Sequence record: OL739525.1
From: Escherichia phage dw-ec
Direction: 5' to 3' (one strand)
Length of the DNA: 64,000 bases
Part shown: in pieces, positions 1 through 64,000 of the stretch
Numbering within the stretch: position 1 is the stretch's first letter
Layout of the letters: every line of letters begins with the position of its first letter
The notes under the pieces: model-generated
Database searches by the model: none
What the model was told of the DNA's origin: nothing
The model's input: the letters and a program-made list of their open reading frames with translations, nothing else
Program-made: the position numbers and the translations under genes

Positions 1-17
1 CTTTAGCCATTTACTTC

Positions 18-167
18 CTATTCGTCGTCTCCTACTCCGTGATCCAACTCGTTAAACAACAGATGTTCTGGAGAAGTTTCACGTTTTGGTTTCGTTTTCT
101 TTATGTTGGACTTCAGCTCATTTGCCAAAGCACGAGAAAAGATCTTACGTTTCTGTTTACTTTTCAT
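18..167 (-). CDS. small basic hypothetical protein (about 49 aa, below ORF-track cutoff)
   Basis: ATG at 167 on minus strand, open to a TAG near 18; Lys/Arg-rich; same orientation as flanking operon; coordinates approximate. Confidence 0.25.
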   Translation of the reverse strand: MKSKQKRKIFSRALANELKSNIKKTKPKRETSPEHLLFNELDHGVGDDE

Positions 168-172
168 AATTG

Positions 173-433
173 TTACTCCGCAATTTGAGCCATGAGATCA
201 CGCAGTTCGGTAAAACCGCCTACGTATGTTACCTCCCCGTTCACTTCAGACAGAATTTGTGGAAATGTGCGTGGAGGAACTCCGGTAAGATCAACAACTG
301 TTTTAGTCATTGATTCTAAATCATAGTCTTGATCAAGACTTAAATATTCAAACTGTTTATTGCGCATGGTTAATAGTTGTTTTGACATTTCGCAAAATTG
401 ACAGTTAGGTTTACCAAAAATTACAAATTCCAT
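173..433 (-). CDS. glutaredoxin (NrdC/Grx-like thiol-disulfide redox protein)
   Basis: CQFC active-site motif near N-terminus, TFPQI...GG glutaredoxin signature, 86 aa; sits in the ribonucleotide reductase neighbourhood. Confidence 0.75.
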   Translation of the reverse strand: MEFVIFGKPNCQFCEMSKQLLTMRNKQFEYLSLDQDYDLESMTKTVVDLTGVPPRTFPQILSEVNGEVTYVGGFTELRDLMAQIAE

Positions 434-1275
434 TACCTCTCCTTATTAAGTAATACTGCTAAAGACTGTTCAATACCTTTATTTAAATCTGATTTTGTAA
501 GATAGTGACTGGTTACTAGTTGTGACTTCACCGGACGTGCTGCTGGAGCATTATAGGTTGAAGCTGATACCGCCGATATCTTAACAGGTTCTGGCATCTG
601 TGTCAAGATCTTTTCCGCAAACTCCGCCCAAGAAATAAAATGGCTTCCTGCAAAATGGTAAGTCTTAACAGACCTTGACCAACCTGTTTTTAATACTTCA
701 AAAATAGCTTCTGCTAAATCTGGAGCATATGTTGGGCAAGAGAACTGATCAGCAACAACAATAAAATCACGTTGTCCATCATTATAGCGAGACAACATGG
801 TTTTTAGAAAGTTATTTCCAAATTCGCTATATACCGAGGCTGTTCGAATAATATATGCATTTGGGTTAACTCCTCGCACCATTTTTTCACCAAGTTCTTT
901 CGTATACCCATAATTGTTTATTGGGTTAGGTGTAGTATCTTCAAAAATAGGATGAGAATAATTAAAAATATAATCTGTAGAAATATGCACAAAATCAATT
1001 TTAAGTTTGCTGCACACTGCCGCAATATTTGCAGGTCCATATGCATTAACAGCCAAAGCAGTAGCAAAATCATGTTCTGCTTTATCTACAGCCGTATAAG
1101 CAGCGCAGTTAATAACACCGTCTACATAATCTTCAACAATAGCGTTTCGCACAGCTTCAAAATTTGTAATATCTACACGTTCTTTAGGATAAATTAAAGA
1201 TACATTTGAAGGAACCACTTTACGTAAAGCTTGTCCCAGTTGTCCATTACCACCCAATACCAGATATATTAGCAT
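433..1275 (-). CDS. rmlD: dTDP-4-dehydrorhamnose reductase-like (RmlD family)
   Basis: N-terminal GGNGQLG Rossmann motif; NCAAYTAVDKAE, ISTDYIF, YGYTKELGE, GNNFLKTML, DQFSCPT match RmlD landmark blocks; 280 aa. Confidence 0.7.
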   Translation of the reverse strand: MLIYLVLGGNGQLGQALRKVVPSNVSLIYPKERVDITNFEAVRNAIVEDYVDGVINCAAYTAVDKAEHDFATALAVNAYGPANIAAVCSKLKIDFVHISTDYIFNYSHPIFEDTTPNPINNYGYTKELGEKMVRGVNPNAYIIRTASVYSEFGNNFLKTMLSRYNDGQRDFIVVADQFSCPTYAPDLAEAIFEVLKTGWSRSVKTYHFAGSHFISWAEFAEKILTQMPEPVKISAVSASTYNAPAARPVKSQLVTSHYLTKSDLNKGIEQSLAVLLNKER

Positions 1276-1835
1276 ACACCCTCACTACGCAACTGTTGAA
1301 AAGATTTAGCCATTGCATCTTTTGTTGATAAGATAGGTTTAAAATCTTCATCAAAAATCATATCAAAGCCCCAATCGATCCCTATATCAGGATCATCCCA
1401 ACGTAAACTTTGTTCGCTAGAAGGGTCGTATGGAGTTGTGCATTTGTATTCAAAGATAGCATCCATACTCAAAACTATAAAACCATGTGCCAAACCAGGT
1501 GGAAGCCAAAATTGCGTATGGTGTCGTGCACGAAGAACAACACCGTCCCAAGCACCGTAAGTTGGACTATCTTTACGTAAATCTACAGCGAAATCCAATA
1601 CTTCTCCACTTACACAACGAACAAGCTTACCTTGCGGGTTGTTTGTTTGGAAGTGCATTCCTCGCAAAACACCGAAGTTTGATTTAGACATGTTATCTTG
1701 AACGAAAGTTTGTCTACCAATAATATCTTCGTATTTTTGTTCATTGTATGTTTCTAAAAAGAAACCACGATCATCTTTATAAACGTCTGGTTTGATAATT
1801 ACCGCACCTTCAATTTTTGTTTTTTCTACTTTCAT
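1269..1835 (-). CDS. rmlC: dTDP-4-dehydrorhamnose 3,5-epimerase-like (RmlC cupin)
   Basis: DDRGFFLETY...QDNMSKSNFGVLRGMHFQ matches RmlC signature; 188 aa; 7-nt overlap with rmlD-like gene. Confidence 0.7.
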   Translation of the reverse strand: MKVEKTKIEGAVIIKPDVYKDDRGFFLETYNEQKYEDIIGRQTFVQDNMSKSNFGVLRGMHFQTNNPQGKLVRCVSGEVLDFAVDLRKDSPTYGAWDGVVLRARHHTQFWLPPGLAHGFIVLSMDAIFEYKCTTPYDPSSEQSLRWDDPDIGIDWGFDMIFDEDFKPILSTKDAMAKSFQQLRSEGVC

Positions 1836-1844
1836 TTTCTCTCC

Positions 1845-2171
1845 TTACCAGACATGTTGAGAAATAATAGTTTCCGTTTTAATGTTATATTTTTCAAGTA
1901 GCTCTGCATAGGCTTCTTTTGCATTCTCATTTAATTGCTCAAGATCTACAGCTACGCTTCCTTCTCCGCCTTCTAAATAAATACCATATATGCAATAAGA
2001 CTCATCAGCATCGTAGAAAGGAGAGATGCGACTTAAGTCCAGACCTTCTTGTAAGAACCAGTTAAAATCTCCGTCAAATTCTTCTTCAATTCTAGGATCT
2101 TCTCCTACAGCCTCTTCCCACTTATTAAAAGGTGCACCCTGTAACATACGCCATTCGATATCAATACCCAT
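1845..2171 (-). CDS. hypothetical protein (acidic, 108 aa)
   Basis: ORF track; GAGGAGGA RBS upstream of ATG. Confidence 0.5.
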   Translation of the reverse strand: MGIDIEWRMLQGAPFNKWEEAVGEDPRIEEEFDGDFNWFLQEGLDLSRISPFYDADESYCIYGIYLEGGEGSVAVDLEQLNENAKEAYAELLEKYNIKTETIISQHVW

Positions 2172-2322
2172 TTTTCATCTCCTCCTCTTGAGCAGCTTTA
2201 ATAATTGCTTCATAAATATCGTAAGCAATGCCTCCACAACATCTAGCTTCGAAAGCTATTGCTTCTGCAATGTGGTCTGTTAGTTCTCGTGGAATTCGGA
2301 CATACTCTTTTTCACTCTCCAT
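2161..2322 (-). CDS. small hypothetical protein (about 53 aa, not in ORF track)
   Basis: ATG preceded by GGAGG; fills gap between flanking minus-strand genes; overlaps neighbours by 11 nt each side. Confidence 0.3.
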   Translation of the reverse strand: MESEKEYVRIPRELTDHIAEAIAFEARCCGGIAYDIYEAIIKAAQEEEMKNGY

Positions 2323-2463
2323 CTTCTACCTCCGACCCTGCTTTTTCAAATACTACTACTCGTCCTTCACCATGACAATTCAGGCAAGGAAATGTTACCA
2401 TAATTTCCACTTCCATCTGTCCAGTCCCACCACACACAGGACAAAAAATAAGTTTTTCAGCCA
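2312..2463 (-). CDS. small zinc-ribbon protein (about 49 aa, two CxxCxGxG motifs, DnaJ-type zinc finger-like)
   Basis: Reads MAEKLIFCPVCGGTGQMEVEIMVTFPCLNCHGEG...; strong TAAGGAGGA RBS; not in ORF track (under 60 aa). Confidence 0.35.
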
Positions 2464-2673
2464 TTATTCCTCCTTAATTATTTCAAACTTGGCAACACCA
2501 TTTACAATAATATGACCACAAGACATAACTCCTAGCCAAGGATCGCCGTTTTTCTTCAGGCGTTTACCGAATACATCACAAAAACCATTCTTCATTTCGG
2601 AGGCTTCATAAGAAGCCCCTTTGTCAAAAACGTCTTTGAATGTGTCGATTATACCAACACATCTCAAAATCAT
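2464..2673 (-). CDS. hypothetical protein (69 aa)
   Basis: ORF track; start overlaps nrdB stop (coupled). Confidence 0.45.
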   Translation of the reverse strand: MILRCVGIIDTFKDVFDKGASYEASEMKNGFCDVFGKRLKKNGDPWLGVMSCGHIIVNGVAKFEIIKEE

Positions 2674-3758
2674 TAGAAGTCAAGCTCCTCATCATCAGAG
2701 AGATCTTTGTTAGCTGAATTCAATTTGTAATTAGTTAACTGAATCTCTTGGGCTGCTGACTGAATCAAATCAGGATTCAACCATTTTTCCATCCAAGCTA
2801 AAGGACTATGTTTAGGTGCTTTAAACTTGGCTTTCATTTTCAATCGACGATAAATAGGAGCAGCATTGAAATAAACCCACTGTTTAGACAATTCGGCGTT
2901 AAGACCTACAATAAAACGACCTTCACTAAACAGGTAGTCACACCACTGTTCCTCTTGTTCAACAACAGTGTCGAGGATCAAAGTCAACTCTTCAATATTG
3001 TCTTCGTAAATTTTACGCCAAATTGGGTCATGCATCAATGCATCAATTACAGCATAATCCATCTTAACATGCAAGATTTCATCTAGCATAATTTTCTGGA
3101 TCAGCTTACAAGCCCCAACAAACAATTGTTGTTCTGCCATAGCAAAAGTAGCAGAGAAGGAAGATATAAACTGAATACCTTCTAATCCAATCAGGGCTAC
3201 CATCCCTTTAAGAATCAGCAATCGAAGTTCATCGTTAGCTTCAATCAATCCTAGAGCATACTTATGACCAGCTTCTTCCAACTGACCCATGATATCAGCA
3301 ATGATACCCATACGATTGAAAATTTTATCATTAATCATAATCTGATTGATGACTTCAATTGGATCTGGAGTACATTGACGAATTATTTCAGAATACGTTA
3401 ACGCATGGAGAACTTCCATTTCACTCTGCTTCATCATCATAGCACAGGCTTCATTGTTACTCAAGAATGGAGAGAACAAAGTGATGATTGATTTTGCAAG
3501 AGAATCATTTTCCCATTGGAACGATAAGTTTTTAATCATAACATCATAGTTGTTTTTAGAACAAGCTACGAAATCTTTACGTGTCTGATCCAAGTTAACT
3601 TCGTTTTCATCCCAATCTTGTGCTTTTTGAAGTTTGTAGAGTTTGTGCATTTCTGGATAAGTTACGTTAACAGAATCAAAGATCCCTAATTGCTCCCCCA
3701 AAAATACTGGATATTTTCCTGTTTTGTAAACTTCGTTGTGTAAATTAATTGCTGCCAT
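2673..3758 (-). CDS. nrdB: ribonucleotide reductase class Ia small subunit
   Basis: 361 aa; recognised as NrdB by overall sequence character and size, adjacent to nrdA. Confidence 0.9.
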   Translation of the reverse strand: MAAINLHNEVYKTGKYPVFLGEQLGIFDSVNVTYPEMHKLYKLQKAQDWDENEVNLDQTRKDFVACSKNNYDVMIKNLSFQWENDSLAKSIITLFSPFLSNNEACAMMMKQSEMEVLHALTYSEIIRQCTPDPIEVINQIMINDKIFNRMGIIADIMGQLEEAGHKYALGLIEANDELRLLILKGMVALIGLEGIQFISSFSATFAMAEQQLFVGACKLIQKIMLDEILHVKMDYAVIDALMHDPIWRKIYEDNIEELTLILDTVVEQEEQWCDYLFSEGRFIVGLNAELSKQWVYFNAAPIYRRLKMKAKFKAPKHSPLAWMEKWLNPDLIQSAAQEIQLTNYKLNSANKDLSDDEELDF

Positions 3759-4083
3759 TTAAATCCTCCACTATTTCACAAAAACCTCTTAAGCTTAAAA
3801 TATCTTCTTCCTCAAAATCATTGCTCCGGTAGAAAGCTTCCAGTGCTTCCCATACGCTTCTACCAAGTATAACAGTCACTGTTTCTTCACTTCTTGCCCT
3901 TGTTATTGCGTAAGCCGTGGCTTCTGGATAAAAAGATTCCCAAATCTGCATGTTAGCTATTTCAAGACCGCCAAGATAATGGTGACACCAAGTAGGGGTA
4001 AAATCTTCAGGGCGAATCAACAGAGGCTTAAACCCAGGTCGGTAGATTGGGGTTACTCCAGGTAAAACTATAAGTGTGCTCAT
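3745..4083 (-). CDS. hypothetical protein between nrdA and nrdB (about 112 aa)
   Basis: Track ORF 3745..4152 trimmed to the ATG at 4083 that follows GAGGAGG RBS and lies downstream of the nrdA terminator hairpin. Confidence 0.5.
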   Translation of the reverse strand: MSTLIVLPGVTPIYRPGFKPLLIRPEDFTPTWCHHYLGGLEIANMQIWESFYPEATAYAITRARSEETVTVILGRSVWEALEAFYRSNDFEEEDILSLRGFCEIVEDLNGSN

Positions 4084-4093
4084 AATCCTCCTC

Positions 4094-4116
4094 AATAAAA
4101 AGGGGCTGAAGCCCCT
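4094..4116 (-). terminator. intrinsic terminator after nrdA (possible attenuator before nrdB)
   Basis: AGGGGC-TGAA-GCCCCT hairpin with T-run on the minus strand directly after the nrdA stop. Confidence 0.5.
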
Positions 4117-4123
4117 AGTTTCA

Positions 4124-6364
4124 TCACATCTTGCAAGCTTCACAACCACCATCAGAATCTTCTTGTGCTAAAGAGTCTGCTGATTTTGTTCTACTATTAA
4201 GGTAATACAACGACTTACCACCCAGTCTAGCAAAATTCAGAATAAACTGCATCTCAGCTTTCACTGATAAACGTCCACCTACCAATTTAGAATAATCTAG
4301 CCAAGAATCACAAGAAATTCCTTGGTCCGTAAACTTGGTAAAGATACCATACATTTCTGCAAGGTCTTTAGCCGGAGTGTCCCAGGCGGACTGGTAGAAC
4401 ATTTTCAGTTTTTCGTAGTCTGGAACAATAAATAATACACTACCTTTCTGACTTTGTTTATACATAATAGTATCACGAACAGGATACAGAGAGTTAGTAG
4501 TATTGCTTACCAAACTGCTGGACTCATTAGGTGCGATAGCAGCCAAGACACTGTTACGGATACCACCTTGTTCAATGATTTCAGCACGTAAGCCTTCCCA
4601 GTCCATTTTAAGATCAAAATTACCGATACTATCTACTGTTTTAGCATAAGTGTCAATTGGTAGCCAACCTTGAGGCCATTTGGTCTTATCAATCCATTCC
4701 GCATTACCTTTTTCCTTAGCCAGACGCAGAGAGGCTTTTGCCAACCAGAAGTAATGACGTTCTGCAAGTTCATGCATTAATTTTTTAGCGTAAGCATCTG
4801 AATAATTTACAAAATTACTTGCCAAGTAATGCGCTAAGTTTGTAATGCCTACACCAATAGATCTACGTGCTTTAGCAGTTATTTCGTTATGTTTAAATGG
4901 ATAATCCATTGTTTCAATAACGTTGTCAATTGTCAATACAGTGTAGTATGCAACATCCTCATATTCTTCAGGTAAGACACGACCAGCAACAATAGAAGAT
5001 AAGAAGCATAAAGCCAACTCTTGATCTTCTGTATTCTCACCAGTAAAGAGATCCGGCATACTGTGGAAAGCTTTAGTTGGTAAGAAGATCTCTTGACACA
5101 GGTTTGATTGATACACCGTATCCAGGAAAGGTGTATGGTTGTTAACGTTGTCAGCAAAGAACATGTAAATACGTCCTGTTTCTGCACGTTGAACAATAAT
5201 CTCTGTCAGAAGATCACGAGCCTTAACAAATTTTTTCTTAATGCGACGACGGCTTACTTTGTCATAAACTGCATCAAACTCTTCTTCACTTTTATACAAA
5301 GCTTCATAAAGTTCAGGAGCATCATCACAACTAACTAACATCCAATCTTCGTTTTTTGCTGCTCGACGCAAGAATGAACGGTTAACAACAATAGAATAAT
5401 CCAGTTTGTCTACTCGTTTATCTATAGGTGTTGTTGGATTCTTCAGTCGAATCAGATCGTCGAAGTCTGGTTCAAGTATGGTAAAGGTAACTGTAGCACT
5501 ACCTCCACGGCTTGCTTGCTTCGAAGCTCCAACACTATCTTCCATCCATTTCAGATACGGAAGAAGACCACCATGAATAATACGATTATTCTTAACACCT
5601 TGACCTGTGGCACGAGTTTGAAGATTAACACCAATACCTGCGTTATTCAACGTATACTCATGAGCTAAGTAATTAGCAATGGCTAAAGACTCTGCTGTGT
5701 CATCTGCACGGAATAAACAACAAGACGCACTTCCTTTGATTGGAGTTCGTAGAGTTGTCAGATATGGTGATGGCAGATTAATCTTAAGATCGCTAACATA
5801 AGTATACAGTTTTTTAATATCTTCTATACGGCGTTCTTTTGGTTGGATCTCCATAACCTTCATTGCGATACCAATGAAAAGAAACTGTGGAGACTCATGC
5901 ACCACATCGTTTACTGCATCTCGGATAAGATATTTATCCACCATCTGACGTAAAACAGAATAGCCATAAGTTAGATTTTTATTATGCTTTACAATCTTAC
6001 CAATTTCTTTGATCTCTTCATCAGTATAATCCATTTTAGCCCAATGTCCACGTTCTACCATATCATGATAAAAGGTATTCAGTGAAGGGATACTGTGGTA
6101 TCCCCCATGAGCCTGTTTGTAAATCATACCCAGAAGAAGTCTTCCTGCCATATCACTGTAAGCTTGTGTTTTCTTGTCAATACACGCTGCAATCATTGCT
6201 TTATGCAGATCACGTGTAGACACACCGTCATAACACCGCTTCACAGCTTCTAATTCAATTTCAGACCAGTTTAGTTTACCTGCTGCAAATTCAGACCACT
6301 TGCGAAGTTTTTCTGGATTAAACTCCTCTGTCTTACCGTTAGATTTAGTTACAAAACGAATCAA
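4124..6364 (-). CDS. nrdA: ribonucleotide reductase class Ia large subunit
   Basis: 746 aa; recognised as NrdA by overall sequence character and size, with C-terminal Cys residues. Confidence 0.92.
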   Translation of the reverse strand: MIRFVTKSNGKTEEFNPEKLRKWSEFAAGKLNWSEIELEAVKRCYDGVSTRDLHKAMIAACIDKKTQAYSDMAGRLLLGMIYKQAHGGYHSIPSLNTFYHDMVERGHWAKMDYTDEEIKEIGKIVKHNKNLTYGYSVLRQMVDKYLIRDAVNDVVHESPQFLFIGIAMKVMEIQPKERRIEDIKKLYTYVSDLKINLPSPYLTTLRTPIKGSASCCLFRADDTAESLAIANYLAHEYTLNNAGIGVNLQTRATGQGVKNNRIIHGGLLPYLKWMEDSVGASKQASRGGSATVTFTILEPDFDDLIRLKNPTTPIDKRVDKLDYSIVVNRSFLRRAAKNEDWMLVSCDDAPELYEALYKSEEEFDAVYDKVSRRRIKKKFVKARDLLTEIIVQRAETGRIYMFFADNVNNHTPFLDTVYQSNLCQEIFLPTKAFHSMPDLFTGENTEDQELALCFLSSIVAGRVLPEEYEDVAYYTVLTIDNVIETMDYPFKHNEITAKARRSIGVGITNLAHYLASNFVNYSDAYAKKLMHELAERHYFWLAKASLRLAKEKGNAEWIDKTKWPQGWLPIDTYAKTVDSIGNFDLKMDWEGLRAEIIEQGGIRNSVLAAIAPNESSSLVSNTTNSLYPVRDTIMYKQSQKGSVLFIVPDYEKLKMFYQSAWDTPAKDLAEMYGIFTKFTDQGISCDSWLDYSKLVGGRLSVKAEMQFILNFARLGGKSLYYLNSRTKSADSLAQEDSDGGCEACKM

Positions 6365-6380
6365 CTTCTCCTCCCTATTA

Positions 6381-6635
6381 TTAATGCATATTCAAAACAT
6401 CTACATCATAACCGAACTTCATTTCATTAAAAAGTCCATTAGCATATAGAAAACCTTCAAAATGAGTTATGTCATCAAACCCTTTTGCTTTTGCTCGACG
6501 GTCTGCTTCTTGTCTTTTAGGAGATAAACGTTTTGAAGTGTCTAGAATTACAGTTACATTACAACCAACAGTTTCATCAAAATAGACTTCGATTTCACAG
6601 CCTTCATATTTATTATCAGTCATTGTCCCTCTCAT
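6381..6635 (-). CDS. hypothetical protein (84 aa)
   Basis: ORF track. Confidence 0.45.
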   Translation of the reverse strand: MRGTMTDNKYEGCEIEVYFDETVGCNVTVILDTSKRLSPKRQEADRRAKAKGFDDITHFEGFLYANGLFNEMKFGYDVDVLNMH

Positions 6636-7052
6636 TGATTAGTATCATCTGCTTTCGCAGGATCATAAGAGTTACCGAAATCATCCATCTTAATATGTGA
6701 CGCACCCCAACCTGTAAATTCTTCATCACCAAAATGAAAAATATCATTTTCTTGATAGATTCGTTTAAAACCACAATTAGGTGAAACAGGGAAAGTGAAA
6801 AGCGTTGTATTTGCAAACACTACTCGCTTATCGTTATTGCTTCGGATATTCACATTACGCTCAACAGAATAGTGTGAATCTTCAGCCATACCCAGCATTA
6901 CAAGCGACGCTCTAATAACAGCATTTTGTTTCTCGTGTGGGATATTGCCATTGTGTTTATTTGATTCTAGTTTCCAGATAGGGGTAGACATTACAGTAGA
7001 CATGCTTACGGTAGCCCAAGTTGTAGTATTTACTAATGACATATTTTCTCCT
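6632..7052 (-). CDS. hypothetical protein (about 140 aa)
   Basis: Track ORF 6632..7075 trimmed to ATG at 7052 preceded by AAGGAG RBS. Confidence 0.5.
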
Positions 7053-7096
7053 TCGTTTTGAATGGGAGGACTCACCTCCTCCCAGTATTGTGCTAT

Positions 7097-7124
7097 ATTA
7101 TACTAAAACTAATACTAAAGTCAA
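7097..7124 (-). promoter_or_regulatory. sigma70-like promoter (TTGACT-16-TATAAT)
   Basis: Near-consensus -35 and -10 on minus strand upstream of a GGGAGG...CCTCCC hairpin and the 7052 start. Confidence 0.5.
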
Positions 7125-7140
7125 TAACTATTTAAACAGA

Positions 7141-8139
7141 TCACCATTTAGTATGATTTGTTAAAAGTTGACGATGTTGAATCCAGCCTTTGAAATTGCC
7201 AGACCAAAACTTACCATTACGATCTACATGGGTAATACCTGGTTCCCAAGAGTTAAAATCCCAAGGAGCATTGATAAACAAATCTTCAAAACAGTTCTCT
7301 CCATATTGTTCGTATGTTTCTTGCATTGGAGTGGCTTGATGTTCAAACGGAGAAGCATGAACCTTGCGCCCAGTCAGCAAACGACCATAGATATCTAAAG
7401 CTTTATCTTTAGTTGCATTTAAACGACGATAGCTAACCTGTGCACAACACGAAGCTGAAATAGCTTTGGCTTCTTCCAAAGTAAGCACAACAACTTCTCC
7501 AGATTCATCTTGAACATAGTATCCACCAAAAACAAAATGATCGTCACCTTCTGTGCCAATATTATCATAGAAATGGTTTACATAAGGTGTGTGCCATTGC
7601 CCTGGTTTCAGCACTTCTGGTGTAGATTCTTCATACTCTTTGTGCATCTCTTTAGCCAAAGCTTCGATAGTAGGATCGGCTTCTTTGTCATCACGTAGCC
7701 ACCAGAAATTTTCATATTCTGTTGCTGTCAGAACTGTTTTAATTCGTTGGAAAGGTTCCAGAAGACGGTTTGCAACTTGTTTGTGGTACCCTGCCAAAGA
7801 GAATTCTTCTGCAAAACGTGCTGCACTAAGCGCGGCAAGATCCCACCACTCTTGAGCAGTATAACCTGCATCAATAAGAGCATCATGGTCAACACCTTTG
7901 TCCTGCATACCAGGTTGGTTAGCCCCGAAACGATAAGGACGAGCAGGCTGATTTCGAACCATTTCGATCAGTGTTTTAACAGGTATAGCACGGCTAGAAG
8001 CAGCATTACGACTGAACAGGCGGTGAGTCATCAGTTCTGAATGAATAATACGTGGATATTCAAGTTCGAAAGTTACAATCTCTTTTCCGTCTTCAGTGAT
8101 GGAATGTGCAATAATACTAGCCGAAATCTGTTTTGTCAT
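7141..8139 (-). CDS. ThyX-like (flavin-dependent thymidylate synthase family) protein, divergent
   Basis: TFELEYPRIIHSELMTHRLFSRNAASSRAIP resembles the ThyX RHR...S...S.RY block; HASPFEH motif present but near the C-terminus; 332 aa, longer than typical ThyX. Confidence 0.55.
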   Translation of the reverse strand: MTKQISASIIAHSITEDGKEIVTFELEYPRIIHSELMTHRLFSRNAASSRAIPVKTLIEMVRNQPARPYRFGANQPGMQDKGVDHDALIDAGYTAQEWWDLAALSAARFAEEFSLAGYHKQVANRLLEPFQRIKTVLTATEYENFWWLRDDKEADPTIEALAKEMHKEYEESTPEVLKPGQWHTPYVNHFYDNIGTEGDDHFVFGGYYVQDESGEVVVLTLEEAKAISASCCAQVSYRRLNATKDKALDIYGRLLTGRKVHASPFEHQATPMQETYEQYGENCFEDLFINAPWDFNSWEPGITHVDRNGKFWSGNFKGWIQHRQLLTNHTKW

Positions 8140-8148
8140 TTTTTCTCC

Positions 8149-8757
8149 TTAGTTTTTAAAATTGTTCAAAGTGTTAAAAACATCCAAACATGTTAGCCAC
8201 TGATCTTCTAAACCTGTGATCACAACATTTGGTTTTTTCTTTAGTTCTTCTAGATGGTTATCTTTATAAGGCGTATTAAAATATATTTTAACCACTTCAT
8301 CTGGAAAATATAGTAGGTTATCAGCCCTGTCATCTATTGCTATATCACAAGGCAATAAGTATTTTTCTTTCGTAGCAAAAAAGCCGTTGCCAGATCCTTT
8401 GCTAAAATCAATCGTATCTAATGTTCTTAAAACATGCTTATGTTTAGAACTTAAGTGACCACCTTTTGTCACACTTGCGATCAAAAGATTGCTACCTTTC
8501 CTTGAAACATACTTTAAGAAATCTGGCATACCTGGAACAAAACCCATTGTATCATAGAGATGAGGATTATCCAGAAATCCGTAAGGATCTATATTGAACT
8601 CCTCCCTGAAACCAGGAAAGTAGTTGGTAAGATCGTAATCTGCATTTTTTGTGAATGTGTCGATTTTAACACCAAGGCCACTAATCTTATTCAACCATTC
8701 TAACCAAGCAACATCTAACGGAGCCACAACTAAATCCCAATCACATACTATCTGCAT
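8149..8757 (-). CDS. HAD-superfamily hydrolase (possible 5-prime nucleotidase)
   Basis: N-terminal IVCDWDLVV (DxD motif I); 202 aa. Confidence 0.45.
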   Translation of the reverse strand: MQIVCDWDLVVAPLDVAWLEWLNKISGLGVKIDTFTKNADYDLTNYFPGFREEFNIDPYGFLDNPHLYDTMGFVPGMPDFLKYVSRKGSNLLIASVTKGGHLSSKHKHVLRTLDTIDFSKGSGNGFFATKEKYLLPCDIAIDDRADNLLYFPDEVVKIYFNTPYKDNHLEELKKKPNVVITGLEDQWLTCLDVFNTLNNFKN

Positions 8758-8775
8758 AAAACCTCCTCTCTCTTT

Positions 8776-8803
8776 TAGTATAGTTATCTTATACTAACTT
8801 TCA
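8776..8803 (-). promoter_or_regulatory. sigma70-like promoter (TTGAAA-16-TATACT)
   Basis: Minus-strand hexamers upstream of the 8757 start. Confidence 0.4.
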
Positions 8804-9369
8804 ATTTCCTGCAATAGGATTTTGACTATTTGTTTACGGCGTTTCGCTACTGTGCTTTCAGGTTCTATTTTACGCTTCTTCAGCCATGCTTTATCTTTCT
8901 TAGCTCTGCACAAAGCTATCGCTTCTTTTTCAGCTTTCGCTTCTTCAAAAGATATGCCTTGCTTGTCTGCATAAGCAAGAATAGAGTTGCACAATTTACA
9001 AACCATTCGCAAATCTTCTTCTTTCACATAGATCAAACGGAAAACAAAAAGGGGAATATCCTCAAAACATTGAAGTTGTTTTGCTGCGTGAATATGATCC
9101 ACTTGGAAGTCTTTCATTCCTCCTCTGTGTCCACATATTTCGCACTCACAATTCCAAACTTGTTTTGGTTTTCCAGTTTTCTTGTCTATCATTACATTGC
9201 CGTCTTTATCTACACGATCAACTTTAAAACGCCTTGCATTGATAACCTTAATTTTATTAGGGTGTCTCATCCATGCTTTTCTAAAACATCCCCTAAGATA
9301 AGTATAAAATTCAGCTTGTGTTTTCCAGGGTGTTCCTTCACCCCACATTATTTTTGGTTCACCTGCCAA
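8794..9369 (-). CDS. HNH endonuclease (free-standing, homing-endonuclease-like)
   Basis: CECEICGH...FQVDHIHAAKQ...CKLCN HNH motif; 191 aa. Confidence 0.7.
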   Translation of the reverse strand: MAGEPKIMWGEGTPWKTQAEFYTYLRGCFRKAWMRHPNKIKVINARRFKVDRVDKDGNVMIDKKTGKPKQVWNCECEICGHRGGMKDFQVDHIHAAKQLQCFEDIPLFVFRLIYVKEEDLRMVCKLCNSILAYADKQGISFEEAKAEKEAIALCRAKKDKAWLKKRKIEPESTVAKRRKQIVKILLQEIES

Positions 9370-9412
9370 TATTGCTCACCTTTTTAGCTGTATATTCCCC
9401 TGGTGGGATATT

Positions 9413-9447
9413 GTGTTTAAAAAACAAAAGGCGGTCTAACCCCGCCT
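9413..9447 (-). terminator. intrinsic terminator
   Basis: AAGGCGG-loop-CCGCCTT hairpin followed by T-run on the minus strand, between the 9537..9938 gene and the HNH gene. Confidence 0.5.
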
Positions 9448-9536
9448 TGCACATTGTTTCTGGAATAGTCAAAGTTAGTAAAAGTTTATCACCTTTTCGG
9501 TTGAATATTTTATAAACTTCTCCTGCTCCATATTGT

Positions 9537-9938
9537 TTAGTATTGCTCGCCACTAATACGTTCCTTAAGTTGTTTAATAGCTTCGATTGCATCTACATAA
9601 GAAGAGTTATACATGTGTTTCAGTGCTACTCGTACTAAAGGATCTTTTGTGAAGAAATCAATAAGAAGCATAGCTTGATCATGTTTAGCTGCATTTGTCA
9701 TAGATGGATAATTTTCACGAACCATATACGTGTTATTTTGCATAAGGGTTCTTTCTAGTTCAATACAATGAATAGCTTTATCTAGGTTAATCTGACGTTC
9801 ACCTTTAATACGTGTTGCGTATTTTGCCAATTTGCAAAAACAAGGTGTGCCACCAACCAAATAAGCTAGTTCAATAGGTTGCATTGCCATTTTTGTGTAG
9901 TGATCACCGTCAACCTGATTATCAAAAGCATTAGACAT
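9537..9938 (-). CDS. DUF3310-like phage protein
   Basis: GDHY...IELAYLVGGTPCFCKLAKYATRIKGE...DLDKAIHCIELE resembles the DUF3310 signature. Confidence 0.45.
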   Translation of the reverse strand: MSNAFDNQVDGDHYTKMAMQPIELAYLVGGTPCFCKLAKYATRIKGERQINLDKAIHCIELERTLMQNNTYMVRENYPSMTNAAKHDQAMLLIDFFTKDPLVRVALKHMYNSSYVDAIEAIKQLKERISGEQY

Positions 9939-10158
9939 AATTTTCCTCCTGAATTCCTACTGCGCCTTCTTCTGGGTAATCTGTATAATAAGCTACCCTA
10001 CCTTGATAGATAACATCACCATCATCATTGTAGATTGCTGTATCTTCTTGAATTGTTATTTCAACGTCAAGTAAATCTGGGTCTTTCTCGATGGTATAGT
10101 TTAAACCTAACATTTCAAACAGTTCGAAAATTTCGTTACCTGTTAATGTAATGCTCAT
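9931..10158 (-). CDS. hypothetical protein (about 75 aa)
   Basis: Track ORF 9931..10203 trimmed to ATG after AGGAGG RBS; the longer start would overlap the promoter. Confidence 0.45.
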   Translation of the reverse strand: MSITLTGNEIFELFEMLGLNYTIEKDPDLLDVEITIQEDTAIYNDDGDVIYQGRVAYYTDYPEEGAVGIQEENYV

Positions 10159-10174
10159 ATTTCCTCCTTTTATT

Positions 10175-10204
10175 GTGGTTAGCAGAGTATACACTAATAT
10201 CAAA
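10175..10204 (-). promoter_or_regulatory. sigma70-like promoter (TTGACA-17-TATACT)
   Basis: Consensus hexamers on minus strand immediately after the upstream terminator. Confidence 0.5.
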
Positions 10205-10205
10205 T

Positions 10206-10229
10206 TTTTGTCAATAAAAAAGGGAGCAA
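10206..10229 (-). terminator. intrinsic terminator
   Basis: GGGAGC-loop-GCTCCC hairpin plus T-run on the minus strand after the 10245 stop. Confidence 0.55.
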
Positions 10230-10244
10230 TAAGCTCCCTGATTA

Positions 10245-11204
10245 TTAGATTCCAATAATAGTTGCTGCTCGTTTATCTTTGGATCTGGTGTTTGCTCTAC
10301 TACGTGACAAACCTCCACAAGATTCACAACGAATGATATCGAAAGAACTTACCGCAGTGTGGTATTGCTTACCAGTAACAACGTGAACATGATCACTGCC
10401 GCAACGAGAACAACGGACTTTCTCATCTGGGTAATAAGCGGATAAGTTAGGATGCTGTGGAATCCACGGAAGGATTTTCATATACAAATCACGAAGTGAA
10501 ACAACATCACCATCATTGTAAATCTGCATACGTTCAAAAGCATCACGATCACCTTCACAACATGCTTTCCATAAAGGGAACCCCTCGTTATCCAGTTTTT
10601 CACTTTCTGTTTCAAAATACGCTCCCATCTCTTTAAGAGAATTGGAAGGAAGTGCAAACTGTTTCTTAGCTGCCTTCAAGGTATCAACAACTACATAGTT
10701 AGAAGGTGGAGCCATATCATGATATGCGAAGCGTTGGTTAATGTATGCACGGTCAAACTTGTACCCATTGTGAGCCACAACAACATCAGCTTCATTCAGA
10801 AGATTCCAAAGATCTTGGCAAAGTTCCCAATCATCTGTATGATCGATATCGAAAAGAGGATAAGAAGATAAGTTCTTACCTTCTACTTCACCTGTATACA
10901 AATCAGCAGAAGAGTAAGATAACAAATAACCCCTACGAATTACCTGGTCTGGAGAAATGAAGGCTTTGAATCGACGGAAAGTATATGCAATCTCTGGTGC
11001 AGTTTCAACATCAATAATTTTAATAACTGGTTGTTTCTTTTTAACTGGCTCTTGTTTACTTGCACCGAAACGTGCAAGAAAATCATTTACTGTGCTTTTT
11101 CTTGTTGGACTACCTAAAACAATTGCTGCAATATTGCGAGAAGACATACCCTCTGCACTCATACTAAGGATATCTGCTTTCTGCTCTTCTGTTAATCTGC
11201 TCAC
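10245..11204 (-). CDS. DEDD-family 3-prime to 5-prime exonuclease with N-terminal HTH and C-terminal zinc ribbon
   Basis: IDVETA (Exo I), HNGYKFD (Exo II), YNDGD (Exo III); N-terminal sigma-region-4-like HTH; C-terminal CSRCG...CESCGG. Confidence 0.6.
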   Translation of the reverse strand: MSRLTEEQKADILSMSAEGMSSRNIAAIVLGSPTRKSTVNDFLARFGASKQEPVKKKQPVIKIIDVETAPEIAYTFRRFKAFISPDQVIRRGYLLSYSSADLYTGEVEGKNLSSYPLFDIDHTDDWELCQDLWNLLNEADVVVAHNGYKFDRAYINQRFAYHDMAPPSNYVVVDTLKAAKKQFALPSNSLKEMGAYFETESEKLDNEGFPLWKACCEGDRDAFERMQIYNDGDVVSLRDLYMKILPWIPQHPNLSAYYPDEKVRCSRCGSDHVHVVTGKQYHTAVSSFDIIRCESCGGLSRSRANTRSKDKRAATIIGI

Positions 11205-12319
11205 TCTGCCTCCTGTTGTGAGATGTATGACTGAAGCATACTCTCAAATGTTGTATCGTCATTATCCCAGCGTTTCATGTATACCAACTGGAAAATTGTT
11301 TCTATCCATTCATCTGTTGTCATATGGACTTCTTCTCCATCCCAAGAAGTAAAATTAACGCCATCTGGGAACCACGAGTAGTAAGTATCTTTAACTGTTT
11401 GGAAAAGTTCTGCTTGAGTTTTACAAGCTGAAAGAAGATTAAAACAAGTAATATCTCCGAACTTAATATCAAAATCTTGATAAGGTCGGATACTATCTGT
11501 TTTATCTCCCATTAGCATCTGATAGGCTAACCAATAACTTCCCCAACCTTTAACTTCTTTCTTTTTACCTTTATCTACGATCCATATGTCGCCAATAGAC
11601 TCGTCAATAAGAATTATATCTGGATTTTTAAATACTCCATCCTCTTTGTAGAAATTAAAAAGGATACTAGGAGTATGTAAACTATCTTTATCTATAGACA
11701 CTACGATATAAGAAAATTTACCCGTCCTTTTATAATCTTTATAACCTTGGAAACCATACTTCTCTAACTCATCGTCAGCCTCTATTACAGTAACAACATC
11801 ACCATTGTGGAACTCCACAAGATAATCTTTGGTTTCTGAAAGCTGAAGTGGTTTGATATCTAATCGTTCAGATTTATATTCTACAGGCATTTTGAAGGCG
11901 TGTCTGAAAGTTTTTCCTACGCCAATAACCCCGCAATATTTTTCTAAACGTAGATGTTTTAGAATACCTAAGACTTTTGTTTTAGCTGCTTGGAAGGTGT
12001 GTCCGATATCTTCTGGCGGGTATTGCTTATCAATAATTTCGAACTCTTCCTTTGTGAAGGGACGTTTGTTTTTGGAGGCTCTTTCTGCATTTGTATCTCC
12101 TAGCCAACCTCCAATTTTAGTCTTACTTTTACCCCAAAACTCTGTCTTATTTTTAAATTCCTTTTGAGCACCTGAAGGGATGTGCTTCGCAATGATTGTT
12201 CTTTTCTCTAATGCAGACGCTGCTTGGAAAGCGATCTGATCATAATCAATTGCAGCTATTGTTTCTTCGTTGACATATAAATGAAGATCTTCAGGTTTAA
12301 TTAAAATATAACCGCTAAT
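11201..12319 (-). CDS. T4 RNase H-like 5-prime to 3-prime exonuclease / flap endonuclease (start codon unresolved)
   Basis: Track ORF 11201..11890 is preceded by about 145 in-frame stop-free codons; combined product has AIDYDQIAFQ, EADD, DESIGD and LMGDKTDSI landmark blocks; no ATG/GTG/TTG in the N-terminal part, candidate ATT start at 12319 after AGGGGGA. Confidence 0.55.
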   Translation of the reverse strand: MSGYILIKPEDLHLYVNEETIAAIDYDQIAFQAASALEKRTIIAKHIPSGAQKEFKNKTEFWGKSKTKIGGWLGDTNAERASKNKRPFTKEEFEIIDKQYPPEDIGHTFQAAKTKVLGILKHLRLEKYCGVIGVGKTFRHAFKMPVEYKSERLDIKPLQLSETKDYLVEFHNGDVVTVIEADDELEKYGFQGYKDYKRTGKFSYIVVSIDKDSLHTPSILFNFYKEDGVFKNPDIILIDESIGDIWIVDKGKKKEVKGWGSYWLAYQMLMGDKTDSIRPYQDFDIKFGDITCFNLLSACKTQAELFQTVKDTYYSWFPDGVNFTSWDGEEVHMTTDEWIETIFQLVYMKRWDNDDTTFESMLQSYISQQEAE

Positions 12320-12331
12320 ATTTCCCCCTAA

Positions 12332-12541
12332 TTATTCATCGTCATCCTCTGTTGAGAATGTTTTAGTATACGGACATTGACGACTTTTCGGGATTGCTAT
12401 AACTTCATCTTGGTTAGCGTTAGAATAGTAGCAATATTTTGTGTTGCCATTAACTTCAGAATCAGACAAGATTAAAGTAATTTGACCTGCTGCTACTGTG
12501 AAACTAAAAGCTAAAAGAACGACTGTCAGAATCTTTTTCAT
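12332..12541 (-). CDS. small secreted protein (signal-peptide-like N-terminus, 69 aa)
   Basis: MKKILTVVLLAFSFTVAAGQ hydrophobic leader; AGGAGG RBS; its TAA stop is in frame with the downstream nuclease reading frame. Confidence 0.5.
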   Translation of the reverse strand: MKKILTVVLLAFSFTVAAGQITLILSDSEVNGNTKYCYYSNANQDEVIAIPKSRQCPYTKTFSTEDDDE

Positions 12542-12580
12542 AACGCCTCCTAAAAAGCCTACCTCATTAAGTAGGTAGGC

Positions 12581-12609
12581 ATAATATCATAACTAATCCC
12601 GCAAGTCAA
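12581..12609 (-). promoter_or_regulatory. sigma70-like promoter (TTGACT-17-TATTAT) followed by a 5-prime UTR hairpin
   Basis: Hexamers on minus strand; GCCTACCT-loop-AGGTAGGC hairpin between -10 and RBS. Confidence 0.4.
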
Positions 12610-12613
12610 GAAC

Positions 12614-13492
12614 TTATTTAAGGATTGTTGCTTTGGTTAAATCTTCCATCAGACCTCGAATCTCATTGAAGCACAGAAGGACTGAAGCTTCAATACTACC
12701 TTCTTCGTCTGCAAAATATTTCGGAAAACGTAGTTTAGAAAGTTTAAACTCTTTATCCACTACAAAATCTACAACACCGTCATATTCAAGACCGATTGCA
12801 ACCACATCTTTACCATCTTCTTTTAGTTCGACAGCTTTAGACTCATATAAGGATTCTTTACTCCAAACAACAACGCCCTCGCTATCCTCCATTTTGATAT
12901 AATTTCCGAGAGTAATACGATCTGCTTCGTGATTCTCCAGCAATTCACCAAAACCTTTTACAATAGCTTCTTCGTGCACACTAAAACCTACTGAAGGGAA
13001 AGTCCCCAGAACGGAACGGAGGAAAGAAGTAATCTCTTCTGCAACCTTTTTACTTCCATTAAGAACATAAAGAAGATTCGTAGTTTTATCCAAGACAACA
13101 TAGTTAAAGAAATCTTCAGGTTCTGTTTCAGGCAATAGTGCAAATTCAATATCTTCCTTCATTGCTTTGACTACTTCTTTATCGACATAAAACTCTTTAC
13201 CCTCGCTCTCCATGTCCTGACGCATTTCTTCTAGACGTTCATTCAGAATACGTTTAACTTTCTTTTTATCTACCTTCTTCACAGATTGACCTACATTAAG
13301 TAGTTCAAGATCTGAAAACTCTTTTACAAATTTAGAGTCATCTTCGAAACGAACAAGACCGATGGTGTGGGACTGGGAGCCTTCTGCTGTTACAAATTCC
13401 AGAGGAATATCTGTAATGCTGTTAAGGGATGCTACAGAAGCATTGTCACCAACAACCATAGGCAGAGCGGATTTAAAAGATTTTACAAACAT
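12614..13492 (-). CDS. RdgC-like recombination-associated protein
   Basis: LLYVLNGSKKVAEEITSFLRSVLGTFPSVGFSVHEE resembles a central RdgC block; 292 aa matches family size. Confidence 0.5.
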   Translation of the reverse strand: MFVKSFKSALPMVVGDNASVASLNSITDIPLEFVTAEGSQSHTIGLVRFEDDSKFVKEFSDLELLNVGQSVKKVDKKKVKRILNERLEEMRQDMESEGKEFYVDKEVVKAMKEDIEFALLPETEPEDFFNYVVLDKTTNLLYVLNGSKKVAEEITSFLRSVLGTFPSVGFSVHEEAIVKGFGELLENHEADRITLGNYIKMEDSEGVVVWSKESLYESKAVELKEDGKDVVAIGLEYDGVVDFVVDKEFKLSKLRFPKYFADEEGSIEASVLLCFNEIRGLMEDLTKATILK

Positions 13493-13548
13493 GTTTCCTC
13501 CTATTTAATACATCTCACATTACCGCCCGTAAAGGGCGGCTTACAACA

Positions 13549-14274
13549 TTACTTGTTAATAATACCTGCAATATTAGGTTTGACAAAGGTCGATGGTTTC
13601 ATGATCTTACCTTTATCATCAAAGAACACATACACTTTCTGTTTTTCATTATAAACAGCATGAACACCAGTGTATGCCCCTTCTGGACGATTGGCATTTC
13701 GTTCTTCAATTGCAGCGCATTCTTGTGCAATGGCTGAATCGATATCCGAAGTTTTCCAAGTTTTCAGCAACTGTTGTTTAGTTGGATACTTGGAATCATT
13801 ACTTTTCAATACCTCTTTAATAACTTTCTTTTCTGGATATTTTGAACGGATTAGAGTGTCACGAGACATACGCATAATACCAGCAGCCATTAGTGCCATT
13901 TGAACTGGCTCTGTAAATGTTTGTTCCAAAGCATCAAAATCAGTATACACAGTTGGAGTAAAAACATCGCCTACAGCATAGTCCAAGAAATTCATCGTAT
14001 GTTCTTCACCAAAGAACATGTAAGTCAGATAACTGGATACTACAAAAATATCTGCTGCTGCATCCAAGAGTTCTACATGATCGTTTACTTTCGCGGCTGT
14101 TTCATACTCTTTAAGCTCTTCACGAACGAACCCGATTTGGGACATAAATAGCTCTTGAGTGAATTCAGGTTGTTCACCACCTCGTGCTTTGGCATTCCAA
14201 TCAATCACGTGCTTTGCTGCATTTTTGAAAAATTCAGTATCGAATTTAATATCTTTAAAAAAATTCTCGATCAT
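13549..14274 (-). CDS. MazG-like NTP pyrophosphohydrolase (all-alpha)
   Basis: REELKEYETAAKVNDHVELLDAAADIF EExxE...D motif pattern; 241 aa. Confidence 0.45.
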   Translation of the reverse strand: MIENFFKDIKFDTEFFKNAAKHVIDWNAKARGGEQPEFTQELFMSQIGFVREELKEYETAAKVNDHVELLDAAADIFVVSSYLTYMFFGEEHTMNFLDYAVGDVFTPTVYTDFDALEQTFTEPVQMALMAAGIMRMSRDTLIRSKYPEKKVIKEVLKSNDSKYPTKQQLLKTWKTSDIDSAIAQECAAIEERNANRPEGAYTGVHAVYNEKQKVYVFFDDKGKIMKPSTFVKPNIAGIINK

Positions 14275-14283
14275 TATAACTCC

Positions 14284-14466
14284 TTATTTAAAATAGCTTT
14301 CTAGAAAGTTGCTAATATTTACTACAGTCTCACCCATGTAAATTCCTGCGAAACCGAAAACAAGCATACGTGGAATATTGAAATACCATTTATCCGCCGG
14401 AAAAGATGCCAGAATTACAATAGCAATTGCTATCAACATCATAAGAATTGTTGCTAAAATTATCAT
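14284..14466 (-). CDS. small membrane protein (about 60 aa)
   Basis: Track ORF trimmed to the Met after a GGAGG RBS; hydrophobic segments. Confidence 0.4.
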   Translation of the reverse strand: MIILATILMMLIAIAIVILASFPADKWYFNIPRMLVFGFAGIYMGETVVNISNFLESYFK

Positions 14467-14657
14467 AAAAATGCCTCCAGGTATTTTGCACAATGGTAAG
14501 CTAAGAAACAAGAAACTACCGCATACCCAACTCCAGACATACATGAATCAATCGCAATACATACGGTTCTTTTCTTTGAATTCTTAGGAAAGCTTTCCGA
14601 AGCATTCATACAATAAAAAGAAAGCACACTGAAAACGATTAAAATGGCTAAGAACAT
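14463..14657 (-). CDS. small membrane protein (64 aa)
   Basis: ORF track; N-terminal hydrophobic helix MFLAILIVFSVLSFY. Confidence 0.4.
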   Translation of the reverse strand: MFLAILIVFSVLSFYCMNASESFPKNSKKRTVCIAIDSCMSGVGYAVVSCFLAYHCAKYLEAFL

Positions 14658-14666
14658 TTTTCCTCC

Positions 14667-15794
14667 TTATTCTGCTGGTTCCCAAGTGCCTGGGATCATT
14701 TCTCGAATACGAACACCAACAGGTTTTGTTGGAATACCTTCATCTGAAAATTCTTCATACTCTATTTCAACGAACTGATTAATCAAGGTAGAAGCATTCT
14801 CTGCTTTACGATAATTGATAGTCTCATGAGCATCTTTACGCATTAAGAATTCGACTACTTTACCATTTTCCATCTCACCTGTCAACACTCCATCACCATT
14901 TTTATCACTTTTTGAATTTGTTACTTTAACTTCAAGGGTGTGGCGAGGCTTACGTTTAATAACGTCATAAGAACGTTTATCAAATTCGTAAACTCCGTGA
15001 GCATTACGATATACTACACCTTCAGCTTTCTCAAGTAAAGCTTTTTCATAGAAAGCATCAAACTGTTCTTGGTTTTCAATATACTCTGTATGAACTACAC
15101 AAATAAGCTCGTCAAGACCATAATCTTCAACTACTGCCTTAAGAGCAGTAAGAACATCAACACGTTTTTCAAACGGTAGATCTGGAACTGGAATATCGTA
15201 TACGTAATAATTCAGCAAAGGTGTATTTGCATTATGCTTCTTCCAGGCACTGTTAATTTGTTGCAGACTAAGGACACCTAACCCAGCAAACACTTCACCA
15301 TCAAGAGGATGACCAACAACTTCACTAATAAAGTTTGGAATACCTTTCCAATGAGGTGGCAGGTTATACACTTCCCCAGCTTTTGATAAACACTCCCCTT
15401 TCATGTTAATCATAGAACGTAACCCGTTCAGTTTGTATTGTGCATAACCAGGGAACACAACCCTTTCAGGATAATCTTTATAATCCTGGCATTTCATTGG
15501 TGTAGAAGGAACATGGTTTTCAGCTTCTTCTTTTGTTTTATAATAGCCATTCTTTAACTGTTTTGTCCATTTGGCAAAAGCTTCAAGTTCAGCTTGTTCT
15601 TCTGGTGTTGTTTCATTGGAACGACCGATGTTTTTTGCTTCTGCTGTATAAGATTTTTCTGTGATTTTTCCACCTACCCTTCCATGAGCTACAGTAACAA
15701 CTGCACCATCTGTATACACTGTCCACTGTTTAAGTTTTCCTTTTGAATCTTTACCATACAGCGTTTGATTTGTTTGTTGCATTAGTCCTCCCAT
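14667..15794 (-). CDS. ATP-dependent DNA ligase
   Basis: KLNGLR adenylation motif (KxNG) with nucleotidyltransferase and OB-like C-terminal region; 375 aa. Confidence 0.8.
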   Translation of the reverse strand: MGGLMQQTNQTLYGKDSKGKLKQWTVYTDGAVVTVAHGRVGGKITEKSYTAEAKNIGRSNETTPEEQAELEAFAKWTKQLKNGYYKTKEEAENHVPSTPMKCQDYKDYPERVVFPGYAQYKLNGLRSMINMKGECLSKAGEVYNLPPHWKGIPNFISEVVGHPLDGEVFAGLGVLSLQQINSAWKKHNANTPLLNYYVYDIPVPDLPFEKRVDVLTALKAVVEDYGLDELICVVHTEYIENQEQFDAFYEKALLEKAEGVVYRNAHGVYEFDKRSYDVIKRKPRHTLEVKVTNSKSDKNGDGVLTGEMENGKVVEFLMRKDAHETINYRKAENASTLINQFVEIEYEEFSDEGIPTKPVGVRIREMIPGTWEPAE

Positions 15795-16003
15795 TTAAAA
15801 ACTGAAATTTTCAATCTGTTACACACTTCATCCAAATCTGCGTCGAGTAACGTTGTGGATGTTGCCAACATATAATCAATGCTTGTGAAACCTTGCCCTT
15901 TGGCATAGTCAAGCATATCTTCATACATATCTTCAAGATCACCGTCATCAAAAGTAGCTAGAAAATCCTCGTCCCCGCTACGAACATAAAATGCAGTACT
16001 CAT
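15782..16003 (-). CDS. hypothetical acidic protein (73 aa)
   Basis: ORF track. Confidence 0.45.
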   Translation of the reverse strand: MSTAFYVRSGDEDFLATFDDGDLEDMYEDMLDYAKGQGFTSIDYMLATSTTLLDADLDEVCNRLKISVFKWED

Positions 16004-16191
16004 TCATCTTCATCCCAAGATTCAAAAACGCAGCAATCATCGGTTTCTATAATACCAACACGTCCGCAGGTATTGCAAGTGATTTTATCACCGTAGAATA
16101 AATAATTTTTATCACCCTCTGTGTTTACAGTTATGTCATTACTACCACAAGGGCAAGTCAGCCAACCAACAACAACGATATCTTTTTTCAT
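16000..16191 (-). CDS. small zinc-ribbon protein (63 aa)
   Basis: CPCG...CNTCG Cys pairs. Confidence 0.45.
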   Translation of the reverse strand: MKKDIVVVGWLTCPCGSNDITVNTEGDKNYLFYGDKITCNTCGRVGIIETDDCCVFESWDEDE

Positions 16192-16200
16192 AATCCCTCC

Positions 16201-16527
16201 TTAAGCGTTCAGTTCGTTGTTGAGTTCGTAAATCTCTTCTTGAAGAGCATCAATCTCTTCCTCCAAACGGGAGATCTCTTCTTTTAGATATACCGTTTCT
16301 GATTCTTTCTCTTCTAATTCATTTTCAAATTTTACTTTATTCGCCTCATTTTCATAATGCAGTTCAGCGTAATCATCACGCATTTGTTCAATAAGATGAA
16401 TCAGAGATAAGATATAGTTATCCCCAGTTTCATCTCGCCACTCTTCCCCGTGGCGCAAGATTGTGATTCGTCCCGTGTTTTCATCTAAAATTGTCTCATA
16501 TTTACGATCATCTGTATAAATCTGCAT
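16201..16527 (-). CDS. hypothetical coiled-coil acidic protein (108 aa)
   Basis: ORF track; Glu/Leu-rich heptad-like C-terminus. Confidence 0.45.
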   Translation of the reverse strand: MQIYTDDRKYETILDENTGRITILRHGEEWRDETGDNYILSLIHLIEQMRDDYAELHYENEANKVKFENELEEKESETVYLKEEISRLEEEIDALQEEIYELNNELNA

Positions 16528-16536
16528 TATTACTCC

Positions 16537-16941
16537 TTATTGAAGTTTAAGTGAACCACGAAGACGTTTCTCTTGCTGATCACGAATATATTGTGGAACC
16601 TCGTGAATTGAATCATTACCGTGCCTATTTTCAACAACTAAAGAGATAACTTGATAACCAAACTCTTCAGCAAGAGTTAGATAAGGTTTAAGTTCTTTCT
16701 CTGTGGTTGAAGTGTTAGAAACAATAATCTTGTTAAGATTAGATGCCATAGCATCACGAACAATACTCTGACACCATGCGTGTGCTTTACCTACATTTTC
16801 TGGCTTCCAATCGTAAACACCACTTTCTGTATAATGATATTGATCTGCCTCACAGATAGGCCAATAACCTTCAGAAATAATTTCTGCTACCGTAGATTTA
16901 CCAGCACCTGAAACGCCACGTAAAATGATAAGTTGTTTCAT
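16537..16941 (-). CDS. P-loop polynucleotide 5-prime kinase (kinase domain only)
   Basis: GVSGAGKST Walker A near N-terminus; 134 aa; adjacent to RNA ligase. Confidence 0.6.
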   Translation of the reverse strand: MKQLIILRGVSGAGKSTVAEIISEGYWPICEADQYHYTESGVYDWKPENVGKAHAWCQSIVRDAMASNLNKIIVSNTSTTEKELKPYLTLAEEFGYQVISLVVENRHGNDSIHEVPQYIRDQQEKRLRGSLKLQ

Positions 16942-17874
16942 TTATCCTCCAAAGAAGTTTTCGATTTTTTCACGTCGCTCTTGCTGATTTAAAGCAGCCC
17001 ATTGAGTCTTCGTAAAATTATTTCGAATCCATTCTAACAAAGCGTAATATTCTTCGTCAACAATTTGTTTGGCATTTTTTGGATTATCCCAAATCAGATC
17101 CCACTTTTTATCTCCACCACGCATAAGAAACTTCTTAGTAAGATAGTGTGGTGATTTAATTTTTAAAAGTAAGTTGAACGGATAGTTTGTTTCACGAACT
17201 ACAAACCCTTCGTGTTTACAATGTTTAGACATTTCAACAACATCTGAAAACTTAACCATTGGATGAACTTCAGGACGCTTAAATTTGGTGACAGAAGCAA
17301 TTCCATCAAGAGCACCTTCAGGTAACATAAAACTTGTCCCATCAGGATTTTGAATTCTGGCACCAATTAAGTATGCACCTGGTTCTTCTTCGACAATATG
17401 TGGATCAGAAGGATCACAGATTTCAAACAGGAAAGTTGCTTTTGCACTCTCTGCCCATTTGATGAAATGTTCTATGTCATCGCACTCTGAAACAATATGA
17501 TTCTTTGCAATACTTGCAAAATCTGATTCAAGGCTTCCTGTTGTCGATACAATAAGTTGACCTTTATATACACCTACAGAGGCCATAAAACCATTTACTT
17601 TACGAACCACATCTACAAGTTCATCCGCTGGTAGATCTGTGCCATTCTCAAAACGATTAAAAATCTTAGTGAAAGGCCAAATAACAACATTGTCATCAGC
17701 ATCAACAACGATTCCGCGACATTCTAGAAGACGAGAATCAATGCTCCATAAATTATCCCAGAAAACTTTGTTCTTATACTTAAGAACAGATAGACCAGAA
17801 TACTCTCCTTCTTTATATGTTTTCTTATGAACTAAACCTTTTTCAACCAAATCGTCGCAATTAAATTTAGTCAC
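16942..17874 (-). CDS. RNA ligase (Rnl family nucleotidyltransferase)
   Basis: VVRKVNGFMASVGVY contains the KxNG lysine-adenylate motif; 310 aa. Confidence 0.65.
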   Translation of the reverse strand: MTKFNCDDLVEKGLVHKKTYKEGEYSGLSVLKYKNKVFWDNLWSIDSRLLECRGIVVDADDNVVIWPFTKIFNRFENGTDLPADELVDVVRKVNGFMASVGVYKGQLIVSTTGSLESDFASIAKNHIVSECDDIEHFIKWAESAKATFLFEICDPSDPHIVEEEPGAYLIGARIQNPDGTSFMLPEGALDGIASVTKFKRPEVHPMVKFSDVVEMSKHCKHEGFVVRETNYPFNLLLKIKSPHYLTKKFLMRGGDKKWDLIWDNPKNAKQIVDEEYYALLEWIRNNFTKTQWAALNQQERREKIENFFGG

Positions 17875-17875
17875 A

Positions 17876-18427
17876 TTACTCTCCTTTGATTATTTTGTGA
17901 TGGTCTACAGTCACGATATCTCGTTTACTCATCATAGAAATTATCTCATCAAAATGCAAGATTTTTCCGTGTGCATCCCAACCCACATCTAACATTTTAC
18001 CATAAGCTTCATCAGGGAAAGATCCGTGGGAATGCCCGTGTAGCATGATTGATCCACGACCTTGTTTATTCCAGGAGGCAATAGGGTAATGACTTAAGAC
18101 GAAGAACAGCTTCTGGTATTTCACTTCGTCATAATACACCACTTCGCCATACTCTGCAAGCACTTCTCGGTGCTTGCTGTAATCATGATTCCCAACAAGA
18201 TAAGTGATATCCCCTTGCAGACGGGAAGCAATCTTACGGGTATCTTCTTCAGTCCCGAAACAGAAGTCGCCCAAATGCCACATCTTAACACCAGGGGTAG
18301 TAGCACATTTGTTCCATGCTTCGATCAAGGCTTCTGTCATGTGGTCCATATCTTCCCACGGACGATATTCAGGAGCAAACTCTCGAATGCGTTTATGCAT
18401 AAAATGCAAATCGCTTGTAATAAACAT
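17876..18427 (-). CDS. calcineurin-like metallophosphoesterase
   Basis: SDLHFMH, LGDFCFG, GNHDY, HGHSHG metallophosphatase motifs; 183 aa. Confidence 0.7.
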   Translation of the reverse strand: MFITSDLHFMHKRIREFAPEYRPWEDMDHMTEALIEAWNKCATTPGVKMWHLGDFCFGTEEDTRKIASRLQGDITYLVGNHDYSKHREVLAEYGEVVYYDEVKYQKLFFVLSHYPIASWNKQGRGSIMLHGHSHGSFPDEAYGKMLDVGWDAHGKILHFDEIISMMSKRDIVTVDHHKIIKGE

Positions 18428-18783
18428 TAGTATAATCCCTCGCTAAATAATTCATGGTCGTGACCATTACGCTCATGGTCGATCTGGTCAGCATTTTCCG
18501 CGATGATGTAAGCATCCGCACGACTCCACCAATTGTAATACTGATCGATAAAGCCTTGATTATCTGGTGTGCACAAAGTTTTGTTGATTACACCTGCTTC
18601 TTTCAACACGTTTAACTGTGCATATAGTACAGGATTTGCATGTCGAACACAAGGAATAATTAACTCTTCGCCATTATTCAAAATATACTTATTTGCAGCA
18701 CAGACAATAACACGTTGCGCATAATGACCCTCACCCATCCAGGTAAGAGGTTGGTAACAAATGTTGTTTTCAATACCACTCAT
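18427..18783 (-). CDS. hypothetical protein (118 aa)
   Basis: ORF track; start coupled to downstream metallophosphatase gene. Confidence 0.5.
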   Translation of the reverse strand: MSGIENNICYQPLTWMGEGHYAQRVIVCAANKYILNNGEELIIPCVRHANPVLYAQLNVLKEAGVINKTLCTPDNQGFIDQYYNWWSRADAYIIAENADQIDHERNGHDHELFSEGLY

Positions 18784-18789
18784 TGTTTC

Positions 18790-18933
18790 CTAATCCTCCT
18801 CTCTTAAATTATCCTCGAAAAAACTAGTATCTGGAAGTAAAAGATCATTGCTTGTGTCGGGCGAATCCTCTTCTTCTCTGTAGATAAAGTAACCTTCGTC
18901 CTCTTCTTGTTCCGACCAAACCGAATGATGCAT
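18790..18933 (-). CDS. small acidic hypothetical protein (about 47 aa, not in ORF track)
   Basis: ATG after AGGAGA RBS; fills the 18784-18942 gap. Confidence 0.3.
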   Translation of the reverse strand: MHHSVWSEQEEDEGYFIYREEEDSPDTSNDLLLPDTSFFEDNLREED

Positions 18934-18942
18934 GTTCTCTCC

Positions 18943-19299
18943 TTAGTAGTGCACACGAATCATTTTAATACCATAACGCTGCATGGATTCTTTTGCAAGC
19001 ATGAATTTATCCCCAGCGGCGGGATTAGAAGTATGCACGAAAATGGTAGGTGAACCAAAGCAAGGTTTACCAAACGCCAGAAGTTCTTCCAGGTGCAGGA
19101 AAACATCATACCCATCTTGGTCTGACTCCATACCTAAATCGTTGTCAAAATGCCACTCGTCTACAAAACGATAACCCTTCTGCACCTCATTCATGTAACG
19201 AGAGGCAAGAAGTTCCTGTGAGGTTTTAAACCAGATTGCATCTGGACAACCATAATCTTTTGGATCACGTAAATCATCAAGCCAAATAATAGTACCCAT
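18943..19299 (-). CDS. hypothetical protein with receiver-domain-like signature
   Basis: IIWLDD ... FDNDLG ... VHTSN ... AGDK spacing resembles CheY-like DD/D/T/K landmarks; 118 aa. Confidence 0.4.
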   Translation of the reverse strand: MGTIIWLDDLRDPKDYGCPDAIWFKTSQELLASRYMNEVQKGYRFVDEWHFDNDLGMESDQDGYDVFLHLEELLAFGKPCFGSPTIFVHTSNPAAGDKFMLAKESMQRYGIKMIRVHY

Positions 19300-19309
19300 A
19301 TAACCTCCT

Positions 19310-19780
19310 CTAAGCTGGCATGATTAAAAAAGAACTCTCCACTTCAAAATGCCAATCATCCACAAGCCCTGATTCCCAATCCTTCTCTTCATGGAAAGAG
19401 CAAATCCAACGGTACATACCTGGCGGTGTATTCTCAACATCTTCTGGCAACCCATAATCCAAAGCTGTCTTACCGTTCTCTGTAAAACCAGGATGGAGAT
19501 TAGGAGCTTTCAGTACAGAAACCATACCTCCAACATCCACAGCTACGATCCACTCTGTCATGTATGGGCTGTCATATTGAGGCTCATCAGAACCTACCTC
19601 AACAGCCTCTGTGCGTAAGATGATAATAGCCTGCTCTGTGATTGGGGCTTTGACAATATACCCGTGATCCTCAAAAAGATCGATAACCTCGAACTCATCG
19701 CCGTTTTCGACACCATAACTCTTATTCAAAGAGATAAACTTCGGGTTATCATCATAAGCTTTAGTTACTTTAATTCTCAT
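19310..19780 (-). CDS. hypothetical protein (156 aa)
   Basis: ORF track. Confidence 0.5.
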   Translation of the reverse strand: MRIKVTKAYDDNPKFISLNKSYGVENGDEFEVIDLFEDHGYIVKAPITEQAIIILRTEAVEVGSDEPQYDSPYMTEWIVAVDVGGMVSVLKAPNLHPGFTENGKTALDYGLPEDVENTPPGMYRWICSFHEEKDWESGLVDDWHFEVESSFLIMPA

Positions 19781-20001
19781 TTTTCCTCCTTCACTTTAAC
19801 CTCAAATTCTACAGGCTTACCCTCAATGTAAAAACACTGATACTCTGCCTTATCATCCTCATCATGAGGCCAAGTTACCAAGGAGTTATAGCAATCTTCT
19901 GGTGCTTTGAAGATGGTTTTAGTCTCCACAGTAACATTCCCATTAAGTGTTGCCAATACCACCCACCCAGCTACATGGATCATAGTGCCTCCACTTTCCA
20001 C
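19777..20001 (-). CDS. hypothetical protein (74 aa)
   Basis: ORF track; 4-nt overlap with downstream gene. Confidence 0.45.
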   Translation of the reverse strand: MESGGTMIHVAGWVVLATLNGNVTVETKTIFKAPEDCYNSLVTWPHDEDDKAEYQCFYIEGKPVEFEVKVKEEK

Positions 20002-20162
20002 GTTTTACCCTTATCAACCAAGGTCTTTGCTACAGCATACTCCTTCCCATTAACAAGGAAATAATAAACGATAAAAGATTTCCCGATTGTTACTGTCTTA
20101 GTAACCTCTACACGTTTAACACCTTGCATGTATTTTGCCTTACCGGAATAGAGTAGAATCAT
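19980..20162 (-). CDS. hypothetical protein (60 aa)
   Basis: ORF track. Confidence 0.4.
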   Translation of the reverse strand: MILLYSGKAKYMQGVKRVEVTKTVTIGKSFIVYYFLVNGKEYAVAKTLVDKGKTWKVEAL

Positions 20163-20440
20163 TTTGCATTCCTCTTGTTGTTGATAACATCCATAGCAGT
20201 ATATGGTTTATTAGTGCCATGATACTCCAGAATCATTGGAGAGCCTTCTTGCACTACTTCAAAGATACCATAAACAGAACTTTCAGCAAATACCATTTGC
20301 TTCGTTCCTTCATCATTTACAACAAGAGAAAACTTCTTGCCTGTTCCGTTGAGGATCTCGTATTTCTTGCCAGCAGTGAATAATCCAGAGTACCACTCAT
20401 TATCTGTTGCTTTTACACACTTCAGAAAAGTCTTGATCAT
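20159..20440 (-). CDS. hypothetical protein (93 aa)
   Basis: ORF track. Confidence 0.45.
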   Translation of the reverse strand: MIKTFLKCVKATDNEWYSGLFTAGKKYEILNGTGKKFSLVVNDEGTKQMVFAESSVYGIFEVVQEGSPMILEYHGTNKPYTAMDVINNKRNAK

Positions 20441-20790
20441 TTCTTTTTGCTCCTCTTTTTAGATTTCTCATACAAACCTAACACAGCCGCTTCTTTTGCA
20501 CAAGTAGGAACTGAAGTCATTCCTCTTCTTTTTGCTTCTGGTAGTTGCAAAGTCCATATTCCCCACCAATAAATTTGGTCTGCCGTGAGTGGTTCAGCCA
20601 TTGGATCTGCCTCCTGCTCCTCAAGACGTTGCAACGCTTCTTCAATCTTCTCGATTGGTGTGTCAAAGACGAATGCCTCCGTATCAAATTTATCTTTCTT
20701 AGGAACTGATTTGGCTACTTTGAGAACCTCGTTTTTCGGTTTCTTAGTAACGTTCTTTGGCTTTGATAACTTCTTCGGTGTTTTCGCCAC
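20437..20790 (-). CDS. lysine-rich basic protein (possible nucleic-acid binding)
   Basis: Lys-rich N- and C-termini; 117 aa. Confidence 0.45.
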   Translation of the reverse strand: MAKTPKKLSKPKNVTKKPKNEVLKVAKSVPKKDKFDTEAFVFDTPIEKIEEALQRLEEQEADPMAEPLTADQIYWWGIWTLQLPEAKRRGMTSVPTCAKEAAVLGLYEKSKKRSKKK

Positions 20791-20983
20791 TTACTACCTC
20801 CATACGATCTAAAAAGTCATTCACAAATCTCCAGTAACGTTGACCTGTTCTAAGATCTTCATAGATAACCACAGGATCAAACACTTTAGATATTCCGGCA
20901 GGTTTTGGAAATTCCACTACCGTATATAAACCACCTTTTGCTACACAAGAATAGGTTACGCCTGTAATTGGATAGTTGCTCAT
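20744..20983 (-). CDS. hypothetical protein (79 aa)
   Basis: ORF track. Confidence 0.4.
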   Translation of the reverse strand: MSNYPITGVTYSCVAKGGLYTVVEFPKPAGISKVFDPVVIYEDLRTGQRYWRFVNDFLDRMEVVSGENTEEVIKAKERY

Positions 20984-21174
20984 TTCTTTACGTACTCCAT
21001 GATTGGGGTATGGTCGCCAGTAAGCGTAACACGGCTGTAGGACACATCTTGTGTCTTCAGTGTATCAATCCACTCTAAGAAGTGTTCTTTCGCTTCTGTG
21101 TAGTTCTGTGTGCCTTTAACAACGTGTATACCATCTAGAGTTACACGGAATACCATTTGAATAACGTCTTTCAT
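20980..21174 (-). CDS. hypothetical protein (64 aa)
   Basis: ORF track. Confidence 0.4.
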   Translation of the reverse strand: MKDVIQMVFRVTLDGIHVVKGTQNYTEAKEHFLEWIDTLKTQDVSYSRVTLTGDHTPIMEYVKK

Positions 21175-21287
21175 TTCTTACCTCCTTTGTTGTCAAAATA
21201 ACTTACCAGAACATCGTGAACCACACACATGGCAAAAATCAGAACAATTGTTGTCAGGACTGGATTCTCACTAATTAGTGCTATCAT
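21171..21287 (-). CDS. small membrane protein (about 38 aa)
   Basis: Track ORF 21171..21368 trimmed to internal Met; hydrophobic helix. Confidence 0.3.
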   Translation of the reverse strand: MIALISENPVLTTIVLIFAMCVVHDVLVSYFDNKGGKK

Positions 21288-21594
21288 CTTCAACCACCTC
21301 CAATTGCCTTTCGAGTTTGACTTTGTTTGAGAACTGATAATGACACAACTTACATTGCATGTCAACAATCTGATCGTGATTTAACCCTACAATTTTAACT
21401 TCCTTTGCACCATCCCATTCCAAATACTCAAAGCCATCCAAATGATTACTCTTGTCCAACAAGAATGCTATCTGCTGCCATTCAATCTGAATGTCATTTA
21501 AATGATATGCTGCACAGAAGATATCCTCGTAGTAAAAGACGATCATTGTCATTGCTTCGTCCAGCACAACTACCTCTTGTCTTGTAAATCTCAT
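21271..21594 (-). CDS. hypothetical protein, first gene of leftward operon (107 aa)
   Basis: ORF track; GGAGG RBS; adjacent to divergent control region. Confidence 0.45.
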   Translation of the reverse strand: MRFTRQEVVVLDEAMTMIVFYYEDIFCAAYHLNDIQIEWQQIAFLLDKSNHLDGFEYLEWDGAKEVKIVGLNHDQIVDMQCKLCHYQFSNKVKLERQLEVVEDDSTN

Positions 21595-21840
21595 TCTAGC
21601 CTCCTAAACGCGTCTCTGACGCACTTTTTATATATAAGATGATAAATCACCTTACCTAGTAAGTGAACTTGCTCTACGAGCCTCTTATGAAGCTTATGTT
21701 ATAGGCTATACTATTGCTACCTGTTTAAGCAAGGTTTTTGCACACAGAAAATAATTTTTAATTAAACTCTTGACTTTTGTGTTCGAAGTATGCTACCCTA
21801 GAAATCTATTAACGAGCGCAGCGAGTTAAGGTTTTAGGTT

Positions 21841-22040
21841 GTTGATGTAGTACTCTGTACTCCGTACTAGATTAATAATTATTAAATATTAATAATAAAT
21901 AATTATTAGATCTAACAAACAGGTACAGTGTATCAGAACTGGTACGTACAGATCAACTTCTATCAATTAAAAAAATAAAATAATAAATTATTATAAATAA
22001 TACTTGATCTATAGATCAGTATGAAGTACAGTACGTAACA
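21841..22040. repeat. AT-rich divergent control region with clustered GTAC-core repeats and short palindromes
   Basis: Eight GTAC cores in about 200 bp; palindromes TAGATCTA and TGATCTATAGATCA; long AT tracts; no ORFs. Confidence 0.5.
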
Positions 22041-22064
22041 TCTTAACAAGAATGGAGGTGTGCA

Positions 22065-22250
22065 ATGATTAGTGAGAATCCGTGCAAATGGCATCATGTG
22101 CCTATTAAAGATTGTATGTCTTGTAATCCACGTTCTATTTATAACATTGCATCTTATGATGATGACAATGTGTTAGACGATGATGAAGGCTGGGAGGATT
22201 TGGATTGGACTGGTTATGAAACCAAAAAGGATAAAATTATTCCTAGTTGA
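22065..22250 (+). CDS. hypothetical Cys/His-containing small protein (61 aa)
   Basis: GGAGG RBS; first rightward gene. Confidence 0.45.
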   Translation: MISENPCKWHHVPIKDCMSCNPRSIYNIASYDDDNVLDDDEGWEDLDWTGYETKKDKIIPS

Positions 22251-22287
22251 CTTAAGATATCCTTCGTGCTAAACTAGAAGTGAGGAG

Positions 22288-22539
22288 ATGCCGATCACTC
22301 CCCATTTGGGGTTCGAAGGATATATGCAAAATAGCTTTTATTTTAGGTGCCGTGCTTGTAATAGGCATTTGACAAACCACTCCAGACGTGATAAAAATGG
22401 AGTCATCAAGGAATCAGACCTCTGTTCTATTTGCACAGGTTTGGCTTTTGATGATAGTCCCGAAAGGGTTTATCAGCATCAATGTATAACAGACGTTCTC
22501 GTGTCAAACTTGGTAGAGGACGAACAACTAACAGATTAG
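22288..22539 (+). CDS. hypothetical zinc-finger-like protein (83 aa)
   Basis: GAGGAG RBS; CRACN...CSIC Cys pairs. Confidence 0.45.
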   Translation: MPITPHLGFEGYMQNSFYFRCRACNRHLTNHSRRDKNGVIKESDLCSICTGLAFDDSPERVYQHQCITDVLVSNLVEDEQLTD

Positions 22540-22547
22540 GAGGAACA

Positions 22548-22796
22548 ATGTCTCTATTAGAAAAACACGTGTTTGAAGATGGTAACGGCAATGCAGTTTT
22601 TCTTTTCCATCCAGAAAAATACACATCTGAAAACAATGGTACAACTTCTATTGTAATCACTAAAGATGTTAAAGTTATTGATTTCTTGGCTCTGATGCGA
22701 GAGATGGATCTTGAAATTAATACTTTTAACGCAGAAGCTTTGGTTGTTGCTCTTCTGGAAAAGAAAGATAGTGAAGAAGTAGCAGAATATGCTTAA
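22548..22796 (+). CDS. hypothetical protein (about 82 aa)
   Basis: Track ORF 22482..22796 trimmed to ATG after AGGAGG RBS. Confidence 0.45.
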   Translation: MSLLEKHVFEDGNGNAVFLFHPEKYTSENNGTTSIVITKDVKVIDFLALMREMDLEINTFNAEALVVALLEKKDSEEVAEYA

Positions 22797-22803
22797 ATAA
22801 CTA

Positions 22804-22833
22804 TTGACAAACGTATCCTTCATATGTTAGGAT
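22804..22833 (+). promoter_or_regulatory. sigma70-like promoter P1 of tRNA array (CTATTGACAA ... TGtTAGGAT) with 10-bp inverted repeat
   Basis: TTGACA, 18-bp spacer, extended -10; AACGTATCCT / AGGATACGTT inverted repeat spans spacer and -10. Confidence 0.5.
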
Positions 22834-23042
22834 ACGTTCATCAAGTGTGGTAACAGGGTCGTTGACTTTTGTTAAGAGGGGCTTGCACTGCGGTAGTGTT
22901 AGAGACTACTTCTTCAGAGGTTAGCTACCAAAGAGGAAAAGGAATAGTCTCGGCTCAAGAACTTTTACGCTGAAAGTTGGGCTTGGTCTTAGAGAATGTA
23001 GCGGTTCTCTACAATCGTCAGCGTCTCTGTTACCACATTTAT

Positions 23043-23117
23043 GGCCCTGTAGCTCAATGGGAGAGCTGTCGGCTCATAACCGATAGGTAGCTGGATCGAA
23101 ACCAGCCAGGGCCACCA
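23043..23117 (+). tRNA. tRNA with CAT anticodon (Met or lysidine-type Ile2)
   Basis: Cloverleaf folds by hand: GGCCCTG/CAGGGCC acceptor, anticodon loop CTCATAA, CCA encoded. Confidence 0.75.
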
Positions 23118-23119
23118 AC

Positions 23120-23194
23120 GTCTTTATGGTGTAATGGATAGCACAGGAGTCTTCTAAACTCTTAGTCAAGGTTCGATTCCTTGTAAAGACACCA
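23120..23194 (+). tRNA. tRNA-Arg (TCT)
   Basis: 7-bp acceptor, anticodon loop CTTCTAA, T-arm CAAGG-TTCGATT-CCTTG, CCA encoded. Confidence 0.8.
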
Positions 23195-23390
23195 GAACAT
23201 TTTAACATGAATTAGCTCAAGTGATTTGAACCCACTACTGATCATGGTGGCAGAGAATGAGGCAAGTATGTCAGACATTATAAACAAAGGCCACGGTTAT
23301 ATTAGAAGACATAAATGCTCGAAGAGCACCGTTCGTTGAGAACGGGGGTTGGTGGAGTCACCATTCATGGTAAAATGTTTTAAAAAACTA

Positions 23391-23420
23391 TTGACAACTA
23401 ACATTATTTTATGTTAGATT
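23391..23420 (+). promoter_or_regulatory. sigma70-like promoter P2 inside tRNA array (CTATTGACAA ... TGtTAGATT)
   Basis: TTGACA, 18-bp spacer, extended -10; CTAACAT/ATGTTAG inverted repeat. Confidence 0.5.
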
Positions 23421-23428
23421 ATAAGTAT

Positions 23429-23519
23429 GGAAGGGCAAATCGATGTGGCGACGAAAACGGTCTTGAAAACCGCCGAGCTTGAAAGAGCCTTGGGAGTTCG
23501 ACTCTCCCTCCTTCCGCCA
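23429..23519 (+). tRNA. tRNA-Ser (TGA), class II
   Basis: Anticodon loop CTTGAAA, long variable arm, T-arm GGGAG-TTCGACT-CTCCC, CCA encoded. Confidence 0.8.
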
Positions 23520-23524
23520 GATTA

Positions 23525-23610
23525 GGTAGATTGGTGAAATGGTAGCCACAACAGTTTGCTAAACTGTAGTCGGAAACGGCGTGTAGGTTCGAGTCCTACA
23601 TCTACCGCCA
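23525..23610 (+). tRNA. tRNA-Ser (GCT), class II
   Basis: GGTAGAT/ATCTACC acceptor, anticodon loop TTGCTAA, long variable arm, CCA encoded. Confidence 0.8.
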
Positions 23611-23740
23611 AGTTCTTTTTAATATAGCTTACTTTAATAGAGTAAACTTTCGGCAGATGGCCTCCACCATCTTACCGATAACTCATAGTTAGTGGTGTGA
23701 ACACTGGCTATTTTAAAAAGAATTTAAATATTAGTATTTA

Positions 23741-23828
23741 GGTGAGTTAATTCCGTAGGGGTAGCGGGGCAGACTGTAAATCTGTTATCATTGCGATTCG
23801 GGTGGTTCGACTCCATCACTCACCACCA
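23741..23828 (+). tRNA. tRNA-Tyr (GTA), class II
   Basis: GGTGAGT/ACTCACC acceptor, anticodon loop CTGTAAA, long variable arm, CCA encoded. Confidence 0.8.
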
Positions 23829-23834
23829 AATTAA

Positions 23835-23920
23835 GATGAGTTGGCTGAATGGTTTAAGCGGCGGACTGTTAATCCGTGTTCGAAAGAACGATATAGGTTC
23901 AAATCCTATACTCATCGCCA
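23835..23920 (+). tRNA. class II tRNA with apparent GTT (Asn-type) anticodon; isotype uncertain
   Basis: Good acceptor and T-arm, 15-nt variable arm, anticodon stem GCGGA/TCCGT with loop CTGTTAA; class II architecture with an Asn anticodon is non-canonical. Confidence 0.55.
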
Positions 23921-23927
23921 GAATTAT

Positions 23928-24004
23928 GGACTTGTAGAGTTAAGGTAAACCCCCAGTCGCCAAGAGGCTTCTGGAATTGCAGGTATCGAATCCTGCCGAG
24001 TCCC
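23928..24004 (+). pseudogene. degenerate tRNA-like element
   Basis: Acceptor pairing GGACTTG/CGAGTCC and T-arm-like GCAGG-TATCGAAT-CCTGC (8-nt loop), but no canonical anticodon arm could be folded. Confidence 0.35.
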
Positions 24005-24010
24005 AGTTTT

Positions 24011-24085
24011 GCTCCTATAGTATAATGGCTATTACAACGGTTTTGTAATCCGTGGATCTCTGTTCGATTCAGAGTGGGAGCACCA
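24011..24085 (+). tRNA. tRNA-Thr (TGT)
   Basis: GCTCCTA/TGGGAGC acceptor, anticodon loop TTTGTAA (one non-WC pair closing the stem), CCA encoded. Confidence 0.7.
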
Positions 24086-24358
24086 ACATAACATTAAGAG
24101 CACTGTGATTGATCGTCGTATCCTGTGCACAAGGTCTGCTCGAAAGACAGTGTTCTTAGTATTGTGTTGATCACACAAAGAGTTACCTGAAACTTGACCG
24201 GAGTAGGGTTGGATGGGGCAAAAGAAGAAGCGGCTCTCCCATCGACAGCAACGAAGAATAATATTTGACTTTGGTTTTGTATTATTTTAAGTTAGCTTAC
24301 CGAACGTAGGGCTAGTCACCCAATGGGATACTCGTCACTGTCCCACTCAATAAAACTA

Positions 24359-24388
24359 TTGACAACCAATAGTAAAATGTAGTATAGT
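24359..24388 (+). promoter_or_regulatory. sigma70-like promoter P3 inside tRNA array (CTATTGACAA-18-TATAGT)
   Basis: Consensus hexamers about 10 nt upstream of tRNA-Gly. Confidence 0.5.
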
Positions 24389-24399
24389 AAAGATGTAGG

Positions 24400-24473
24400 G
24401 CGTTCTTGGTGTAGCGGTAGCATTCCGTCCTTCCAAGTCGGCGGCACGAGTTCGATCCTCGTAGAACGCTCCA
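24400..24473 (+). tRNA. tRNA-Gly (TCC)
   Basis: Anticodon loop CTTCCAA, T-arm ACGAG-TTCGATC-CTCGT, CCA encoded. Confidence 0.75.
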
Positions 24474-24571
24474 AATTATTTAATAAAGGGTTGCCAGAAA
24501 ACTTTCTCTTTTACTCATGGTTTTCTCCTTCTCTCACACCTCTTCTGGTTGCCCTTCATTAAATGATTTAT

Positions 24572-24647
24572 TGGTTTGTAGTGTAGTCCGGTAGCACACG
24601 ACACTTTGACTGTCGTAGGTTTGGTTCAAATCCAGACAGACCAGCCA
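24572..24647 (+). tRNA. tRNA-Gln (TTG)
   Basis: TGGTTTG/CAGACCA acceptor, anticodon stem CGACA/TGTCG with loop CTTTGAC, CCA encoded. Confidence 0.75.
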
Positions 24648-24652
24648 TATAA

Positions 24653-24729
24653 CGGAATTTAGCTCAGTTTGGTAGAGCATACGCTTTGGGAGCGTAGGGT
24701 CGCAGGTTCGAATCCTGCAATTCCGACCA
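24653..24729 (+). tRNA. tRNA-Pro (TGG)
   Basis: CGGAATT/AATTCCG acceptor, anticodon loop TTTGGGA, T-arm GCAGG-TTCGAAT-CCTGC, CCA encoded. Confidence 0.85.
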
Positions 24730-24735
24730 ATCAAA

Positions 24736-24809
24736 TGTTTCGTAGTTCAATGGTAGAACCCACGACTGATAATCGTGAGACACAAGTTCGATTCTTGTCG
24801 AAACAACCA
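24736..24809 (+). tRNA. tRNA-Ile (GAT)
   Basis: TGTTTCG/CGAAACA acceptor, anticodon stem CACGA/TCGTG with loop CTGATAA, CCA encoded. Confidence 0.8.
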
Positions 24810-24811
24810 GT

Positions 24812-24881
24812 TTCCCGTTAGACTTACAGGATAAGAGTTCCACAACTTATTGTGATGCTGGTTCGAATCCAGCACGGGATA
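24812..24881 (+). pseudogene. tRNA-like element with aberrant anticodon arm
   Basis: Canonical T-arm GCTGG-TTCGAAT-CCAGC and acceptor (1-72 mismatch), but anticodon region folds only as a 4-bp stem with 6-nt loop ACTTAT; 70 nt, no CCA. Confidence 0.4.
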
Positions 24882-24887
24882 CATAAT

Positions 24888-24966
24888 AGCGGGATAGAGG
24901 AGTCTGGTCGTCCTCGCCAGTTTCATATGCTGGAGATCATCGGTTCAAATCCGATTCCCGCCTCCA
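24888..24966 (+). tRNA. tRNA-Met (CAT), second CAT-anticodon tRNA
   Basis: Anticodon stem CCAGT/GCTGG with loop TTCATAT, T-arm ATCGG-TTCAAAT-CCGAT, CCA encoded; A1-C72 mismatch at top of acceptor. Confidence 0.65.
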
Positions 24967-25081
24967 AATATCGCTTGCCAGCGGTATCTTTGAAGACCTT
25001 GCCTGGTTCCTTCTAAGATGGAGGGGTGCGACTCCTTAACGCACAATTATAATAAAGCATTTCAAATTAACAGTATTTATT

Positions 25082-25104
25082 AGCCTCCTTATTGGAGGCT
25101 TTTT
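25082..25104 (+). terminator. intrinsic terminator closing the tRNA array
   Basis: AGCCTCC-loop-GGAGGCT hairpin followed by TTTTT. Confidence 0.6.
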
Positions 25105-25123
25105 GCTATCTATTGAATAAAAC

Positions 25124-25152
25124 TTGACTTATTATTTTTTATATGTTAAGAT
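25124..25152 (+). promoter_or_regulatory. sigma70-like promoter (TTGACT-17-TGtTAAGAT)
   Basis: Hexamers upstream of the 25174 gene; shares TATGTTA motif with array promoters. Confidence 0.45.
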
Positions 25153-25173
25153 AAAGTTTAGGAGGATTTTATT

Positions 25174-25470
25174 ATGCCTAAACTAAAACGTGGTCGTGGA
25201 AGACCAACAGCCGAAATGCAACAGATCTACGCAATGGATGCGGCGCAAGCAAGTGTAAAAGAATTATTTGCAGAGCATTATTTAGAAGCTATGCGATATA
25301 TTGTTGAACTTGTTAATGATAAGGATGCAGCAAAACCTCTCCGCTTCCAAGCAGCTAAAGCTATTAAAGAGCAAGTAGAAGAATGGTTAGAAGAACATTA
25401 TGAAGCTATGGAAGAAGAAACCCCTGCCGTGCAGAATACAGATGACGTTCCTAAAAAGATCGTAATCTAA
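25174..25470 (+). CDS. hypothetical DNA-binding protein (KRGRGRP motif); small-terminase candidate
   Basis: N-terminal basic AT-hook-like KRGRGRPT; AGGAGG RBS; upstream of terminase region. Confidence 0.35.
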   Translation: MPKLKRGRGRPTAEMQQIYAMDAAQASVKELFAEHYLEAMRYIVELVNDKDAAKPLRFQAAKAIKEQVEEWLEEHYEAMEEETPAVQNTDDVPKKIVI

Positions 25471-25485
25471 TCCCTCTCCTCTCTT

Positions 25486-25550
25486 GGGGCTTTGCCCCTC
25501 CTCCTTGTTATTTTTAACACCCCTCTCCGAAAGGTTAGGGGCTTTTTTTA
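25486..25550 (+). terminator. tandem intrinsic terminator hairpins
   Basis: GGGGC-TTT-GCCCC then CCCCT...AGGGG hairpin followed by CTTTTTTTATTTTT. Confidence 0.5.
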
Positions 25551-25560
25551 TTTTTAATGC

Positions 25561-25590
25561 TTGCAATTGTATATCATTTTGTGATAAGAT
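25561..25590 (+). promoter_or_regulatory. sigma70-like promoter (TTGCAA-18-TGaTAAGAT)
   Basis: Hexamers upstream of GAGGAGGA RBS and ATG at 25612. Confidence 0.45.
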
Positions 25591-25611
25591 CAGATATGAG
25601 GAGGATAAAAT

Positions 25612-25782
25612 ATGCGCAATTTTGTAGTTAAAAATGATTTTAACCGTTCTTCTTATCATAAAGATAAAAAGAATGATTACACACGGGTTTGGAACTTGGA
25701 GGAAGAACTTTATGATGACAGAGAAGACTTGGGAAGAGATCCTAGCGGAGGCTCAACCAATGGAAGTGAAGAAGATAGTTAA
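25612..25782 (+). CDS. small hypothetical acidic protein (56 aa, not in ORF track)
   Basis: ATG 7 nt after GAGGAGGA RBS; overlaps track ORF 25634..25849 in another frame. Confidence 0.3.
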   Translation: MRNFVVKNDFNRSSYHKDKKNDYTRVWNLEEELYDDREDLGRDPSGGSTNGSEEDS

Positions 25783-25832
25783 CAACGCCCCTTCTCTTCC
25801 TAAAATAAAATTTTATGAGGAAGTAGAAGATA

Positions 25833-26225
25833 ATGAATCTAAAGACTAAAACTGTATTAAGTTTTGTTTTAATTGTTGTTCTTATTCTTGCCGGAATGTT
25901 TGCTTATAACAAGATACGTGAGTCTGGTTACAAAGATGGTGTTGCCTATCAAACGCAAGTATATCAAGCAGCCCAAGCAAAAGCAAAACAAGATTTCGAT
26001 GTTCTTCAAAAAAGAGCGGATGAAGAAAGAGCATTATTAAATACTCAAATAAACAACTTGTCTAAAAACAATGCACAATTAAAAGCAGATTTAGAGAAGA
26101 AGAAACAAACGATCAATGAGGATACAACGAATTATGCAAAAACTAATTCTGGCAGTATGTCTTGCTTTGCCCCTAATGATGACGGGTTGTTCATCATCAA
26201 CAAAAGTTTCCCCAGTTCTTATTGA
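25833..26225 (+). CDS. i-spanin-like protein (N-terminal TM helix plus coiled coil)
   Basis: TM helix VLSFVLIVVLILAGMFAY followed by Ala/Gln/Lys-rich helical region; 130 aa. Confidence 0.45.
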   Translation: MNLKTKTVLSFVLIVVLILAGMFAYNKIRESGYKDGVAYQTQVYQAAQAKAKQDFDVLQKRADEERALLNTQINNLSKNNAQLKADLEKKKQTINEDTTNYAKTNSGSMSCFAPNDDGLFIINKSFPSSY

Positions 26226-26460
26226 TGAGTGTAAGGCTGTAGCCATAGAAAAGGTTAAAGGTCCAGATTCGGACTTGATGGATAAAGTATCGACACCTGT
26301 GCCATACACTAAAAATCAAATTGCAAAAGGGGCTAGTAGATCTGAAGTTGTTAACAACCAAACTCAAAACAATGCTCTTTGGGAGCAAGATAGACGAAAG
26401 GTTCTAGGTTTACAAACATATATTAAAACACTGCAAGAAAAAGGTATTATTGCTGAATAA
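26116..26460 (+). CDS. o-spanin-like lipoprotein, overlapped architecture
   Basis: Signal peptide with lipobox-like LMMTGC; starts inside the i-spanin-like gene in another frame and extends past it. Confidence 0.45.
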   Translation: MRIQRIMQKLILAVCLALPLMMTGCSSSTKVSPVLIDECKAVAIEKVKGPDSDLMDKVSTPVPYTKNQIAKGASRSEVVNNQTQNNALWEQDRRKVLGLQTYIKTLQEKGIIAE

Positions 26461-26469
26461 GGAGGGAAT

Positions 26470-28545
26470 GTGGCAAAGAAAAAGGCAGCAGGTAGTTTAG
26501 CTGGAGTAGATATTGAAGTAAAGGCTCAACCAGGTAAACAGACTCTTGCAATGGATTTAATGCCAGAAGTTATGATTTATGGTGGTGCCGCTGGATGTGT
26601 TTCTGCTGAAACGGAATATCTTACAAAAGATGGTTGGAGGCAGATTAGTGAATATTCGGGAGAGGATATTTACCAATACAATCCTAAGAATAAGCGTTTA
26701 GAATTGGTAACACCTTATTTTGTAGAATACGATTTAAATGGAGATAACCTATACAGAATAACAAATGGTGTAGGATTGTTCCAAGAACTTAGTATGGAAC
26801 ACCGTTTTGTATTCTATAAGAAAAAGAAATCAAAGAAACATTTCGAGATTCTTGTAGGAGATCTTATTGCATTACAGCAAATAGGAAAACCCCTTCAAGG
26901 TTATGTAGAAAATCCATTCGGTAAACGTGTTCCTTTTAACATACCTGGTAAAAAGAGCACTTACTTAAAAATACACGAGGTTATTTCAACAGATGATAAG
27001 AAATATTGTTTTGAGACTCCAAGCAGTTATATTGTCTTTAGACGTGGCGATCACTGCTTCGTTACTGGGAATAGCGGCAAGTCTCGTCTGCTATTGCTGA
27101 AAGCTTTAAAATACGCCTACAAAGACCCTTTGTTTGGTGGAATACTTTTCCGTAAGAACACCACTGCTCACCGTAAACCAGGTGGTCTGTTTACAGAAGC
27201 AAAACGTTTGTATCTTCCTTTACAACCGCACGTAAAAGAAAGTACAATGGATATCATTTTTGAAGCCACTGGTGGTGGAACCCTCAAATTTGACCATTTG
27301 GAAAATGATAACGTAACAGCAGAAACAAACCATCAGGGTACACAGTATTCAATGGTAGGTTTTGACGAGTTAACCCACTTCACACAATATGAAATGCTCT
27401 ATCTTCTGGGACGTATGCGTTCAGAGTCAGAAACAAGTTTCATGTTGTGCACATGTAACCCTGACGCAGATAGTTGGGTTTTGAATTGGGTGTTACCTTA
27501 TCTTGATGAGGGTGGTTATCCTAGAGAAGATATGTGTGGTAAACAAAAATATTTCATCATTGTTAACGATGAACCTGTTTTTGCTGACACACCTGAAGAA
27601 CTGAAAGAAAAATATCCAGAAAACTGTTTCATGGAAAACCCTAATACAGGGGAGACAGTTGTTATTGAACCACAAACTTTCGTATTTATTGGTGGGACAA
27701 TATTTGATAACCCAGAACTCATTAGGCTTAACCCTAATTACTTAGCACAGCTTAAATCACAAACAGCGATTAAAAGAGCACAGCTTCTGGACGGTTGTTG
27801 GTTTGCACGTATTCAGAAAGAATCTTTCTTTCAACGTGAATGGTTACATAAAATATCTTATAAAGATGTTCCTAACAATCTTAAACTAATGCGAGCATGG
27901 GATAAAGCTGTTTCAGTTCCTACAGAAACTTACCGTTATCCAGACTATACAACATCTGTCAAAATGGGTAAAGACCAAGATGGTAATATCTACATCTTTG
28001 GCGACTATGATTATGATGCTGTGGATGAGAAAAGTAAAATTTTTGGAAGGTTTCGAAGACTACCTGGGGAAAGGGATAACCTGATTCTAAATCAATGTAA
28101 GATCGATGGACCAGAAGTTACAGTAGTTCTTCCTAAAGACCCATCTGGTGCTGGGACAATAGAATATACAGAGTCTGCAAAGAAACTCATTCTGGAAGGT
28201 TTTGTTGTTAAACCAGATGCTATGCCAGGTAACAAGAAAAAGCTTCAGCGTTTTATGCCTTTTAGTAGTGCGTGTCAAAACGGTTTTGTTTATATTGTTG
28301 AAGATTCTTTCCCTAATGTGGAAACTTTAACCCACTTTTATAAAGAATTGGAATCTTTCAATGGTGAAAGATCTACAGCCACTATTAAAGATGACATTCC
28401 CGATGCTGCTGCCTCTTGTTTTAATACTCTGTCAAAAGAGAATACTTTCAAGGCAGTAGCTATCCCTACAACAACAAATGCTCCTACAGGATACAGTAGA
28501 ATGAACAGCGGATTTCACCAACCGTATAGTGTCCGTAAAAGATAA
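26470..28545 (+). CDS. terminase large subunit, interrupted by an in-frame mini-intein
   Basis: GTG start; Walker A split as GGAAG / insert / SGKS; 691 aa; located before portal. Confidence 0.85.
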   Translation: MAKKKAAGSLAGVDIEVKAQPGKQTLAMDLMPEVMIYGGAAGCVSAETEYLTKDGWRQISEYSGEDIYQYNPKNKRLELVTPYFVEYDLNGDNLYRITNGVGLFQELSMEHRFVFYKKKKSKKHFEILVGDLIALQQIGKPLQGYVENPFGKRVPFNIPGKKSTYLKIHEVISTDDKKYCFETPSSYIVFRRGDHCFVTGNSGKSRLLLLKALKYAYKDPLFGGILFRKNTTAHRKPGGLFTEAKRLYLPLQPHVKESTMDIIFEATGGGTLKFDHLENDNVTAETNHQGTQYSMVGFDELTHFTQYEMLYLLGRMRSESETSFMLCTCNPDADSWVLNWVLPYLDEGGYPREDMCGKQKYFIIVNDEPVFADTPEELKEKYPENCFMENPNTGETVVIEPQTFVFIGGTIFDNPELIRLNPNYLAQLKSQTAIKRAQLLDGCWFARIQKESFFQREWLHKISYKDVPNNLKLMRAWDKAVSVPTETYRYPDYTTSVKMGKDQDGNIYIFGDYDYDAVDEKSKIFGRFRRLPGERDNLILNQCKIDGPEVTVVLPKDPSGAGTIEYTESAKKLILEGFVVKPDAMPGNKKKLQRFMPFSSACQNGFVYIVEDSFPNVETLTHFYKELESFNGERSTATIKDDIPDAAASCFNTLSKENTFKAVAIPTTTNAPTGYSRMNSGFHQPYSVRKR
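26596..27072 (+). mobile_element. mini-intein (Hint domain, about 159 aa) inserted in the terminase Walker A P-loop
   Basis: Insert starts with Cys (CVSAETEYLTKDG, block A-like), has SMEH block B-like motif, ends ...FVTGN followed by Ser; excision restores GGAAGSGKS (GxxxxGKS). Confidence 0.55.
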
Positions 28546-28548
28546 TTG

Positions 28549-28577
28549 TTGACAAAAGTCACTTTAAAGTGTATTAT
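28549..28577 (+). promoter_or_regulatory. sigma70-like promoter (TTGACA-17-TATTAT)
   Basis: Consensus hexamers between terminase and portal genes. Confidence 0.5.
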
Positions 28578-28646
28578 AACTAGATAGGTGAGGTTGTATA
28601 TAATACAGCCTTGCCTTAACGATTTTATACCTGACTGGAGGAACAA

Positions 28647-30212
28647 GTGTCAACAGGAAAAAGAACGTACACTAAAAAGTCAGAATACTGGGACAAAGGT
28701 GCTGCAAATAAAGCTGCTCTCTCTCCAACAAAAGAAGCAGAGAAAGAGAAAACGTTACTCCTGTCACCTGAAATAGGAACGATCGGATTAAACTCAATCA
28801 AAGCATTTACGAATTTCATGCAACCCTATGAGACTCGTTTCCCAGAATGTATTCGCACTTTTAAAGAGATGGGTGAAGACCCTGATGTAGCTACTGCTCT
28901 TGACGCTACATATATCTTTGTAGATAGAGCATTCTTTGATTTCAAGATAAAATACAATGTAAACTCGGCAAAGTCAAGAAAAGCTGCTAAGTTTATTGAT
29001 TACATGTTACGCAATATGCAAGCCCCTCTACGTCAATATGTTAGATCACTTTTGACATATAAGCAATATGGTTTTGCATTCGCAGAGAAAGTTTATGAGT
29101 TGGATGAAGATCCTAAAAGTCCTTACTTTGGGTATTGGCGATTGACCAAATTGGCTTTTAGACCACAAGACACTCTTCACATGGCTCAACCTTTTACATA
29201 TTCGGCAGACGGACGTTCTATTCTATCTGTTAACCAGAATATCACCAATACGATGTTAGCTCCAGGTAATACAACTTTAGAAACGGGTATTAAAGAAATT
29301 CCTTTCAGTAAAGTTTTATTTGTTGGTAGCAACATTACAGAGAATAACCCATTAGGAGTTAGTCCGCTTTTAGCTGTATATCGTAGCTGGCGTGAAAAAT
29401 CTCTTATTCAGGAATTTGAGGTTATTGGGGTATCTAAAGATTTAGGCGGTATGCCAGTTCTTAAGGTTCCAAGTGACATTCTAAACAGGGCATCTTTAGA
29501 TCCTGCGGGGGATGAAGCACAATCTCTTCGAGTTCTCCAAGCCAACATCGCTAACCTGCACTCTGGTGAGCAAGCCTACATGGTGTTGCCTTCAGACGTT
29601 TATGAAGGCACAGTGATGCGTCAATACGATCTTGTATTCCAAGGTGTTGATGGCACGGGTAAACAGTTTGACACTCAAGCACTAATCAAACAACGTAAAC
29701 TGGATATTTATAACCGCTTTGGTGCGGGTGTGTTGATTATGGGTGATGGTGACGCAGGAAGTTTTGCGCTTTCTGACAACAAACAAACACTATTGTCTCA
29801 TTTTATTGAGCGAGATGTAGATATTGTTGTAGAAGCTATAAACTCTCAACTGATTCCTCAAACACTACGACTAAACAATATCTTCCTTTCTGATGAAGAT
29901 ATGCCTAAGTTTGTCAGTGGTGAAATGGGTGATCCTGATATTGAAGTAAATGCTAAAGCTATTCAGCAGTTGGTAGCCTCTGGTGCAATACCTTTAACCC
30001 CAGAAGTTATTAACGAGTTTCTTGAAAAAATTGGTTTTGAATATCGCATCCCTGATGATATTGTTGCCAATAAAGAGAAATTCTTTGAATTCATGGATAA
30101 CTATATGCCTGACAAAACTTCACGATCAGGAGATGGTTTAGCTACAGCGGGAACTGGAACGTCTGATACTGTTTCTGCTCTAGATCCTTCAGCACAAAAC
30201 CTGTCGAATTAA
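28647..30212 (+). CDS. portal protein
   Basis: 521 aa; position immediately after terminase large subunit; GTG start after GGAGG RBS. Confidence 0.65.
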   Translation: MSTGKRTYTKKSEYWDKGAANKAALSPTKEAEKEKTLLLSPEIGTIGLNSIKAFTNFMQPYETRFPECIRTFKEMGEDPDVATALDATYIFVDRAFFDFKIKYNVNSAKSRKAAKFIDYMLRNMQAPLRQYVRSLLTYKQYGFAFAEKVYELDEDPKSPYFGYWRLTKLAFRPQDTLHMAQPFTYSADGRSILSVNQNITNTMLAPGNTTLETGIKEIPFSKVLFVGSNITENNPLGVSPLLAVYRSWREKSLIQEFEVIGVSKDLGGMPVLKVPSDILNRASLDPAGDEAQSLRVLQANIANLHSGEQAYMVLPSDVYEGTVMRQYDLVFQGVDGTGKQFDTQALIKQRKLDIYNRFGAGVLIMGDGDAGSFALSDNKQTLLSHFIERDVDIVVEAINSQLIPQTLRLNNIFLSDEDMPKFVSGEMGDPDIEVNAKAIQQLVASGAIPLTPEVINEFLEKIGFEYRIPDDIVANKEKFFEFMDNYMPDKTSRSGDGLATAGTGTSDTVSALDPSAQNLSN

Positions 30213-30242
30213 AAATATTTAATATTTTTTAATTTTTCTATT

Positions 30243-30271
30243 GACAAAACAACAAATATCCTGTAGACTAA
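30243..30271 (+). promoter_or_regulatory. sigma70-like promoter (CTATTGACAA-17-TAGACT)
   Basis: Same extended -35 motif as tRNA array promoters. Confidence 0.45.
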
Positions 30272-30305
30272 GATTTATGGGATATCTGTTTTTAAGAGGT
30301 TTCAA

Positions 30306-30785
30306 ATGGAACTCAATAAAGATACACTGTGGGAACTCTTCAAAACCTTCGCTGGTTTTAAAGAGAATTCTGAATCCCAACAAGATTCTATACCATCTCA
30401 AAAACCTGAAACTCTAGTCAAACAAAATAAATTTGATGAAGAAAAGATGCAGGTTATTGAGGTCTTGTATTGTCCACCTGAAGAAGACGATCTCCACGGA
30501 GAGCGCATGTCTGATTTGGAAATCAGGAAGATGGTTGACAACTTCAATGAGAATATTACCAATATTAGCGGTAATCTTGGTCACATGAAGAACACCGATA
30601 AGTTTGCTCCAATTAAAGCTTGGGTAAATGAAGTCGATTGTTACATTGGTGACGAACTCGTTGTGGAAGGAACTCCCCTCGTTAAAATCCAATTCAACGA
30701 CCCTGAATTATATCAAGCTCGTAAAGACGGCGTTCTTAAAGGTTTGAGTATAGGCGCAATGGGCGTTAAAGTCAAGAAGGACTAA
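30306..30785 (+). CDS. head morphogenesis protein (possible prohead protease or scaffold accessory)
   Basis: 159 aa, between portal and scaffold genes; function by position only. Confidence 0.35.
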   Translation: MELNKDTLWELFKTFAGFKENSESQQDSIPSQKPETLVKQNKFDEEKMQVIEVLYCPPEEDDLHGERMSDLEIRKMVDNFNENITNISGNLGHMKNTDKFAPIKAWVNEVDCYIGDELVVEGTPLVKIQFNDPELYQARKDGVLKGLSIGAMGVKVKKD

Positions 30786-30787
30786 TC

Positions 30788-31903
30788 GTGGCAAATACAT
30801 ATTTAACTAACGTAGACTTTTCAGGAAAAGCTACGGAAGAGTCACTAGGTGCTCATATTGCTTACACTTTTGATTTTCAAGGTGGAGCGGCATCTGGTTA
30901 TAATACCCCCCTTTTATTTAAGTCAGACGGATCTCCAGACATAACTTTTGAAAAGTTAGAAGCTCTCACTAAAATGGGAGAAGATGTTACAGAGTTACGT
31001 AAAAGCTATATTCAACAAGTGATGGATCGCATTTCTGAAAAAGTGCGTGAAAAATTTGAAGCTGGTTGGGATTGGGTTTACGTTATTGATGCTGACTTCG
31101 ATGCGAACGTTGCAATTTTCTGTTCAGATAACGGTATGTTCTCTGTTGGCTTTAAAGTTGACGGACTGAATGTTGAAGTTGAAGAGGTTGCTAAACCTGT
31201 TGTTCGTGTTACTGATTATCAAGTTGTTGATGGTGATGTAATGATCTCCATTGATTTCTTTGAGGACGTTTTAGACGATGCTTTGAGTAATCTCGTTAAG
31301 AGTTCCTTAAAACAAAGTCAAGTTAAAGATTATTTAGTGAAAGCTCACGCTAAAGCTAATACAAACTCTGTGGATGCAGAGGCTAACCCCGCAGGTGATA
31401 AATCTGCAAACACAACTGGAATCAATAAAGGAGAAACCCCTTTGGAAAATATCAACAAAGAAGAATTCCTGAAATCTGCTGAATTCCAAGAACTGATGAA
31501 AGCACAGATCGCTGAAGCTGTAGAAAAAGCAGCCGCAGATGCACGTGCAGCCGCAGAACTTGAAGCACAGGAAAAAATCGCTAAGGCAGAACAGGAAGCA
31601 GAAGAACTTCGTAAAGCTGAACAAGCTCGTATCGAAGAAGAATATACAACTGTTGTTAAATCCTATTCTTTCGTAGAAGAAGACAAAGTTGAAGCTCTCG
31701 TTAAATATCTGGTAGACAATAAAGATATCGCTGAAACTATCGTCAAAGCATTCGAAAAAGCACGTGCAGAAGTGGACGCAGTTAAGAAAGAATTTGGAAC
31801 AGAACGTGGTGTTGACGTGATCAATACTCAACCTGTAGCTAAATCTTCTTCTGAACTGATTAGTCAGAAAGCTGCTGAACTTAAAAAAGCCCAGAAACAA
31901 TAA
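30788..31903 (+). CDS. scaffolding protein
   Basis: Ala/Glu/Lys-rich coiled-coil C-terminal half (AAADARAAAELEAQEKIAKAEQEAEELRKAEQ); upstream of capsid gene; 371 aa. Confidence 0.5.
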   Translation: MANTYLTNVDFSGKATEESLGAHIAYTFDFQGGAASGYNTPLLFKSDGSPDITFEKLEALTKMGEDVTELRKSYIQQVMDRISEKVREKFEAGWDWVYVIDADFDANVAIFCSDNGMFSVGFKVDGLNVEVEEVAKPVVRVTDYQVVDGDVMISIDFFEDVLDDALSNLVKSSLKQSQVKDYLVKAHAKANTNSVDAEANPAGDKSANTTGINKGETPLENINKEEFLKSAEFQELMKAQIAEAVEKAAADARAAAELEAQEKIAKAEQEAEELRKAEQARIEEEYTTVVKSYSFVEEDKVEALVKYLVDNKDIAETIVKAFEKARAEVDAVKKEFGTERGVDVINTQPVAKSSSELISQKAAELKKAQKQ

Positions 31904-31922
31904 TCTTAGGAGATTAAATTAA

Positions 31923-32321
31923 ATGGCTAAAGGAATTACTTTATCTAACTCTCGCCAGGAATTCGGACACCTGGTTCTGGGTGGAGTGTTTAGCTCTGAC
32001 CTTGGACACTGTGTACGTGAAGTTAACCTGGTTAAAACAGCAACCATGAAAATTGGTTCTATCCTGAAAGCTGACAACACTGAAGCTGCTAAAGCTGAAG
32101 CTGCCGATGCTGCTAAAGTTCTGATTTGGACTGATGCTCTGTTCGGTATTGACGATGTAGCAGTAGGTGACACTTTCACCGCAGTCGTTGGCGTACGTGA
32201 TCTTACTCTGAACCGCTTTGCAGTATACTACAAAGATGGCTCCCTGGTAGATGAAGCTGGCGTAGCAGCACTGGAAACACATGATCTGAAACTGACCGAA
32301 AAAGTCGTTTTCACTTCTTAA
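31923..32321 (+). CDS. head decoration / capsid accessory protein
   Basis: 132 aa directly upstream of major capsid gene; host-optimised codon usage like the capsid gene. Confidence 0.4.
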   Translation: MAKGITLSNSRQEFGHLVLGGVFSSDLGHCVREVNLVKTATMKIGSILKADNTEAAKAEAADAAKVLIWTDALFGIDDVAVGDTFTAVVGVRDLTLNRFAVYYKDGSLVDEAGVAALETHDLKLTEKVVFTS

Positions 32322-32342
32322 TTTTAATAGGAGATTAATATA

Positions 32343-33344
32343 ATGCCAGCAGTAATTTTAGATCAGGTTGTAGATTTCAGCCCTATGATCGAACTTCAGG
32401 ATTCCCCTGATACACTGATTGCCAGCCTGAATCTGTTCAGTGTTGACTATCATTCAACTACCGCTATTGAAATCGGTAAAGAAAAAGCTGAAGATGCTCT
32501 GATCTCCGCTCGTGAGCGTGGTGGTGAGCGTAACTTCCTGAGCATGAAAAATCCAGAACTGAAAGCGTTCCGCATTCCGTTCTTCCCTCTGGATAAAAAC
32601 ATCAAAGCTCAAGATATTCAATCTTTCCGTAGCTTTGCAATGGCAGGAATCAATGACTCTCTGCGCACAGACGCTGAAGTTGTTAACCGCTATATGTCCC
32701 AGATTCTGCGTGACGTAGCAAAAACCAAAGAGAAAATCTTTGCAGAAGCAGTTATGGGTCGTGCCTATAACGGCGTAGGTGGTGCAGCTAACTCTGCATA
32801 CAACTGGTATACCGAATGGGGTGCTACCCAGAAATCTGTTGCTGTAGACTTTGCTTCTACCACTGTTTCTCCAGCAGCCACTATCGAGAAAGAAGCTCGT
32901 GCTTACATCATCGATACTAAACAAGATGGTTCTACCGCTACTCGTATCGTAGCTCTGTGTTCTCGTGAATTTTTCGCATCTCTGGTTAACTCTCCATTTG
33001 TTCGCCAGGCATATCAGTATTTCCAGGGAACTCCTAACCTTCTGCGTGATCGCCTTAGCGGTAACATGGATGTTCAGGTGTTCGAATGGAACGGTGTAAC
33101 TTACATTGAAGATATCCACGGTAACATCCCTGCTGGTGAAGCATATGTTCTGCCTATGGGTATCGAAGGTATGTTCCAGGCGCACTACGCTCCTGCGGAT
33201 ACTCCAGAACTGGCTAACACCCAGGCTCGTGAACTGTATACCTTCATGATCAGCCAGCACCGCACTATTCAGCTTCAGTCTGAATTCTCGCTGCTCGCAG
33301 TTAACACCCGTCCAGAACTGGTAGTTAAACTGACTACGGCTTAA
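32343..33344 (+). CDS. major capsid protein
   Basis: 333 aa; strongly host-adapted codon usage (CTG, CGT, GGT rich); followed by a terminator; position after scaffold. Confidence 0.7.
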   Translation: MPAVILDQVVDFSPMIELQDSPDTLIASLNLFSVDYHSTTAIEIGKEKAEDALISARERGGERNFLSMKNPELKAFRIPFFPLDKNIKAQDIQSFRSFAMAGINDSLRTDAEVVNRYMSQILRDVAKTKEKIFAEAVMGRAYNGVGGAANSAYNWYTEWGATQKSVAVDFASTTVSPAATIEKEARAYIIDTKQDGSTATRIVALCSREFFASLVNSPFVRQAYQYFQGTPNLLRDRLSGNMDVQVFEWNGVTYIEDIHGNIPAGEAYVLPMGIEGMFQAHYAPADTPELANTQARELYTFMISQHRTIQLQSEFSLLAVNTRPELVVKLTTA

Positions 33345-33364
33345 TAGAACTCTGTTAAGATTAG

Positions 33365-33399
33365 AGGCTCGTCCGTGATGGGCGAGCCTTTTCTGTTTA
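33365..33399 (+). terminator. intrinsic terminator after major capsid gene
   Basis: AGGCTCG-loop-CGAGCCT hairpin followed by TTTTCTGTTT. Confidence 0.5.
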
Positions 33400-33428
33400 C
33401 AATAAGAGTTTACAACGAGGAGATTGAT

Positions 33429-33773
33429 ATGTCAAACCCAGAATTGAAACGTTACTTTAGTTATCACGAAATGATTCGTGATTTCGAATCGCTTTCACCA
33501 CTGATCGATGCTGATAAAACATTAGTATCTGCGCCACCAATGTCTTTCTATCTGAAAGATGGTCGTATTGCATTAGGTGGAAACTTCATTCACTTCCTCA
33601 CGCGTTTGAGAGAAGAAACAGGTATTCTTGTGCATCCTTTTGCAAGTGAAGAACACATGGGTTACTATCTTGTAAGTTACGAAGACTATGCACCTGTAAA
33701 AATCAAAGAAGAAGTTTTAAAAGTAGAAGCGGTAGACACTCCAGCTAAAAAACGTTCCCTTCGTAAAAAATAA
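33429..33773 (+). CDS. head-tail connector / completion protein candidate (about 114 aa)
   Basis: Track ORF 33375..33773 trimmed to ATG after AGGAG RBS (longer start lies inside terminator hairpin). Confidence 0.4.
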   Translation: MSNPELKRYFSYHEMIRDFESLSPLIDADKTLVSAPPMSFYLKDGRIALGGNFIHFLTRLREETGILVHPFASEEHMGYYLVSYEDYAPVKIKEEVLKVEAVDTPAKKRSLRKK

Positions 33774-33782
33774 GGTGGGCTT

Positions 33783-34331
33783 ATGCTGAATGCGGTAGAG
33801 TTGGCACCACTGATCCGAATTCTTGTTTATAACCCTTCTCAAGAAGTATTGCCAGATGCAATGCTGATTCAGATCATCCAAACTTGGATTGATATTATAG
33901 GGAATGAAGATAAGGATAAGTGTGCAGTATTGTGGAACAGCTTGATTTCTGTTTTAGAGTATTTATGGAACAACGATGTTCTTAACAATAGTACTCAAAC
34001 AGGAGGAGCTATGTCCCGCAGAGAAAAGATGGGTGAAGTCGAAGTTGAAGTTAAATTTAACAACGGTCAAGTAACTTATAAGTCTCCGTGGGAAGATATC
34101 TATCATAACTATTTAAATGGTCTTATGGTCATTCCTGGGTGCACGGCAGGACGAGGGGCAACCAGTAAAGTTCTTATTGGCGGTGTTGATGCTCGTGAGA
34201 TTGATCGAGTAAACAGCGATCCTAACTCTGTGAATGGTCTTGGTAATGTTGCAAGTGTTGATCGTAATACCCGCAACGTTAATTATTTGCGAAATTACGG
34301 ACCTGTTTCTTTTTATCGTAGGGACAAATAA
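33783..34331 (+). CDS. hypothetical head-tail joining protein
   Basis: ORF track; 182 aa. Confidence 0.4.
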   Translation: MLNAVELAPLIRILVYNPSQEVLPDAMLIQIIQTWIDIIGNEDKDKCAVLWNSLISVLEYLWNNDVLNNSTQTGGAMSRREKMGEVEVEVKFNNGQVTYKSPWEDIYHNYLNGLMVIPGCTAGRGATSKVLIGGVDAREIDRVNSDPNSVNGLGNVASVDRNTRNVNYLRNYGPVSFYRRDK

Positions 34332-34819
34332 TGGAAAGTGAGATCTTACCAGGTGATGATACAGATTGGGAAACCATTATCAAAAAGATGATGGATCTCG
34401 AACAAGTTCAAATCGAAGCTGGTTTTTTAACAAACAAAAGGCATCCTGAATCAGATCTCACTATTCCTGCAATAGCAGCTATTCAACAATATGGTAATGA
34501 AACAAATAACATACCTGCTCGTCCTTTTATAACAGATGGTGCTGTTATCTCACAGAACAATATCGCTAAAAAGATGAAGCAGGTTTTTGCAAATTACCTA
34601 ATGAACAATGTCGGATTAGCTGTTTTTGAGCCTATAGCGAGAGCCTCTAGAGAAGGAATAGCTCAAGCGATTGCAATGCAACGTTATCGTCCTTTATCTC
34701 CTGTGACAATTAAGATACGACAAGATAAAGGCAACTATTCTAATCATATCTTAATAGATACGGCATATATGATAAATGCAATCGAAACAAAAATCACAAA
34801 AAGCAAGTCTAAAAAATAA
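34331..34819 (+). CDS. hypothetical head-tail joining protein
   Basis: ORF track; ATGA start/stop overlap with upstream gene; 162 aa. Confidence 0.4.
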   Translation: MESEILPGDDTDWETIIKKMMDLEQVQIEAGFLTNKRHPESDLTIPAIAAIQQYGNETNNIPARPFITDGAVISQNNIAKKMKQVFANYLMNNVGLAVFEPIARASREGIAQAIAMQRYRPLSPVTIKIRQDKGNYSNHILIDTAYMINAIETKITKSKSKK

Positions 34820-34820
34820 C

Positions 34821-34849
34821 TTGCATAAACTTTGTTTTTGATGTATACT
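34821..34849 (+). promoter_or_regulatory. sigma70-like promoter (TTGCAT-17-TGTATACT)
   Basis: Near-consensus hexamers with extended -10 TG. Confidence 0.45.
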
Positions 34850-34864
34850 AAAAAGGAGATACAA

Positions 34865-35281
34865 GTGTTACTAGATCAATTTACTCTCCTTGATCTAACT
34901 GAATACCAAGGTCGTAGACGAGTCTACAAAGAGGCAGTTGGTTCAGTTATTGCTAACTTAGAAAGTAGTGTAGAATATGAACCATTTACTATTGAAGCGG
35001 CAAGCTTACAACCGATATCTGGTAAAACACTGAATGCACTACCTGAAGGTTACAGATCTAAGGCTCAATATAGTTTCTGGACTAAAACAGAAATGAAGGG
35101 GTTACAACAAGGAACAGAACAGTTATCAGATCAGATATTGATAGATGGTAAATGGTATTCTGTTTATTCCCTTAAAGATTGGACCAGAACATCTTTCTTA
35201 GTCCATCATCACTGTGTTGCGATATTAGACGATCAAAACAACTCCTGGTCTTATGGAACAGAAGGAGGAAACTTTGGCTAA
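34865..35281 (+). CDS. hypothetical tail/connector protein (about 138 aa)
   Basis: Track ORF 34832..35281 trimmed to GTG after AAAAGGAG RBS, downstream of the promoter -10. Confidence 0.4.
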   Translation: MLLDQFTLLDLTEYQGRRRVYKEAVGSVIANLESSVEYEPFTIEAASLQPISGKTLNALPEGYRSKAQYSFWTKTEMKGLQQGTEQLSDQILIDGKWYSVYSLKDWTRTSFLVHHHCVAILDDQNNSWSYGTEGGNFG

Positions 35282-35912
35282 TATTTACCAACAAATAGAA
35301 GCATACGAAAATGCCATCTACTTAAATATAGGTGGCTTCCTTCAAGAATTAGTGGGGTTGCCAGTCTATGTTATGGATAAGCCATTCATTAAACCGGATA
35401 CTCCTTACCTAGCACTACGTATTATCACTTCCAGCGATTCTGGAGGTTGGTCTTACCGAAGCTCTATTCAAAATGATATGTATTCCTACGAGATGGATAA
35501 TACCTACGAGATTGAACTTGTAGCCTATCGTGGAAGACCTACCACTTTGATGAGCTATGTTCTGGCTGCTCTCCGTGGTGCAGAGGAATTAAAATACAAA
35601 CATCTCTATTCTAAAGGTCTTGGTTTTTTAGGAGCCTCTAATATAGCTCAAGCCAATACAATTGTAGACGGAGATAAGACTGAATTAAGAGCGCGTATGG
35701 TTATGACGTTCAACACTCGTATGAGTATTGAAGATATTGCTACTACACCAATAGAAGCAATCAACATGCACATCCGTTCATTCAGAGATAGTTACAATGA
35801 TCCTATCCCTTTAGATTTAATTCTAAACAGGGTTTATGCAATTACTTTGGTTCCAGGCGAATACTCGTCAGTTAATCAAAATGGATCATTATTTAACAAC
35901 CCTACCGAATAA
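35253..35912 (+). CDS. hypothetical tail protein (219 aa)
   Basis: ORF track; AAGGAGG RBS; overlaps upstream gene by 29 nt. Confidence 0.4.
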   Translation: MEQKEETLANIYQQIEAYENAIYLNIGGFLQELVGLPVYVMDKPFIKPDTPYLALRIITSSDSGGWSYRSSIQNDMYSYEMDNTYEIELVAYRGRPTTLMSYVLAALRGAEELKYKHLYSKGLGFLGASNIAQANTIVDGDKTELRARMVMTFNTRMSIEDIATTPIEAINMHIRSFRDSYNDPIPLDLILNRVYAITLVPGEYSSVNQNGSLFNNPTE

Positions 35913-35946
35913 ACTCATTGGAATTAAGTTTCTAACAGGAGCATAA

Positions 35947-37320
35947 ATGGCAACTTTTCGTGAAAAGGTAGCAACCGTAACTTTACTGTATGGTGCTACA
36001 TCAATTCGTGAAACCCAGTTCGATATTCCCCTGATCCTTACAGGTCAGAACGTAACTGGCGAAGCGATTCAATATTACTCTTCTTCCGATGCACTTTTGG
36101 AAGCAGGTTATGGATTAAATGATCCAGCGTATATTATGGCAGTCAAACTGTTTAACGGTTTGTTCCCACCAGATCAAGTCATGGTTGGTAAGCGTGAAGT
36201 TACAAACTTTACTCTAACTCCAATCGTAGAAGATAGTGCAACTTACACAATTACCATCAAAAATGGTACCAAGAAAAAAGAATTTAAATTCATTGCTGAT
36301 GACACTGCAACTGCACAAGAGATTGTAGTTGGTCTGACTGAAATGATCAATGCAGATCTTGTTTATGGCCCACTGTTTACAGTAGCTAACAACGGCGCTG
36401 CAATGACTTTCACTCCAGTAGAAGGTAAGTTTGGTTCTATTGACAGCACAGGTTTCACTCAAGAAACTGTCTATGCTAATGCTATTACGGAAGATATTGC
36501 TGCTCTGCATGATATTGATAGTAGCTGGTTCTGGACCCTTTCAGATTCCCATGAAACAGAAGATGTTCTAGCTTTGGCTGCATGGGTAGAAGAGAATGAT
36601 AAAGTTTACTTCTTCTCTAGCTCTGAACCTGGAATTAAAACGAAAGCAGAAGATAACGTTCTGGAACGACTGAATGACCTCGGTTATAATAACACTTGCT
36701 TTGCTTTGTGGATGACCGATGCAGATTCTGTATTCCCAGAAGCAGCAGTTGTTGGTGCAATCTGTTCTCGTCAACCTGGTTTAACTACTCTTCACGGTAA
36801 AACACTGGTAGGTGTAGAGATCGAGAAACTGGATCAGACTTCGGAAAACAATATTGTTCAACAGAACGGCAACATCTATCGTAAAGAGCATGGAACTCTG
36901 TTCTATCGTGATGGATTGATGGTTAGCGGTTTCTTTGTTGACTATGTTGTTCATGCTTTGTGGTTTAAAGCTCGCACAGAAGAATCACTGTTTACACTGT
37001 TTAAACAACAGTCTATGCTGGGTGGTGGCGTTCGTGCTACTTCAAACGGTCTGGCTTTGATTCGACAAGCTGTTCTGGCTAACCCGATCCAAGTAGGTAT
37101 CCTCAACGGTTCCATCGCTAATGAAGTTGTTACTTCTGAAGAGACTGGTTTGCGTGTCGATCTGAAACCTATTGTTTATATTCCTTCTCGTGCTGATATG
37201 ACTGATGCGCAAATCAATGCTCGTCTGGTCGATGGGATGAAGATTGAATATGTTTACGCTGGCTTCTTCCATTACGTTAAAGTTCAGGTCAACGTCCTGA
37301 CTAACCGTACTGCAAACTAA
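35947..37320 (+). CDS. tail sheath protein
   Basis: 457 aa; precedes a small tube-sized gene, chaperone pair and tape measure; host-adapted codon usage. Confidence 0.5.
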   Translation: MATFREKVATVTLLYGATSIRETQFDIPLILTGQNVTGEAIQYYSSSDALLEAGYGLNDPAYIMAVKLFNGLFPPDQVMVGKREVTNFTLTPIVEDSATYTITIKNGTKKKEFKFIADDTATAQEIVVGLTEMINADLVYGPLFTVANNGAAMTFTPVEGKFGSIDSTGFTQETVYANAITEDIAALHDIDSSWFWTLSDSHETEDVLALAAWVEENDKVYFFSSSEPGIKTKAEDNVLERLNDLGYNNTCFALWMTDADSVFPEAAVVGAICSRQPGLTTLHGKTLVGVEIEKLDQTSENNIVQQNGNIYRKEHGTLFYRDGLMVSGFFVDYVVHALWFKARTEESLFTLFKQQSMLGGGVRATSNGLALIRQAVLANPIQVGILNGSIANEVVTSEETGLRVDLKPIVYIPSRADMTDAQINARLVDGMKIEYVYAGFFHYVKVQVNVLTNRTAN

Positions 37321-37366
37321 TACGGCGGGGGTTAAGCCCCCGTTATCAAAATAAAGAGGATCTATA

Positions 37367-37846
37367 ATGGATAAAATGCTTACTGGCGTAATGGCCTACG
37401 ACCCATCTCAAGTTATCCTTTCATTAGGTGGTTGGGAACCGTGGGGTTTTGCGGCTGATACTAAAATCGTTATTGCTAAATCTAACGATATTATCAACCC
37501 TTATTCAGGGACTGATGGTGACGTTTCACTAGCTTTGAGTCGTAACCGTTTGGGAACACTCACAATGTCTTTGCAACGCACATCTCCAGCTAACGAAGTA
37601 CTTGCAACATATGCACAAACAATGTATTCTACTCGTCAAGTAGCATTCAGCGTTTACTTGGAAGACCCACGTGGCTATTACATTAGCACGATTGGATGGA
37701 TTCAAAGTCAGCCTGAAGATACTATTGGCGAAATGATTACAGAGAACCAATGGGTTATTGGTCTTAAAGATGCAAGCCTTCTGCGTAATGAAGTTGGTGT
37801 AGGTTTGAGCACCCTTAACTCAATCTCTGCTCTGACAATTCAATAA
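37367..37846 (+). CDS. tail tube protein
   Basis: 159 aa between sheath and chaperone genes. Confidence 0.45.
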   Translation: MDKMLTGVMAYDPSQVILSLGGWEPWGFAADTKIVIAKSNDIINPYSGTDGDVSLALSRNRLGTLTMSLQRTSPANEVLATYAQTMYSTRQVAFSVYLEDPRGYYISTIGWIQSQPEDTIGEMITENQWVIGLKDASLLRNEVGVGLSTLNSISALTIQ

Positions 37847-37852
37847 TAAATA

Positions 37853-37875
37853 AAGGGCAGAAATGCCCTTTTTAT
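37853..37875 (+). terminator. intrinsic terminator after tube gene
   Basis: AAGGGCA-GAAA-TGCCCTT hairpin followed by TTTTT. Confidence 0.55.
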
Positions 37876-37891
37876 CATTAGAGAGGAAAAT

Positions 37892-38374
37892 ATGTCACAA
37901 GAACAAGATAACACAATTCAAAAATATGCTCGACCAGAAGAAGTAGTTGAGATTCCGTTAGATGGAAACAGATCTGTTACTTTCCGTATTATGAAGTGGA
38001 GTCCATCTAAAGTGTTTGACAGGATTCCAGAATTAGGTAGTGTTCTGGTTGTTCCTATGACTATGTATAGCACAGCAACAATGTCCGCAGACGAAGACCT
38101 TGAGTCACGTATTGCTATGGCACTGATCCAACTTTTTGCAGGTTTGGAAGAAAAGAATTTAACTGTCTTTTTGCGTAAAATTTTAGATGAGGTTTATACT
38201 CAAGACGGTTATAACGTTGCAGAAAATTTTGATGAATTATTTATGGCTCACCCAGAACTAGTGTTAGATCTTACTGCTAAAGTTCTGGAGGTAAACTACG
38301 GCCCTTTTTTCAAACGAGGTTTCGGAAAACTGTTCACACAGCTTCAGGCGATGACGAGTTTAGCAGCAAATTAA
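37892..38374 (+). CDS. tail assembly chaperone (short form)
   Basis: 160 aa acidic protein immediately upstream of tape measure; overlapped by a -1 frame ORF at its end. Confidence 0.5.
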   Translation: MSQEQDNTIQKYARPEEVVEIPLDGNRSVTFRIMKWSPSKVFDRIPELGSVLVVPMTMYSTATMSADEDLESRIAMALIQLFAGLEEKNLTVFLRKILDEVYTQDGYNVAENFDELFMAHPELVLDLTAKVLEVNYGPFFKRGFGKLFTQLQAMTSLAAN

Positions 38375-38640
38375 CACCTGCGATTGAACATGCTATCGAC
38401 ACAGCAACGAAAACCCTTACTTTGAAGTGGTATGAGGTTATTCTTTGCAAAGTCGTTAAAGATACCTCGGAAACACTGAAAACATTGGATAACTACGGTG
38501 TAGATTATCTTTTAAAACTATATGAGTATTTAACATACGAAGAGTATGTTGAAGCCATGTATGTTAAAGACACTTCAATAAAGAGAAAACATCAAAACCA
38601 GACAAATAAAATGTCAGATTTGTTTAAGAAACTTGTTTAA
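38281..38640 (+). CDS. -1 frame extension ORF (long-form tail assembly chaperone C-terminus)
   Basis: -1 frame open from about 38281 through track ORF 38422..38640; overlaps chaperone 3-prime end by about 94 nt; no independent RBS or ATG. Confidence 0.4.
   Translation, partial: SSGGKLRPFFQTRFRKTVHTASGDDEFSSKLTPAIEHAIDTATKTLTLKWYEVILCKVVKDTSETLKTLDNYGVDYLLKLYEYLTYEEYVEAMYVKDTSIKRKHQNQTNKMSDLFKKLV
38305..38311 (+). other. candidate -1 programmed frameshift slippery heptamer T_TTT_TTC
   Basis: X_XXY_YYZ heptamer in the chaperone zero frame (codons P-F-F) inside the overlap where the -1 frame is open. Confidence 0.4.
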
Positions 38641-38660
38641 TCCAACACGAGGAACATACT

Positions 38661-40649
38661 TTGTTAGAAATTAACGCCTCCAAAATTAGTAACGTGGTTA
38701 CGTTTAAGGTGGACAAGAACAGTCTCAAGGAAGCAAAAGATGCCGTGTTGAGTGTTCAGAAGTTTGCAAATAAAATGCAACCCACTATGAACATGACCAA
38801 GTTTAGACAACAAATGAAAGAGATTGAGCGTGAACTTAAGAAAGCTCAAACTCAAAGTCAAAAACCTATGCGAGCACCTACTCCCGCTGGAGCGGGTGCT
38901 CCTGTAGGTGGATCTGGCAGACCAAGAACTCCTAAAACCCCGCAAGGAAGAGAAGAAGAAAAAGCTCGTAAAGCGGCTGAACGCGAAGCTAAAGCAGCAG
39001 CACGTAGGGAAGACTTAGGTAATCTTCGTTTGCAAAACTTTAACTACCGAGCAAAAGCATTTAGTAAAGCCAGCCCTGGCGCTATGCAAGAAGCTAGAGA
39101 CGTTATGGGTAAAGCTGTAGAGCAATACAAAAAGGGTGAAATAACTCTTCAACGTATGAACCAAGCTCTTGCTCACCAGTTAGATGCCTTACGCAGATCT
39201 CATCGTGAAAAGAATGCTGAAATAGAAGACGAGGTTCGCGGTCGTCGCCGTATTCGTAGAGAGCTAGAAGCAGAAGCTAAAATGCGTATACGTATGCGAA
39301 ATCGTGAACTTAGAGATATAGAACGCAACCGTAAGCGTGAATTAGCTCAACAAAAACGTGATCGTGATCGTCGATATGGACAATTAAAAGAAGGTGCAGC
39401 AGGTCTTAATCCACGTATGATTGCATCCTCTTTGATAGGTGCTGGGCTGTTTGCAGGTGGTTCTGTAGTTGGTAACACGTTGATGAATACTAACGAAAGA
39501 ATTAAACTTGTAAGTCGTGGCGCTGAAAACGTTCAGACAAACGCCAACGCTATTTTGGCAATGACAGCTTGGGGTGAACAGAACGGTGTAGACTCTGCAA
39601 ATATTATTAAATCAATAGATAATATTAAAGACGTTCGTGAACGTCTTGGTAATACAGTTTTAGCCTCAAAATGGAATGAGAAAGAAGGGAAGTGGAAAGG
39701 CGGTGATAATGGCATAAATGACATTATGAACTTGTTTGGATGGAATCCAGAACAGCTTAAACCTTTACAGAACGACCCTTTAGCTTTTATTCAGGCTACT
39801 GTTAATGAAGGTGAGCGTCGAGGTATGAACTCTGCTCAAATCGGGCGACTTCTTGAAAACCTTGGTGACGACCTTATGCACTACCAGCGCATGTTTAGTA
39901 AAAACGGCGAAGGGTATAATGAGGTATTGAAAATGCTTCAAAGAACAGGTGCAACATTAACTCAAGAACAAATAGATGCTTCTAAAGAGTTTACTCGTTT
40001 TGCTGCAACAGTTCAGCTTGTAGGTCAAGGTATGCAGAACCATTTCTTAGAGGGTTTTGTGAAAGCCTTACCTAAAGATGATTCTTGGTTGGATAACGTT
40101 AAAGTGCTAGATCAGTTTGCCAAAGATTTAGGTGAAGAACTTGGTAAAACAACAGTTCAACTTGGTGGTTTTGCTAAAGAATTGGGAGATGGTTTCGGAT
40201 CTTTTACCAATTGGCTTAAAGAAACATTCCCAGATACCTTCGGAGACAACACAGATCCTAATAAATCTATGGCACAAAAAGCATACGAGGCAACGCAAAG
40301 TGGAGACAGTAACCCTGTAGCAGATTGGTTGTACAATTTAACAGGTATTGATACACAAGATATTGGTCGTATGTGGAGAGGAGAACAAACAAGGACACGT
40401 GCTTTTGGATTTGGTAATCCTCTTGAAGATTTACGTGAATCAGCCTATACACCTAACGTAAGTTTGGCTCGTAATCAACCTGTTGTTGAGAATACGGTAG
40501 CAATACCAAGTGATCTTATCAAAGTTACGATCAGCCCTTCTTCCGAGTTTGGAAATATTCTTGATGCAAGAATTCAAAATAGCGGAAATAGCATTTTCCA
40601 ACGTTTGTCTCTTTCAACTCTAAGTGGACAATCTAACACTGGTGGTTAA
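38661..40649 (+). CDS. tail tape measure protein
   Basis: 662 aa; long Arg/Glu/Ala-rich coiled-coil segments and Gly-rich hydrophobic stretch; position after chaperone pair. Confidence 0.7.
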   Translation: MLEINASKISNVVTFKVDKNSLKEAKDAVLSVQKFANKMQPTMNMTKFRQQMKEIERELKKAQTQSQKPMRAPTPAGAGAPVGGSGRPRTPKTPQGREEEKARKAAEREAKAAARREDLGNLRLQNFNYRAKAFSKASPGAMQEARDVMGKAVEQYKKGEITLQRMNQALAHQLDALRRSHREKNAEIEDEVRGRRRIRRELEAEAKMRIRMRNRELRDIERNRKRELAQQKRDRDRRYGQLKEGAAGLNPRMIASSLIGAGLFAGGSVVGNTLMNTNERIKLVSRGAENVQTNANAILAMTAWGEQNGVDSANIIKSIDNIKDVRERLGNTVLASKWNEKEGKWKGGDNGINDIMNLFGWNPEQLKPLQNDPLAFIQATVNEGERRGMNSAQIGRLLENLGDDLMHYQRMFSKNGEGYNEVLKMLQRTGATLTQEQIDASKEFTRFAATVQLVGQGMQNHFLEGFVKALPKDDSWLDNVKVLDQFAKDLGEELGKTTVQLGGFAKELGDGFGSFTNWLKETFPDTFGDNTDPNKSMAQKAYEATQSGDSNPVADWLYNLTGIDTQDIGRMWRGEQTRTRAFGFGNPLEDLRESAYTPNVSLARNQPVVENTVAIPSDLIKVTISPSSEFGNILDARIQNSGNSIFQRLSLSTLSGQSNTGG

Positions 40650-40656
40650 TAAAATA

Positions 40657-40678
40657 CCTCGCTTCGGCGGGGTTTTTT
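40657..40678 (+). terminator. intrinsic terminator after tape measure gene
   Basis: CCTCGC-TTCG-GCGGGG hairpin followed by TTTTTT. Confidence 0.6.
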
Positions 40679-40686
40679 CGTTTCCC

Positions 40687-40716
40687 TTGACACGAAGTTT
40701 CTATATGTGTTACAAT
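40687..40716 (+). promoter_or_regulatory. sigma70-like promoter (TTGACA-18-TGtTACAAT)
   Basis: Consensus hexamers with extended -10 upstream of baseplate genes. Confidence 0.5.
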
Positions 40717-40775
40717 AATCAATATGGGAAGATCTTGCATCTTCCTTTTGGCATTATCATTACTACGAGGTTATC

Positions 40776-41477
40776 ATGGCAGCAATGACTCCACAACAGT
40801 CGGTGAGAGCCGTCTATAAGGCAGAACAGGAAATCAACTCTACCGAGAATAAAAATACCTCGGCATCTACTGTAAAGGGTGATAATGGTTTCTGCATTTT
40901 AGCAAGTGTTTATAATAGTTCAAGTGATCAATACATTCAAAACTTTAAAGCAATTACTTTCGATTCAGTCCCTGAAATAGGTGTAACTCGTGAGGCAGAT
41001 GTTACAAGTTTTCCAGTAGAATCAGGATCGGATGTAAGCGACCACGTTCAAATAAAAAACAACAGATTTAAACTTTCAGGTATAATTACCGAAACACCAA
41101 TTCGGCTTATGCGAGATCAATTATACAGTGCAGGTGTAAATGGGGCAAGGATTTCTCAAGCAATAGAATATCTAGATCAAATATTTGAGTCAAGACAACC
41201 AATAGTTCTTTTGACAGAACACAGAACTTTTGAAAATGTTATTCTCAAAGGTTATTCATATGATTATAAATCTGAATTTGCTATGCAATTTGATTTAGAG
41301 TTTGAACAAATCCGTCTCGTTTCTAAGGCCACTACTAACGCTATTGCTGTAAAAACAGCACCAAATAAGTCAACTGGTGGTGATGTGAAAGGTCAAGTTG
41401 CTTCTAATGGTCCTAAGTCAGATATTACAGTAAGAACTGCTGAAGCTACTAATACCCCAACAAACAATGGAGGTTAA
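40776..41477 (+). CDS. tail/baseplate protein (P2 gpU-position)
   Basis: 233 aa; gene order after tape measure. Confidence 0.35.
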   Translation: MAAMTPQQSVRAVYKAEQEINSTENKNTSASTVKGDNGFCILASVYNSSSDQYIQNFKAITFDSVPEIGVTREADVTSFPVESGSDVSDHVQIKNNRFKLSGIITETPIRLMRDQLYSAGVNGARISQAIEYLDQIFESRQPIVLLTEHRTFENVILKGYSYDYKSEFAMQFDLEFEQIRLVSKATTNAIAVKTAPNKSTGGDVKGQVASNGPKSDITVRTAEATNTPTNNGG

Positions 41478-41479
41478 TA

Positions 41480-41893
41480 GTGACAACTTATTCTAAAACA
41501 ACAAGGTCTACAAGTAATACTGGCTACAGTGCAGTTTATCTGGAGGACCATTCTACTTATTTTGCATGGTATCTGAAAACTGAAGAGTACCCCGATCAAA
41601 CATATACAGTTACATTGGATGGAGTTGATTATGACATTCGTTTAAGGTGGAACACTAGGGACGAATCTTGGCAATGTCAAATGGGATTATCTGGAGATGA
41701 TCCGAGTATAAGTTTCAAAGTTACAAATGGTTTAGATCTTCTTAAACCTTATAAATATCTTGAAAGTGTACCAGATGGTCAATTGTATATAGTAGATACA
41801 GTTAAGATTAATGGTCGTCCTGGGTATACAACTACAGGTCGAGATAAACGTTTTGTATTGGTTTATATTGATAACAAACCTAATCAGGCGTAA
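41480..41893 (+). CDS. hypothetical tail protein
   Basis: 137 aa; ORF track. Confidence 0.35.
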   Translation: MTTYSKTTRSTSNTGYSAVYLEDHSTYFAWYLKTEEYPDQTYTVTLDGVDYDIRLRWNTRDESWQCQMGLSGDDPSISFKVTNGLDLLKPYKYLESVPDGQLYIVDTVKINGRPGYTTTGRDKRFVLVYIDNKPNQA

Positions 41894-41902
41894 GGAGATA
41901 AT

Positions 41903-42913
41903 ATGGCAGAAAGAGAGTATACAAAAGCTCCTGCCCCTAATTTAAACAGGGCATACAAATTATTAATTGGTTCTGCCACAAACACAATACAGAAGAGAAC
42001 TAAGAACTCGGCATTTAAATCTACAGTAGATTTGGATACCAAGTTAGGGACAACAGAAAAATCCTCTTCTAATTTGTATTTGTTGCAAGACCATCAAATA
42101 ACCTTCAGTATTAAGAAAGATAATAACAAAGATCCTAACCAAGCAGAGATTGTAGTTTATAACCTTTCAGATGATACTGTTAACTATATAAACCGTGGTA
42201 TCCGAAATAACTTGGCTGTTGCTTTAGCGGTAGGATACGAAGGTGAAGAGTTGGTTATGATCTTCAAAGGAACTATCCAGTGGGTTAGTGATACTTTTGA
42301 CTCGGTAGACAGGAAAACCACTTTACACTGTTTGGATGGTGGTATTAACATTGCAGAAGCAAGAACAAGCCGCAGTTACCCAAAAGGAACTAAAATCAAA
42401 CGTGTTGTGACAGATTTGGTAAAGGATTTAGGGACTACAGAAGGTAATATACATGTAGACAATGACCAAACCCTATCTTCAGCAACAGCTATGTGTGGGA
42501 ACACTTCACATTACCTAGAACATATTTGTAAGAGTATTGATCACAATGTGTCAATACAAGACGGATCTGTTTATGTTACTCCACGTTCCCAAATGTCTAG
42601 TGCACGTAGCGCCTACATTAGTCCTGAAACTGGTTTAATAGGAAGCCCAGAACCATTCCACAACGATATTAAACCTACTAAAAAAGTTACCAAATCCTCT
42701 AAGAAGGCAAAGAAACCTACAGATGGTGTTAAATTTAAATGCCAAATGAATGGTGCAATCTTACCAGAAAAAACAATCTGGTTAAAAAGCCGAGATTATG
42801 ATGGTCCATTTAAAGTAGTCTCTGTTTCCCACAATGGGGATAAAGAAGGTAAAGAGTGGGTTACTGAAGTGGAATGTGTATCCGTGTCTGAAATAATGAC
42901 TAAGGAGAAATAA
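41903..42913 (+). CDS. baseplate hub / late control gpD-like tail protein
   Basis: 336 aa; position and size consistent with P2 gpD-like protein. Confidence 0.4.
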   Translation: MAEREYTKAPAPNLNRAYKLLIGSATNTIQKRTKNSAFKSTVDLDTKLGTTEKSSSNLYLLQDHQITFSIKKDNNKDPNQAEIVVYNLSDDTVNYINRGIRNNLAVALAVGYEGEELVMIFKGTIQWVSDTFDSVDRKTTLHCLDGGINIAEARTSRSYPKGTKIKRVVTDLVKDLGTTEGNIHVDNDQTLSSATAMCGNTSHYLEHICKSIDHNVSIQDGSVYVTPRSQMSSARSAYISPETGLIGSPEPFHNDIKPTKKVTKSSKKAKKPTDGVKFKCQMNGAILPEKTIWLKSRDYDGPFKVVSVSHNGDKEGKEWVTEVECVSVSEIMTKEK

Positions 42914-43647
42914 TGGACGCATTAAATTTTGTCACAGCAATGCGTGGCTTAATGACAGAACAATTGGCAGAAGTCCATACAGCCCTGCCAGTCCGTGTGA
43001 CTGGCGTTAATTATGGTGCTAAGACTGTCACCTTAGAATCTATTGTTAAAAACACCCGATCTAGCGAAGATGAAATAGATTACCCTACTTTTGAAGATGT
43101 TCCTTTTATGGTTAATGGCGGTGGGACAGGAAGAATCTCATTCCCTATTAAAGCTGGCGATTTAGGAACTGTTATATTTTCTGAAAGAGATCCTTCTAAT
43201 GCACTGCAAACTAGTGGGGAAACCTCTTCATCATCCACTTTTATGCAGCCTTGTGGATTATACCCTATTTGTTTTATTCCTAAAATAGCTACAGGAACAG
43301 ATTCAACAGAAGCTGTAGATTCTGAAAAGGTAGTTATTTCTAATAACAAAAACACGTACGCTTCTTTCGACCCTACAGGTAATATTTCAATATGGAATAG
43401 TCAAGGGATGAAAATAGATATTACTACCTCCGGTATTACTATTACAGACGGCACAGGGACTTTGGATCTAAAAGGTGGTAATTTAACTTTCAAAGGCGGC
43501 GTAGCAGATATCAATGGTCTTAAAATAGATCAGAACGGTTTGATGACAGATGGTAATGGCATCGGATTCCATACTCACACGCACACGGTTCGTAATATTC
43601 AGAGCGGTAGCTCAAGTGCCGAGTCCTTAAAACCAACAGGAGCCTAA
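42913..43647 (+). CDS. baseplate central spike (gpV / gp5-like) with His-rich apex motif
   Basis: C-terminal repetitive Gly/Thr-rich region and HTHTHT motif near C-terminus; 244 aa. Confidence 0.45.
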   Translation: MDALNFVTAMRGLMTEQLAEVHTALPVRVTGVNYGAKTVTLESIVKNTRSSEDEIDYPTFEDVPFMVNGGGTGRISFPIKAGDLGTVIFSERDPSNALQTSGETSSSSTFMQPCGLYPICFIPKIATGTDSTEAVDSEKVVISNNKNTYASFDPTGNISIWNSQGMKIDITTSGITITDGTGTLDLKGGNLTFKGGVADINGLKIDQNGLMTDGNGIGFHTHTHTVRNIQSGSSSAESLKPTGA

Positions 43648-43648
43648 C

Positions 43649-44275
43649 ATGGGAATCCCTTTTGACTTAAAACTTGGACCAAACAACGACCTCATCATGG
43701 ACGATGGGGATTTGGTCCTTACCACAACCAGAACAGAAATTGCAGCACAAACTCTTGGGATAACTCTGAACACGTATCGTGGAGAGTGGTTTTTAAATAC
43801 TAACTTCGGTGTGCCTTATTTACAAGAGATTATTGGTGTTGCCAGAAAGAAAGATATTGTAGATAGAATATTTTTAGCAGAGATTGCCAAAAACGTTTAC
43901 GTAGATACAATAAACAGTTATAAATCTGCTTATGATATGGACCAACGTTATTACTCAATGACAGTTATGGTCACAGTTGGAGCAGATACAGTAACATCTA
44001 TATTCAATACTCAACCTTCTGAAGAGTTTATTTACCCTGAAGCTGGTGAAGACAATGCAGCGATCATTTGTGAAGCTTACAGTATTGTTGAGAATTCGAA
44101 TAGACTTTATCGCTTTATCAACTTTGTTGGTTTGCCACGTGATACCTACTCTACTTGGTGGAATGAATGGTCTACAGAGTCAGCAGTGGAAAGAATCATG
44201 GTTAACGAAAAAGGTGATGCATTAGCTACAAACAATGACTTCGGTATAACAGCTATGACAGGAGTAGAAGAGTAA
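43649..44275 (+). CDS. baseplate wedge protein (gp25 / gpW-like)
   Basis: N-terminal MGIPFDLKLG...DLVLTTT...GEWFLNTNFGVPY resembles gp25/GPW family start; 208 aa. Confidence 0.45.
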   Translation: MGIPFDLKLGPNNDLIMDDGDLVLTTTRTEIAAQTLGITLNTYRGEWFLNTNFGVPYLQEIIGVARKKDIVDRIFLAEIAKNVYVDTINSYKSAYDMDQRYYSMTVMVTVGADTVTSIFNTQPSEEFIYPEAGEDNAAIICEAYSIVENSNRLYRFINFVGLPRDTYSTWWNEWSTESAVERIMVNEKGDALATNNDFGITAMTGVEE

Positions 44276-44748
44276 TGGCAGATTTAACTACGATCAAAAT
44301 TTCTGATCTTACACAAACAACCTCTGTGTCTGATACAGATTTCTTTGTAACAGATCAGGCTGGAATAACAAAGAAAACTTCTTTGAAAGTGCTGTTGAGT
44401 GGTGCAGGGGTAACTAGAAACCGTCTGAATGCACGGGGAACAGTAACTAGCACCTTGGCATTAGATATTAGTTCAGCAGAATATTTTTCTGCAACTTTAT
44501 CTTCTGCAACGTGCACAATTAGTTTTACTAATATTCCAGTAGCAACAAATGCAGTTTTAAACTTTACTTTAGCTTTGCGTCAAGGAAGTGGTGCAAATAA
44601 AGTCGTATGGCCTTCTTCTGTAAAATGGAGTTTTGGTCGCCCCCCAGTTTTGAGTTATCGTCAAGGTGCAACAGACACTTTTGAGTTTATCAGTTATGAT
44701 AATGGAGCAACTTGGACAGGTAGCTTAGTTTTAGCAGGAGTTATTTAA
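44275..44748 (+). CDS. hypothetical tail fiber-associated protein
   Basis: 157 aa; ORF track; coupled ATGA junctions. Confidence 0.35.
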   Translation: MADLTTIKISDLTQTTSVSDTDFFVTDQAGITKKTSLKVLLSGAGVTRNRLNARGTVTSTLALDISSAEYFSATLSSATCTISFTNIPVATNAVLNFTLALRQGSGANKVVWPSSVKWSFGRPPVLSYRQGATDTFEFISYDNGATWTGSLVLAGVI

Positions 44749-47624
44749 TGTCAAGAGTTAAGCACAATATTGACAACACGTTTCAGTTGATTGAAGGGTT
44801 GGTTCAGTTTTTGGAAAGAAATACTGGTCTTACCATAGATCCTACGGTTCAGCACTACATTATCAACCCACAAAACGTATTGGCGAACAACAGACACTTT
44901 ATTAACTGGACAGCGCAGGAAGGGCAACCAAACGGTGACGCTACTACCGAAGGTCAATCTGTGCTTATCACTGGTTTTGCTTATGCATATTTGGCTACAG
45001 GAGATAAAAAATATCTTGAATCTGCCGAGAAGTATTGGCAAGCCTATATAGATCACTTCTTCGGGGGCCAACCTATTCCTGATCCTCCAGCTAAGTATCG
45101 TCCCAACTGGATCATCAATGGTAAAGAACCACGTTTAGCACACTACCCTCTCACAGATGATGGGTATCCTACGCACGGTGGGTTCAAAGGTAGCATGATG
45201 ACTTGGATTAACGGAAGGACTGTTATTCCTAAAGGTGCGCCACATTGGGGAGAATACTTAGATAAAGCTTGGTTTGCTTTCAATGGTAATCTTGGTTGGA
45301 ACTCTGTTAACGCAACAGTGTATGCAACTAACCCAGATGGTTCAACCAACTGGAAAGAATATGGAGATCAGTGGGACGTTGAATGGATTATAGATCGTCT
45401 AGGACGTAAAGTTGATTGGGATGGTAACATTTTATCCACTGGGCATAGCTTTGCAGAATATGGAACAGTGCAACTTAAAAACGCTTCTGTGAACGGAGAC
45501 TATAAATTCAACTACGCTACATGCAATCCTGTAGAACACGGTGGATATCTGCTTAAGCGTAATGAGATGTGGCATAACCGTCCTGTAAACGTTCCGGTAG
45601 AGTTAGGTTATCAAGACAATGCTTCCGATGCTGAAACGTGGTGGTGTGATGCAAACTACTTAATGTATCAGATCACAGGAGAGAGAAAATACTGGCTTTG
45701 CTGGCAATCTTCTTTATTGTTGTGTCAAGACTACTCAAACATCGATATGTTTGATAAATTCTTCCGTAGATCTACGACAGCAATAATTCCTTTTACAGAT
45801 GGTATCTCGTATGATTACTCATACCCATCTACAGCAATACCTAAATATTCTCGTGACGAGTTAGGATACACAGTAATTCGCCAAGATGTTGCAGCACAAA
45901 CAACTCTAGAACAACAGGCAGTTTGGTTCAGAGTGGATCAGAATTCAAAACTGCGTATTGAGTTTCAAGGCGTAGATGATGCAGGGGAAGGTGTTCTTTT
46001 CCGTCCAGAGTTAGAATTAAGCAAGACTAAGAGTGAAACAGACACAGTGACATATCGTTGTGGCTTACCTCTTGGTGCAGCTAATATGACTAAGATGGAT
46101 ATACCTTTATCCAGTTTTATGCGCACTGAACCTCCTGGAGGTGGTGTATATATTATTGCCGAACCTAGAATCATTGTTGACTGGGGAAGCAATACTGTGA
46201 TACAATATAAATATGCAACTGGTATTGCTGGGACAAATAGTGATCAGATAGTTTCTGCTAATATGGATTCAGATGGTGGTTTTACTATTGGGTTTTGGTT
46301 AACACCAACTAAAACAACCAATTTAAAATCTATTACGTATCGTTCATACGCAGATGATTTTAACATCACTATTACGGATTCCGCAGGTTGGAGATGGTGG
46401 GCCATGTTAGAAAAAACAAATTCTGCATGGGTTACTAAAGCTTTAAGTCCTGCTGATTTCAAATTAAGTACTTGGCAACCTAATCACAATGACACAGAGA
46501 CAAAACCTTCGTCAATAAACCTGACTGCTGTTGATCAGATGAACATTGCATTGGATTCTGAACCTGCAAATGGCTTGACAGGGGCAATCGACTTTTATTG
46601 CGTTAACGATATCCCATCTTTGTATTCTTCAGCCGCTGGTGATGATTACACAATGTATTTCAGGGTTACAGTTTCATCTGAAAATCCTTATACAGCAAAA
46701 CTTGGAGATTGTACAATACTGGACTACAAACTTGACAGTTTGAATTATACTCCAGGAATCATCCCATTTTCCAATATTAGTGATCCTAATACAGCATTAT
46801 ATGACGGTTGGCGTGGTATTCCTTACCCAGGTTATCAATACCCATCCTTATATTGTTTTAAAGGGAGAGATATTGACTGGGTTCGTATGAACAACAGTAT
46901 AGACTTTTTATATGATTCACAAATGTGGTTTTATAATAAGTTTGCCCCTGTAATGCCTGGGCCAATGGCACAAGCTTATGTTTGGGATCGTTGGGATGCT
47001 CATAAATATGGAAACAAAAATGAGTTCACAATGTATCATTGGAACGATAAAGCTTGGGATGGTTATGAAGCAAGAGCATTCTTCTGTGCGTGTCATACGG
47101 TATACGAACTAAAGCGACGAGGAGCCGAAGTTCCTGAAAAACTTTTAACAGTTTGTAAAAACTGGATCAACTACCTGAAGTGGTTCCAAGATAACAACGA
47201 AGGAAGAACACCAACAATATTTTATCCCAACGGAGAAGTGGCTGCGCCTGTAGATGACTTTACAAGTCACATGTCTGCGCTCTTTATGGCGGGATGTGCT
47301 ATAATGGGGATGGCTGGATATGATTCAGAAATTCCTAACATTAAAATAGTAGCAGATCGCTGTTTTGAACTTATTCAGGAAAATTATATTGTTCTTGGTC
47401 CTAATCACGTTATGAATGGTTGTTGGAGTGCTGCTCCTAGACCAGACAGTGATAACGGAGTCTTCTTTGGCTTCCACGCTGGAGAGTTGTTACGTGGTTT
47501 TGGGTTGTATGCTTTATACAAAAAACTTAATCCCCAAAATGCATTACCTGTTTTGGATTCGAGCAATATTCCTGCACTTACTGTTTTGACAATGGCAAAC
47601 ATTAGTGTGGACGTTACCGAGTAA
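44748..47624 (+). CDS. large tailspike / tail fiber protein
   Basis: 958 aa, Trp/Tyr/Asn-rich; within tail module. Confidence 0.45.
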   Translation: MSRVKHNIDNTFQLIEGLVQFLERNTGLTIDPTVQHYIINPQNVLANNRHFINWTAQEGQPNGDATTEGQSVLITGFAYAYLATGDKKYLESAEKYWQAYIDHFFGGQPIPDPPAKYRPNWIINGKEPRLAHYPLTDDGYPTHGGFKGSMMTWINGRTVIPKGAPHWGEYLDKAWFAFNGNLGWNSVNATVYATNPDGSTNWKEYGDQWDVEWIIDRLGRKVDWDGNILSTGHSFAEYGTVQLKNASVNGDYKFNYATCNPVEHGGYLLKRNEMWHNRPVNVPVELGYQDNASDAETWWCDANYLMYQITGERKYWLCWQSSLLLCQDYSNIDMFDKFFRRSTTAIIPFTDGISYDYSYPSTAIPKYSRDELGYTVIRQDVAAQTTLEQQAVWFRVDQNSKLRIEFQGVDDAGEGVLFRPELELSKTKSETDTVTYRCGLPLGAANMTKMDIPLSSFMRTEPPGGGVYIIAEPRIIVDWGSNTVIQYKYATGIAGTNSDQIVSANMDSDGGFTIGFWLTPTKTTNLKSITYRSYADDFNITITDSAGWRWWAMLEKTNSAWVTKALSPADFKLSTWQPNHNDTETKPSSINLTAVDQMNIALDSEPANGLTGAIDFYCVNDIPSLYSSAAGDDYTMYFRVTVSSENPYTAKLGDCTILDYKLDSLNYTPGIIPFSNISDPNTALYDGWRGIPYPGYQYPSLYCFKGRDIDWVRMNNSIDFLYDSQMWFYNKFAPVMPGPMAQAYVWDRWDAHKYGNKNEFTMYHWNDKAWDGYEARAFFCACHTVYELKRRGAEVPEKLLTVCKNWINYLKWFQDNNEGRTPTIFYPNGEVAAPVDDFTSHMSALFMAGCAIMGMAGYDSEIPNIKIVADRCFELIQENYIVLGPNHVMNGCWSAAPRPDSDNGVFFGFHAGELLRGFGLYALYKKLNPQNALPVLDSSNIPALTVLTMANISVDVTE

Positions 47625-47632
47625 GGGGTAAA

Positions 47633-49786
47633 ATGAAACAAGCTATATTTACTGTCACGCGAGACAAGAGAGTAAATGCGAGTTCATTTAACTACACGAC
47701 TGTTGACGGAACAGCAGTCGCTGGTAGAGATTATATTGCAAAATCGGGAACACTTGTGTTCCCTGATGATGCTGATTCTGCTACTATTGTGGTTGAAGTA
47801 TTTGAACGACCAAAGAACTCAATAGATCTTAACTTCTCCCTCCAAGTTTCAGGGATTAGTCAAAATAACATGATGGTTGAAACAACCATCAATTGTATTA
47901 TAACTACTATCCAAGAAAATACTACTCCAATAACTTGGACTACAAAAGACGTTAAAATGTTCTCTCCTATGTATTGGACAATAGACTCTCAAGCAACGGA
48001 AAGTTGTTCTATTGTATCTCATGGAGACTCTTTTACTGCAAGATTTGTAAACAGAACAACAGCAGGTTTGGCAGGGGTTATCTGGAGCACAGTTGACAAA
48101 TATGATCACAAAGGTGTTGGGTATTTACCACACACAGATTTAAGTTCAGATAAACTTTGGTTTAAAATGGAAATTAGTCAAAACATGCCAGGTTTTAAAG
48201 AAGAACCTTTGGTGCCGACTTTGACTGTAACTCTCCTGGATAAAAGTGTTCATTATGTCAGTTTAGGATTCTACGCTTCGGATATTTCAGAAGATGGTAA
48301 AACAGCTACAATCAAGTTAGATTTTGGTAATATCTTTTCTGGCCCTAATAATGATATTCCTTTGGATATGAGTGCTGTAGATAATATTTTCTTCTCTTTG
48401 ATTACAGCAAGGTATGAAGAAATAGAAGAGGTTGTACCTATTGACAGTCAAGAGGCTTGGTTTACTTTCACTCTTCTTGAACCTACCTCTGGTTATAGTA
48501 TGATGAAAGTCAGCAACCTTGTCCAGCCTGAACATGATATTCGCATGTGCACATCTTATGATGATATGTATAACCTGACTCCAGAAAGAGTTATTTATAA
48601 TACATATGCGCTAGGTTATCGTGGAATGATTAACCATTACAACGGAATGTCTCACTATTATGAGTTCTCATGGAACGGAACATCTTGGGCTTTAAATAGA
48701 TCTGTTTTCCTGAATCCGGCTACAGAAGCTTGGCTAAATAGTTTCCATTCTATAGCAAACGAGAAGGGCTACACGATAATGAACTCTTTAAGTTTTGAAT
48801 TGATGAGCACAGTTTGTCCTGTAGAATGGGTCCAGCATGATTGGAACGATGCTCTTGCAGCAACAGGGTATGAACCTCCTAGTTATGTGTTGTCTCCAAC
48901 TATTGACGAAGGTATGGAATATTTGCAAAATGTTATTAATAAAATAGCATCTATTTCGCAAGCTAATAATATTCCAGTTGTCATTCAAATTGGTGAGCCT
49001 TGGTGGTGGTATAATACAGCAAGTAAAATGCCTTGCATATATGATTACACTACCAAACTGGCATTCAACACAGAAACAGGTTTATTTGCACAAGATGCAG
49101 GAACAATAGATAATTATAAAACAGGAACGCCGTTTGACGAATACTATGCATTTTTGTCTCGTAAACTAGGATTAAGAGTTACAAAGTTTGCAACAGATAC
49201 TAGAGCAACTTACCCAGGAGCCAAGGTAACATTGCTTCCGTTCTTGCCATCAATTATCGGCAACGGTTTGATGGAGAAAGTTAACTTCCCGTCTGATTAC
49301 TACATTCCTGAAGCTTTTGATTTTTACTGTTCAGAGTGTTATGACTGGCTTCTGGAAGGTAAGATGATGAAAGCATTTGATGCAATTACCATACCACATG
49401 AAAAATTAGGTTTTGAATATTCTGATATTCACTACCTTTCAGGTTTTGTTCCAGATGCTACTCTTGCACCTTTGTATGGCTTTGATCCTAAATCAAACTA
49501 CCGCACATATCTTTGGAAGATGATTATAGGTAACATAGTGTTGAACGCCAATAAGTTTGACGGACTTACACAATATATATGGGCCTATCCTCAAATAATG
49601 CATGATTCTATCACGGTAGTTAATTCTCAATCCCAAGTTTTCTATATGGGTAACGTGCCTTTGAACGTTTATTTACAGGATATCACTCTTAAACAGGTAA
49701 ATGTTGAGATTGCCACCATAAGTGGAATTACATTAGCCACTAAATCTGGAGAAGATTTAGTAACAACACAAAAATTTTATATATAG
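47633..49786 (+). CDS. tail fiber / tailspike protein
   Basis: 717 aa; ORF track. Confidence 0.4.
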   Translation: MKQAIFTVTRDKRVNASSFNYTTVDGTAVAGRDYIAKSGTLVFPDDADSATIVVEVFERPKNSIDLNFSLQVSGISQNNMMVETTINCIITTIQENTTPITWTTKDVKMFSPMYWTIDSQATESCSIVSHGDSFTARFVNRTTAGLAGVIWSTVDKYDHKGVGYLPHTDLSSDKLWFKMEISQNMPGFKEEPLVPTLTVTLLDKSVHYVSLGFYASDISEDGKTATIKLDFGNIFSGPNNDIPLDMSAVDNIFFSLITARYEEIEEVVPIDSQEAWFTFTLLEPTSGYSMMKVSNLVQPEHDIRMCTSYDDMYNLTPERVIYNTYALGYRGMINHYNGMSHYYEFSWNGTSWALNRSVFLNPATEAWLNSFHSIANEKGYTIMNSLSFELMSTVCPVEWVQHDWNDALAATGYEPPSYVLSPTIDEGMEYLQNVINKIASISQANNIPVVIQIGEPWWWYNTASKMPCIYDYTTKLAFNTETGLFAQDAGTIDNYKTGTPFDEYYAFLSRKLGLRVTKFATDTRATYPGAKVTLLPFLPSIIGNGLMEKVNFPSDYYIPEAFDFYCSECYDWLLEGKMMKAFDAITIPHEKLGFEYSDIHYLSGFVPDATLAPLYGFDPKSNYRTYLWKMIIGNIVLNANKFDGLTQYIWAYPQIMHDSITVVNSQSQVFYMGNVPLNVYLQDITLKQVNVEIATISGITLATKSGEDLVTTQKFYI

Positions 49787-49794
49787 GAGTAAAA

Positions 49795-51693
49795 ATGTCA
49801 ACTACAATTACTAATTTACCCGAAACATCAAAAGTTAATGGTTCAGATTACCTGGTTTTAGATCAACCTGATAAAACTGTTAAAAGCACAGTTTCCAACT
49901 TTCTTACTGACACTGGGGTGGTTTTAGCCACCCAGTTGAAAGATACAAATGGAGCAGATTTAATACAATCCTCAAATGGTAATACTGTTCAGGAAGAGTT
50001 GAATAACAATCTTCTTAATGATCGTGAACAGTGGCGTCGTAGTCTTGCCGAGGCTGGGTTAACTCTTGTTGATGGTAGTTTTGAAGAAGGGGCTACAGTG
50101 GGCAGTGTAACTGATGCTGTTTGGCACATTTCTGTTGGACAGTGTTATACATGGCATGGCGCTTTCCCTAAAACTGTTCCTGCTGACTCAACCCCTGAAG
50201 CATCTGGTGGTGTTGGTATTGGTGCATGGGTTAGTGTTGGAGATGCATCTTTGAGAAGCAATCTTGCATCTGATGATGGCGCGGGTCTGGTCGGATTTAA
50301 GTCGCCTCTGGCCAACTCTATTAAGCGAGCACTACATGATAAAAATAATGACCTGGTGTCAGTCAAGGACTTTGGAGTTGTTGGCGACGGTGTGACCGAC
50401 GATACCGCCGCATTTCAGGCAGCAATAGATTCGAAAAAGAGTTTATACATACCGGATGGTATTTATCTTATAAGCTCTACTTTAATCATAACTGCCACTG
50501 ATAGTTTATGTATTGTTGGTAATAGTTTTGGACATGTTAATGACCAAACAACAGGTTCAGTAATTAAGTTTACTGGGTTAGCGTCACCCGCCATTCGGGT
50601 TCAAGGTGGTGCGATAGGAGCTAAGATTTCTGGACTTTTTCTGGATATCCAGGATTCATCATCTGATGGCTTTGATTTCGGTGGGGCTTGGTATTTAAAA
50701 CTTCAAGATTGCGTTGTCAGAAACGCTCGATATGGGGTCTATTTACATTACGATAGCCCAGACTATTTTTCCGGAGTAGCTGAGCTAACTTCGTGCTATT
50801 TCGCTAAATGCGCAAATGGCGTAAAAACGTCAAAAGTAGATATCAACGTAGTTAAAGTTGATAATTGCACCTTCTTTGACGGAGTTAACGGTGTTCTTAT
50901 TGGTGACTCAGGTGCTGCAAGTAGTGTGCGAAATTTCATAGTCAGAGACTCTCTATTCGAAGCGAACACAGGTTATGACGTAGGCGTCGTCGCTGGGGGT
51001 GCGCAGCAGTTACTGGTAGATGGTAACTATTTCGAAGAGAATACCGCTTCCTCTTTAGCGAGGGTATATGTTGCAGATGATGTTCGCTCTCCGCGTTCTT
51101 CCTCGGTTTCAATAACTAACAACACGTTTAGTAAAGATACGACAGGCGACCTTGTTTTCTTGTCCGGTGTTTCCGGCGTTCTTGTTAAACAAAACTGGTC
51201 TGCGTTCGGAGGTATAGGTTTTGTACGGGCGATTAATATTGACAATTATGAGATAGATAGATGCTCCACAGTATCAGGTGCGGCTCCATGTAATGTTGTC
51301 ATAGACAACATCTTACAAGTACCGGACACTTCTGTTAATAAGATTTCTATTAACAAGGCCCAAGAATACTCGTTTATTGGGACTACTGTCGTAAAAAGGT
51401 CTAGTGCATGTACACGGGCTATGATTCAATTTAATGGAATTTCTGGGTCGTTAGTGTATGCAGACGGAGCAACTGTATCTAAAACCGGGACCGGTAAATA
51501 TACCATCAACCTATCTAATGCTTTACCCTCTTCCGCATACGCTGTTTCGTGTAGTGTCGGCAATACTACAGGCGGAGAGAAATTAGCAATTAATGTTGTA
51601 AGTACATCCGCTGGTTCTTTTAACCTTGAAGTTTTCGACCTTTCAGGGGCGTATCAGGATTCTGGATACATATCTGCCGCAGTTATTATGTAA
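49795..51693 (+). CDS. tailspike with pectate-lyase-like beta-helix (polysaccharide depolymerase candidate)
   Basis: DFGVVGDGVTDDTAAFQAAID motif typical of pectate lyase superfamily N-terminus; 632 aa. Confidence 0.55.
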   Translation: MSTTITNLPETSKVNGSDYLVLDQPDKTVKSTVSNFLTDTGVVLATQLKDTNGADLIQSSNGNTVQEELNNNLLNDREQWRRSLAEAGLTLVDGSFEEGATVGSVTDAVWHISVGQCYTWHGAFPKTVPADSTPEASGGVGIGAWVSVGDASLRSNLASDDGAGLVGFKSPLANSIKRALHDKNNDLVSVKDFGVVGDGVTDDTAAFQAAIDSKKSLYIPDGIYLISSTLIITATDSLCIVGNSFGHVNDQTTGSVIKFTGLASPAIRVQGGAIGAKISGLFLDIQDSSSDGFDFGGAWYLKLQDCVVRNARYGVYLHYDSPDYFSGVAELTSCYFAKCANGVKTSKVDINVVKVDNCTFFDGVNGVLIGDSGAASSVRNFIVRDSLFEANTGYDVGVVAGGAQQLLVDGNYFEENTASSLARVYVADDVRSPRSSSVSITNNTFSKDTTGDLVFLSGVSGVLVKQNWSAFGGIGFVRAINIDNYEIDRCSTVSGAAPCNVVIDNILQVPDTSVNKISINKAQEYSFIGTTVVKRSSACTRAMIQFNGISGSLVYADGATVSKTGTGKYTINLSNALPSSAYAVSCSVGNTTGGEKLAINVVSTSAGSFNLEVFDLSGAYQDSGYISAAVIM

Positions 51694-51726
51694 ATAATGC
51701 TCACTCCAGATATCCATCATGTAAAA

Positions 51727-51750
51727 AACCCCTCTTCGGAGGGGTTTCCT
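51727..51750 (+). terminator. intrinsic terminator
   Basis: CCCCTC-TTCG-GAGGGG hairpin followed by TTT. Confidence 0.5.
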
Positions 51751-51770
51751 AGAAAAACAATGAGGTTTAT

Positions 51771-52079
51771 ATGAACGAAATGTTCTCACAAGGTGGTAAG
51801 GGTTCAACTGGAATCTTAACCAACAAACAAGCAGTAGCCCGTCACTTTGGGGTTAAGCAATCTGAGGTTGTTTACTTCTCAGTTGGTGTGGATTTGGGTG
51901 GGTATAAGGTTATCTATGATAAGGAGACGCAAAGGGCGTATTCCCTACCTGCTGATATTGCCCCAGGTACTACTGCCATTAGTCTTAGTGCTGCTGTACT
52001 TGTGCATTCAGCGGGTTCTGTAGACCTTGGGGAATTAGCTGTATCTCGTGATTTAAAAAGTAATGAGAATGCACTATGA
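51771..52079 (+). CDS. hypothetical protein (102 aa)
   Basis: ORF track. Confidence 0.4.
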   Translation: MNEMFSQGGKGSTGILTNKQAVARHFGVKQSEVVYFSVGVDLGGYKVIYDKETQRAYSLPADIAPGTTAISLSAAVLVHSAGSVDLGELAVSRDLKSNENAL

Positions 52080-52318
52080 GAAAATTTTTAATAGGTATGT
52101 TCTGTACATATCCTGATAATAAAGTCAGTTCTACGAAAGTCTGGAACGCTGTAGGCATGTCGGTTATGACAGGCATGTTTATCTTTTTAGGAATAGAAAA
52201 AGAAATTCCTGAATGGATGGGTTGGGCTTTTGTTTTCATGATAACTCCTTCTCGCCTCATGAAAAATCTTATTGATTTACGCTGGGGCAGATCACAATCT
52301 ACCAAAGAGGATGACTAA
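52076..52318 (+). CDS. small two-TM membrane protein (holin-like topology)
   Basis: Two hydrophobic helices and charged C-terminus RWGRSQSTKEDD; 80 aa. Confidence 0.35.
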   Translation: MRKFLIGMFCTYPDNKVSSTKVWNAVGMSVMTGMFIFLGIEKEIPEWMGWAFVFMITPSRLMKNLIDLRWGRSQSTKEDD

Positions 52319-53805
52319 TGGACGAATATGGTTTGACAGATGCGGGATTTGTAATCCCGACTTTTGACGATGTTTTAAACAACTACATGACAGCAGTAAA
52401 AAACACATTTGGTGCAGATGCAGCCACTTCGGAAGATACTGTGATCGGACAACTGTTTAGAATAATTGCATACACAGATTACACATTGTGGGAAGGTATG
52501 CAAGGTGTTTATAATACTCAAACACTGGATGGTGCAGAAGGTATTTATCTTGATGAAATCTTTTCTAAACGCGGTTTCTATCGAGCAGGTGCAGCAGCAA
52601 GTACAGGTTATGCATATGTTAAGAGTAATAACAAAGCAGCTTGGACTTATGAGCTAGGCACGGATATTTACTTCAACTCTGACAGCGATATGAACTACTA
52701 TGTTAGCACACCAACTATGTTGAATGCTAAGATTGCAGCTTATCAAATCTCTCGTGCTAATGCAACTGCTACAGGTGTTCCAAATATTACTTTTTATGCA
52801 CAAAGTGCGGTCGATGGAGGACTAAACAGTAAAACACTTGCACCTGGTTCTTCTACATTTATAACCGATCTTGAAACTTTTATCAAGGCAAATTTAACAG
52901 AAGCTGATCGTAGTCTTGTATTTTCTGATTCAGGTAACTTATCAATTGGTTTTACTTCTTTAACCAGTGATACTCCAGTGGGGCTGGTAACTCCTATTAA
53001 ATTTTATGCTAGTGTTCCGGTTGGAACTAAATGGAGTGAGATTCCGGTAGTTGCAGCAGAGAAAGGATACAATCCTGTTGGTGTGGAGTCTATTACAGGG
53101 ATATCTTCTACCTTTACAGGTTATCTTGACAGTGGTAACTTCTATTCATTTTCTCCTGGTCGAGATGTTGAGACAGACGCAGAATTCCGCTCTCGTTTCA
53201 ATGACAACGTTGATGAAGCTAACGCAGGGACACGAGCAGCTATTGTGAAAGCTCTGTTGCTTACAGATGGTGTTACTAAGGTGAAGATTTATGATAACCC
53301 TACGTTACATGATCAAGAACACGCTCCAGCTATGACTTTCCAGACTATAGTTTATGGTGGCAGTGCAGAAGAAATTGCAAATGTTATCTATAAAACCAAA
53401 CCAATCAACACTTTGACACACGGAACAACTAACATAACAGTTACAACAGAAGATGGAGGACAAGAAATTATTCGCTTCTCCCCTGGTGCTTCTGCTATGT
53501 ATTCTGTAAAACTTGTTTATCAAACTGTCAACGGAACAACTTTAAGTGGAACAGAAAAACAAAACATCGTAGAAGCTTTACAAAACCTGCAAGCTTACTT
53601 TGAGTTAGGTTCTTCAGTAACGAACGATCAAATCAAAGGTGTTATTTATGCAGCACTTGCTTTTGGACGCTTGACTTCTCTTCGTGTTTATGTTAAACTT
53701 AATACTGAGGATGACAGTAAATATACAGAGAATAATATAGTTCCTGCTTATAATGTTGTCCCTTCTTTTGACCTTGATAACATTTCTTACGAGTATGGAG
53801 TGTAA
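52318..53805 (+). CDS. baseplate J-like protein
   Basis: 495 aa; position before I/H/G-like genes in P2-like order. Confidence 0.4.
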   Translation: MDEYGLTDAGFVIPTFDDVLNNYMTAVKNTFGADAATSEDTVIGQLFRIIAYTDYTLWEGMQGVYNTQTLDGAEGIYLDEIFSKRGFYRAGAAASTGYAYVKSNNKAAWTYELGTDIYFNSDSDMNYYVSTPTMLNAKIAAYQISRANATATGVPNITFYAQSAVDGGLNSKTLAPGSSTFITDLETFIKANLTEADRSLVFSDSGNLSIGFTSLTSDTPVGLVTPIKFYASVPVGTKWSEIPVVAAEKGYNPVGVESITGISSTFTGYLDSGNFYSFSPGRDVETDAEFRSRFNDNVDEANAGTRAAIVKALLLTDGVTKVKIYDNPTLHDQEHAPAMTFQTIVYGGSAEEIANVIYKTKPINTLTHGTTNITVTTEDGGQEIIRFSPGASAMYSVKLVYQTVNGTTLSGTEKQNIVEALQNLQAYFELGSSVTNDQIKGVIYAALAFGRLTSLRVYVKLNTEDDSKYTENNIVPAYNVVPSFDLDNISYEYGV

Positions 53806-53807
53806 AA

Positions 53808-54437
53808 ATGGCAGTGAGTGTTGACCATGTAACAACTTGGGCCAGTATCAATGAAGACGTTAAAAACCTTCTGATTGAAGATTTTAAATCTTCTCCTAAC
53901 ATTGTCAAGCTCCTCTACATCGTATCCAGTGAAAAGCAAAAGATAGATCAGGCAATGATCTATCTTGCTAAACACCGCTTGATCTCTACAGCTACAGGCA
54001 AATACCTAGATATTCTAGGGGAAGAAATGGGGATCGAACGTAATGGCTCTGATGATGAAGAGTATAGAACAATATTAAAAATCAGGGCTTACCGCGTAGC
54101 CTCATCGGGGACTCGTGGTGACATAATTGATATCTTCGCCCGTTTCACAGGAACAGAGCGTGAAACGCTTAATACTTACGTAGGTTTGAATAAAACCTTT
54201 GATGTGTTTTTCTACAACCTGTGTCTTCAATCTGATCAAGCTTTAGAGCAGTTGCTAAGTGTTTTCCCTATTATTAGTAGCTACCGTCTTGGAGCAAAAG
54301 CAGGATCAGCTTTTGGTTTTAGTTCTTATTATGCTACCAAACCGCCTCATGGTATTGGTGGTTTAGGTTCCCTGTACATGGAATCTACTGGGGATGAAAC
54401 AGGACGCATGTGTACGCTTCTCAAGCAAATAGATTAA
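53808..54437 (+). CDS. baseplate protein (gpI-position)
   Basis: 209 aa; gene order. Confidence 0.35.
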   Translation: MAVSVDHVTTWASINEDVKNLLIEDFKSSPNIVKLLYIVSSEKQKIDQAMIYLAKHRLISTATGKYLDILGEEMGIERNGSDDEEYRTILKIRAYRVASSGTRGDIIDIFARFTGTERETLNTYVGLNKTFDVFFYNLCLQSDQALEQLLSVFPIISSYRLGAKAGSAFGFSSYYATKPPHGIGGLGSLYMESTGDETGRMCTLLKQID

Positions 54438-54446
54438 GGAGTTTAA

Positions 54447-55508
54447 ATGGCGAAGCCAATATATTATCCTGACTGGGCTACACAAACTGTAACGCTCCCA
54501 GGAACTTTAAACACAAACAAAATTAGACCTAAAGAAACCATCCGCACAGTTGGTATGGATTATGGTCAAATCATGACTTGCGAAGAAATGAACTGGATTC
54601 TTAATAATATCGGTTTATGGATTCGCTATTTGGTGGATGACTTTCTTCCAACTTTACCTAATACCTACTTGCCTTTAGTGGGAACTAAGATTACAATGGC
54701 AGGTGATGCTACTGGTGAGGCTACTTGGAACGGTAACAAAGAAGTTACTTTATCTATCCAGGTTCAAGATAACAGTCATAATCACTTGTCGGCAAACATT
54801 ACAGATGCCACTAGTTCAACAGTAACACCAAACGTGCTGGTAAAACGTGATGCGGGTGGTGCTATTTATGGTGGCGATGTTTATGTTAACGGTACTTCCA
54901 CAACAGATCCTGCAACACTGTTCTTCAAAAACTTTGCAGGACAAACAAATGGTGAGATTTCTGCCGAGTATCAAAGCGGAGGTCAGCTTTATATTTATCG
55001 TAGAAATCCTAGCACAGGTAGTGTATCGGCAGGTGTTCGTTTATATGATGCAGGTTATGTTCTAATAGATAGTCCAAGATCAAACAGTGGACAAGATACT
55101 TCTAACGGAAATGCTTTAGTTCGTTTAGATTATCTGAACTCTCGTTTGACTTCCCTTCAGAACACATTGCAGACGAATATTAACACTGTTCAAAACAACT
55201 TGAATAATGTTAACAACAACCTCTCTTCTCGTATAAACAATGTAGAAAGTAATCATCAAAGTCAGATTACAAATAACTACAACTATGCTAACGGAACCTT
55301 TGTAAGAGATATTCGTTATACTAGCCAAGGTGTGTATTATCCACCAGGGAACGAGGTTTCTTGGACTTATATCTGTTCTTCTGGTTATGTTCTTTCTGGT
55401 ATTATCGTACAGGAAACAGGACGTAGCTCTGCGGATAACATCGGTGGGGTTTACTTCAAACGCCTCCAGCGCAACGTTAACGGAAACTGGTACGATATTG
55501 GAGGCTAA
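54447..55508 (+). CDS. tail fiber protein (gpH-position)
   Basis: 353 aa; Asn/Ser/Thr-rich repetitive C-terminus. Confidence 0.45.
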   Translation: MAKPIYYPDWATQTVTLPGTLNTNKIRPKETIRTVGMDYGQIMTCEEMNWILNNIGLWIRYLVDDFLPTLPNTYLPLVGTKITMAGDATGEATWNGNKEVTLSIQVQDNSHNHLSANITDATSSTVTPNVLVKRDAGGAIYGGDVYVNGTSTTDPATLFFKNFAGQTNGEISAEYQSGGQLYIYRRNPSTGSVSAGVRLYDAGYVLIDSPRSNSGQDTSNGNALVRLDYLNSRLTSLQNTLQTNINTVQNNLNNVNNNLSSRINNVESNHQSQITNNYNYANGTFVRDIRYTSQGVYYPPGNEVSWTYICSSGYVLSGIIVQETGRSSADNIGGVYFKRLQRNVNGNWYDIGG

Positions 55509-56054
55509 ATGATATTTACAAACTTTAAAAAATATATTCCTGAAGACCCTGAACTAAAAGAATTGGTAGAAGCAGAGAACATTCTTTTTCTTCGTTGCGA
55601 TCAAGGTTACGATTGGTATGATTTACGTAGCACAGAATTCAATAACGATAAAATGAAAGTCGTTTTTGATGATCAAAATCGTATTGTGTTTTGGAATACT
55701 GATCCTACACTACTTTGCCCTGAAGATCTTTCTATAGCACAAGTAGACTTTAATATAGATACTTTTGAGGATATTAGGAACAAGGTTCTGGATTTAGAAA
55801 CCTTAACTCTTAAGGATAAAGAGTATTCCCGTGAAGAGTTGATGACACAAGCTAGTGCAAAAATTCGCTCTTTACAAGAAACAGCGGTAGCACTTATAAC
55901 ACCTTTACAGTATGCTAAAGATTTAGAAATGGCTACTGAAGACGAATTAGCTTATCTTAAAAATCTTCAAGTTTATGTAGTTAAACTAAATCGTGTTCCG
56001 CTTCAAAAAGACTATCCTTACGCTATAGATTGGCCTACATTACCGACAGAATAA
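55509..56054 (+). CDS. tail fiber assembly protein candidate (gpG-position)
   Basis: 181 aa directly after fiber gene. Confidence 0.35.
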   Translation: MIFTNFKKYIPEDPELKELVEAENILFLRCDQGYDWYDLRSTEFNNDKMKVVFDDQNRIVFWNTDPTLLCPEDLSIAQVDFNIDTFEDIRNKVLDLETLTLKDKEYSREELMTQASAKIRSLQETAVALITPLQYAKDLEMATEDELAYLKNLQVYVVKLNRVPLQKDYPYAIDWPTLPTE

Positions 56055-56063
56055 GGGATCACT

Positions 56064-56399
56064 ATGGAATTTCAAGAAGCATGGGGACTTGCAAAGGATG
56101 CAATAATCCCTTTAATCGGAGTCATCTGGTTCTTTTTCAAACAAAAAATGGATAAATTCGGCTCTGATCTTGAGGAAATGGAGGAGAAAAGTCGAGAGCT
56201 AGAGAAGAAGTTGGTCTTTGTTGAATCAACTTACGCAACTAAAGCCGAACTTACCCAGATGCTAAATCAAATTAACTCTACATTAATGGCAAATAACAAC
56301 ACCCTTGAGCAAAAAATTGAAAAGATTATGGACCTCAAGAATGCGACTATCCAAATGATGCTAGATGACATAGTTAAACGTACACAGAATAAGGGGTAA
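56064..56399 (+). CDS. membrane-anchored coiled-coil protein
   Basis: N-terminal hydrophobic helix then Glu/Lys-rich helical region; 111 aa. Confidence 0.35.
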   Translation: MEFQEAWGLAKDAIIPLIGVIWFFFKQKMDKFGSDLEEMEEKSRELEKKLVFVESTYATKAELTQMLNQINSTLMANNNTLEQKIEKIMDLKNATIQMMLDDIVKRTQNKG

Positions 56400-56402
56400 T
56401 TA

Positions 56403-59400
56403 ATGGCAACATTCCCAACATATCCAGCAACGTCTCTCGAACAGGGCGTAGACCTGGTTATTTTCTCATCTAACCAACTCCATGATGTTATTAATGGAAG
56501 TGCTACAGAGAGTATTGAAACAGAATCAGGGTTGATACCAACCCTGAGAAAAGCCCTTGTTGACAACTTTTTCTTTAAAAGCCCATTGGATTGGGCGCAA
56601 GGCACAAACGAAACAGTTTTTAACCAACTTCGTTATTTCCAGAATGGAGTATTGAGCGGTTATTACTATGCTCCTAACGCTACATTGGTTAACCCAATCC
56701 CTATGCAAGGGACTCCAGTAGGAGATAACAACTGGGTATTGTGGGGACTGAAAACAGAACAATTAGCAACAGAAGTCACCCCGTGGGTATACTCTGGTGC
56801 AACTGGTTATGAAACAGTAATTAGTCCTCCTTACATCTTTGATAGTGCTATTGTTACGATCAATGGTGTTATTCAGGTTCTGGGGGAAGCTTTCCGTATA
56901 GAAGACAGTAAGATCATCTTATCTGAACCTTTGGGACACGATCCTGCAACAGGACTGCCAAACAAGCTTTTTGCTTATATTGGTAAAATCGTAGCTTCAG
57001 CAGATACAGATCCTAATCTAGAGAACCGTCTTGTTAGTTTAGAAACAAAAACGGAAGAACTAACAGAAAGCATGGATAAAGTCCCTCTGCAAACTATTGC
57101 TCGTAAGTATGGTTTGTTAGATGATGAGGTGGCTTACGCAACAGCAGGTCAATCGTTAACAGGGATTAAAGCTCTGTACGATCCGGTAGCACAGTCTTCC
57201 TACACATTACCTCCTAACATCACAGGAACTTTAACATCCTTATCTGTTTCTGGAGTAATGACTTATTCTGGAGGATCTGTAGACCTTTCTGCACTGGCTG
57301 TTGAGCGTGGACAGTTTGTTCATTTGCCTACAAGCTTTGGTAATAACGTAACTCTGACAGCTAAAAATCAGACGATTGGACGTGGTGCTGGTCGTTATCG
57401 TTGGGCTGGAAGTTTACCAAAAAGTATTTTGGCCTCTGATACATTGGAGACAAGCGGAGGATTAGGTCCAAATGCATGGGTTCTGACTAATACAGAAGGA
57501 CTGTTAACCCCTCGTGGTGGAACATACAACGATCTATTCGATGTTGTCTACTTGTCAGAATTTGCTAACAATACAACTACCTATACCACACCAGAAGCAG
57601 CTTTCCAGGCGGCACTGTTAGCAGCAAAAGCTTCGAAAAGCAAGATTCTCGATGCTTACGGTTGCGACATGACTTTCACGACAAGCTCTTTTGATATTCA
57701 AGATATCACTTTGCGTGGTGGTGTGTTCCGTGGTCAACGCGACTATCGTGTGCAGAATGCTACAGTAGAAGGCACAACTTTCCGTAACTCTCGTGTTATG
57801 TATTGGGGTGGTGCTGTGCGCATGTTCGATTGTTTGTGGGACGGTGCTCCTCGCGCAGGTCAAGTTGGTAGCTTGGTATTCCAAGGCAACCCAATATCAG
57901 GTACTTTTGAAATTGATAATTGTACTTTTAAAAACGGGTTATATGGTATTCTTCAACAAGGAACAGGGGAACCAGTAACACGCGGTGTCTTCCGTAACCT
58001 TACCTTCATGGACATGCAAGGTGATGCAATAGAACTGAACGTCATCAATAAACATTATGACGATGGTTGTGTGATTGAGAATATTTACCTGTCTAATATC
58101 GATGGGACTAACGCTCCTATTCCTCTGTCCAACTGGGGTATCGGTATCGGTGTAGCTGGTAAAGGACCATATGGTTACGGAATCCCTGATGATCAATATT
58201 GTAAGAACATTACAATTCGTAACGTTTTTGCAAAACGTTGTCGTCAGATTGTCCACGTAGAAGTTGGTCGTAATATCTCTATCGAAAACATTCATGGCGA
58301 TCCAGATCAAACCGTATCTGTTGGGACAGGTTTGGCAACTGGCGCAGTTGTAATGTATGGAAGTAAAGACTTTACGATTGATGGTGTTTATGGAGAGCCT
58401 AAAACAGACGGTAGCACACTTGCAAGTAATATCCGTATGATTTACTTGGAGTGGGGAACTAACGCAGTTCTGGATGAAGAGGGTAATCCGGTAGTTCCGG
58501 CACAGGGCAGACCTTCAAACCCATGCTTTAACTATTCTGTTCGTAACGTTCACACCAAAACTGGGCGTGTTTTTGCGGGAGTTTCCGCTGGGCCAGGTTA
58601 TGAAAACAGAGTTAGCTTTGAAAATATTCGTTGCGCTGCCTTGCAGTTGTTCGGTATAGCTTCTTGGCTTTCAATGTCTAACATCACCTGTAATATCTTC
58701 GATTGTGTTGGTCAACCTGAATCTGGTCCAGGGACATTTTATGATGGATTCTTCCGTAGAGAAAAATCTGTTCTTGAAATGGTTAACGTAAACTGTTACC
58801 CAGATGGCAAGACGATGGTTACTGGTCGTCCACAGTGGAGCCGTTGCCGTTACTCGGATATTCATCGTGTCAACTGTAATGTTGAAGCTAATATGTATAC
58901 CAATATCGCAGGTGGTATTGGAGCTATTGTAGGGACAACGGGCAAAGTTTATTACTTAGAGCCTAATCCTAGTCGAAACATTGATGGAATGCATTTCCCA
59001 ACAGGGAAAGAGTTTGACAAAGGGGATATGATAGTCAAGGCGGATAATACGTTCTTCCTTGTAACAACAAGTGGGGCATATATTCCAGATATCCCAGCTT
59101 TCGGTATTCGAGCTACACAGGCAGGAGATACCTTCCTGACACAGAACTTGACTCCTAACGGGACAGCAACAAATGCTTCTTGGTTGTATCATTACCCTCT
59201 GTCAGCAGGGACACGTATCCGTATTCCTGGCGCTGGTGTAGGTGGAGCAGATTTGGACACAGTTATTACTCGTGCACCTTATCAAGATAATGATACGTGG
59301 ACTAACCCAGTTAAAATAGACATTGCAGATCCAATTGTAACGCCTACAAGTGCTGGAGTTAGAATTAAAACCATACCTAATGATTCCAGTAATGTTTCTG

Positions 59401-59456
59401 TAGGTAATACTGCGGTTATTCGCCCAACGCCAGTAGTAGATGTGCCAACAACCTAA
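56403..59456 (+). CDS. large tailspike protein
   Basis: 1017 aa; Gly/Asn/Thr-rich repetitive central region. Confidence 0.45.
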   Translation: MATFPTYPATSLEQGVDLVIFSSNQLHDVINGSATESIETESGLIPTLRKALVDNFFFKSPLDWAQGTNETVFNQLRYFQNGVLSGYYYAPNATLVNPIPMQGTPVGDNNWVLWGLKTEQLATEVTPWVYSGATGYETVISPPYIFDSAIVTINGVIQVLGEAFRIEDSKIILSEPLGHDPATGLPNKLFAYIGKIVASADTDPNLENRLVSLETKTEELTESMDKVPLQTIARKYGLLDDEVAYATAGQSLTGIKALYDPVAQSSYTLPPNITGTLTSLSVSGVMTYSGGSVDLSALAVERGQFVHLPTSFGNNVTLTAKNQTIGRGAGRYRWAGSLPKSILASDTLETSGGLGPNAWVLTNTEGLLTPRGGTYNDLFDVVYLSEFANNTTTYTTPEAAFQAALLAAKASKSKILDAYGCDMTFTTSSFDIQDITLRGGVFRGQRDYRVQNATVEGTTFRNSRVMYWGGAVRMFDCLWDGAPRAGQVGSLVFQGNPISGTFEIDNCTFKNGLYGILQQGTGEPVTRGVFRNLTFMDMQGDAIELNVINKHYDDGCVIENIYLSNIDGTNAPIPLSNWGIGIGVAGKGPYGYGIPDDQYCKNITIRNVFAKRCRQIVHVEVGRNISIENIHGDPDQTVSVGTGLATGAVVMYGSKDFTIDGVYGEPKTDGSTLASNIRMIYLEWGTNAVLDEEGNPVVPAQGRPSNPCFNYSVRNVHTKTGRVFAGVSAGPGYENRVSFENIRCAALQLFGIASWLSMSNITCNIFDCVGQPESGPGTFYDGFFRREKSVLEMVNVNCYPDGKTMVTGRPQWSRCRYSDIHRVNCNVEANMYTNIAGGIGAIVGTTGKVYYLEPNPSRNIDGMHFPTGKEFDKGDMIVKADNTFFLVTTSGAYIPDIPAFGIRATQAGDTFLTQNLTPNGTATNASWLYHYPLSAGTRIRIPGAGVGGADLDTVITRAPYQDNDTWTNPVKIDIADPIVTPTSAGVRIKTIPNDSSNVSVGNTAVIRPTPVVDVPTT

Positions 59457-59462
59457 TGGAAT

Positions 59463-59486
59463 AGAGGGGGATTCCCCCTCTTCTTC
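59463..59486 (+). terminator. terminator-like hairpin (weak U-tract)
   Basis: GAGGGGG-ATT-CCCCCTC hairpin followed by TTCTTCC. Confidence 0.4.
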
Positions 59487-59517
59487 CAATAGAATGGTCT
59501 AATGATAGGAGAGATAA

Positions 59518-61542
59518 ATGAATTTAACAAGACCTAATAGTGCGATAGCCGATCTGGTAGAAGCTACTTATCGAAAACGTCGCAGCTTTGAGGCAGGTTT
59601 TACATTACGTAATTCCCGTGAAGTTTTGCTGTTAGCAGCAGAAGGGAATTATTACCAATGGAAAGGAACTTTTCCTAAAGTTGTTCCAGCAAACTCTACG
59701 CCAGCCACCACAGGTGGTATTTCTTCCCTTGCATGGCAAAGTGTTGGGACCGCTGATGATATAGCAATTATCAATGCCAAGTTTACGGCAATGCAGCAAC
59801 AGATTGATGATCTGTCGGAAACAATACCTGAAGCTGGTAAATCGGCTTATCAGATCGCACTTGATAATGGTTTTGTTGGAACAGAAGCACAATGGCTTGC
59901 TTCTTTGAAAGGGGATACTGGTGCTCAACTTAATATTAAAGGATCATTAGCAAACACTAGTGAACTACCATCCACAGGTAACGTTGCAGGGGATGGTTAT
60001 ATCGTAGGTGATGTAATCTACGCTTGGGACGGTTCTGTTTGGAAACTTATTTCTTCTCTTGGGCCAGAAGGTAAATCAGCTTACGAGGTATGGTTGGCAG
60101 ATGGTAATACAGGATCTGTTTATGATTTTCTTACCTCTATAAAAGGTGATAAAGGTGATGTTGGTCCTACAGGGCCACAGGGAGCACCTGGTGTTAACGC
60201 CAACGGTTTTGATTATCGTGGGGATTTGCCTTCTACAAGTAACTTACCACAACCAAACTCTGAAAACGTAAGTCAAGCTTATTCTATCAATGGTAATCTT
60301 TATGTCTCTAATGGGACAGCTTGGGTCAACATGGGTAATATTGTTGGTCCTCAAGGTCCACAAGGTGAGGCAGGTAAAGACGGTCTTGATGGAACAGATG
60401 GAGATGAAGGGAAATCTGCATATCAAAGTTGGCTGGATGCTGGTAATGAAGGGACAGAAGTAGATTTTATTGCCTCACTTAAAGGTCCAAAAGGAGACAA
60501 AGGTGATCAAGGAGAGCGAGGTCCACAAGGTGAACTAGGTCCACAAGGACCAGTGGGTGCAACAGGATCAGGCTTAGATATTATCGGGGTTCTGAACAGT
60601 GAAGCTGAACTTCCTCCTACCGGAGAAGTAGGTGATGCATATAAAATTAATAATGATTTATATGTTTGGGTTCAAGATGCTACGGAATGGATGAATGTTG
60701 GCAGTCTTGGAGGAACATCAATTACAGCTAAAGGTCATGTTCCGAACAGTGAAGCTCTCCCTGTTTATAATAACTATGGCGATGCCTACTTAACTGAAGA
60801 CACTAGTAATCTTTACATCTATACCTACGATCAAGACACCAATTCCGCATCTTTTGTTGACATGGGAAGTATTAAAGGCGACAAAGGTGAAAAAGGGGAT
60901 AAAGGAGATAAGGGTGATCCTGGAACAAACGGAACCAACGGTACTGATGGGACCAACGGTAAGGACGGCGCACAGTGGTTTGTAGCAACAACTAATCCAG
61001 TTGCAGGAGACGGTGTTATCAATGATTACGCCTTCAATACTACCACTGGAGCAGTGTTTAAGAAAACAGATTCTTCTACGTGGACGCTTATAGGCACTCT
61101 TCCTAGTATACCAGAAGCCCCTCAAGACGGCTTGACGTATGGTCGGTCTGATGGAAACTGGATCGAAATATCAGGATCAGATCCTACGGAAGCTATAACA
61201 CCAACTAGAGTTACAGCAGGTTTCATGGAACTTGAAACAACTGCTGCCAACTCTGGAGCATCTTGGACTCCTTCTGGAACTTCCAATATGTATGTTGTTA
61301 CAGTAACTGATGCTCTGACAGTTGGAGCATGGCCTGGTGTCACTGGCTCTACAAAACCTAAAGCGTTTTCAGCAATGATTTATTTGATTCAAGATACAAC
61401 GGGACACACGGTTACACTAGATGCGTCTTATGGAGCACTAAATGATACAGAAATAGCAACTGCTGCTAACGCAGTAACAATTTTGCAATTAACGTATCCT
61501 GGTGTGGGTGATATCGTGGACATGGTTGTTGTAACACGATAA
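59518..61542 (+). CDS. tail fiber with collagen-like Gly-X-Y repeats
   Basis: Multiple G-X-Y runs (GDKGDVGPTGPQGAPG; GPQGPQGEAGKDGLDGTDGDEGKS; GDKGEKGDKGDKGDPGTNGTNGTDGTNGKDG); 674 aa. Confidence 0.55.
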   Translation: MNLTRPNSAIADLVEATYRKRRSFEAGFTLRNSREVLLLAAEGNYYQWKGTFPKVVPANSTPATTGGISSLAWQSVGTADDIAIINAKFTAMQQQIDDLSETIPEAGKSAYQIALDNGFVGTEAQWLASLKGDTGAQLNIKGSLANTSELPSTGNVAGDGYIVGDVIYAWDGSVWKLISSLGPEGKSAYEVWLADGNTGSVYDFLTSIKGDKGDVGPTGPQGAPGVNANGFDYRGDLPSTSNLPQPNSENVSQAYSINGNLYVSNGTAWVNMGNIVGPQGPQGEAGKDGLDGTDGDEGKSAYQSWLDAGNEGTEVDFIASLKGPKGDKGDQGERGPQGELGPQGPVGATGSGLDIIGVLNSEAELPPTGEVGDAYKINNDLYVWVQDATEWMNVGSLGGTSITAKGHVPNSEALPVYNNYGDAYLTEDTSNLYIYTYDQDTNSASFVDMGSIKGDKGEKGDKGDKGDPGTNGTNGTDGTNGKDGAQWFVATTNPVAGDGVINDYAFNTTTGAVFKKTDSSTWTLIGTLPSIPEAPQDGLTYGRSDGNWIEISGSDPTEAITPTRVTAGFMELETTAANSGASWTPSGTSNMYVVTVTDALTVGAWPGVTGSTKPKAFSAMIYLIQDTTGHTVTLDASYGALNDTEIATAANAVTILQLTYPGVGDIVDMVVVTR

Positions 61543-61546
61543 CAGA

Positions 61547-61572
61547 AGCCCCGAAAGGGGCTTTCTTTTTAT
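61547..61572 (+). terminator. intrinsic terminator
   Basis: AGCCCC-GAAA-GGGGCT hairpin followed by TTCTTTTT. Confidence 0.55.
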
Positions 61573-61583
61573 GGAGGGTTTAA

Positions 61584-64000
61584 ATGTTTCCAATTCCAAT
61601 ATTTACTATTATGACCAGCACTGGTGTCGTTCCTCTGCCAGCGGGTATTGTTAAAAAAGTAATCACTTTAGATTACCCAGATAATGCTGGTAATTCTAAC
61701 AGCAGTTTAGCAATTTTGCTTAATGATGGTAGATTGTTTACTCAAGGCGCAAACCTTTTTGGTGAGATTGCAGATGGAACTCGTAGTGCACGATTCAATA
61801 ATTTCCACTTAGCTTCTACTGTAGTAGCGGATGTGTTTACCGCAGATCGTTGTTTTGTTATTAAAACTAACAGCGGGGGATGGCAATATTCAGGATTGAC
61901 AGCAGGGTTGGTAGGATCTATAGCAGCAGGTGGTACGGATGCATGTGTAACTACTTGGACCAGCTTTCCATCTGTAATAACAGGGACTATCTCTTTAGCC
62001 AATCTTAAAGAGGTTAAAGGAGGGTATAACAATACTCTTTGGTTAATGAATAGCGGTGTTCTTTATGGATCGGGTCAAAACACAGTAGGCAGTTTAGGTG
62101 CAAGCACTACTAACGAAGTTTCTACTCCCCGTCAGATAACAAGTTCAGCAGTTGCTTTTGATGCAGGTTATAACCAATGCTCTTATGTCAACAATGCGGG
62201 AACCTTGCGTGTTTGTGGAGCTAGTAAAGGTTTAGCAGGTAATAATAACACAACAACCGCTTTTGTCAATGCCACGATATCCACTACTGAAACAGTGTAT
62301 GTCAAAGATTACATCAATACAGTTTCCCAGACAATAGTTGTAGGAGATACCTCCGGTGGCGCGGGTACAGTAAACTACTTATATGTTAGATCTAATACAG
62401 AAACAACCTACACTAAACTGGACACCTTTGCAGCAGGTTTCTCAACATGGAAATTTCCACCAAGCCGCCACTCTTTTTTCGTTGGGATCAATAATTCCTT
62501 GTGGGCTATTGGTAAGAACTACACTGCAAACTTAGGTTTGGGATATGATTCTGCGAGCGGAGATCCACTCCAAGTGGGAAAACCAGTTAAACCTGAAGGA
62601 GTGGGTTCCTGGGATATAAACAAGCTCACAAGCGTTCATACGTTGAATATGGATATTACTAACCAATTAGGTTATCAAGGAACCTTTTTCGTTTATAACG
62701 GGGATATGTATTATTCCGGTATTTGGAAAGATGGGAAAGCCTCGTATCTGTTCAATAGTGGTCTAAACTATAATAAATTCACACCAATAGCAAGCTCCGT
62801 GATTACGGGGGATGTTCTGGCAACTGGCTTAACTACAGATTCTTTAGGAATTTGTATTGTAGGTGGAACTAAACAGTTGACACATTCTGTTAGCCCAGAA
62901 GGAGGTAAACTTTTCAATATTAAATACACTTCTTCTGCCCCTGCAAACATGACAATATCATCTACTGGTTTAATGACTTTCCATGCAGAAGGTGGTTTTG
63001 ATGCAGGTATGACAGCCTTAAACGCTGAAGGAACAACTTTATCAGATACCTCTGGAGGATATGCTTCAACATTGAGTGTTTACACCCCTAGCTTATCTGC
63101 GATGGATGTAGGAACAACACAAACAATGGTAGCAGAAATAACGCCAACAGGAGCAGCAAGCTTACCTGGTATGGTTGTTGAGTATACAACTACAGATCCT
63201 AATGTTGCTACAGTAGATCCTACAACTGGTGTAATAACTGGTGTTGGTGATGGTGGTTGTAGAATTGGTTGCACAGCTACATATCAAGGTGTTGTTACCG
63301 CTTCTGATAGTTCTTATTTAACGGTGAACGCTGTTGCGGGAAAGGAGTTAGCTCCATCTCCGAGTAGTAGTTTAACGGTTCTAAACGGATATTTCAACCA
63401 CTCGGCAGATGGGGCAATTACGTTCCCAATTTTATCGGGTACTGTCACACCAGCTAACTTTGTAGTTAAGGTGGATGACGTTGTAATACCTTCAAATAAA
63501 GTAATATTTAGAAATAAAGCTTTCTCTACAGTGGATAGTTATCCAGCAGGAGAATATAGACTGGCTATTGAATTTGCAAGTGCTTCAGTAGTGAATAGTG
63601 TTGATGTGTCTATGGAAGCAAATCCAGATCTTTTAGAATTATGGGGCGGCAACAGAATTGGTTATTCTACAAGCCCAGCCTCACAATTCTTAAAAGGTTG
63701 TGCTAACTTAAGACGAATAACTTCTGATTGTTTTAGTAACACATCTTACACCGGAACATCTATAAGTGGTATCTTCTCTGGCTGTACAAGTTTGACAGCT
63801 ATCCCTGAAGGATTATTCAGTGATGCTTTATTTCCTTCAATGACAACAATGTCAAGCACGTTTGAAGGTTGTACATCTTTAACATCTATTCCTTCAGATT
63901 TATTTAAAAATCTATCAAAAGTTACAAGATATTCTTACACCTTTAAAGATTGCACCTCTCTTGCAGAAGTTCCAGCAGGAATGTTTGATAATATTCCAAC
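61584..64000 (+). CDS. large tail fiber / adhesin, 3-prime partial (Ig-like and BspA-type leucine-rich repeat segments)
   Basis: Frame open from ATG at 61584 to window end; Big_2-like segment (TTDPNVATVDPTTGVITGVGDGG); repeated F..GCTSLTSIP LRR-like units near the end. Confidence 0.45.
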   Translation, partial: MFPIPIFTIMTSTGVVPLPAGIVKKVITLDYPDNAGNSNSSLAILLNDGRLFTQGANLFGEIADGTRSARFNNFHLASTVVADVFTADRCFVIKTNSGGWQYSGLTAGLVGSIAAGGTDACVTTWTSFPSVITGTISLANLKEVKGGYNNTLWLMNSGVLYGSGQNTVGSLGASTTNEVSTPRQITSSAVAFDAGYNQCSYVNNAGTLRVCGASKGLAGNNNTTTAFVNATISTTETVYVKDYINTVSQTIVVGDTSGGAGTVNYLYVRSNTETTYTKLDTFAAGFSTWKFPPSRHSFFVGINNSLWAIGKNYTANLGLGYDSASGDPLQVGKPVKPEGVGSWDINKLTSVHTLNMDITNQLGYQGTFFVYNGDMYYSGIWKDGKASYLFNSGLNYNKFTPIASSVITGDVLATGLTTDSLGICIVGGTKQLTHSVSPEGGKLFNIKYTSSAPANMTISSTGLMTFHAEGGFDAGMTALNAEGTTLSDTSGGYASTLSVYTPSLSAMDVGTTQTMVAEITPTGAASLPGMVVEYTTTDPNVATVDPTTGVITGVGDGGCRIGCTATYQGVVTASDSSYLTVNAVAGKELAPSPSSSLTVLNGYFNHSADGAITFPILSGTVTPANFVVKVDDVVIPSNKVIFRNKAFSTVDSYPAGEYRLAIEFASASVVNSVDVSMEANPDLLELWGGNRIGYSTSPASQFLKGCANLRRITSDCFSNTSYTGTSISGIFSGCTSLTAIPEGLFSDALFPSMTTMSSTFEGCTSLTSIPSDLFKNLSKVTRYSYTFKDCTSLAEVPAGMFDNIP

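Follow-up and report, generated by a model that had tools for sequence, protein, structure and literature searches.

Gene content and organization of the cassette

The window analyzed here is a 64,000-nucleotide stretch of Escherichia phage dw-ec (sequence record OL739525.1) that contains a compact cassette of kinase, RNA ligase, phosphoesterase, and cREC genes (Table 1). The first-pass annotation had described the first three as adjacent genes on the minus strand, which the ORF positions and tight junctions bear out: all cassette ORFs lie on this strand, at exactly the coordinates first listed.

Table 1. The cassette and neighboring features in the window
Feature	Coordinates	Strand	Remarks
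MazG-like nucleotide pyrophosphohydrolase	13549..14274	-	PF01503 E=3e-6, phrog_671 E=8e-29
ATP-dependent DNA ligase	14667..15794	-	PF01068 E=1e-9, phrog_114 E=3e-74
Predicted polynucleotide 5'-OH kinase	16537..16941	-	134 aa, minimal stand-alone
Predicted Rnl1-type ATP-dependent RNA ligase	16942..17874	-	310 aa, GTG start
Binuclear metallophosphoesterase	17876..18427	-	183 aa; predicted 2',3'-cyclic/3'-phosphate end-healing enzyme
T4_Y16D-family protein	18427..18783	-	PF26092, 118 aa; between phosphoesterase and cREC
Small acidic ORF	18790..18933	-	47 aa, pI 4.05; between Y16D and cREC
cREC protein	18943..19299	-	118 aa; "cyclic-phosphate processing receiver" domain, PF20274
tRNA array	23043..24966	+	10 ARAGORN tRNAs plus 1 Rfam-only; divergent orientation

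Each cassette gene is preceded, at a distance of 5 to 9 nt, by a GGAG-type ribosome-binding site, and gene junctions measure -1, +1, 0, +6, +9, and +10 nt (1 nt separates the phosphoesterase from the ligase, and 0 nt the ligase from the kinase). The single strong minus-strand terminator is located at 12580-12557, such that the cassette appears to lie within one long leftward block; a promoter scan returned 38 sites, versus 33 expected. This block also includes the DNA ligase gene, ~750 bp downstream of the kinase. The MazG-like protein is homologous to rV5 ORF85, and its gene is a recurrent neighbor of this type of cassette. Among the larger minus-strand ORFs upstream, the sole Pfam assignments are RdgC, an exonuclease, NT5C, ThyX, and RNR.

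Two further genes lie within the cassette. The unrelated T4_Y16D-family gene, which the first-pass annotation overlooked, is probably a passenger standing outside the repair reactions considered below. The small acidic ORF is retained in related phages, its counterparts in Schickermooser and a phi92-like phage being 98% and 80% identical, respectively. The tRNA array attributed to the phage at first pass is present: to the ten tRNAs detected by ARAGORN, Rfam adds a Tyr-like tRNA at 23741-23825. The array includes unusual class-II tRNAs, and neither ARAGORN nor Rfam reported introns or split tRNAs among the tRNAs of the window.

Family assignments and catalytic motifs

The RNA ligase matches PF09511 (RNA_lig_T4_1) across the entire profile (positions 1-227 of 227; E=4e-15; 56.6 bits versus a gathering score of 28.3), as well as phrog_562 (E=2e-70). 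Its KxNG adenylation motif, already noted at first pass, corresponds to K92-V-N-G95 (motif I) and is accompanied by motifs III (F150-E151), IV (E222-G223), and V (K238-I-K240); these residues are invariant across 11 genera and align with the KEDG, FE, EG, and KIK motifs of T4 Rnl1. A profile of the ligase family matches T4 Rnl1 (2c5u, E=3e-23) and, weakly, Rnl3-type ligases, but no others: neither the ligase domain of Pnkp nor the Rnl of Pnkp1-Rnl-Hen1 was matched. By these profile comparisons, the protein is an Rnl1-clade enzyme. Its similarity to T4-type Rnl1 is, however, partial, since the hhalign match (probability 98.6%) covers only T4 residues 34-248. The all-helical C-terminal domain of T4 Rnl1 is absent, in that hhalign and hmmsearch alignments end at T4 residue 248-251, and the corresponding region of the phage ligase is short (~64 aa), different from that of T4 Rnl1, and does not align with it. 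Orthology to T4 RnlA was rejected: the ligase scores 24.7 bits against a cutoff of 242 for the NCBIfam equivalog TIGR02308, far below it, and belongs to a distinct clade.

The kinase, which had been proposed to be a stand-alone P-loop polynucleotide kinase, is supported as such by its profile matches (PF13671 AAA_33, E=4e-10; phrog_2071, E=3e-56), its motifs, and its nearest structures. It possesses a Walker A motif (G9-x4-G14-K15-S16), a putative general base (Asp33) that aligns with the RDD motif of Pnkp1, and a conserved lid arginine (Arg126); G12, G14, K15, and A32-D33 are invariant among 45 relatives. The nearest structures (CthPnkp, T4 Pnk, Pnkp1, and the fungal tRNA-splicing kinase) are all RNA or polynucleotide 5'-kinases that partner with RNA ligases, and the closest neighbors in both sequence and structure are polynucleotide kinases rather than small-molecule kinases. 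PADLOC matched the protein at the P-loop level only. The kinase lacks an arginine three residues past the catalytic Asp; the position is occupied by His36, whose conservation among family members is 90% or higher. The site corresponds to T4 Pnk Arg38, which binds the 3'-phosphate of the acceptor.

The phosphoesterase is a calcineurin-like metallophosphoesterase, as originally suggested. It matches phrog_547 (E=1e-55), whereas its score against PF12850 (E=1e-4, 22.6 bits) is below the cutoff of 27 bits. All of the signature motifs are intact (D6-x-H8, G53-D54, G79-N80-H81, H113, and G131-H132-x-H134), and their residues are invariant across 10 genera. Searches with the family profile identified Aquifex aq_1665 (1xm7, E=4e-19), an uncharacterized structural-genomics protein, as the closest solved relative. 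GpdQ and Rv0805 were weak matches (E=0.01-0.04), and CthPnkp, Pnkp1, and lambda phosphatase gave no match at E<=1. As such, the enzyme is of the aq_1665/COG4186-like type and not lambda-phosphatase-like. Assignment to PdeM, the DNA-ligase-associated phosphoesterase (TIGR04123), was rejected at E=0.003 and 17 bits against a cutoff of 150.

The receiver-domain-like landmarks that had been noticed upstream were confirmed and can be given a name that the first-pass annotation missed: by profile match, the protein belongs to the cREC family (PF20274 cREC_REC, E=1.2e-13, 52 bits versus a cutoff of 27). It retains the acidic pocket and the other receiver-type active-site residues (D8-D9, D52-N53-D54, T90-S91, and K98), which are invariant in six relatives. 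No histidine kinase was present among the cassette and flanking ORFs scanned. Cyclic-phosphate processing by cREC is a prediction (PMC7824862, PMC9503650), and those who introduced the family name call it experimentally uncharacterized.

Linkage of ligase, kinase, and phosphoesterase across phages

The ligase clade is represented in at least 682 phage records and at least 4,976 protein clusters, and is essentially confined to phages: cellular homologs were limited to three MAG contigs among 185,579 species genomes. Although gene order is shuffled, no more than ~3 kb separates ligase, kinase, and phosphoesterase in 9 of the 10 phage genera sampled, and in 62 of 80 IMG/VR loci all three occur within 6-kb flanks, mostly less than 1 kb apart and on the same strand. 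This recurrent clustering argues that the linkage is not due to chance. Considered singly, the kinase is present in 74 of the 80 IMG/VR ligase loci and the phosphoesterase in 67, and these two are the sole partners of the ligase in 51. Moreover, kinase and ligase form a single 432-aa polypeptide, with the kinase N-terminal, in 11 of the 80 loci; such fusions supply a Rosetta-stone link between the two predicted activities. The distribution of cREC is narrower: among the phage genera sampled, it adjoins the ligase solely in Vequintavirinae and Stephanstirmvirinae (within ~1 kb in the window, rV5, PVP-SE1, KB57, and Bas62), and it does so in 10 of 80 IMG/VR loci. Of 11 loci compared, 7 yielded a DNA ligase homolog in the flanking sequence retrieved (up to ~8 kb), and a DNA ligase is annotated in two others in which the homolog query did not detect it.

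A candidate RNA repair module and its alternatives

Viewed together, the encoded proteins are most likely to act in heal-and-seal repair of RNA, probably tRNA, that has been cut by host defense nucleases, and we consider it reasonably probable that the cassette is a phage module in which this repair is divided among separate small enzymes. From the motifs and gene linkage, we infer the following scheme. The 134-aa kinase would phosphorylate the 5'-OH end; the metallophosphoesterase would remove a 2',3'-cyclic or 3'-phosphate to leave a 3'-OH, possibly assisted by cREC, which may open the cyclic phosphate; and the Rnl1-type ligase, after adenylylation on Lys92, would seal the ends. Host or phage tRNAs are the likely substrates, in which case the module would sustain translation once tRNA-cleaving abortive-infection systems are triggered and would complement the tRNA array of the phage. 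There is established precedent in T4, whose Pnkp and Rnl1 reverse the damage caused by the anticodon nuclease PrrC, and the cassette may likewise act as a counter-defense against anticodon nucleases, as conjectured at first pass.

Several observations temper this reading. Because the ligase is without the C-terminal tRNA-specificity domain of T4 Rnl1, a tRNA substrate is not a given, and the presence of His36 in place of T4 Pnk Arg38 counts against repair. The frequent proximity of a DNA ligase leaves room for a role in DNA metabolism. In addition, Vequintavirinae and Stephanstirmvirinae remain subject to defense by retron Eco2, a system that nicks the acceptor stems of tRNAs (PMC12916289), which means that the module would not protect against every form of tRNA attack.

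The same repair could instead follow a yeast-like, NAD+-dependent chemistry, which we regard as unlikely. Here, cREC would open the 2',3'-cyclic phosphate to yield 2'-phosphate/3'-OH ends, the Rnl1-like ligase would seal them, and a phage sirtuin would strip the junction 2'-phosphate by ADP-ribosyl transfer, like Tpt1/KptA; the metallophosphoesterase would process ADPr>p or other by-products. NAD+-dependent repair was proposed by Iyer et al. 2022 for the rV5/Mydo-type neighborhood (PMC9503650). In rV5, PVP-SE1, and KB57, a Sir2 gene is situated within ~1 kb downstream of the ligase (adjoining the kinase in PVP-SE1), NAMPT and Prs genes are frequent neighbors in relatives, and phapecoctaviruses encode a Sir2 sharing 46% identity with that of rV5. 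However, linked sirtuin, NAMPT, or Prs genes of the kind found in rV5, PVP-SE1, and PAK_P1 were not detected in the window by tblastn, and in the near-identical phage anhysbys, Sir2 is encoded ~28 kb from the cassette. The activities of sirtuin and cREC in this scheme are themselves proposals only, and most loci with the ligase-kinase-phosphoesterase triad lack cREC, which points to the phosphoesterase, not cREC, as the constant healing partner.

A housekeeping role, in which the enzymes mature or re-join phage RNAs (e.g., tRNA transcripts) or mend collateral damage from phage-encoded nucleases rather than counter host defenses, seems distinctly unlikely. The cassette does adjoin the tRNA array with its class-II members, and tRNA genes are linked to the ligase in rV5 and Streptomyces phages as well; but the array gives no sign of introns or split tRNAs, bacterial tRNA maturation has no need for a ligase, and the accessory gene content of these loci is variable (Sir2, NAMPT, Nudix, HD, NADAR), as is typical of conflict islands.

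We attach still less weight to DNA end-processing, in which the kinase and phosphoesterase would clean 5'-OH/3'-phosphate DNA ends for the neighboring ATP-dependent DNA ligase when DNA is replicated, recombined, or repaired after restriction. Consistent with such a role are the position of the DNA ligase in the block and near other copies of the cassette, the RdgC and exonuclease genes in the same block, and the weak similarity of the phosphoesterase to PdeM; furthermore, T4 Pnkp acts on DNA too. Against it, the gene lying directly between kinase and phosphoesterase, which 11 loci carry as a fusion with the kinase, encodes an Rnl1-type and not a DNA ligase, the PdeM score is far below its cutoff, and the nearest structural neighbors of the kinase are RNA-repair kinases. 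Least probable is that the phosphoesterase and cREC degrade immune signaling nucleotides (cyclic oligonucleotides or cADPR-type molecules) as mere neighbors of an unrelated ligase-kinase pair: although cREC was first tied to NAD+/ADPr-processing contexts and Nudix fusions, and Rv0805 and GpdQ cleave cyclic nucleotides or diesters, the phosphoesterase is 1 nt from the ligase and co-located with it in most loci, and neither PADLOC nor other family evidence links it to signaling.

Prior knowledge and significance

GenBank already carries annotations for the entire arrangement, and published work describes it; the first-pass annotation missed both. The same repair reading has been published for related neighborhoods (PMC9503650 section 3.7.3; PMC7824862; PMC12846349); as such, the genome observation itself adds little. 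In the literature searched, we found no enzymatic or genetic data on the ligase clade, the phosphoesterase subfamily, or cREC, no experimental test of the cassette, and no paper on phAPEC8 and RNA ligase.

Defenses that cleave tRNA, among them PrrC, RloC, PARIS, retrons, OLD, and Cas12a3, are being discovered at a fast pace, and we know of no experimentally established phage repair answer other than T4 Pnkp/Rnl1. At least 682 sequenced phages carry the present module, which is also represented by thousands of protein clusters from metagenomes; its carriers include therapy-relevant coliphages, Klebsiella phages, and Pseudomonas Pakpunaviruses. Proof of its function and of the lesions that it mends would explain part of the host range of these phages and would supply the cREC and aq_1665-type families with their first known activity. 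More tentatively, the Rnl1-like ligase, minimal kinase, and COG4186-type phosphoesterase may form a phage-specific and very widespread RNA repair system that differs biochemically from T4 Pnkp/Rnl1 and acts on a substrate range of its own, possibly beyond tRNA-Lys, and to which Vequintavirinae and Stephanstirmvirinae would have added, in cREC, a new class of receiver-fold 2',3'-cyclic phosphodiesterase. If true, such a system would counter tRNA- and RNA-cleaving abortive infection in general.

Comparison with known repair systems

The first-pass annotation likened the cassette to a split bacterial Pnkp. Kinase, ligase, and phosphoesterase are indeed separate ORFs here, versus three domains of one polypeptide in Clostridium thermocellum Pnkp, but the resemblance is one of functional analogy only, because the ligase is of the Rnl1 clade and the phosphoesterase is aq_1665-like. 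By comparison, Pnkp/Hen1 and Capnocytophaga Pnkp1-Rnl-Hen1 employ a Pnkp or Rnl4-type ligase, the phosphoesterase of Pnkp/Hen1 is lambda-phosphatase-like, and Pnkp/Hen1 systems are cellular, whereas the cassette is phage-borne. Scanning the cassette and flanking ORFs against Pfam revealed no Hen1-like ORF or methyltransferase, and the minus-strand block contains no unassigned ORF of Hen1 size.

Relative to T4, the cassette kinase lacks the HAD 3'-phosphatase domain of Pnkp, and 3'-end healing is predicted to fall to the separate binuclear metallophosphoesterase. Its ligase differs from T4 Rnl1 (gp63) in the missing tRNA-specificity domain and in failing the RnlA equivalog, and cREC is an additional gene.

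Among the closest described relatives is the type 2 sirtuin-centered rV5/Mydo-type neighborhood of Iyer, Burroughs, Anantharaman & Aravind 2022 (PMC9503650, section 3.7.3), which counts MazG among its members and the calcineurin-like phosphoesterase as optional. Its T4-like tRNA ligase, cREC, nucleotide kinase, MazG, and calcineurin-like phosphoesterase all have counterparts within 13549-19299, and the cassette proteins share 36-54% identity with their rV5 equivalents. Unlike in that neighborhood, the sirtuin is unlinked (absent from the window by tblastn with the rV5 and PVP-SE1 Sir2 proteins), the phosphoesterase is a constant, adjacent member, and the cassette contains an inserted T4_Y16D gene. 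Pakpunaviruses (PAK_P1, Adele) likewise carry an orthologous ligase (40% identity), kinase (48%), and phosphoesterase (36%) in one block, with an extra HD phosphohydrolase, Prs, and NAMPT but no cREC; their kinase and RNA ligase pair was proposed to restore cleaved tRNA, although the phosphoesterase was not linked to 3'-end healing (PMC12846349).

Finally, in pairing an Rnl1-family ligase and a P-loop RNA kinase, the cassette resembles the tRNA splicing pathway of fungi and plants (Trl1 plus Tpt1), and a stand-alone RNA kinase of Mucorales is among the best matches of the phage kinase. The natural fusions in relatives of the cassette are ordered kinase then ligase, whereas Trl1 is ordered ligase-kinase-CPD; and Trl1 depends on a 2'-phosphate and employs a 2H cyclic phosphodiesterase, whereas the cassette is predicted to rely on a metallophosphoesterase, with or without cREC.

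Organization and provenance of the cassette

All four genes of the cassette occupy the minus-strand coordinates reported in the first-pass annotation, in exact agreement with the ORF calls (see the table). A GGAG-type ribosome-binding site precedes every cassette gene, and the gene junctions range from −1 to +10 nt. Because the window has only one strong intrinsic terminator on the minus strand, the cassette appears to be part of one long leftward block, which also holds genes for an ATP-dependent DNA ligase, a MazG-like pyrophosphohydrolase, and RdgC. Immediately downstream of the kinase gene is an acidic coiled-coil protein that PHROG labels, oddly, "hol-like chemotaxis" (phrog_18076, E = 4e-52) and whose conservation in phi92-like phages is only 39%.

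Features of the cassette, its surroundings, and the kinase-ligase fusion loci
Feature	Coordinates	Strand	Remarks
Intrinsic terminator	12580-12557	-	
MazG-like pyrophosphohydrolase	13549-14274	-	
ATP-dependent DNA ligase	14667-15794	-	
Acidic coiled-coil protein	16201-16527	-	108 aa
Kinase	16537-16941	-	134 aa
Rnl1-type RNA ligase	16942-17874	-	310 aa, GTG start
Metallophosphoesterase	17876-18427	-	183 aa
T4_Y16D gene	18427-18783	-	118 aa; between phosphoesterase and cREC
Small ORF	18790-18933	-	47 aa; between T4_Y16D gene and cREC
cREC protein	18943-19299	-	118 aa
Eleventh tRNA	23741-23825	+	anticodon loop CUGUAAA (Tyr, GUA)
"tRNA-Asn(GUU)"	23835-23920	+	86 nt
Kinase-ligase fusion	L069:5536-6834	+	432 aa
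Further fusion loci (10, IMG/VR)			L064, L070-L074, L077, L080, L081, L086

The tRNA array is likewise present, starting at 23043 and divergent from the cassette. It contains an eleventh tRNA that ARAGORN missed (Rfam match, 39 bits), with a class-II body and no encoded CCA. In the predicted "tRNA-Asn(GUU)," the variable arm is long and includes a 4-bp stem, and the discriminator is G73; such a class-II body, as in Ser, Tyr, or Leu tRNAs, is unusual for a bacterial-type tRNA-Asn and could derive from a tRNA-Ser or tRNA-Tyr that has acquired an Asn anticodon.

The cassette region is 99.7% identical to that of Escherichia phage BI-EHEC and 95 to 99% identical to those of ~50 other Phapecoctavirus (phAPEC8-like, Stephanstirmvirinae) genomes. 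The triad of kinase, ligase, and phosphoesterase is labeled "putative polynucleotide kinase," "putative RNA ligase," and "putative phosphoesterase or phosphohydrolase" in phage Schickermooser (GenBank MK373788), and "polynucleotide kinase," "RNA ligase," and "putative phosphoesterase" in the record of BASEL phage Bas62. Records named "Campylobacter phage" (e.g., A150 and C14) and "Acinetobacter phage vB_AbaM_ABPW7" are 87 to 97% identical to these coliphage genes, and their host labels look doubtful.

Family assignment of the cassette proteins

(i) The ligase matches PF09511 (RNA_lig_T4_1) over the full profile length (E = 4e-15), and its KxNG motif, recognized in the first pass, is K92 (KVNG), invariant across 11 phage genera along with F150-E151, E222-G223, and K238/K240. 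Its family profile finds T4 Rnl1 structures (E = 3e-23), and hhalign pairs it with T4 Rnl1 at 98.6% probability. Both alignments end around T4 residue 250; only ~64 residues follow in the window's ligase, which has nothing equivalent to the C-terminal domain that gives T4 Rnl1 its tRNA specificity. Against the RnlA equivalog model it scores below the cutoff (24.7 bits versus 242). The protein is an Rnl1-clade enzyme and not an RnlA orthologue, and its common label, "tail fiber attachment catalyst," is an annotation carried over from T4 gp63. The clade spans 682 phage records and at least 4976 protein clusters, and among 185,579 species genomes scanned it occurs in only 3 MAG contigs.

(ii) The kinase matches Pfam AAA_33 (E = 4e-10) and PHROG 2071 (E = 3e-56) and, less strongly, the PHROG family "polynucleotide kinase." Among 45 aligned relatives, G12, G14, and K15 of the P-loop and A32-D33 are invariant, and R126 is nearly so. 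Searched against the PDB, a profile built from this alignment ranks RNA/polynucleotide kinases first (Pnkp1 of the Pnkp1-Rnl-Hen1 complex [8e-7], Mucorales tRNA-splicing RNA kinases, T4 Pnk, and the CthPnkp kinase domain) and small-molecule kinases lower. Three positions past the catalytic Asp lies a conserved His36, whereas the equivalent residue in T4 Pnk is Arg.

(iii) The phosphoesterase has a complete metallophosphoesterase signature, with D6, H8, G53-D54, G79-N80-H81, H113, G131-H132, and H134 all invariant in 10 genera. Its nearest solved structure is Aquifex aq_1665, an uncharacterized protein (E = 4e-19); CthPnkp, Pnkp1, and lambda phosphatase are absent from the structure search at E ≤ 1.

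(iv) The protein first noted for its receiver-like landmarks is indeed a member of Pfam cREC_REC (PF20274; E = 1.2e-13, above the cutoff), and its receiver-type residues (D8-D9, D52-N53-D54, T90-S91, and K98) are invariant in the relatives aligned. Iyer et al., who defined this family, predicted a role for it in opening cyclic phosphates (PMC7824862, PMC9503650). The gene is 81% identical to its Schickermooser counterpart, where flanking genes reach 97 to 100%, and 47% identical to that of phi92-like Bas62, where its neighbors reach 84 to 96%; with such identities, the gene is either locally mosaic or evolving fast.

Linkage across phages

We searched the window's proteins by tblastn against eleven annotated phage loci. 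The triad lies within ~3 kb in nine of the ten other genera, in varying gene order (triad genera: Vequintavirus, Pakpunavirus, Seunavirus, Mydovirus, Plateaulakevirus, Thalassavirus, Saclayvirus, Justusliebigvirus, and Otagovirus); within this set, cREC is found near the triad only in Vequintavirinae and Stephanstirmvirinae. Among 80 IMG/VR ligase loci, 62 have both kinase and phosphoesterase nearby, mostly within 1 kb and on the same strand, and 12 have the kinase without the phosphoesterase; these loci are phylogenetically nonindependent, and the counts are therefore descriptive, not statistical. In 11 of the 80, kinase and ligase form a single protein, the kinase N-terminal (AAA_33 at residues 16-115, RNA_lig_T4_1 at 184-367), with no metallophosphoesterase within the 6-kb flanks. 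Such fusions provide an independent line of evidence that the kinase works for the ligase.

In many related phages (L003, L004, L005, L007, L008, L010, and L011), NAD+ salvage genes (NAMPT and Prs) adjoin the cassette, as do, variably, Sir2, HD phosphohydrolase, or NADAR genes, which suggests a composite counterdefense island in those phages. None of these genes is near the cassette in the Phapecoctavirus window.

Proposed function

From family membership and context, we infer that the kinase would produce 5′-phosphate ends and the metallophosphoesterase 3′-OH ends, possibly after cREC has opened a cyclic phosphate, and that the ligase would then seal them via a Lys92-AMP intermediate. That tRNA is the substrate, and that the cassette acts against anticodon nucleases, as the first-pass annotation proposed, is suggested by the T4 Pnkp/Rnl1-PrrC precedent and by the neighboring tRNA array. 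Full-text literature searches found no experiments on the cassette.

An alternative chemistry, in which cREC leaves a 2′-phosphate, the ligase seals, and a sirtuin strips the 2′-phosphate with NAD+ (proposed by Iyer et al. 2022; PMC9503650), is less well supported here: tblastn finds no Sir2, NAMPT, or Prs in the window, the Phapecoctavirus Sir2 lies ~28 kb from the cassette in the near-identical genome of phage anhysbys, and cREC is missing from most triad loci among the 80 from IMG/VR.

If the module does repair tRNA, it leaves some tRNA-directed defenses unneutralized, because the Toprim enzyme retron Eco2, which nicks the acceptor stems of tRNAs, remains protective when E. coli is challenged with BASEL phages of the Vequintavirinae and Stephanstirmvirinae (PMC12916289). 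The defense panel of the BASEL study contained no PrrC- or RloC-type systems.

Comparison with known systems

The observation is real and its biochemical reading is sound, and the cassette already carries annotations in public records and has been predicted in the literature on sister phages. Among published descriptions, the nearest is that of the rV5/Mydo-type neighborhood (PMC9503650), where the gene set is the same; in the window, by comparison, the sirtuin is unlinked and a T4_Y16D gene is inserted. For Pakpunavirus Adele, a 2025 paper proposed a role in restoring cleaved tRNA for the orthologous kinase and RNA ligases, and noted that the kinase lacks a 3′-phosphatase domain (PMC12846349). 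The earlier description as a "split Pnkp" holds as a functional analogy, in that three activities are matched at the superfamily level and the kinase is nearest to Pnkp-type kinases, but does not extend to membership in the family: the phosphoesterase and the ligase come from other clades, and no Hen1 occurs among the ORFs scanned in the cassette and its flanks. Rather than "Pnkp," the label should be [quoted passage not shown]

Follow-up and report, generated by a model that had tools for sequence, protein, structure and literature searches.

A divergent AT-rich intergenic region of Escherichia phage dw-ec as a candidate compound early promoter region with a clade-specific GTAC island

The primary replication origin of phage T7 combines promoters 1.1A and 1.1B with an A/T-rich region, and the T4 origins oriF and oriG each pair a middle promoter with a downstream unwinding element. 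Among promoter-associated elements, a typical UP element spans about 20 bp. Phages related to phAPEC8 have been widely isolated and serve in therapy cocktails. Their replisome is T7-like, and no origin has been defined for the group (PMC3606486), which we count in favor of one alternative weighed below, that the region described here is an origin. This region is an intergenic gap at positions 21595-22064 of a 64,000-nucleotide stretch of Escherichia phage dw-ec (OL739525.1), hereafter the window. We favor, with an even balance of confidence and doubt, the reading of this gap as a compound early promoter region that carries UP-like A/T tracts and whose GTAC words would have multiplied through slippage and duplication.

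A 2-kb query around the gap matched about 70 GenBank phages, 62 of them over the full length at 95-99% identity, and nearly all of the matches were Phapecoctavirus (Stephanstirmvirinae), the ~150-kb E. coli myoviruses related to phAPEC8. The dw-ec window is likewise Phapecoctavirus DNA, with ~98.7% identity to DE16, ZCKP1, and ESCO13. Records labeled Campylobacter (B15), Acinetobacter (ABPW7), Klebsiella (ZCKP1), and 'Dompiswa' (TSP7_1) are 98-99% identical over the 2 kb, and PsgM04F, labeled a Pseudomonas phage, falls in the phiWec188-like branch at ~83% identity; the host labels of these records may be unreliable. The gap corresponds to positions 57694-58164 of phAPEC8 and is bounded by a leftward ORF (21271-21594) and a rightward ORF (22065-22250). 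In phAPEC8, the block to its left is devoted to DNA metabolism (ligase, exonucleases, thymidylate synthase, and ribonucleotide reductase), and the block to its right contains three small genes, a tRNA cluster, and then lysis, terminase, and structural genes. The genome is organized into four transcription blocks and so has two divergence points, of which the gap is one. Public records leave the region without annotation or tag it only as 'repeat_region', and a literature search found no paper describing it.

The tRNA genes of the window start at 23043, ~1 kb beyond the first rightward gene, and the first of them was the only match to Rfam covariance models in 21400-23100 at E-values up to 1. 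Between the Ser and Asn tRNAs (23610-23835), where the phAPEC8 annotation has a tRNA-Tyr, ARAGORN calls none, indicating that the tRNA set differs among close relatives. No initiator or DNA-binding family was recognized among the ten proteins adjoining the gap, the sole informative match being a cREC_REC (cyclic-phosphate processing receiver) domain (E-value 1.2e-13) in a 118-aa protein encoded on the minus strand at 18943-19299. This protein is labeled 'RNA ligase and tail attachment protein' in one relative.

Sigma-70-type hexamers with 16-18 nt spacing are correctly placed before genes on both strands of the gap and define three candidate promoters, PL, P1, and P2. The candidate leftward promoter PL (TTCACT-17-TATCAT, 21639-21667, minus strand) was found by consensus scan. 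An inverted-repeat search detected a GCGTC-AGA-GACGC hairpin (21610-21622, minus strand) in what would be the 5' leader of the leftward operon, adjoining its RBS on the upstream side, and GCTC...GAGC stems were read by eye at the equivalent place in phi92 and Tr1. On the plus strand, P1 (TTGACT-18 nt-TACCCT, 21770-21799) was read from the sequence and has an upstream TGc that would make it an extended -10 promoter. It is followed, 14-26 nt past the -10 hexamer, by a box CGAGCGCAGCGAG (21813-21825) recognized by comparison of five lineages, and then by a variable AAGGTTT(T/A) repeat. GTAC cluster 1 comprises the tandem heptads GTACTCT GTACTCC GTACTAG (21850-21870, plus strand) and runs directly into A/T tract 1, which is 38 nt of pure A/T (21871-21908) and near-palindromic, with 18-nt arms that are 89% complementary. 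The palindrome TTAGATCTAA (21906-21915), which includes a GATC, precedes GTAC cluster 2 (21923-21954), an imperfect inverted repeat GGTACAGT...ACTGGTAC followed by GTACGTACAGATC. A/T tract 2, again 38 nt of pure A/T (21965-22002), stops 1 nt short of the -35 hexamer of P2, the position of an UP element. Candidate promoter P2 (TTGATC-17-TACAGT, 22004-22032, plus strand), also read from the sequence, overlaps a perfect 14-bp palindrome TGATCTATAGATCA (22005-22018) and GTAC cluster 3 (22026-22034). An RBS, GGAGG, and the first rightward gene (22054-22250, plus strand; start codon 22065) complete the region; the 61-aa product has no Pfam match and belongs to PHROG 26411, whose function is not assigned. 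The two palindromes are those that the first-pass annotation had picked out, and it had also noted long A/T tracts.

To locate the divergence point in more distant phages, homologs of the first leftward gene were used in four more lineages: phiWec188 (a deep Phapecoctavirus branch), phi92 and FKP3 (both Justusliebigvirus), and Citrobacter phage Tr1. The P1-P2 interval can hardly be aligned across these four, and the order of elements is unchanged: PL, P1, box, ~100 bp of TA-rich DNA with GATC words (e.g., TAGATCTAACAGAC), an A/T-rich tract of ~30-50 nt, P2, RBS, and gene. The PL spacer AATCACCTTACCT is kept in phiWec188 and phi92, and TAGATCTAACA(G/A)AC, the counterpart of the palindrome TTAGATCTAA, is found again in phi92 and Tr1. 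The first-pass annotation had described the gap as a divergent AT-rich control region, a description upheld by candidate promoters on both strands whose positions are conserved in sister genera.

Across five lineages, between which the neighboring protein has just 33-57% identity, the P1 elements TTGAC and (T)GCTACCCTA vary little or not at all, and 12 of the 13 positions of the box CGAGCG(C/A)AGCGAG are invariant. The stem flanking the box is TTAAC/GTTAA here and CCCCC/GGGGG in phi92, a weak covariation in a set of five sequences. A P1-type promoter with the box recurs at phAPEC8 134530(-) and 20447(-), where the box is one base longer, and at a second locus in Justusliebigvirus contigs, where it is followed by an RBS and a membrane-protein gene, without an A/T tract. 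P1 and its box therefore precede ordinary genes elsewhere and would represent a class of promoter rather than a unique element. The module can be written as TTGACT-N14-TG(C/G)TACCCTA-N12-15-CGAGCG(A/C/AT)AGCGAG and is present at at least three loci per genome in two genera (also in contigs L030, L032, and L033); the exact search of viral contigs for the P1 box gave few loci, and the comparative sample is small. The box could act as an RNA 5' element or as a regulator site. Many phAPEC8 early promoters are trailed by a different conserved hairpin, GGGCGGCAATGGTGCCGC, annotated as PHIRE promoters (e.g., 556-575 and 143712-143731), which has zero occurrences in the 64-kb window.

The -35 (TTGATC) and -10 (TACAGT) of P2 are only moderate matches to consensus, and a simple consensus scan did not return it, both of which count against the compound promoter reading. 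Counterparts are present as TTGACT-17-TAGAGT in phi92 and phiWec188, TTGACC-17-TACACT in FKP3, and TTGATC-17-TACACT in contig L031, and in five lineages an A/T-rich tract adjoins the P2 -35, ending within a few nucleotides of it. A GATC lies inside the P2 -35 hexamer or spacer in four of the five lineages, and the phage encodes a putative N6-adenine methyltransferase (phAPEC8 gp078); judged from the sequence, the Dam methylation state could modulate P2. GATC enrichment was rejected as a special feature of the gap, where four copies occur in ~110 bp, as other 250-bp windows genome-wide reach 5-6. LexA, TrpR, DnaA box, IHF, and Fis consensus sequences, compared by eye, gave no convincing full site in the gap.

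GTAC is the most depleted of the 256 tetramers in the window, where a second-order model predicts 200.6 copies and 59 are present (ratio 0.29). Eight of the 59 copies, starting at 21850, 21857, 21864, 21923, 21942, 21946, 22026, and 22031, fall within 185 bp (21850-22034), where ~0.19 would be expected, and no other 200-bp stretch of the window has four or more. A Poisson estimate gives a probability of order 1e-10 for the cluster, a figure that treats the copies as independent when they are partly duplicates of each other. The whole phAPEC8 genome contains 157 GTAC against 450 expected, and the homologous spot is its sole cluster, with nine in 250 bp; the next best has four. All sequences quoted in the first-pass annotation are present where it placed them, and its count of eight GTAC cores in about 200 bp is exact and far above chance.

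Eleven phAPEC8-clade sequences, aligned throughout the gap, show what varies among close relatives. Conservation is lower in the gap than around it, with 96.5% identity to DE16 compared with 98.7% over the surrounding 2 kb. Five GTACT heptads are found in most relatives and three in the window, the overall range being 3-5, and the AAGGTTT(T/A) unit is present in 1-3 copies. The nieznany phage has lost exactly one 105-bp module (cluster 2 plus A/T tract 2), EP57 is without cluster 3, and in BI-EHEC A/T tract 2 is expanded by 12 nt. These changes in repeat number, deletions, and expansions all occur in viable isolates. Together with their GATC and TACAGT words, A/T tracts 1 and 2 are direct-repeat partners at 105-bp spacing, and local alignment of the two 105-bp modules scores 51, against a mean of 34 and a maximum of 51 in 300 shuffles. 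Since the alignment is equaled by the best shuffle, the case for a module duplication is carried mainly by the repeat pair and the exact nieznany deletion. Of the 10 other aligned relatives, 6 have a disrupted TGATCTATAGATCA palindrome. With BI-EHEC left out, 3 of 40 GTAC columns and 7 of 166 other columns are variable, and each of the three GTAC-column changes abolishes a GTAC. GTAC columns are thus no better conserved than their neighbors, and no purifying selection on the GTAC cores is detectable.

Beyond the phAPEC8 clade, to which the island's GTAC cores are confined, the number of GTAC between P1 and P2 falls to zero in phi92 and phiWec188, one in Tr1, and three in FKP3. Conservation of the repeats in related genomes was among the checks that the first-pass annotation had called for, and the GTAC core is not conserved, being ATAC or missing at the matching place in phi92, Tr1, and phiWec188. 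At the place of the cluster 1 heptads, phi92 carries ATACATACTCTATACTAA; in cluster 2, GTACGTACAGATC of the window becomes CTCTATACTGATC in phiWec188. Likewise, GTACTCTGTACTCC of the window corresponds to ATACTCTATACTAA in phi92, and GTACGTACAGATCAAC to CTCTATACTGATCAAC in phiWec188. FKP3 and the window have in common GTACAG(A/T)GTATCA and GTACTA...TAGATTA, and from this sharing we infer that a few GTACs are probably old and that the remainder arose through duplication within the phAPEC8 clade.

The genome of BI-EHEC is a special case. Nine of its 10 island GTACs are altered, mostly to ATAC, and in 48 kb aligned with the window 20 of 36 GTAC sites differ (56%), against 4.8% of tetramers on average. 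No other tetramer comes near this rate of change, and GATC and CCWGG are unaffected. Within coding sequence, nine of the changes are synonymous and four conservative, typically TAC to TAT on the coding strand. In the xxG-TAC frame, where a silent change is possible, 6 of 9 sites are lost, compared with 7 of 19 elsewhere, a difference that is not significant. Since GTAC alone is affected, sequencing error at a modified motif was considered as an explanation and is less likely, given that the changes are mostly synonymous, their strand tracks the coding strand, and there is a frame bias. The predominance of synonymous changes argues for real evolution, and we take the GTAC loss in BI-EHEC to reflect, most likely, recent selection against GTAC. 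Its ATAC-bearing island also implies that the phage tolerates ATAC for GTAC throughout the island.

The observed/expected ratio of GTAC differs between lineages, from 0.87 in BME3 and 0.51 in phiWec188 to 0.35 in phAPEC8, 0.29 in the dw-ec window, and 0.15 in BI-EHEC (33000-82999). Other palindromes are depleted elsewhere: positions 90000-139999 of phiWec188 have zero CTAG in 50 kb (ratio 0.00) and a GGCC ratio of 0.27, and positions 40000-89999 of BME3 have a CATG ratio of 0.42 with GTAC near normal (0.87). Restriction-site avoidance in virulent phages has been reviewed (PMC12707154), and phages of this group are reported to be highly sensitive to restriction systems (PMC8594841). Lineage-specific palindrome depletion is the pattern expected from restriction avoidance and fits the reported sensitivity (PMC12707154, PMC8594841), and the genome was probably purged of GTAC by this route. 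BI-EHEC resembles a restriction-site purge caught midway.

The first-pass annotation had proposed that the repeats are binding sites for a phage or host protein, which would read GTAC words (CTGTAC, GTACT) as an array serving as an operator or enhancer for the divergent promoters. The extreme local density of one word is what such an array would produce, as are sites that persist despite genome-wide avoidance and the orientation of CTGTAC, which is one way in cluster 1 and the opposite way in clusters 2 and 3. In phi92 and phiWec188 the A/T tract is preceded by a related word, CTCT(A/G)TAC, and Tr1 carries CTCTATAG. Nevertheless, with the 7-bp spacing neighboring sites would face different sides of the helix, copy number varies between three and five heptads with no excess conservation, and none of the ten adjacent proteins belongs to a recognized DNA-binding family. 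The replacement of GTAC by ATAC in BI-EHEC and phi92 means that any such protein would read RTAC or TAC and not GTAC. We therefore depart from that proposal: with the cores limited to the phAPEC8 clade and nearly all of them changed in BI-EHEC, an array of GTAC-reading sites seems improbable to us. The RTAC-containing sequence that precedes the A/T tract could be bound by some factor or by none.

The island could instead be tied to the avoidance itself, as a retained target or decoy for a GTAC nuclease or methyltransferase, or as a cleavage or nicking site that starts recombination-dependent replication. The island's clade does show the strongest avoidance (0.29-0.35, against the ratios of phiWec188 and BME3 given above). 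However, BI-EHEC, with the strongest avoidance of all, has erased its island, and ~150 other GTAC sites are still present in the genome. We know of no mechanism that links a retained GTAC island to avoidance, and this explanation appears very improbable.

The observations are more readily accommodated by a compound early promoter region. PL would drive the leftward DNA-metabolism operon, the deeply conserved P1 would fire rightward through its conserved leader box, and P2, ~230 bp past P1, would act directly before the first rightward gene. The pure A/T tract touching the P2 -35 would most likely be an UP-type element, contacting the alpha subunit or easily bent, that boosts P2. In the phAPEC8 clade, a unit consisting of RTAC repeat, AGAT(C/T), and A/T tract was apparently duplicated at 105-bp spacing, and the RTACTNN heptad would have grown by slippage. 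Slippage and duplication together may have built the island of 8-10 GTACs from a small ancestral number. The G in the GTAC core would not be functionally important, and the island would be conspicuous only against a genome otherwise purged of the word. Promoter activity, the role of the UP element, and the direction of the evolutionary changes are all inferred from sequence comparison, and several features sit awkwardly with the reading. A/T tract 1 has no convincing promoter beside it, so that an UP role would cover tract 2 alone; the tracts, at 38 nt in the window and as much as 50 nt in relatives, have the lowest duplex stability in the genome and exceed what a promoter needs; and the persistence of 8-10 GTACs in ~60 GTAC-avoiding genomes is left as a historical accident. 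The first two of these points are why we hold the compound promoter reading no more firmly than we do.

The same features bear on a possible replication origin, which the first-pass annotation had also raised. By nearest-neighbor energies, the homologous region of phAPEC8 is the least stable duplex genome-wide at 50, 100, and 200 bp, ~4.5 standard deviations off the mean; A/T tract 1 is one of the two least stable 50-bp windows, and the phAPEC8 counterparts of the two 38-nt A/T runs are the longest A/T-only runs in 147.7 kb. An origin is compatible with such extremely unstable DNA on the downstream side of a conserved promoter. In a transcription-primed origin of the T7/T4 type, transcripts from P1 (or P2) would invade the A/T tracts, form an R-loop, and prime leading-strand synthesis by the family-A polymerase of the phage, and a T7-gp4-like primase-helicase would load on the displaced strand, for which the RTAC/GTAC repeats could be loading or priming sites. 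Conserved P1 precedes tract 1 by 65 nt, and with it the genome's least stable duplex, in which both of the longest A/T-only runs are found, and the region has a rough dyad symmetry in which GTAC repeats and an A/T tract flank a central hairpin on each side. The lack of a recognizable initiator gene nearby also suits a transcription-primed rather than an iteron-type origin. The locus, moreover, is at a transcription divergence and a local minimum of cumulative GC skew.

Against an origin, GC skew follows transcription in this genome and reaches its global minimum not here but at the second divergence point, at 135.9 kb in phAPEC8. We set GC skew aside as uninformative: its switch coincides with the switch in transcription direction, and it follows the four transcription blocks. 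The authors of the rV5 study likewise found GC skew confounded by transcription direction (PMC3606486). P1 with its box also occurs at loci that lack A/T tracts, nieznany is viable without one tract and cluster 2, and in sister lineages the single A/T tract is invariably found next to the P2 -35, which is where an UP element would lie. There is also a competing candidate, phAPEC8 5512-7022, which is 1.5 kb of gene-free, repeat-rich DNA and includes the second least stable 100-bp window. On balance, we regard a transcription-primed origin in the gap as a doubtful but serious alternative. In its more specific form, the unit of RTAC/GTAC repeats and A/T tract fed by P1 would be the primary origin in phAPEC8-like phages and, more broadly, in Stephanstirmvirinae, opened by transcription and with the palindromic RTAC words serving as primase-helicase loading or priming sites on both strands; this we think unlikely.

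The competing gene-free region (BME3 L018 1-1300; phAPEC8 5450-7050) contains several words, e.g., GATAATGATTATCATTTGCA and AATGATAATTATTCTCAT, that resemble the Fur-box consensus closely. Its phAPEC8 5512-7022 portion corresponds to the terminal-repeat region of the sister-genus phage BME3, for which a 342-bp terminal repeat has been reported (PMC12210895). A genome terminus, terminal repeat, or pac site in the dw-ec gap was accordingly rejected, as the BME3 repeat sits in this other gene-free stretch, which is 1.5 kb or larger and has different repeats, and the AATGATTATCATT motif of the BME3 region is absent from the 64-kb window. Database records that end near the gap are arbitrary cuts before or inside genes and have no terminal repeat on them.

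The comparison thus yields a concrete conserved promoter architecture, including what would be a reusable class of promoter plus leader box at three or more sites per genome, and the gap offers the single best sequence-based candidate for an unwinding element. If the GTAC motif arose incidentally as the region evolved and is not itself the functional word, effort on the wrong probes can be spared. The lineage-specific avoidance of 4-bp palindromes may be of broader interest than the island, and the BI-EHEC purge provides a natural experiment on restriction escape.

Set against known systems, the gap resembles restriction-site avoidance as reviewed (PMC12707154) in the lineage-specific depletion of 4-bp palindromes (GTAC here, CTAG in phiWec188, and CATG in BME3) and in the largely synonymous losses of BI-EHEC; unlike it, the island is a local exception, and the avoidance concerns the surrounding genome. 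Short direct repeats adjoining an A/T-rich stretch recall iteron-type origins such as lambda ori and plasmid oriV, but the gap has 3-5 copies of 7-bp units instead of phased 17-22-bp iterons, and no adjacent initiator gene. An iteron-type origin fails on these grounds, with only 7-bp units and 0 of 10 neighboring proteins matching a replication initiator family. The likeness to T7 and T4 origins is a promoter that has the genome's most readily melting DNA within ~60-200 bp downstream, in phages with a T7-type replisome (PMC3606486); unlike those origins, the promoter of the gap is of host type rather than of the phage-polymerase or MotA type, and its class is also found elsewhere without A/T tracts. 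Compared with E. coli rrnB P1, the tracts are longer (38-50 nt against ~20 bp), one of them is duplicated away from a good promoter, and no Fis-like sites are recognized; like rrnB P1, the gap has a pure A/T tract immediately before a -35 hexamer, that of P2, and tandem promoters at the head of an operon with stable-RNA (tRNA) genes.

Follow-up and report, generated by a model that had tools for sequence, protein, structure and literature searches.

Putative sigma-70 promoters of the tRNA array in a phAPEC8-like coliphage and a conserved palindrome within one of them

The tRNA array of the phage considered here, a phAPEC8-like coliphage of the genus Phapecoctavirus, contains several short, near-identical sequences that resemble promoters. 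Are these sites used by the host RNA polymerase, and what might be the role of the long palindrome that lies within the first of them? The window, which is the whole stretch of 64,000 nucleotides that was analysed, was compared with related phage genomes. All promoters and the terminator described below are on the plus strand.

Occurrence and layout of the promoter sequences

The motif AACTATTGACAA had been described in the initial annotation as common to three promoters of the tRNA array (designated P1, P2 and P3). Direct reading and a pattern search confirm three exact copies at 22799-22810, 23386-23397 and 24354-24365, with TTGACA starting at 22804, 23391 and 24359; 0.01 copies are expected, and none of 100 shuffles reaches this count. 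The shorter CTATTGACAA is present in four copies (0.23 expected), the fourth at 30238-30247. When one mismatch is allowed, the excess is only weak (14 versus 7.7 expected). All copies of both sequences are intergenic and sense-oriented, and neither the 12-mer nor the 10-mer recurs in the remaining 88 kb of anhysbys, a near-identical genome; every copy therefore stands in a promoter context. The near-identity of P1-P3 is confined to 12-13 nt and their flanks are unrelated, which rules out segmental duplication as the origin of the common 12-mer. Gene conversion is unnecessary to account for the AACTA prefix, since AAAACTA is already present in P2 of phi92 and in the phi92 gp110 promoter. A metagenome scan with the 15-mer CAAGTGTGGTAACAG returned chance matches, and BLAST of the loci among the matches listed revealed no true relative; one related contig only (L002) was found in IMG/VR.

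The promoters share a layout composed of an A/T tract, TTGACA, a 17-18 bp spacer, often TRTGn, and then TAnnnT. P1 has an upstream UP-like A/T-rich tract (gcttaaataacta, 22791-22803), whose A-tract is retained in relatives, and a core promoter at 22804-22833 (TTGACA 22804-22809, 18-bp spacer, TG 22825-22826, -10 hexamer TAGGAT 22828-22833) with a predicted start at about 22840. P2 (23382-23420) comprises an A-tract at 23382-23387, TTGACA at 23391-23396, an 18-bp spacer, TG at 23412-23413 and TAGATT at 23415-23420, and its predicted start (about 23427-23429) is at the point where a decayed tRNA-Ser(UGA) (23429-23515) begins. P3 (24350-24388) likewise has an A-tract, TTGACA (24359-24364) and an 18-bp spacer, followed by TATAGT (24383-24388) without TG; its start is predicted at about 24393-24395 and tRNA-Gly begins at 24400. 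From the end of the -10 hexamer to the 5' end of the next structured RNA or tRNA is 9-12 nt for P1-P3 in both Phapecoctavirus lineages. The array is closed by an intrinsic terminator at 25082-25105 (AGCCTCC-ttatt-GGAGGCT plus TTTTT). Beyond it, P4 (25124-25152; TTGACT 25124-25129, 17-bp spacer, TG 25144-25145, TAAGAT 25147-25152) is upstream of a 98-amino-acid ORF (25174-25470).

Further promoters lie outside the array. The one upstream of the portal gene (28549-28577; TTGACA, 17-bp spacer, TATTAT) had been annotated as being without the CTA prefix, and TTGTTGACAA is indeed found at 28545-28554. A similar promoter had been placed at 30243; it is present before the ORF at 30306, but its TTGACA starts 2 nt away at 30241 (feature at 30238-30285; -35 at 30241-30246, 17-bp spacer, -10 hexamer TAGACT at 30264-30269). 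This promoter is flanked by an inverted repeat (ATATCC 30256-30261 and GGATAT 30280-30285). Another promoter follows the tape-measure terminator (40687-40716; TTGACA, 18-bp spacer, TGtTACAAT). Transcripts are predicted to start at about 25159 from P4 and at about 28584, 30276 and 40723 from these three promoters.

The -35 hexamer matches the consensus at 6/6 positions in P1, P2, P3 and the 28549, 30241 and 40687 promoters, and at 5/6 in P4. The -10 hexamers match at 4-5/6 positions, always including A2 and T6, and the spacers are 17 or 18 bp long. As complete -35/spacer/-10 arrangements, the motif copies score 10-11 of 12, the best in a scan of 20-32 kb. Sites that score 10 points or more reach 1.34/kb in intergenic DNA in the sense orientation, as against 0.34-0.48/kb in coding or antisense DNA, a 3-4-fold difference in density. 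However, a generic consensus scan gives 30 sites versus 31.0 in shuffled sequence, so that consensus matching by itself proves nothing. Upstream of the -35 hexamer, positions -47 to -41 are 85-100% A/T in 14 promoters of the window, and P1-P3 have an UP-like proximal A-tract at about -39 to -45 that is kept in their orthologues.

A TG one base before the -10 hexamer is present in P1, P2, P4 and the 40687 promoter and is retained in their orthologues, and it is absent from P3 and the 28549 and 30241 promoters. The extended -10 strings reported for the window occur as described (TGtTAGGAT 22825-22833, TGtTAGATT 23412-23420 and TGtTAAGAT 25144-25152). The annotation of these sites as promoters is well backed by their anatomy, position and conservation across lineages, but some of its details do not hold, among them a proposed hairpin at the transcript start (see below). 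CTA is not an extension of the -35 motif; it is lineage-specific, and relatives carry gta, gtg, tag, tac or ctc in its place. Nor is ATGTTAG a separate element: it consists of the known extended -10 motif, TRTGn, running into the beginning of the -10 hexamer.

Conservation and predicted transcription of the array

Cross-lineage comparison, rather than consensus matching, validates promoters of this sort. The positions of P1-P3 are kept in the lineage of phiWec179/188, L002 and PsgM04F (77-90% identical over the region), and P2, P3, P4 and the 28549, 30241 and 40687 promoters are conserved in position in phi92, which belongs to a different genus. In the relatives of P1-P3 (phiWec lineage and phi92) TTGACA is invariant, the TG and -10 hexamer are retained and the spacers vary, a pattern that constitutes a phylogenetic footprint. 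P1 of phiWec179/188, IMG/VR L002 and PsgM04F has a 17 bp spacer and the -10 hexamer TAAGAT. In P2, TTGACA, the 18-bp spacer length and TGtTAGATT are invariant among the window, phiWec and phi92 lineages, with 5-6 of the 18 spacer positions differing. At the place of P3, before tRNA-Gly, phi92 has TTGACA-18-TGtTAGAGT. The counterparts of P4 are TTGACA-17-TGaTACGAT in the phiWec lineage and TTTACA...TGtTATCCT in phi92, and those of the 28549 promoter are TTGACA-17-TACAAT in phiWec179 and TTGACA...TAAAGT in phi92. From aatatcctgTAGACT to the ribosome-binding site, the 30241 promoter hardly differs among the window, phiWec179 and phi92, and its flanking repeat is therefore without covariation. The terminator-plus-TTGACA arrangement at 40687 is also found in phi92, and phiWec179 has TTGACA-N17-TATCAT at the same place. 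A hairpin equivalent to the array terminator is present in phi92 as well. Across genera the -10 hexamer also keeps bases that deviate from the consensus (TAGATT), a hint that something besides sigma-70 binding constrains it.

The anatomy of the sites, their non-random occurrence, their sense and intergenic placement and the conservation of their positions with invariant hexamers make it very likely that these are promoters for host RNA polymerase with sigma-70, which would transcribe the tRNA array in three nested units. From these observations we infer sigma-70 holoenzyme binding, start sites, timing and strength. The A/T tract (about -39 to -47) would be touched by the C-terminal domains of the alpha subunits and the perfect TTGACA by sigma region 4. 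Sigma region 3 would recognise the TG of TRTGn, making up for a long 18-bp spacer and for weak -10 hexamers (TAGGAT, TAGATT and TAAGAT), and melting of TAnnnT would fall to sigma region 2. The units into which P1, P2 and P3 divide the array (22.8-25.1 kb) are predicted to be nested, all ending at the single terminator at 25082-25105, and since they run to one terminator the distal tRNAs would receive additive transcription. RNA would start 2-5 nt ahead of a stable structure, namely RNA1 for P1, the relic of tRNA-Ser(UGA) for P2 and tRNA-Gly for P3, so that leaders would be minimal. The discriminators are AT-rich, unlike those of host stable-RNA promoters, and from this feature of their sequence the promoters probably avoid stringent control. 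Other features also speak against the sigma-70 assignment: three -10 hexamers match at just 4/6 positions, the 18-bp spacer is suboptimal, and perfect -35 promoters precede the portal and head genes, which is unexpected under a simple early/late scheme. No TSS, RNA-seq or expression data for this phage group were found in the literature searched. The promoter set is real but ordinary, expected biology that adds no new principle of transcription; its sole oddity is the conserved palindrome inside P1. What the set provides is a usable transcription map of the tRNA region (nested units from three promoters, a single terminator and stable RNAs with almost no leader) for a genus whose phages are widely isolated for therapeutic use.

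Relation to known promoters and cassettes

Extended -10 promoters (TGn or TRTGn) are reportedly known from E. coli and Bacillus. P1, P2, P4 and the 40687 promoter resemble this class in their TG, in preceding bases that fit TRTG (TATGT, TGTGT) and in pairing the motif with a weak -10 hexamer or a long spacer. A good -35 hexamer is often missing from classic extended -10 promoters, whereas here the -35 is perfect; the TG therefore probably makes up for the 18-bp spacer and for a -10 hexamer that matches at 4/6 positions. UP elements are A/T-rich stretches between -38 and -59 through which the alpha C-terminal domain increases promoter activity, and their proximal subsite is said to have the consensus AAAAAARNR at -46 to -38. 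P1-P3 and their orthologues have an A-tract directly upstream of the -35 hexamer, but the tract is shifted by 1-2 nt from the consensus and is without a distal subsite. The tRNA cluster of T4 also encodes stable RNAs, species 1 and 2. The window resembles T4 in that its tRNA array would be co-transcribed by host polymerase with structured, stable RNAs other than tRNAs that are released by processing. The two differ in that their sequences show no similarity and that long closing stems mark the spacer RNAs of the window; furthermore, we know of no promoters between the tRNA genes of T4.

A close precedent for the whole set is rV5, for which 33 sigma-70-like promoters were predicted, including 11 with an extended -10 and one named PtRNA (Kropinski et al. 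2013, PMC3606486, Table S4). Both phages are large myoviruses without an RNA polymerase of their own, and both have genome-wide TTGACA-N15-18-TAnnnT sites, about a third of them with an extended -10 and often with AAAA-rich sequence upstream, as well as a site before the tRNAs (PtRNA in rV5; PMC3606486). The AACTA prefix, the 18-bp spacer class and a palindrome embedded in a promoter are unreported for rV5 (PMC3606486). In addition, rV5 belongs to another subfamily (Vequintavirinae), and its promoters were not compared across lineages.

Two other explanations of the repeated sequence were considered. PeSLs are promoter-terminator cassettes of T4-type phages that have been proposed as junctions for the shuffling of cassettes (PMC2839356, PMC4122927). 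Like PeSLs, the sites in the window are early-type sigma-70 promoters that recur where the genome is plastic; tRNAs, HNH genes and an XRE gene have been gained or lost there among relatives. P4 and the 40687 promoter each follow a terminator hairpin and form terminator-promoter composites, and one inserted cassette abuts P3: in ZCKP1, 702 bp encoding XRE/HigA, with a terminator at the end and 11-nt GTCCCACTCAA repeats on either side, directly precede the P3 motif. This ZCKP1 repeat, however, is upstream of the common 12-mer and not inside it, and other indels of the array map away from promoters. PeSLs are longer, near-identical composites with a terminator-like stem-loop just upstream of the promoter. 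P1-P3 have no such stem-loop, the inverted repeat of P1 is inside the promoter, and the 12-13 nt of identity is too short for homologous exchange. It is thus unlikely that the sequences serve mainly as recombination junctions for gene and tRNA cassettes with promoter activity as a secondary property. The other explanation holds that the sites are chance matches to the consensus, or that they require a phage-encoded factor (a middle or late class) and not plain sigma-70. In its favour, generic matches are equally frequent in shuffled sequence, some sites are located before late structural genes, and the genome has elsewhere a different, much larger early class, whose spacer is 16 bp long and whose start region, GTATCACATAGGGCGG, is conserved. 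The count of the exact 12-mer and the hexamers that remain invariant across genera while spacers vary argue otherwise. By established promoter rules a perfect -35 with TGn requires no activator. Chance or a phage factor is therefore very improbable as the explanation.

The palindrome within P1 and the structured RNA1

The P1 palindrome has perfect 10 bp core arms, AACGTATCCT (22810-22819) and AGGATACGTT (22829-22838), separated by a 9-nt gap, and extended arms of 16 nt (22804-22819 and 22829-22844; 88%). It spans the core promoter exactly (22804-22844), covering the -10 hexamer and the start site, and is conserved. In phage B15 (L129) the arms pair perfectly over all 16 bp, and those of the phiWec lineage differ by two compensatory pair changes plus one G.T. 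Inverted repeats had been annotated in both P1 and P2, and both are present (in P2, CTAACAT 23398-23404 and ATGTTAG 23411-23417), but that of P1 alone beats chance: its fold has a z-score of -4.88 with 0/200 shuffles as stable, and the values in three haplotypes are -4.9, -7.7 and -6.1. The P2 repeat is marginal (z -1.84, 8/200 shuffles) and the short repeat of P3 is not significant (z -0.91, 40/200). The P2 arms are broken in B15, PsgM04F and phi92 and the P3 arms in B15; both were rejected as functional elements, and the proposal of a functional site at P2 falls on significance and on conservation alike. The suggestion that P1 forms a hairpin at the transcript start fails because the left arm (-35 to -20) is upstream of the predicted start.

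The palindrome was also rejected as an intrinsic terminator on either strand, as the plus strand is without a U-tract, that of the minus strand is interrupted and the terminator scan made no call. A Frpo- or N4-type single-strand promoter was dismissed since the geometry would put the -35 and -10 on opposite strands of one stem. RTATCCT was discarded as an operator half-site common to three promoters, as its excess is weak (24 versus 15) and its register relative to the -35 hexamer differs.

The palindrome may tentatively be read as an operator, in which a dimeric phage or host protein on both arms would repress (or activate) P1 at a certain stage, so that RNA1, tRNA-Met and tRNA-Arg would be regulated separately from the remaining array. 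Its coincidence with the core promoter, its stability far above that of shuffled sequence in three haplotypes and the joint change of both arms between lineages are consistent with this. The two mismatches of the window give G.U on the minus strand only and the G.T of phiWec gives a wobble on the plus strand only; the variants favour neither RNA strand, which fits symmetry at the DNA level. Against an operator, the half-site pair has no second copy in the roughly 150-kb genome, no regulator or DNA-binding domain, including helix-turn-helix, was found in the five small ORFs neighbouring P1 (Pfam, PHROGs), although a protein encoded farther away or by the host may be the ligand, a typical dimer operator has shorter arms than the 10-16 bp (with a 9-bp gap) seen here, and a nucleic-acid hairpin would give compensatory change equally. 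It is also possible, although short of probable, that the palindrome acts as an RNA hairpin in read-through transcripts from the ORFs at 22065-22796, either protecting a 3' end or serving in RNase III/E processing where the mRNA meets the stable-RNA array, its overlap with P1 being a matter of economy. There is no terminator between the stop codon (22794-22796) and P1, so that read-through RNA must include the hairpin. Its predicted stability is -17 to -25 kcal/mol, it adjoins the 22-bp closing stem of RNA1 (from 22843), and pairing is retained in the phiWec variant through G.U. On the other hand, it has no downstream U-tract and is hence no terminator, and the mismatches of the window (C.A and A.C) are non-wobble on the plus strand. 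That the 41-bp palindrome with paired changes in two lineages is a dedicated switch, whether operator or RNA processing hairpin, is rather doubtful. If it were, the switch would control RNA1 (22843-23040), tRNA-Met and tRNA-Arg independently of the other parts of the array.

The palindrome is one lead from this region; the covarying spacer RNAs that these promoters would express are the more interesting one. RNA1, the predicted first product of P1, is about 200 nt long, ends 2 nt before tRNA-Met (23043) and is previously undescribed; neither it nor the other spacer RNAs of the array match an Rfam family. Its MFE has a z-score of -5.6 and 99.7% of cells are paired, and 10 pairs are changed on both sides, compared to 0-1 in slid controls.

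Repeated motif and promoter anatomy

The sequence AACTATTGACAA occurs three times (22799, 23386, and 24354) where 0.01 copies are expected, and CTATTGACAA occurs four times against an expectation of 0.23, with the fourth copy at 30238. All four copies lie in non-coding DNA in the sense orientation. The motif family described in the initial annotation is non-random, and every string named there is present in the window; one coordinate, 30243, is corrected to 30241. Phage anhysbys, whose genome is near-identical, has no copy in its remaining 88 kb, so the four represent the complete set. Sequence identity among the tRNA-array promoters P1, P2, and P3 ends after 12-13 nt, which indicates a shared motif and rules out a duplicated segment.

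In every case the motif supplies the upstream half of a complete predicted promoter of the sigma-70 type. In P1, P2, and P3, a TTGACA -35 hexamer (starting at 22804, 23391, and 24359, respectively) is followed by an 18-bp spacer and the -10 hexamers TAGGAT, TAGATT, and TATAGT; the -10 is preceded by TG in P1 and P2 and lacks it in P3. P4 (TTGACT at 25124) has a 17-bp spacer, TG, and TAAGAT. Three further promoters, named by the start of their TTGACA, are 28549 (17-bp spacer, no TG, TATTAT), 30241 (17-bp spacer, no TG, TAGACT), and 40687 (18-bp spacer, TG, TACAAT). The CTA prefix that had been assigned to the -35 motif is not conserved, its place being taken in relatives by gta, gtg, tag, tac, or ctc. 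The recurring feature upstream of the -35 is an A-tract spanning roughly -39 to -45 (in 14 window promoters, A/T occupies 85-100% of positions -47 to -41), which we take to resemble a proximal UP-element subsite. The reported ATGTTAG element is present, but it is not a separate element; it consists of the known extended -10 TRTGn and the TA of the -10. TATGT or TGTGT directly precedes the -10 hexamer in P1, P2, P4, the 40687 promoter, and their orthologues.

An imperfect tandem repeat (TAGTAAAATGTAG / TAGTAAAGATGTAG) occupies the spacer, -10, and start region of P3 (24370-24398) and is a repeat_region in the RefSeq annotation of anhysbys and tuntematon. An inverted repeat, ATATCC / GGATAT (30256-30285), flanks the -10 and start of the 30241 promoter; this promoter block is near-identical down to the ribosome-binding site in the window, phiWec179, and phi92. 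A weaker promoter-like site (TTGACT, 17-bp spacer, TGcTAAACT) lies within 22247-22323, where a perfect 10-bp inverted repeat (ATATCCTTCG at 22257-22266 and CGAAGGATAT at 22314-22323) covers the spacer of the site and the start of the next ORF.

Evidence for promoter function and related systems

A generic consensus scan gives no excess of sites (30 versus 31.0 in shuffled sequence), so other kinds of evidence are needed to make the case for promoters. Sense intergenic DNA holds 1.34 high-scoring matches per kb, 3-4 times the density of coding or antisense DNA (0.34-0.48/kb). The -10 of P1 ends 10 nt before the structured RNA1, that of P2 9 nt before a tRNA-Ser(UGA) relic, and that of P3 12 nt before tRNA-Gly, and the sister lineage keeps the same distances. 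The positions of P1-P3 are retained in phiWec179/188, an IMG/VR contig, and PsgM04F, whose arrays are 77-90% identical, while the P2, P3, P4, 28549, 30241, and 40687 promoters occupy the same positions in phi92 (Justusliebigvirus). Across lineages TTGACA is invariant and the TG and -10 are kept as the spacer sequence drifts; in P2, all three lineages share TTGACA, TGtTAGATT, and a spacer length of 18 bp, while 5-6 of the 18 spacer bases differ. Placement, distance to product, and conservation within the genus and across genera thus back the promoter reading of the repeated motif, and the assignment of these sites as sigma-70-type promoters of the ordinary kind is well supported by sequence comparison. 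The literature searched yielded no start-site or transcriptome data on this phage group.

Over the 4 kb around the array promoters, the window shares 99.4% identity with ECO340P1 and anhysbys, two Escherichia phages of the genus Phapecoctavirus (Stephanstirmvirinae, the phAPEC8 group). In an annotated relative, minus-strand genes up to ~21.6 kb are devoted to DNA metabolism, and plus-strand genes from ~22 kb run from small ORFs through the tRNA array to lysis, terminase, portal, head, and tail genes. The two blocks are separated by a very AT-rich divergent intergenic region (21750-22010) with nested palindromes (e.g., 21873-21908), a repeat_region in the annotation of a RefSeq relative and a candidate for either a replication origin or a divergent early control region. 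ARAGORN identifies 10 tRNAs (23043-24966) and Rfam adds a weak eleventh. The tRNA array has no internal terminator, the only one being at 25082-25105, so the three units starting at P1-P3 are nested and share one 3' end.

The genome paper on rV5 predicted 33 sigma-70-like promoters across this related genome, 11 with an extended -10 and one called PtRNA (PMC3606486). The window set is the Phapecoctavirus counterpart of these promoters. The tRNA-array promoters (18-bp spacer, TRTGn) are a subclass distinct from the larger early class of anhysbys, in which ~18 near-identical promoters, one ahead of each small ORF, lie at 44,400-53,500 of that genome, outside the window. In each, TTGACA lies after an A-tract and is separated by a 16-bp spacer from TAAnaT, beyond which comes the conserved initial transcribed sequence GTATCACATAGGGCGG. 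For promoter modules that are repeated in plastic genome regions, the closest existing idea is the PeSL cassette of T4-type phages. P1-P3 depart from it in two features, as they lack an upstream stem-loop and have no more than 12-13 nt in common. A PeSL-like hint comes from Klebsiella phage ZCKP1, in which a 702-bp cassette (2252-2953 of that genome) sits as an insertion immediately ahead of the P3 motif, at the equivalent of window position 24350/24351. The cassette encodes an XRE/HigA-like antitoxin, ends in a terminator, and is bounded by 11-nt direct repeats (GTCCCACTCAA).

Inverted repeats at the array promoters

The inverted repeat noted earlier at P1 is real, with a perfect 10-bp core and 16-nt arms of 88% complementarity (perfect in B15) and fold z-scores of -4.9 in the window, -7.7 in B15, and -6.1 in phiWec179. 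Between two lineages, one A-T pair becomes G-C, one C-G pair becomes T-A (turning the -10 TAGGAT into TAAGAT), and one A-T pair becomes G.T. The 150-kb genome holds ~10 perfect short-range palindromes of 10 bp, so such repeats are not unusual and the weight of the P1 repeat lies in its location and paired changes. The similar repeat claimed for P2 is present but not significant (z -1.8) and is broken in relatives, as is a short repeat at P3 (z -0.9, also not significant).

The P1 repeat had been proposed to be either a transcript-start hairpin or an operator. Its left arm spans -35 to -20 and would be absent from RNA initiated at P1, so the transcript-start idea fails. The palindrome could instead form a hairpin in read-through RNA from the upstream ORFs, which would include it since there is no terminator in between. 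An operator role is just as plausible, although the palindrome is unique in the genome and no DNA-binding protein is recognized adjacent to P1.

Structured spacer RNAs and tRNA relics

The P1 palindrome merits follow-up, and the inter-tRNA spacers, which are conserved structured RNAs that match no Rfam family, do so even more. RNA1 (22843-23040), ~200 nt long, lies between the P1 start and tRNA-Met and has a closing stem of 22 bp that encloses five hairpins. It has 66 predicted pairs (99.7% of cells paired) and its covariation is strong, as 10 pairs have changed on both sides versus 0-1 in slid controls. RNA2 (23195-23380), RNA3 (23610-23735), and RNA5 (24473-24569) are also conserved, and their long closing stems (17-27 nt per arm) could be RNase III sites. 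RNA2 has one compensatory pair and RNA3 three; RNA5 is invariant across lineages. RNA5 carries a pyrimidine-rich loop (UCUCCUUCUCUC, CACCUCUUCU) similar to an anti-Shine-Dalgarno sequence.

Immediately downstream of P2, the decayed tRNA-Ser(UGA) relic (23429-23515) has no ARAGORN call and a below-threshold Rfam tRNA-Sec match of 35.7 bits; the gene is intact in the IMG/VR contig (L002) and in two further sequences (L004 and L131). A weak tRNA-like sequence at 23741-23825 (39 bits) is a decayed tRNA annotated as pseudo-Tyr in relatives. Neither ARAGORN nor Rfam calls two other elements, at 23926-24008 (z -3.2) and 24811-24886 (z -2.8), that are cloverleaf-like and have both an acceptor stem and a T-arm. 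The former is 98.9% identical between lineages, with flanks at 77-90%.
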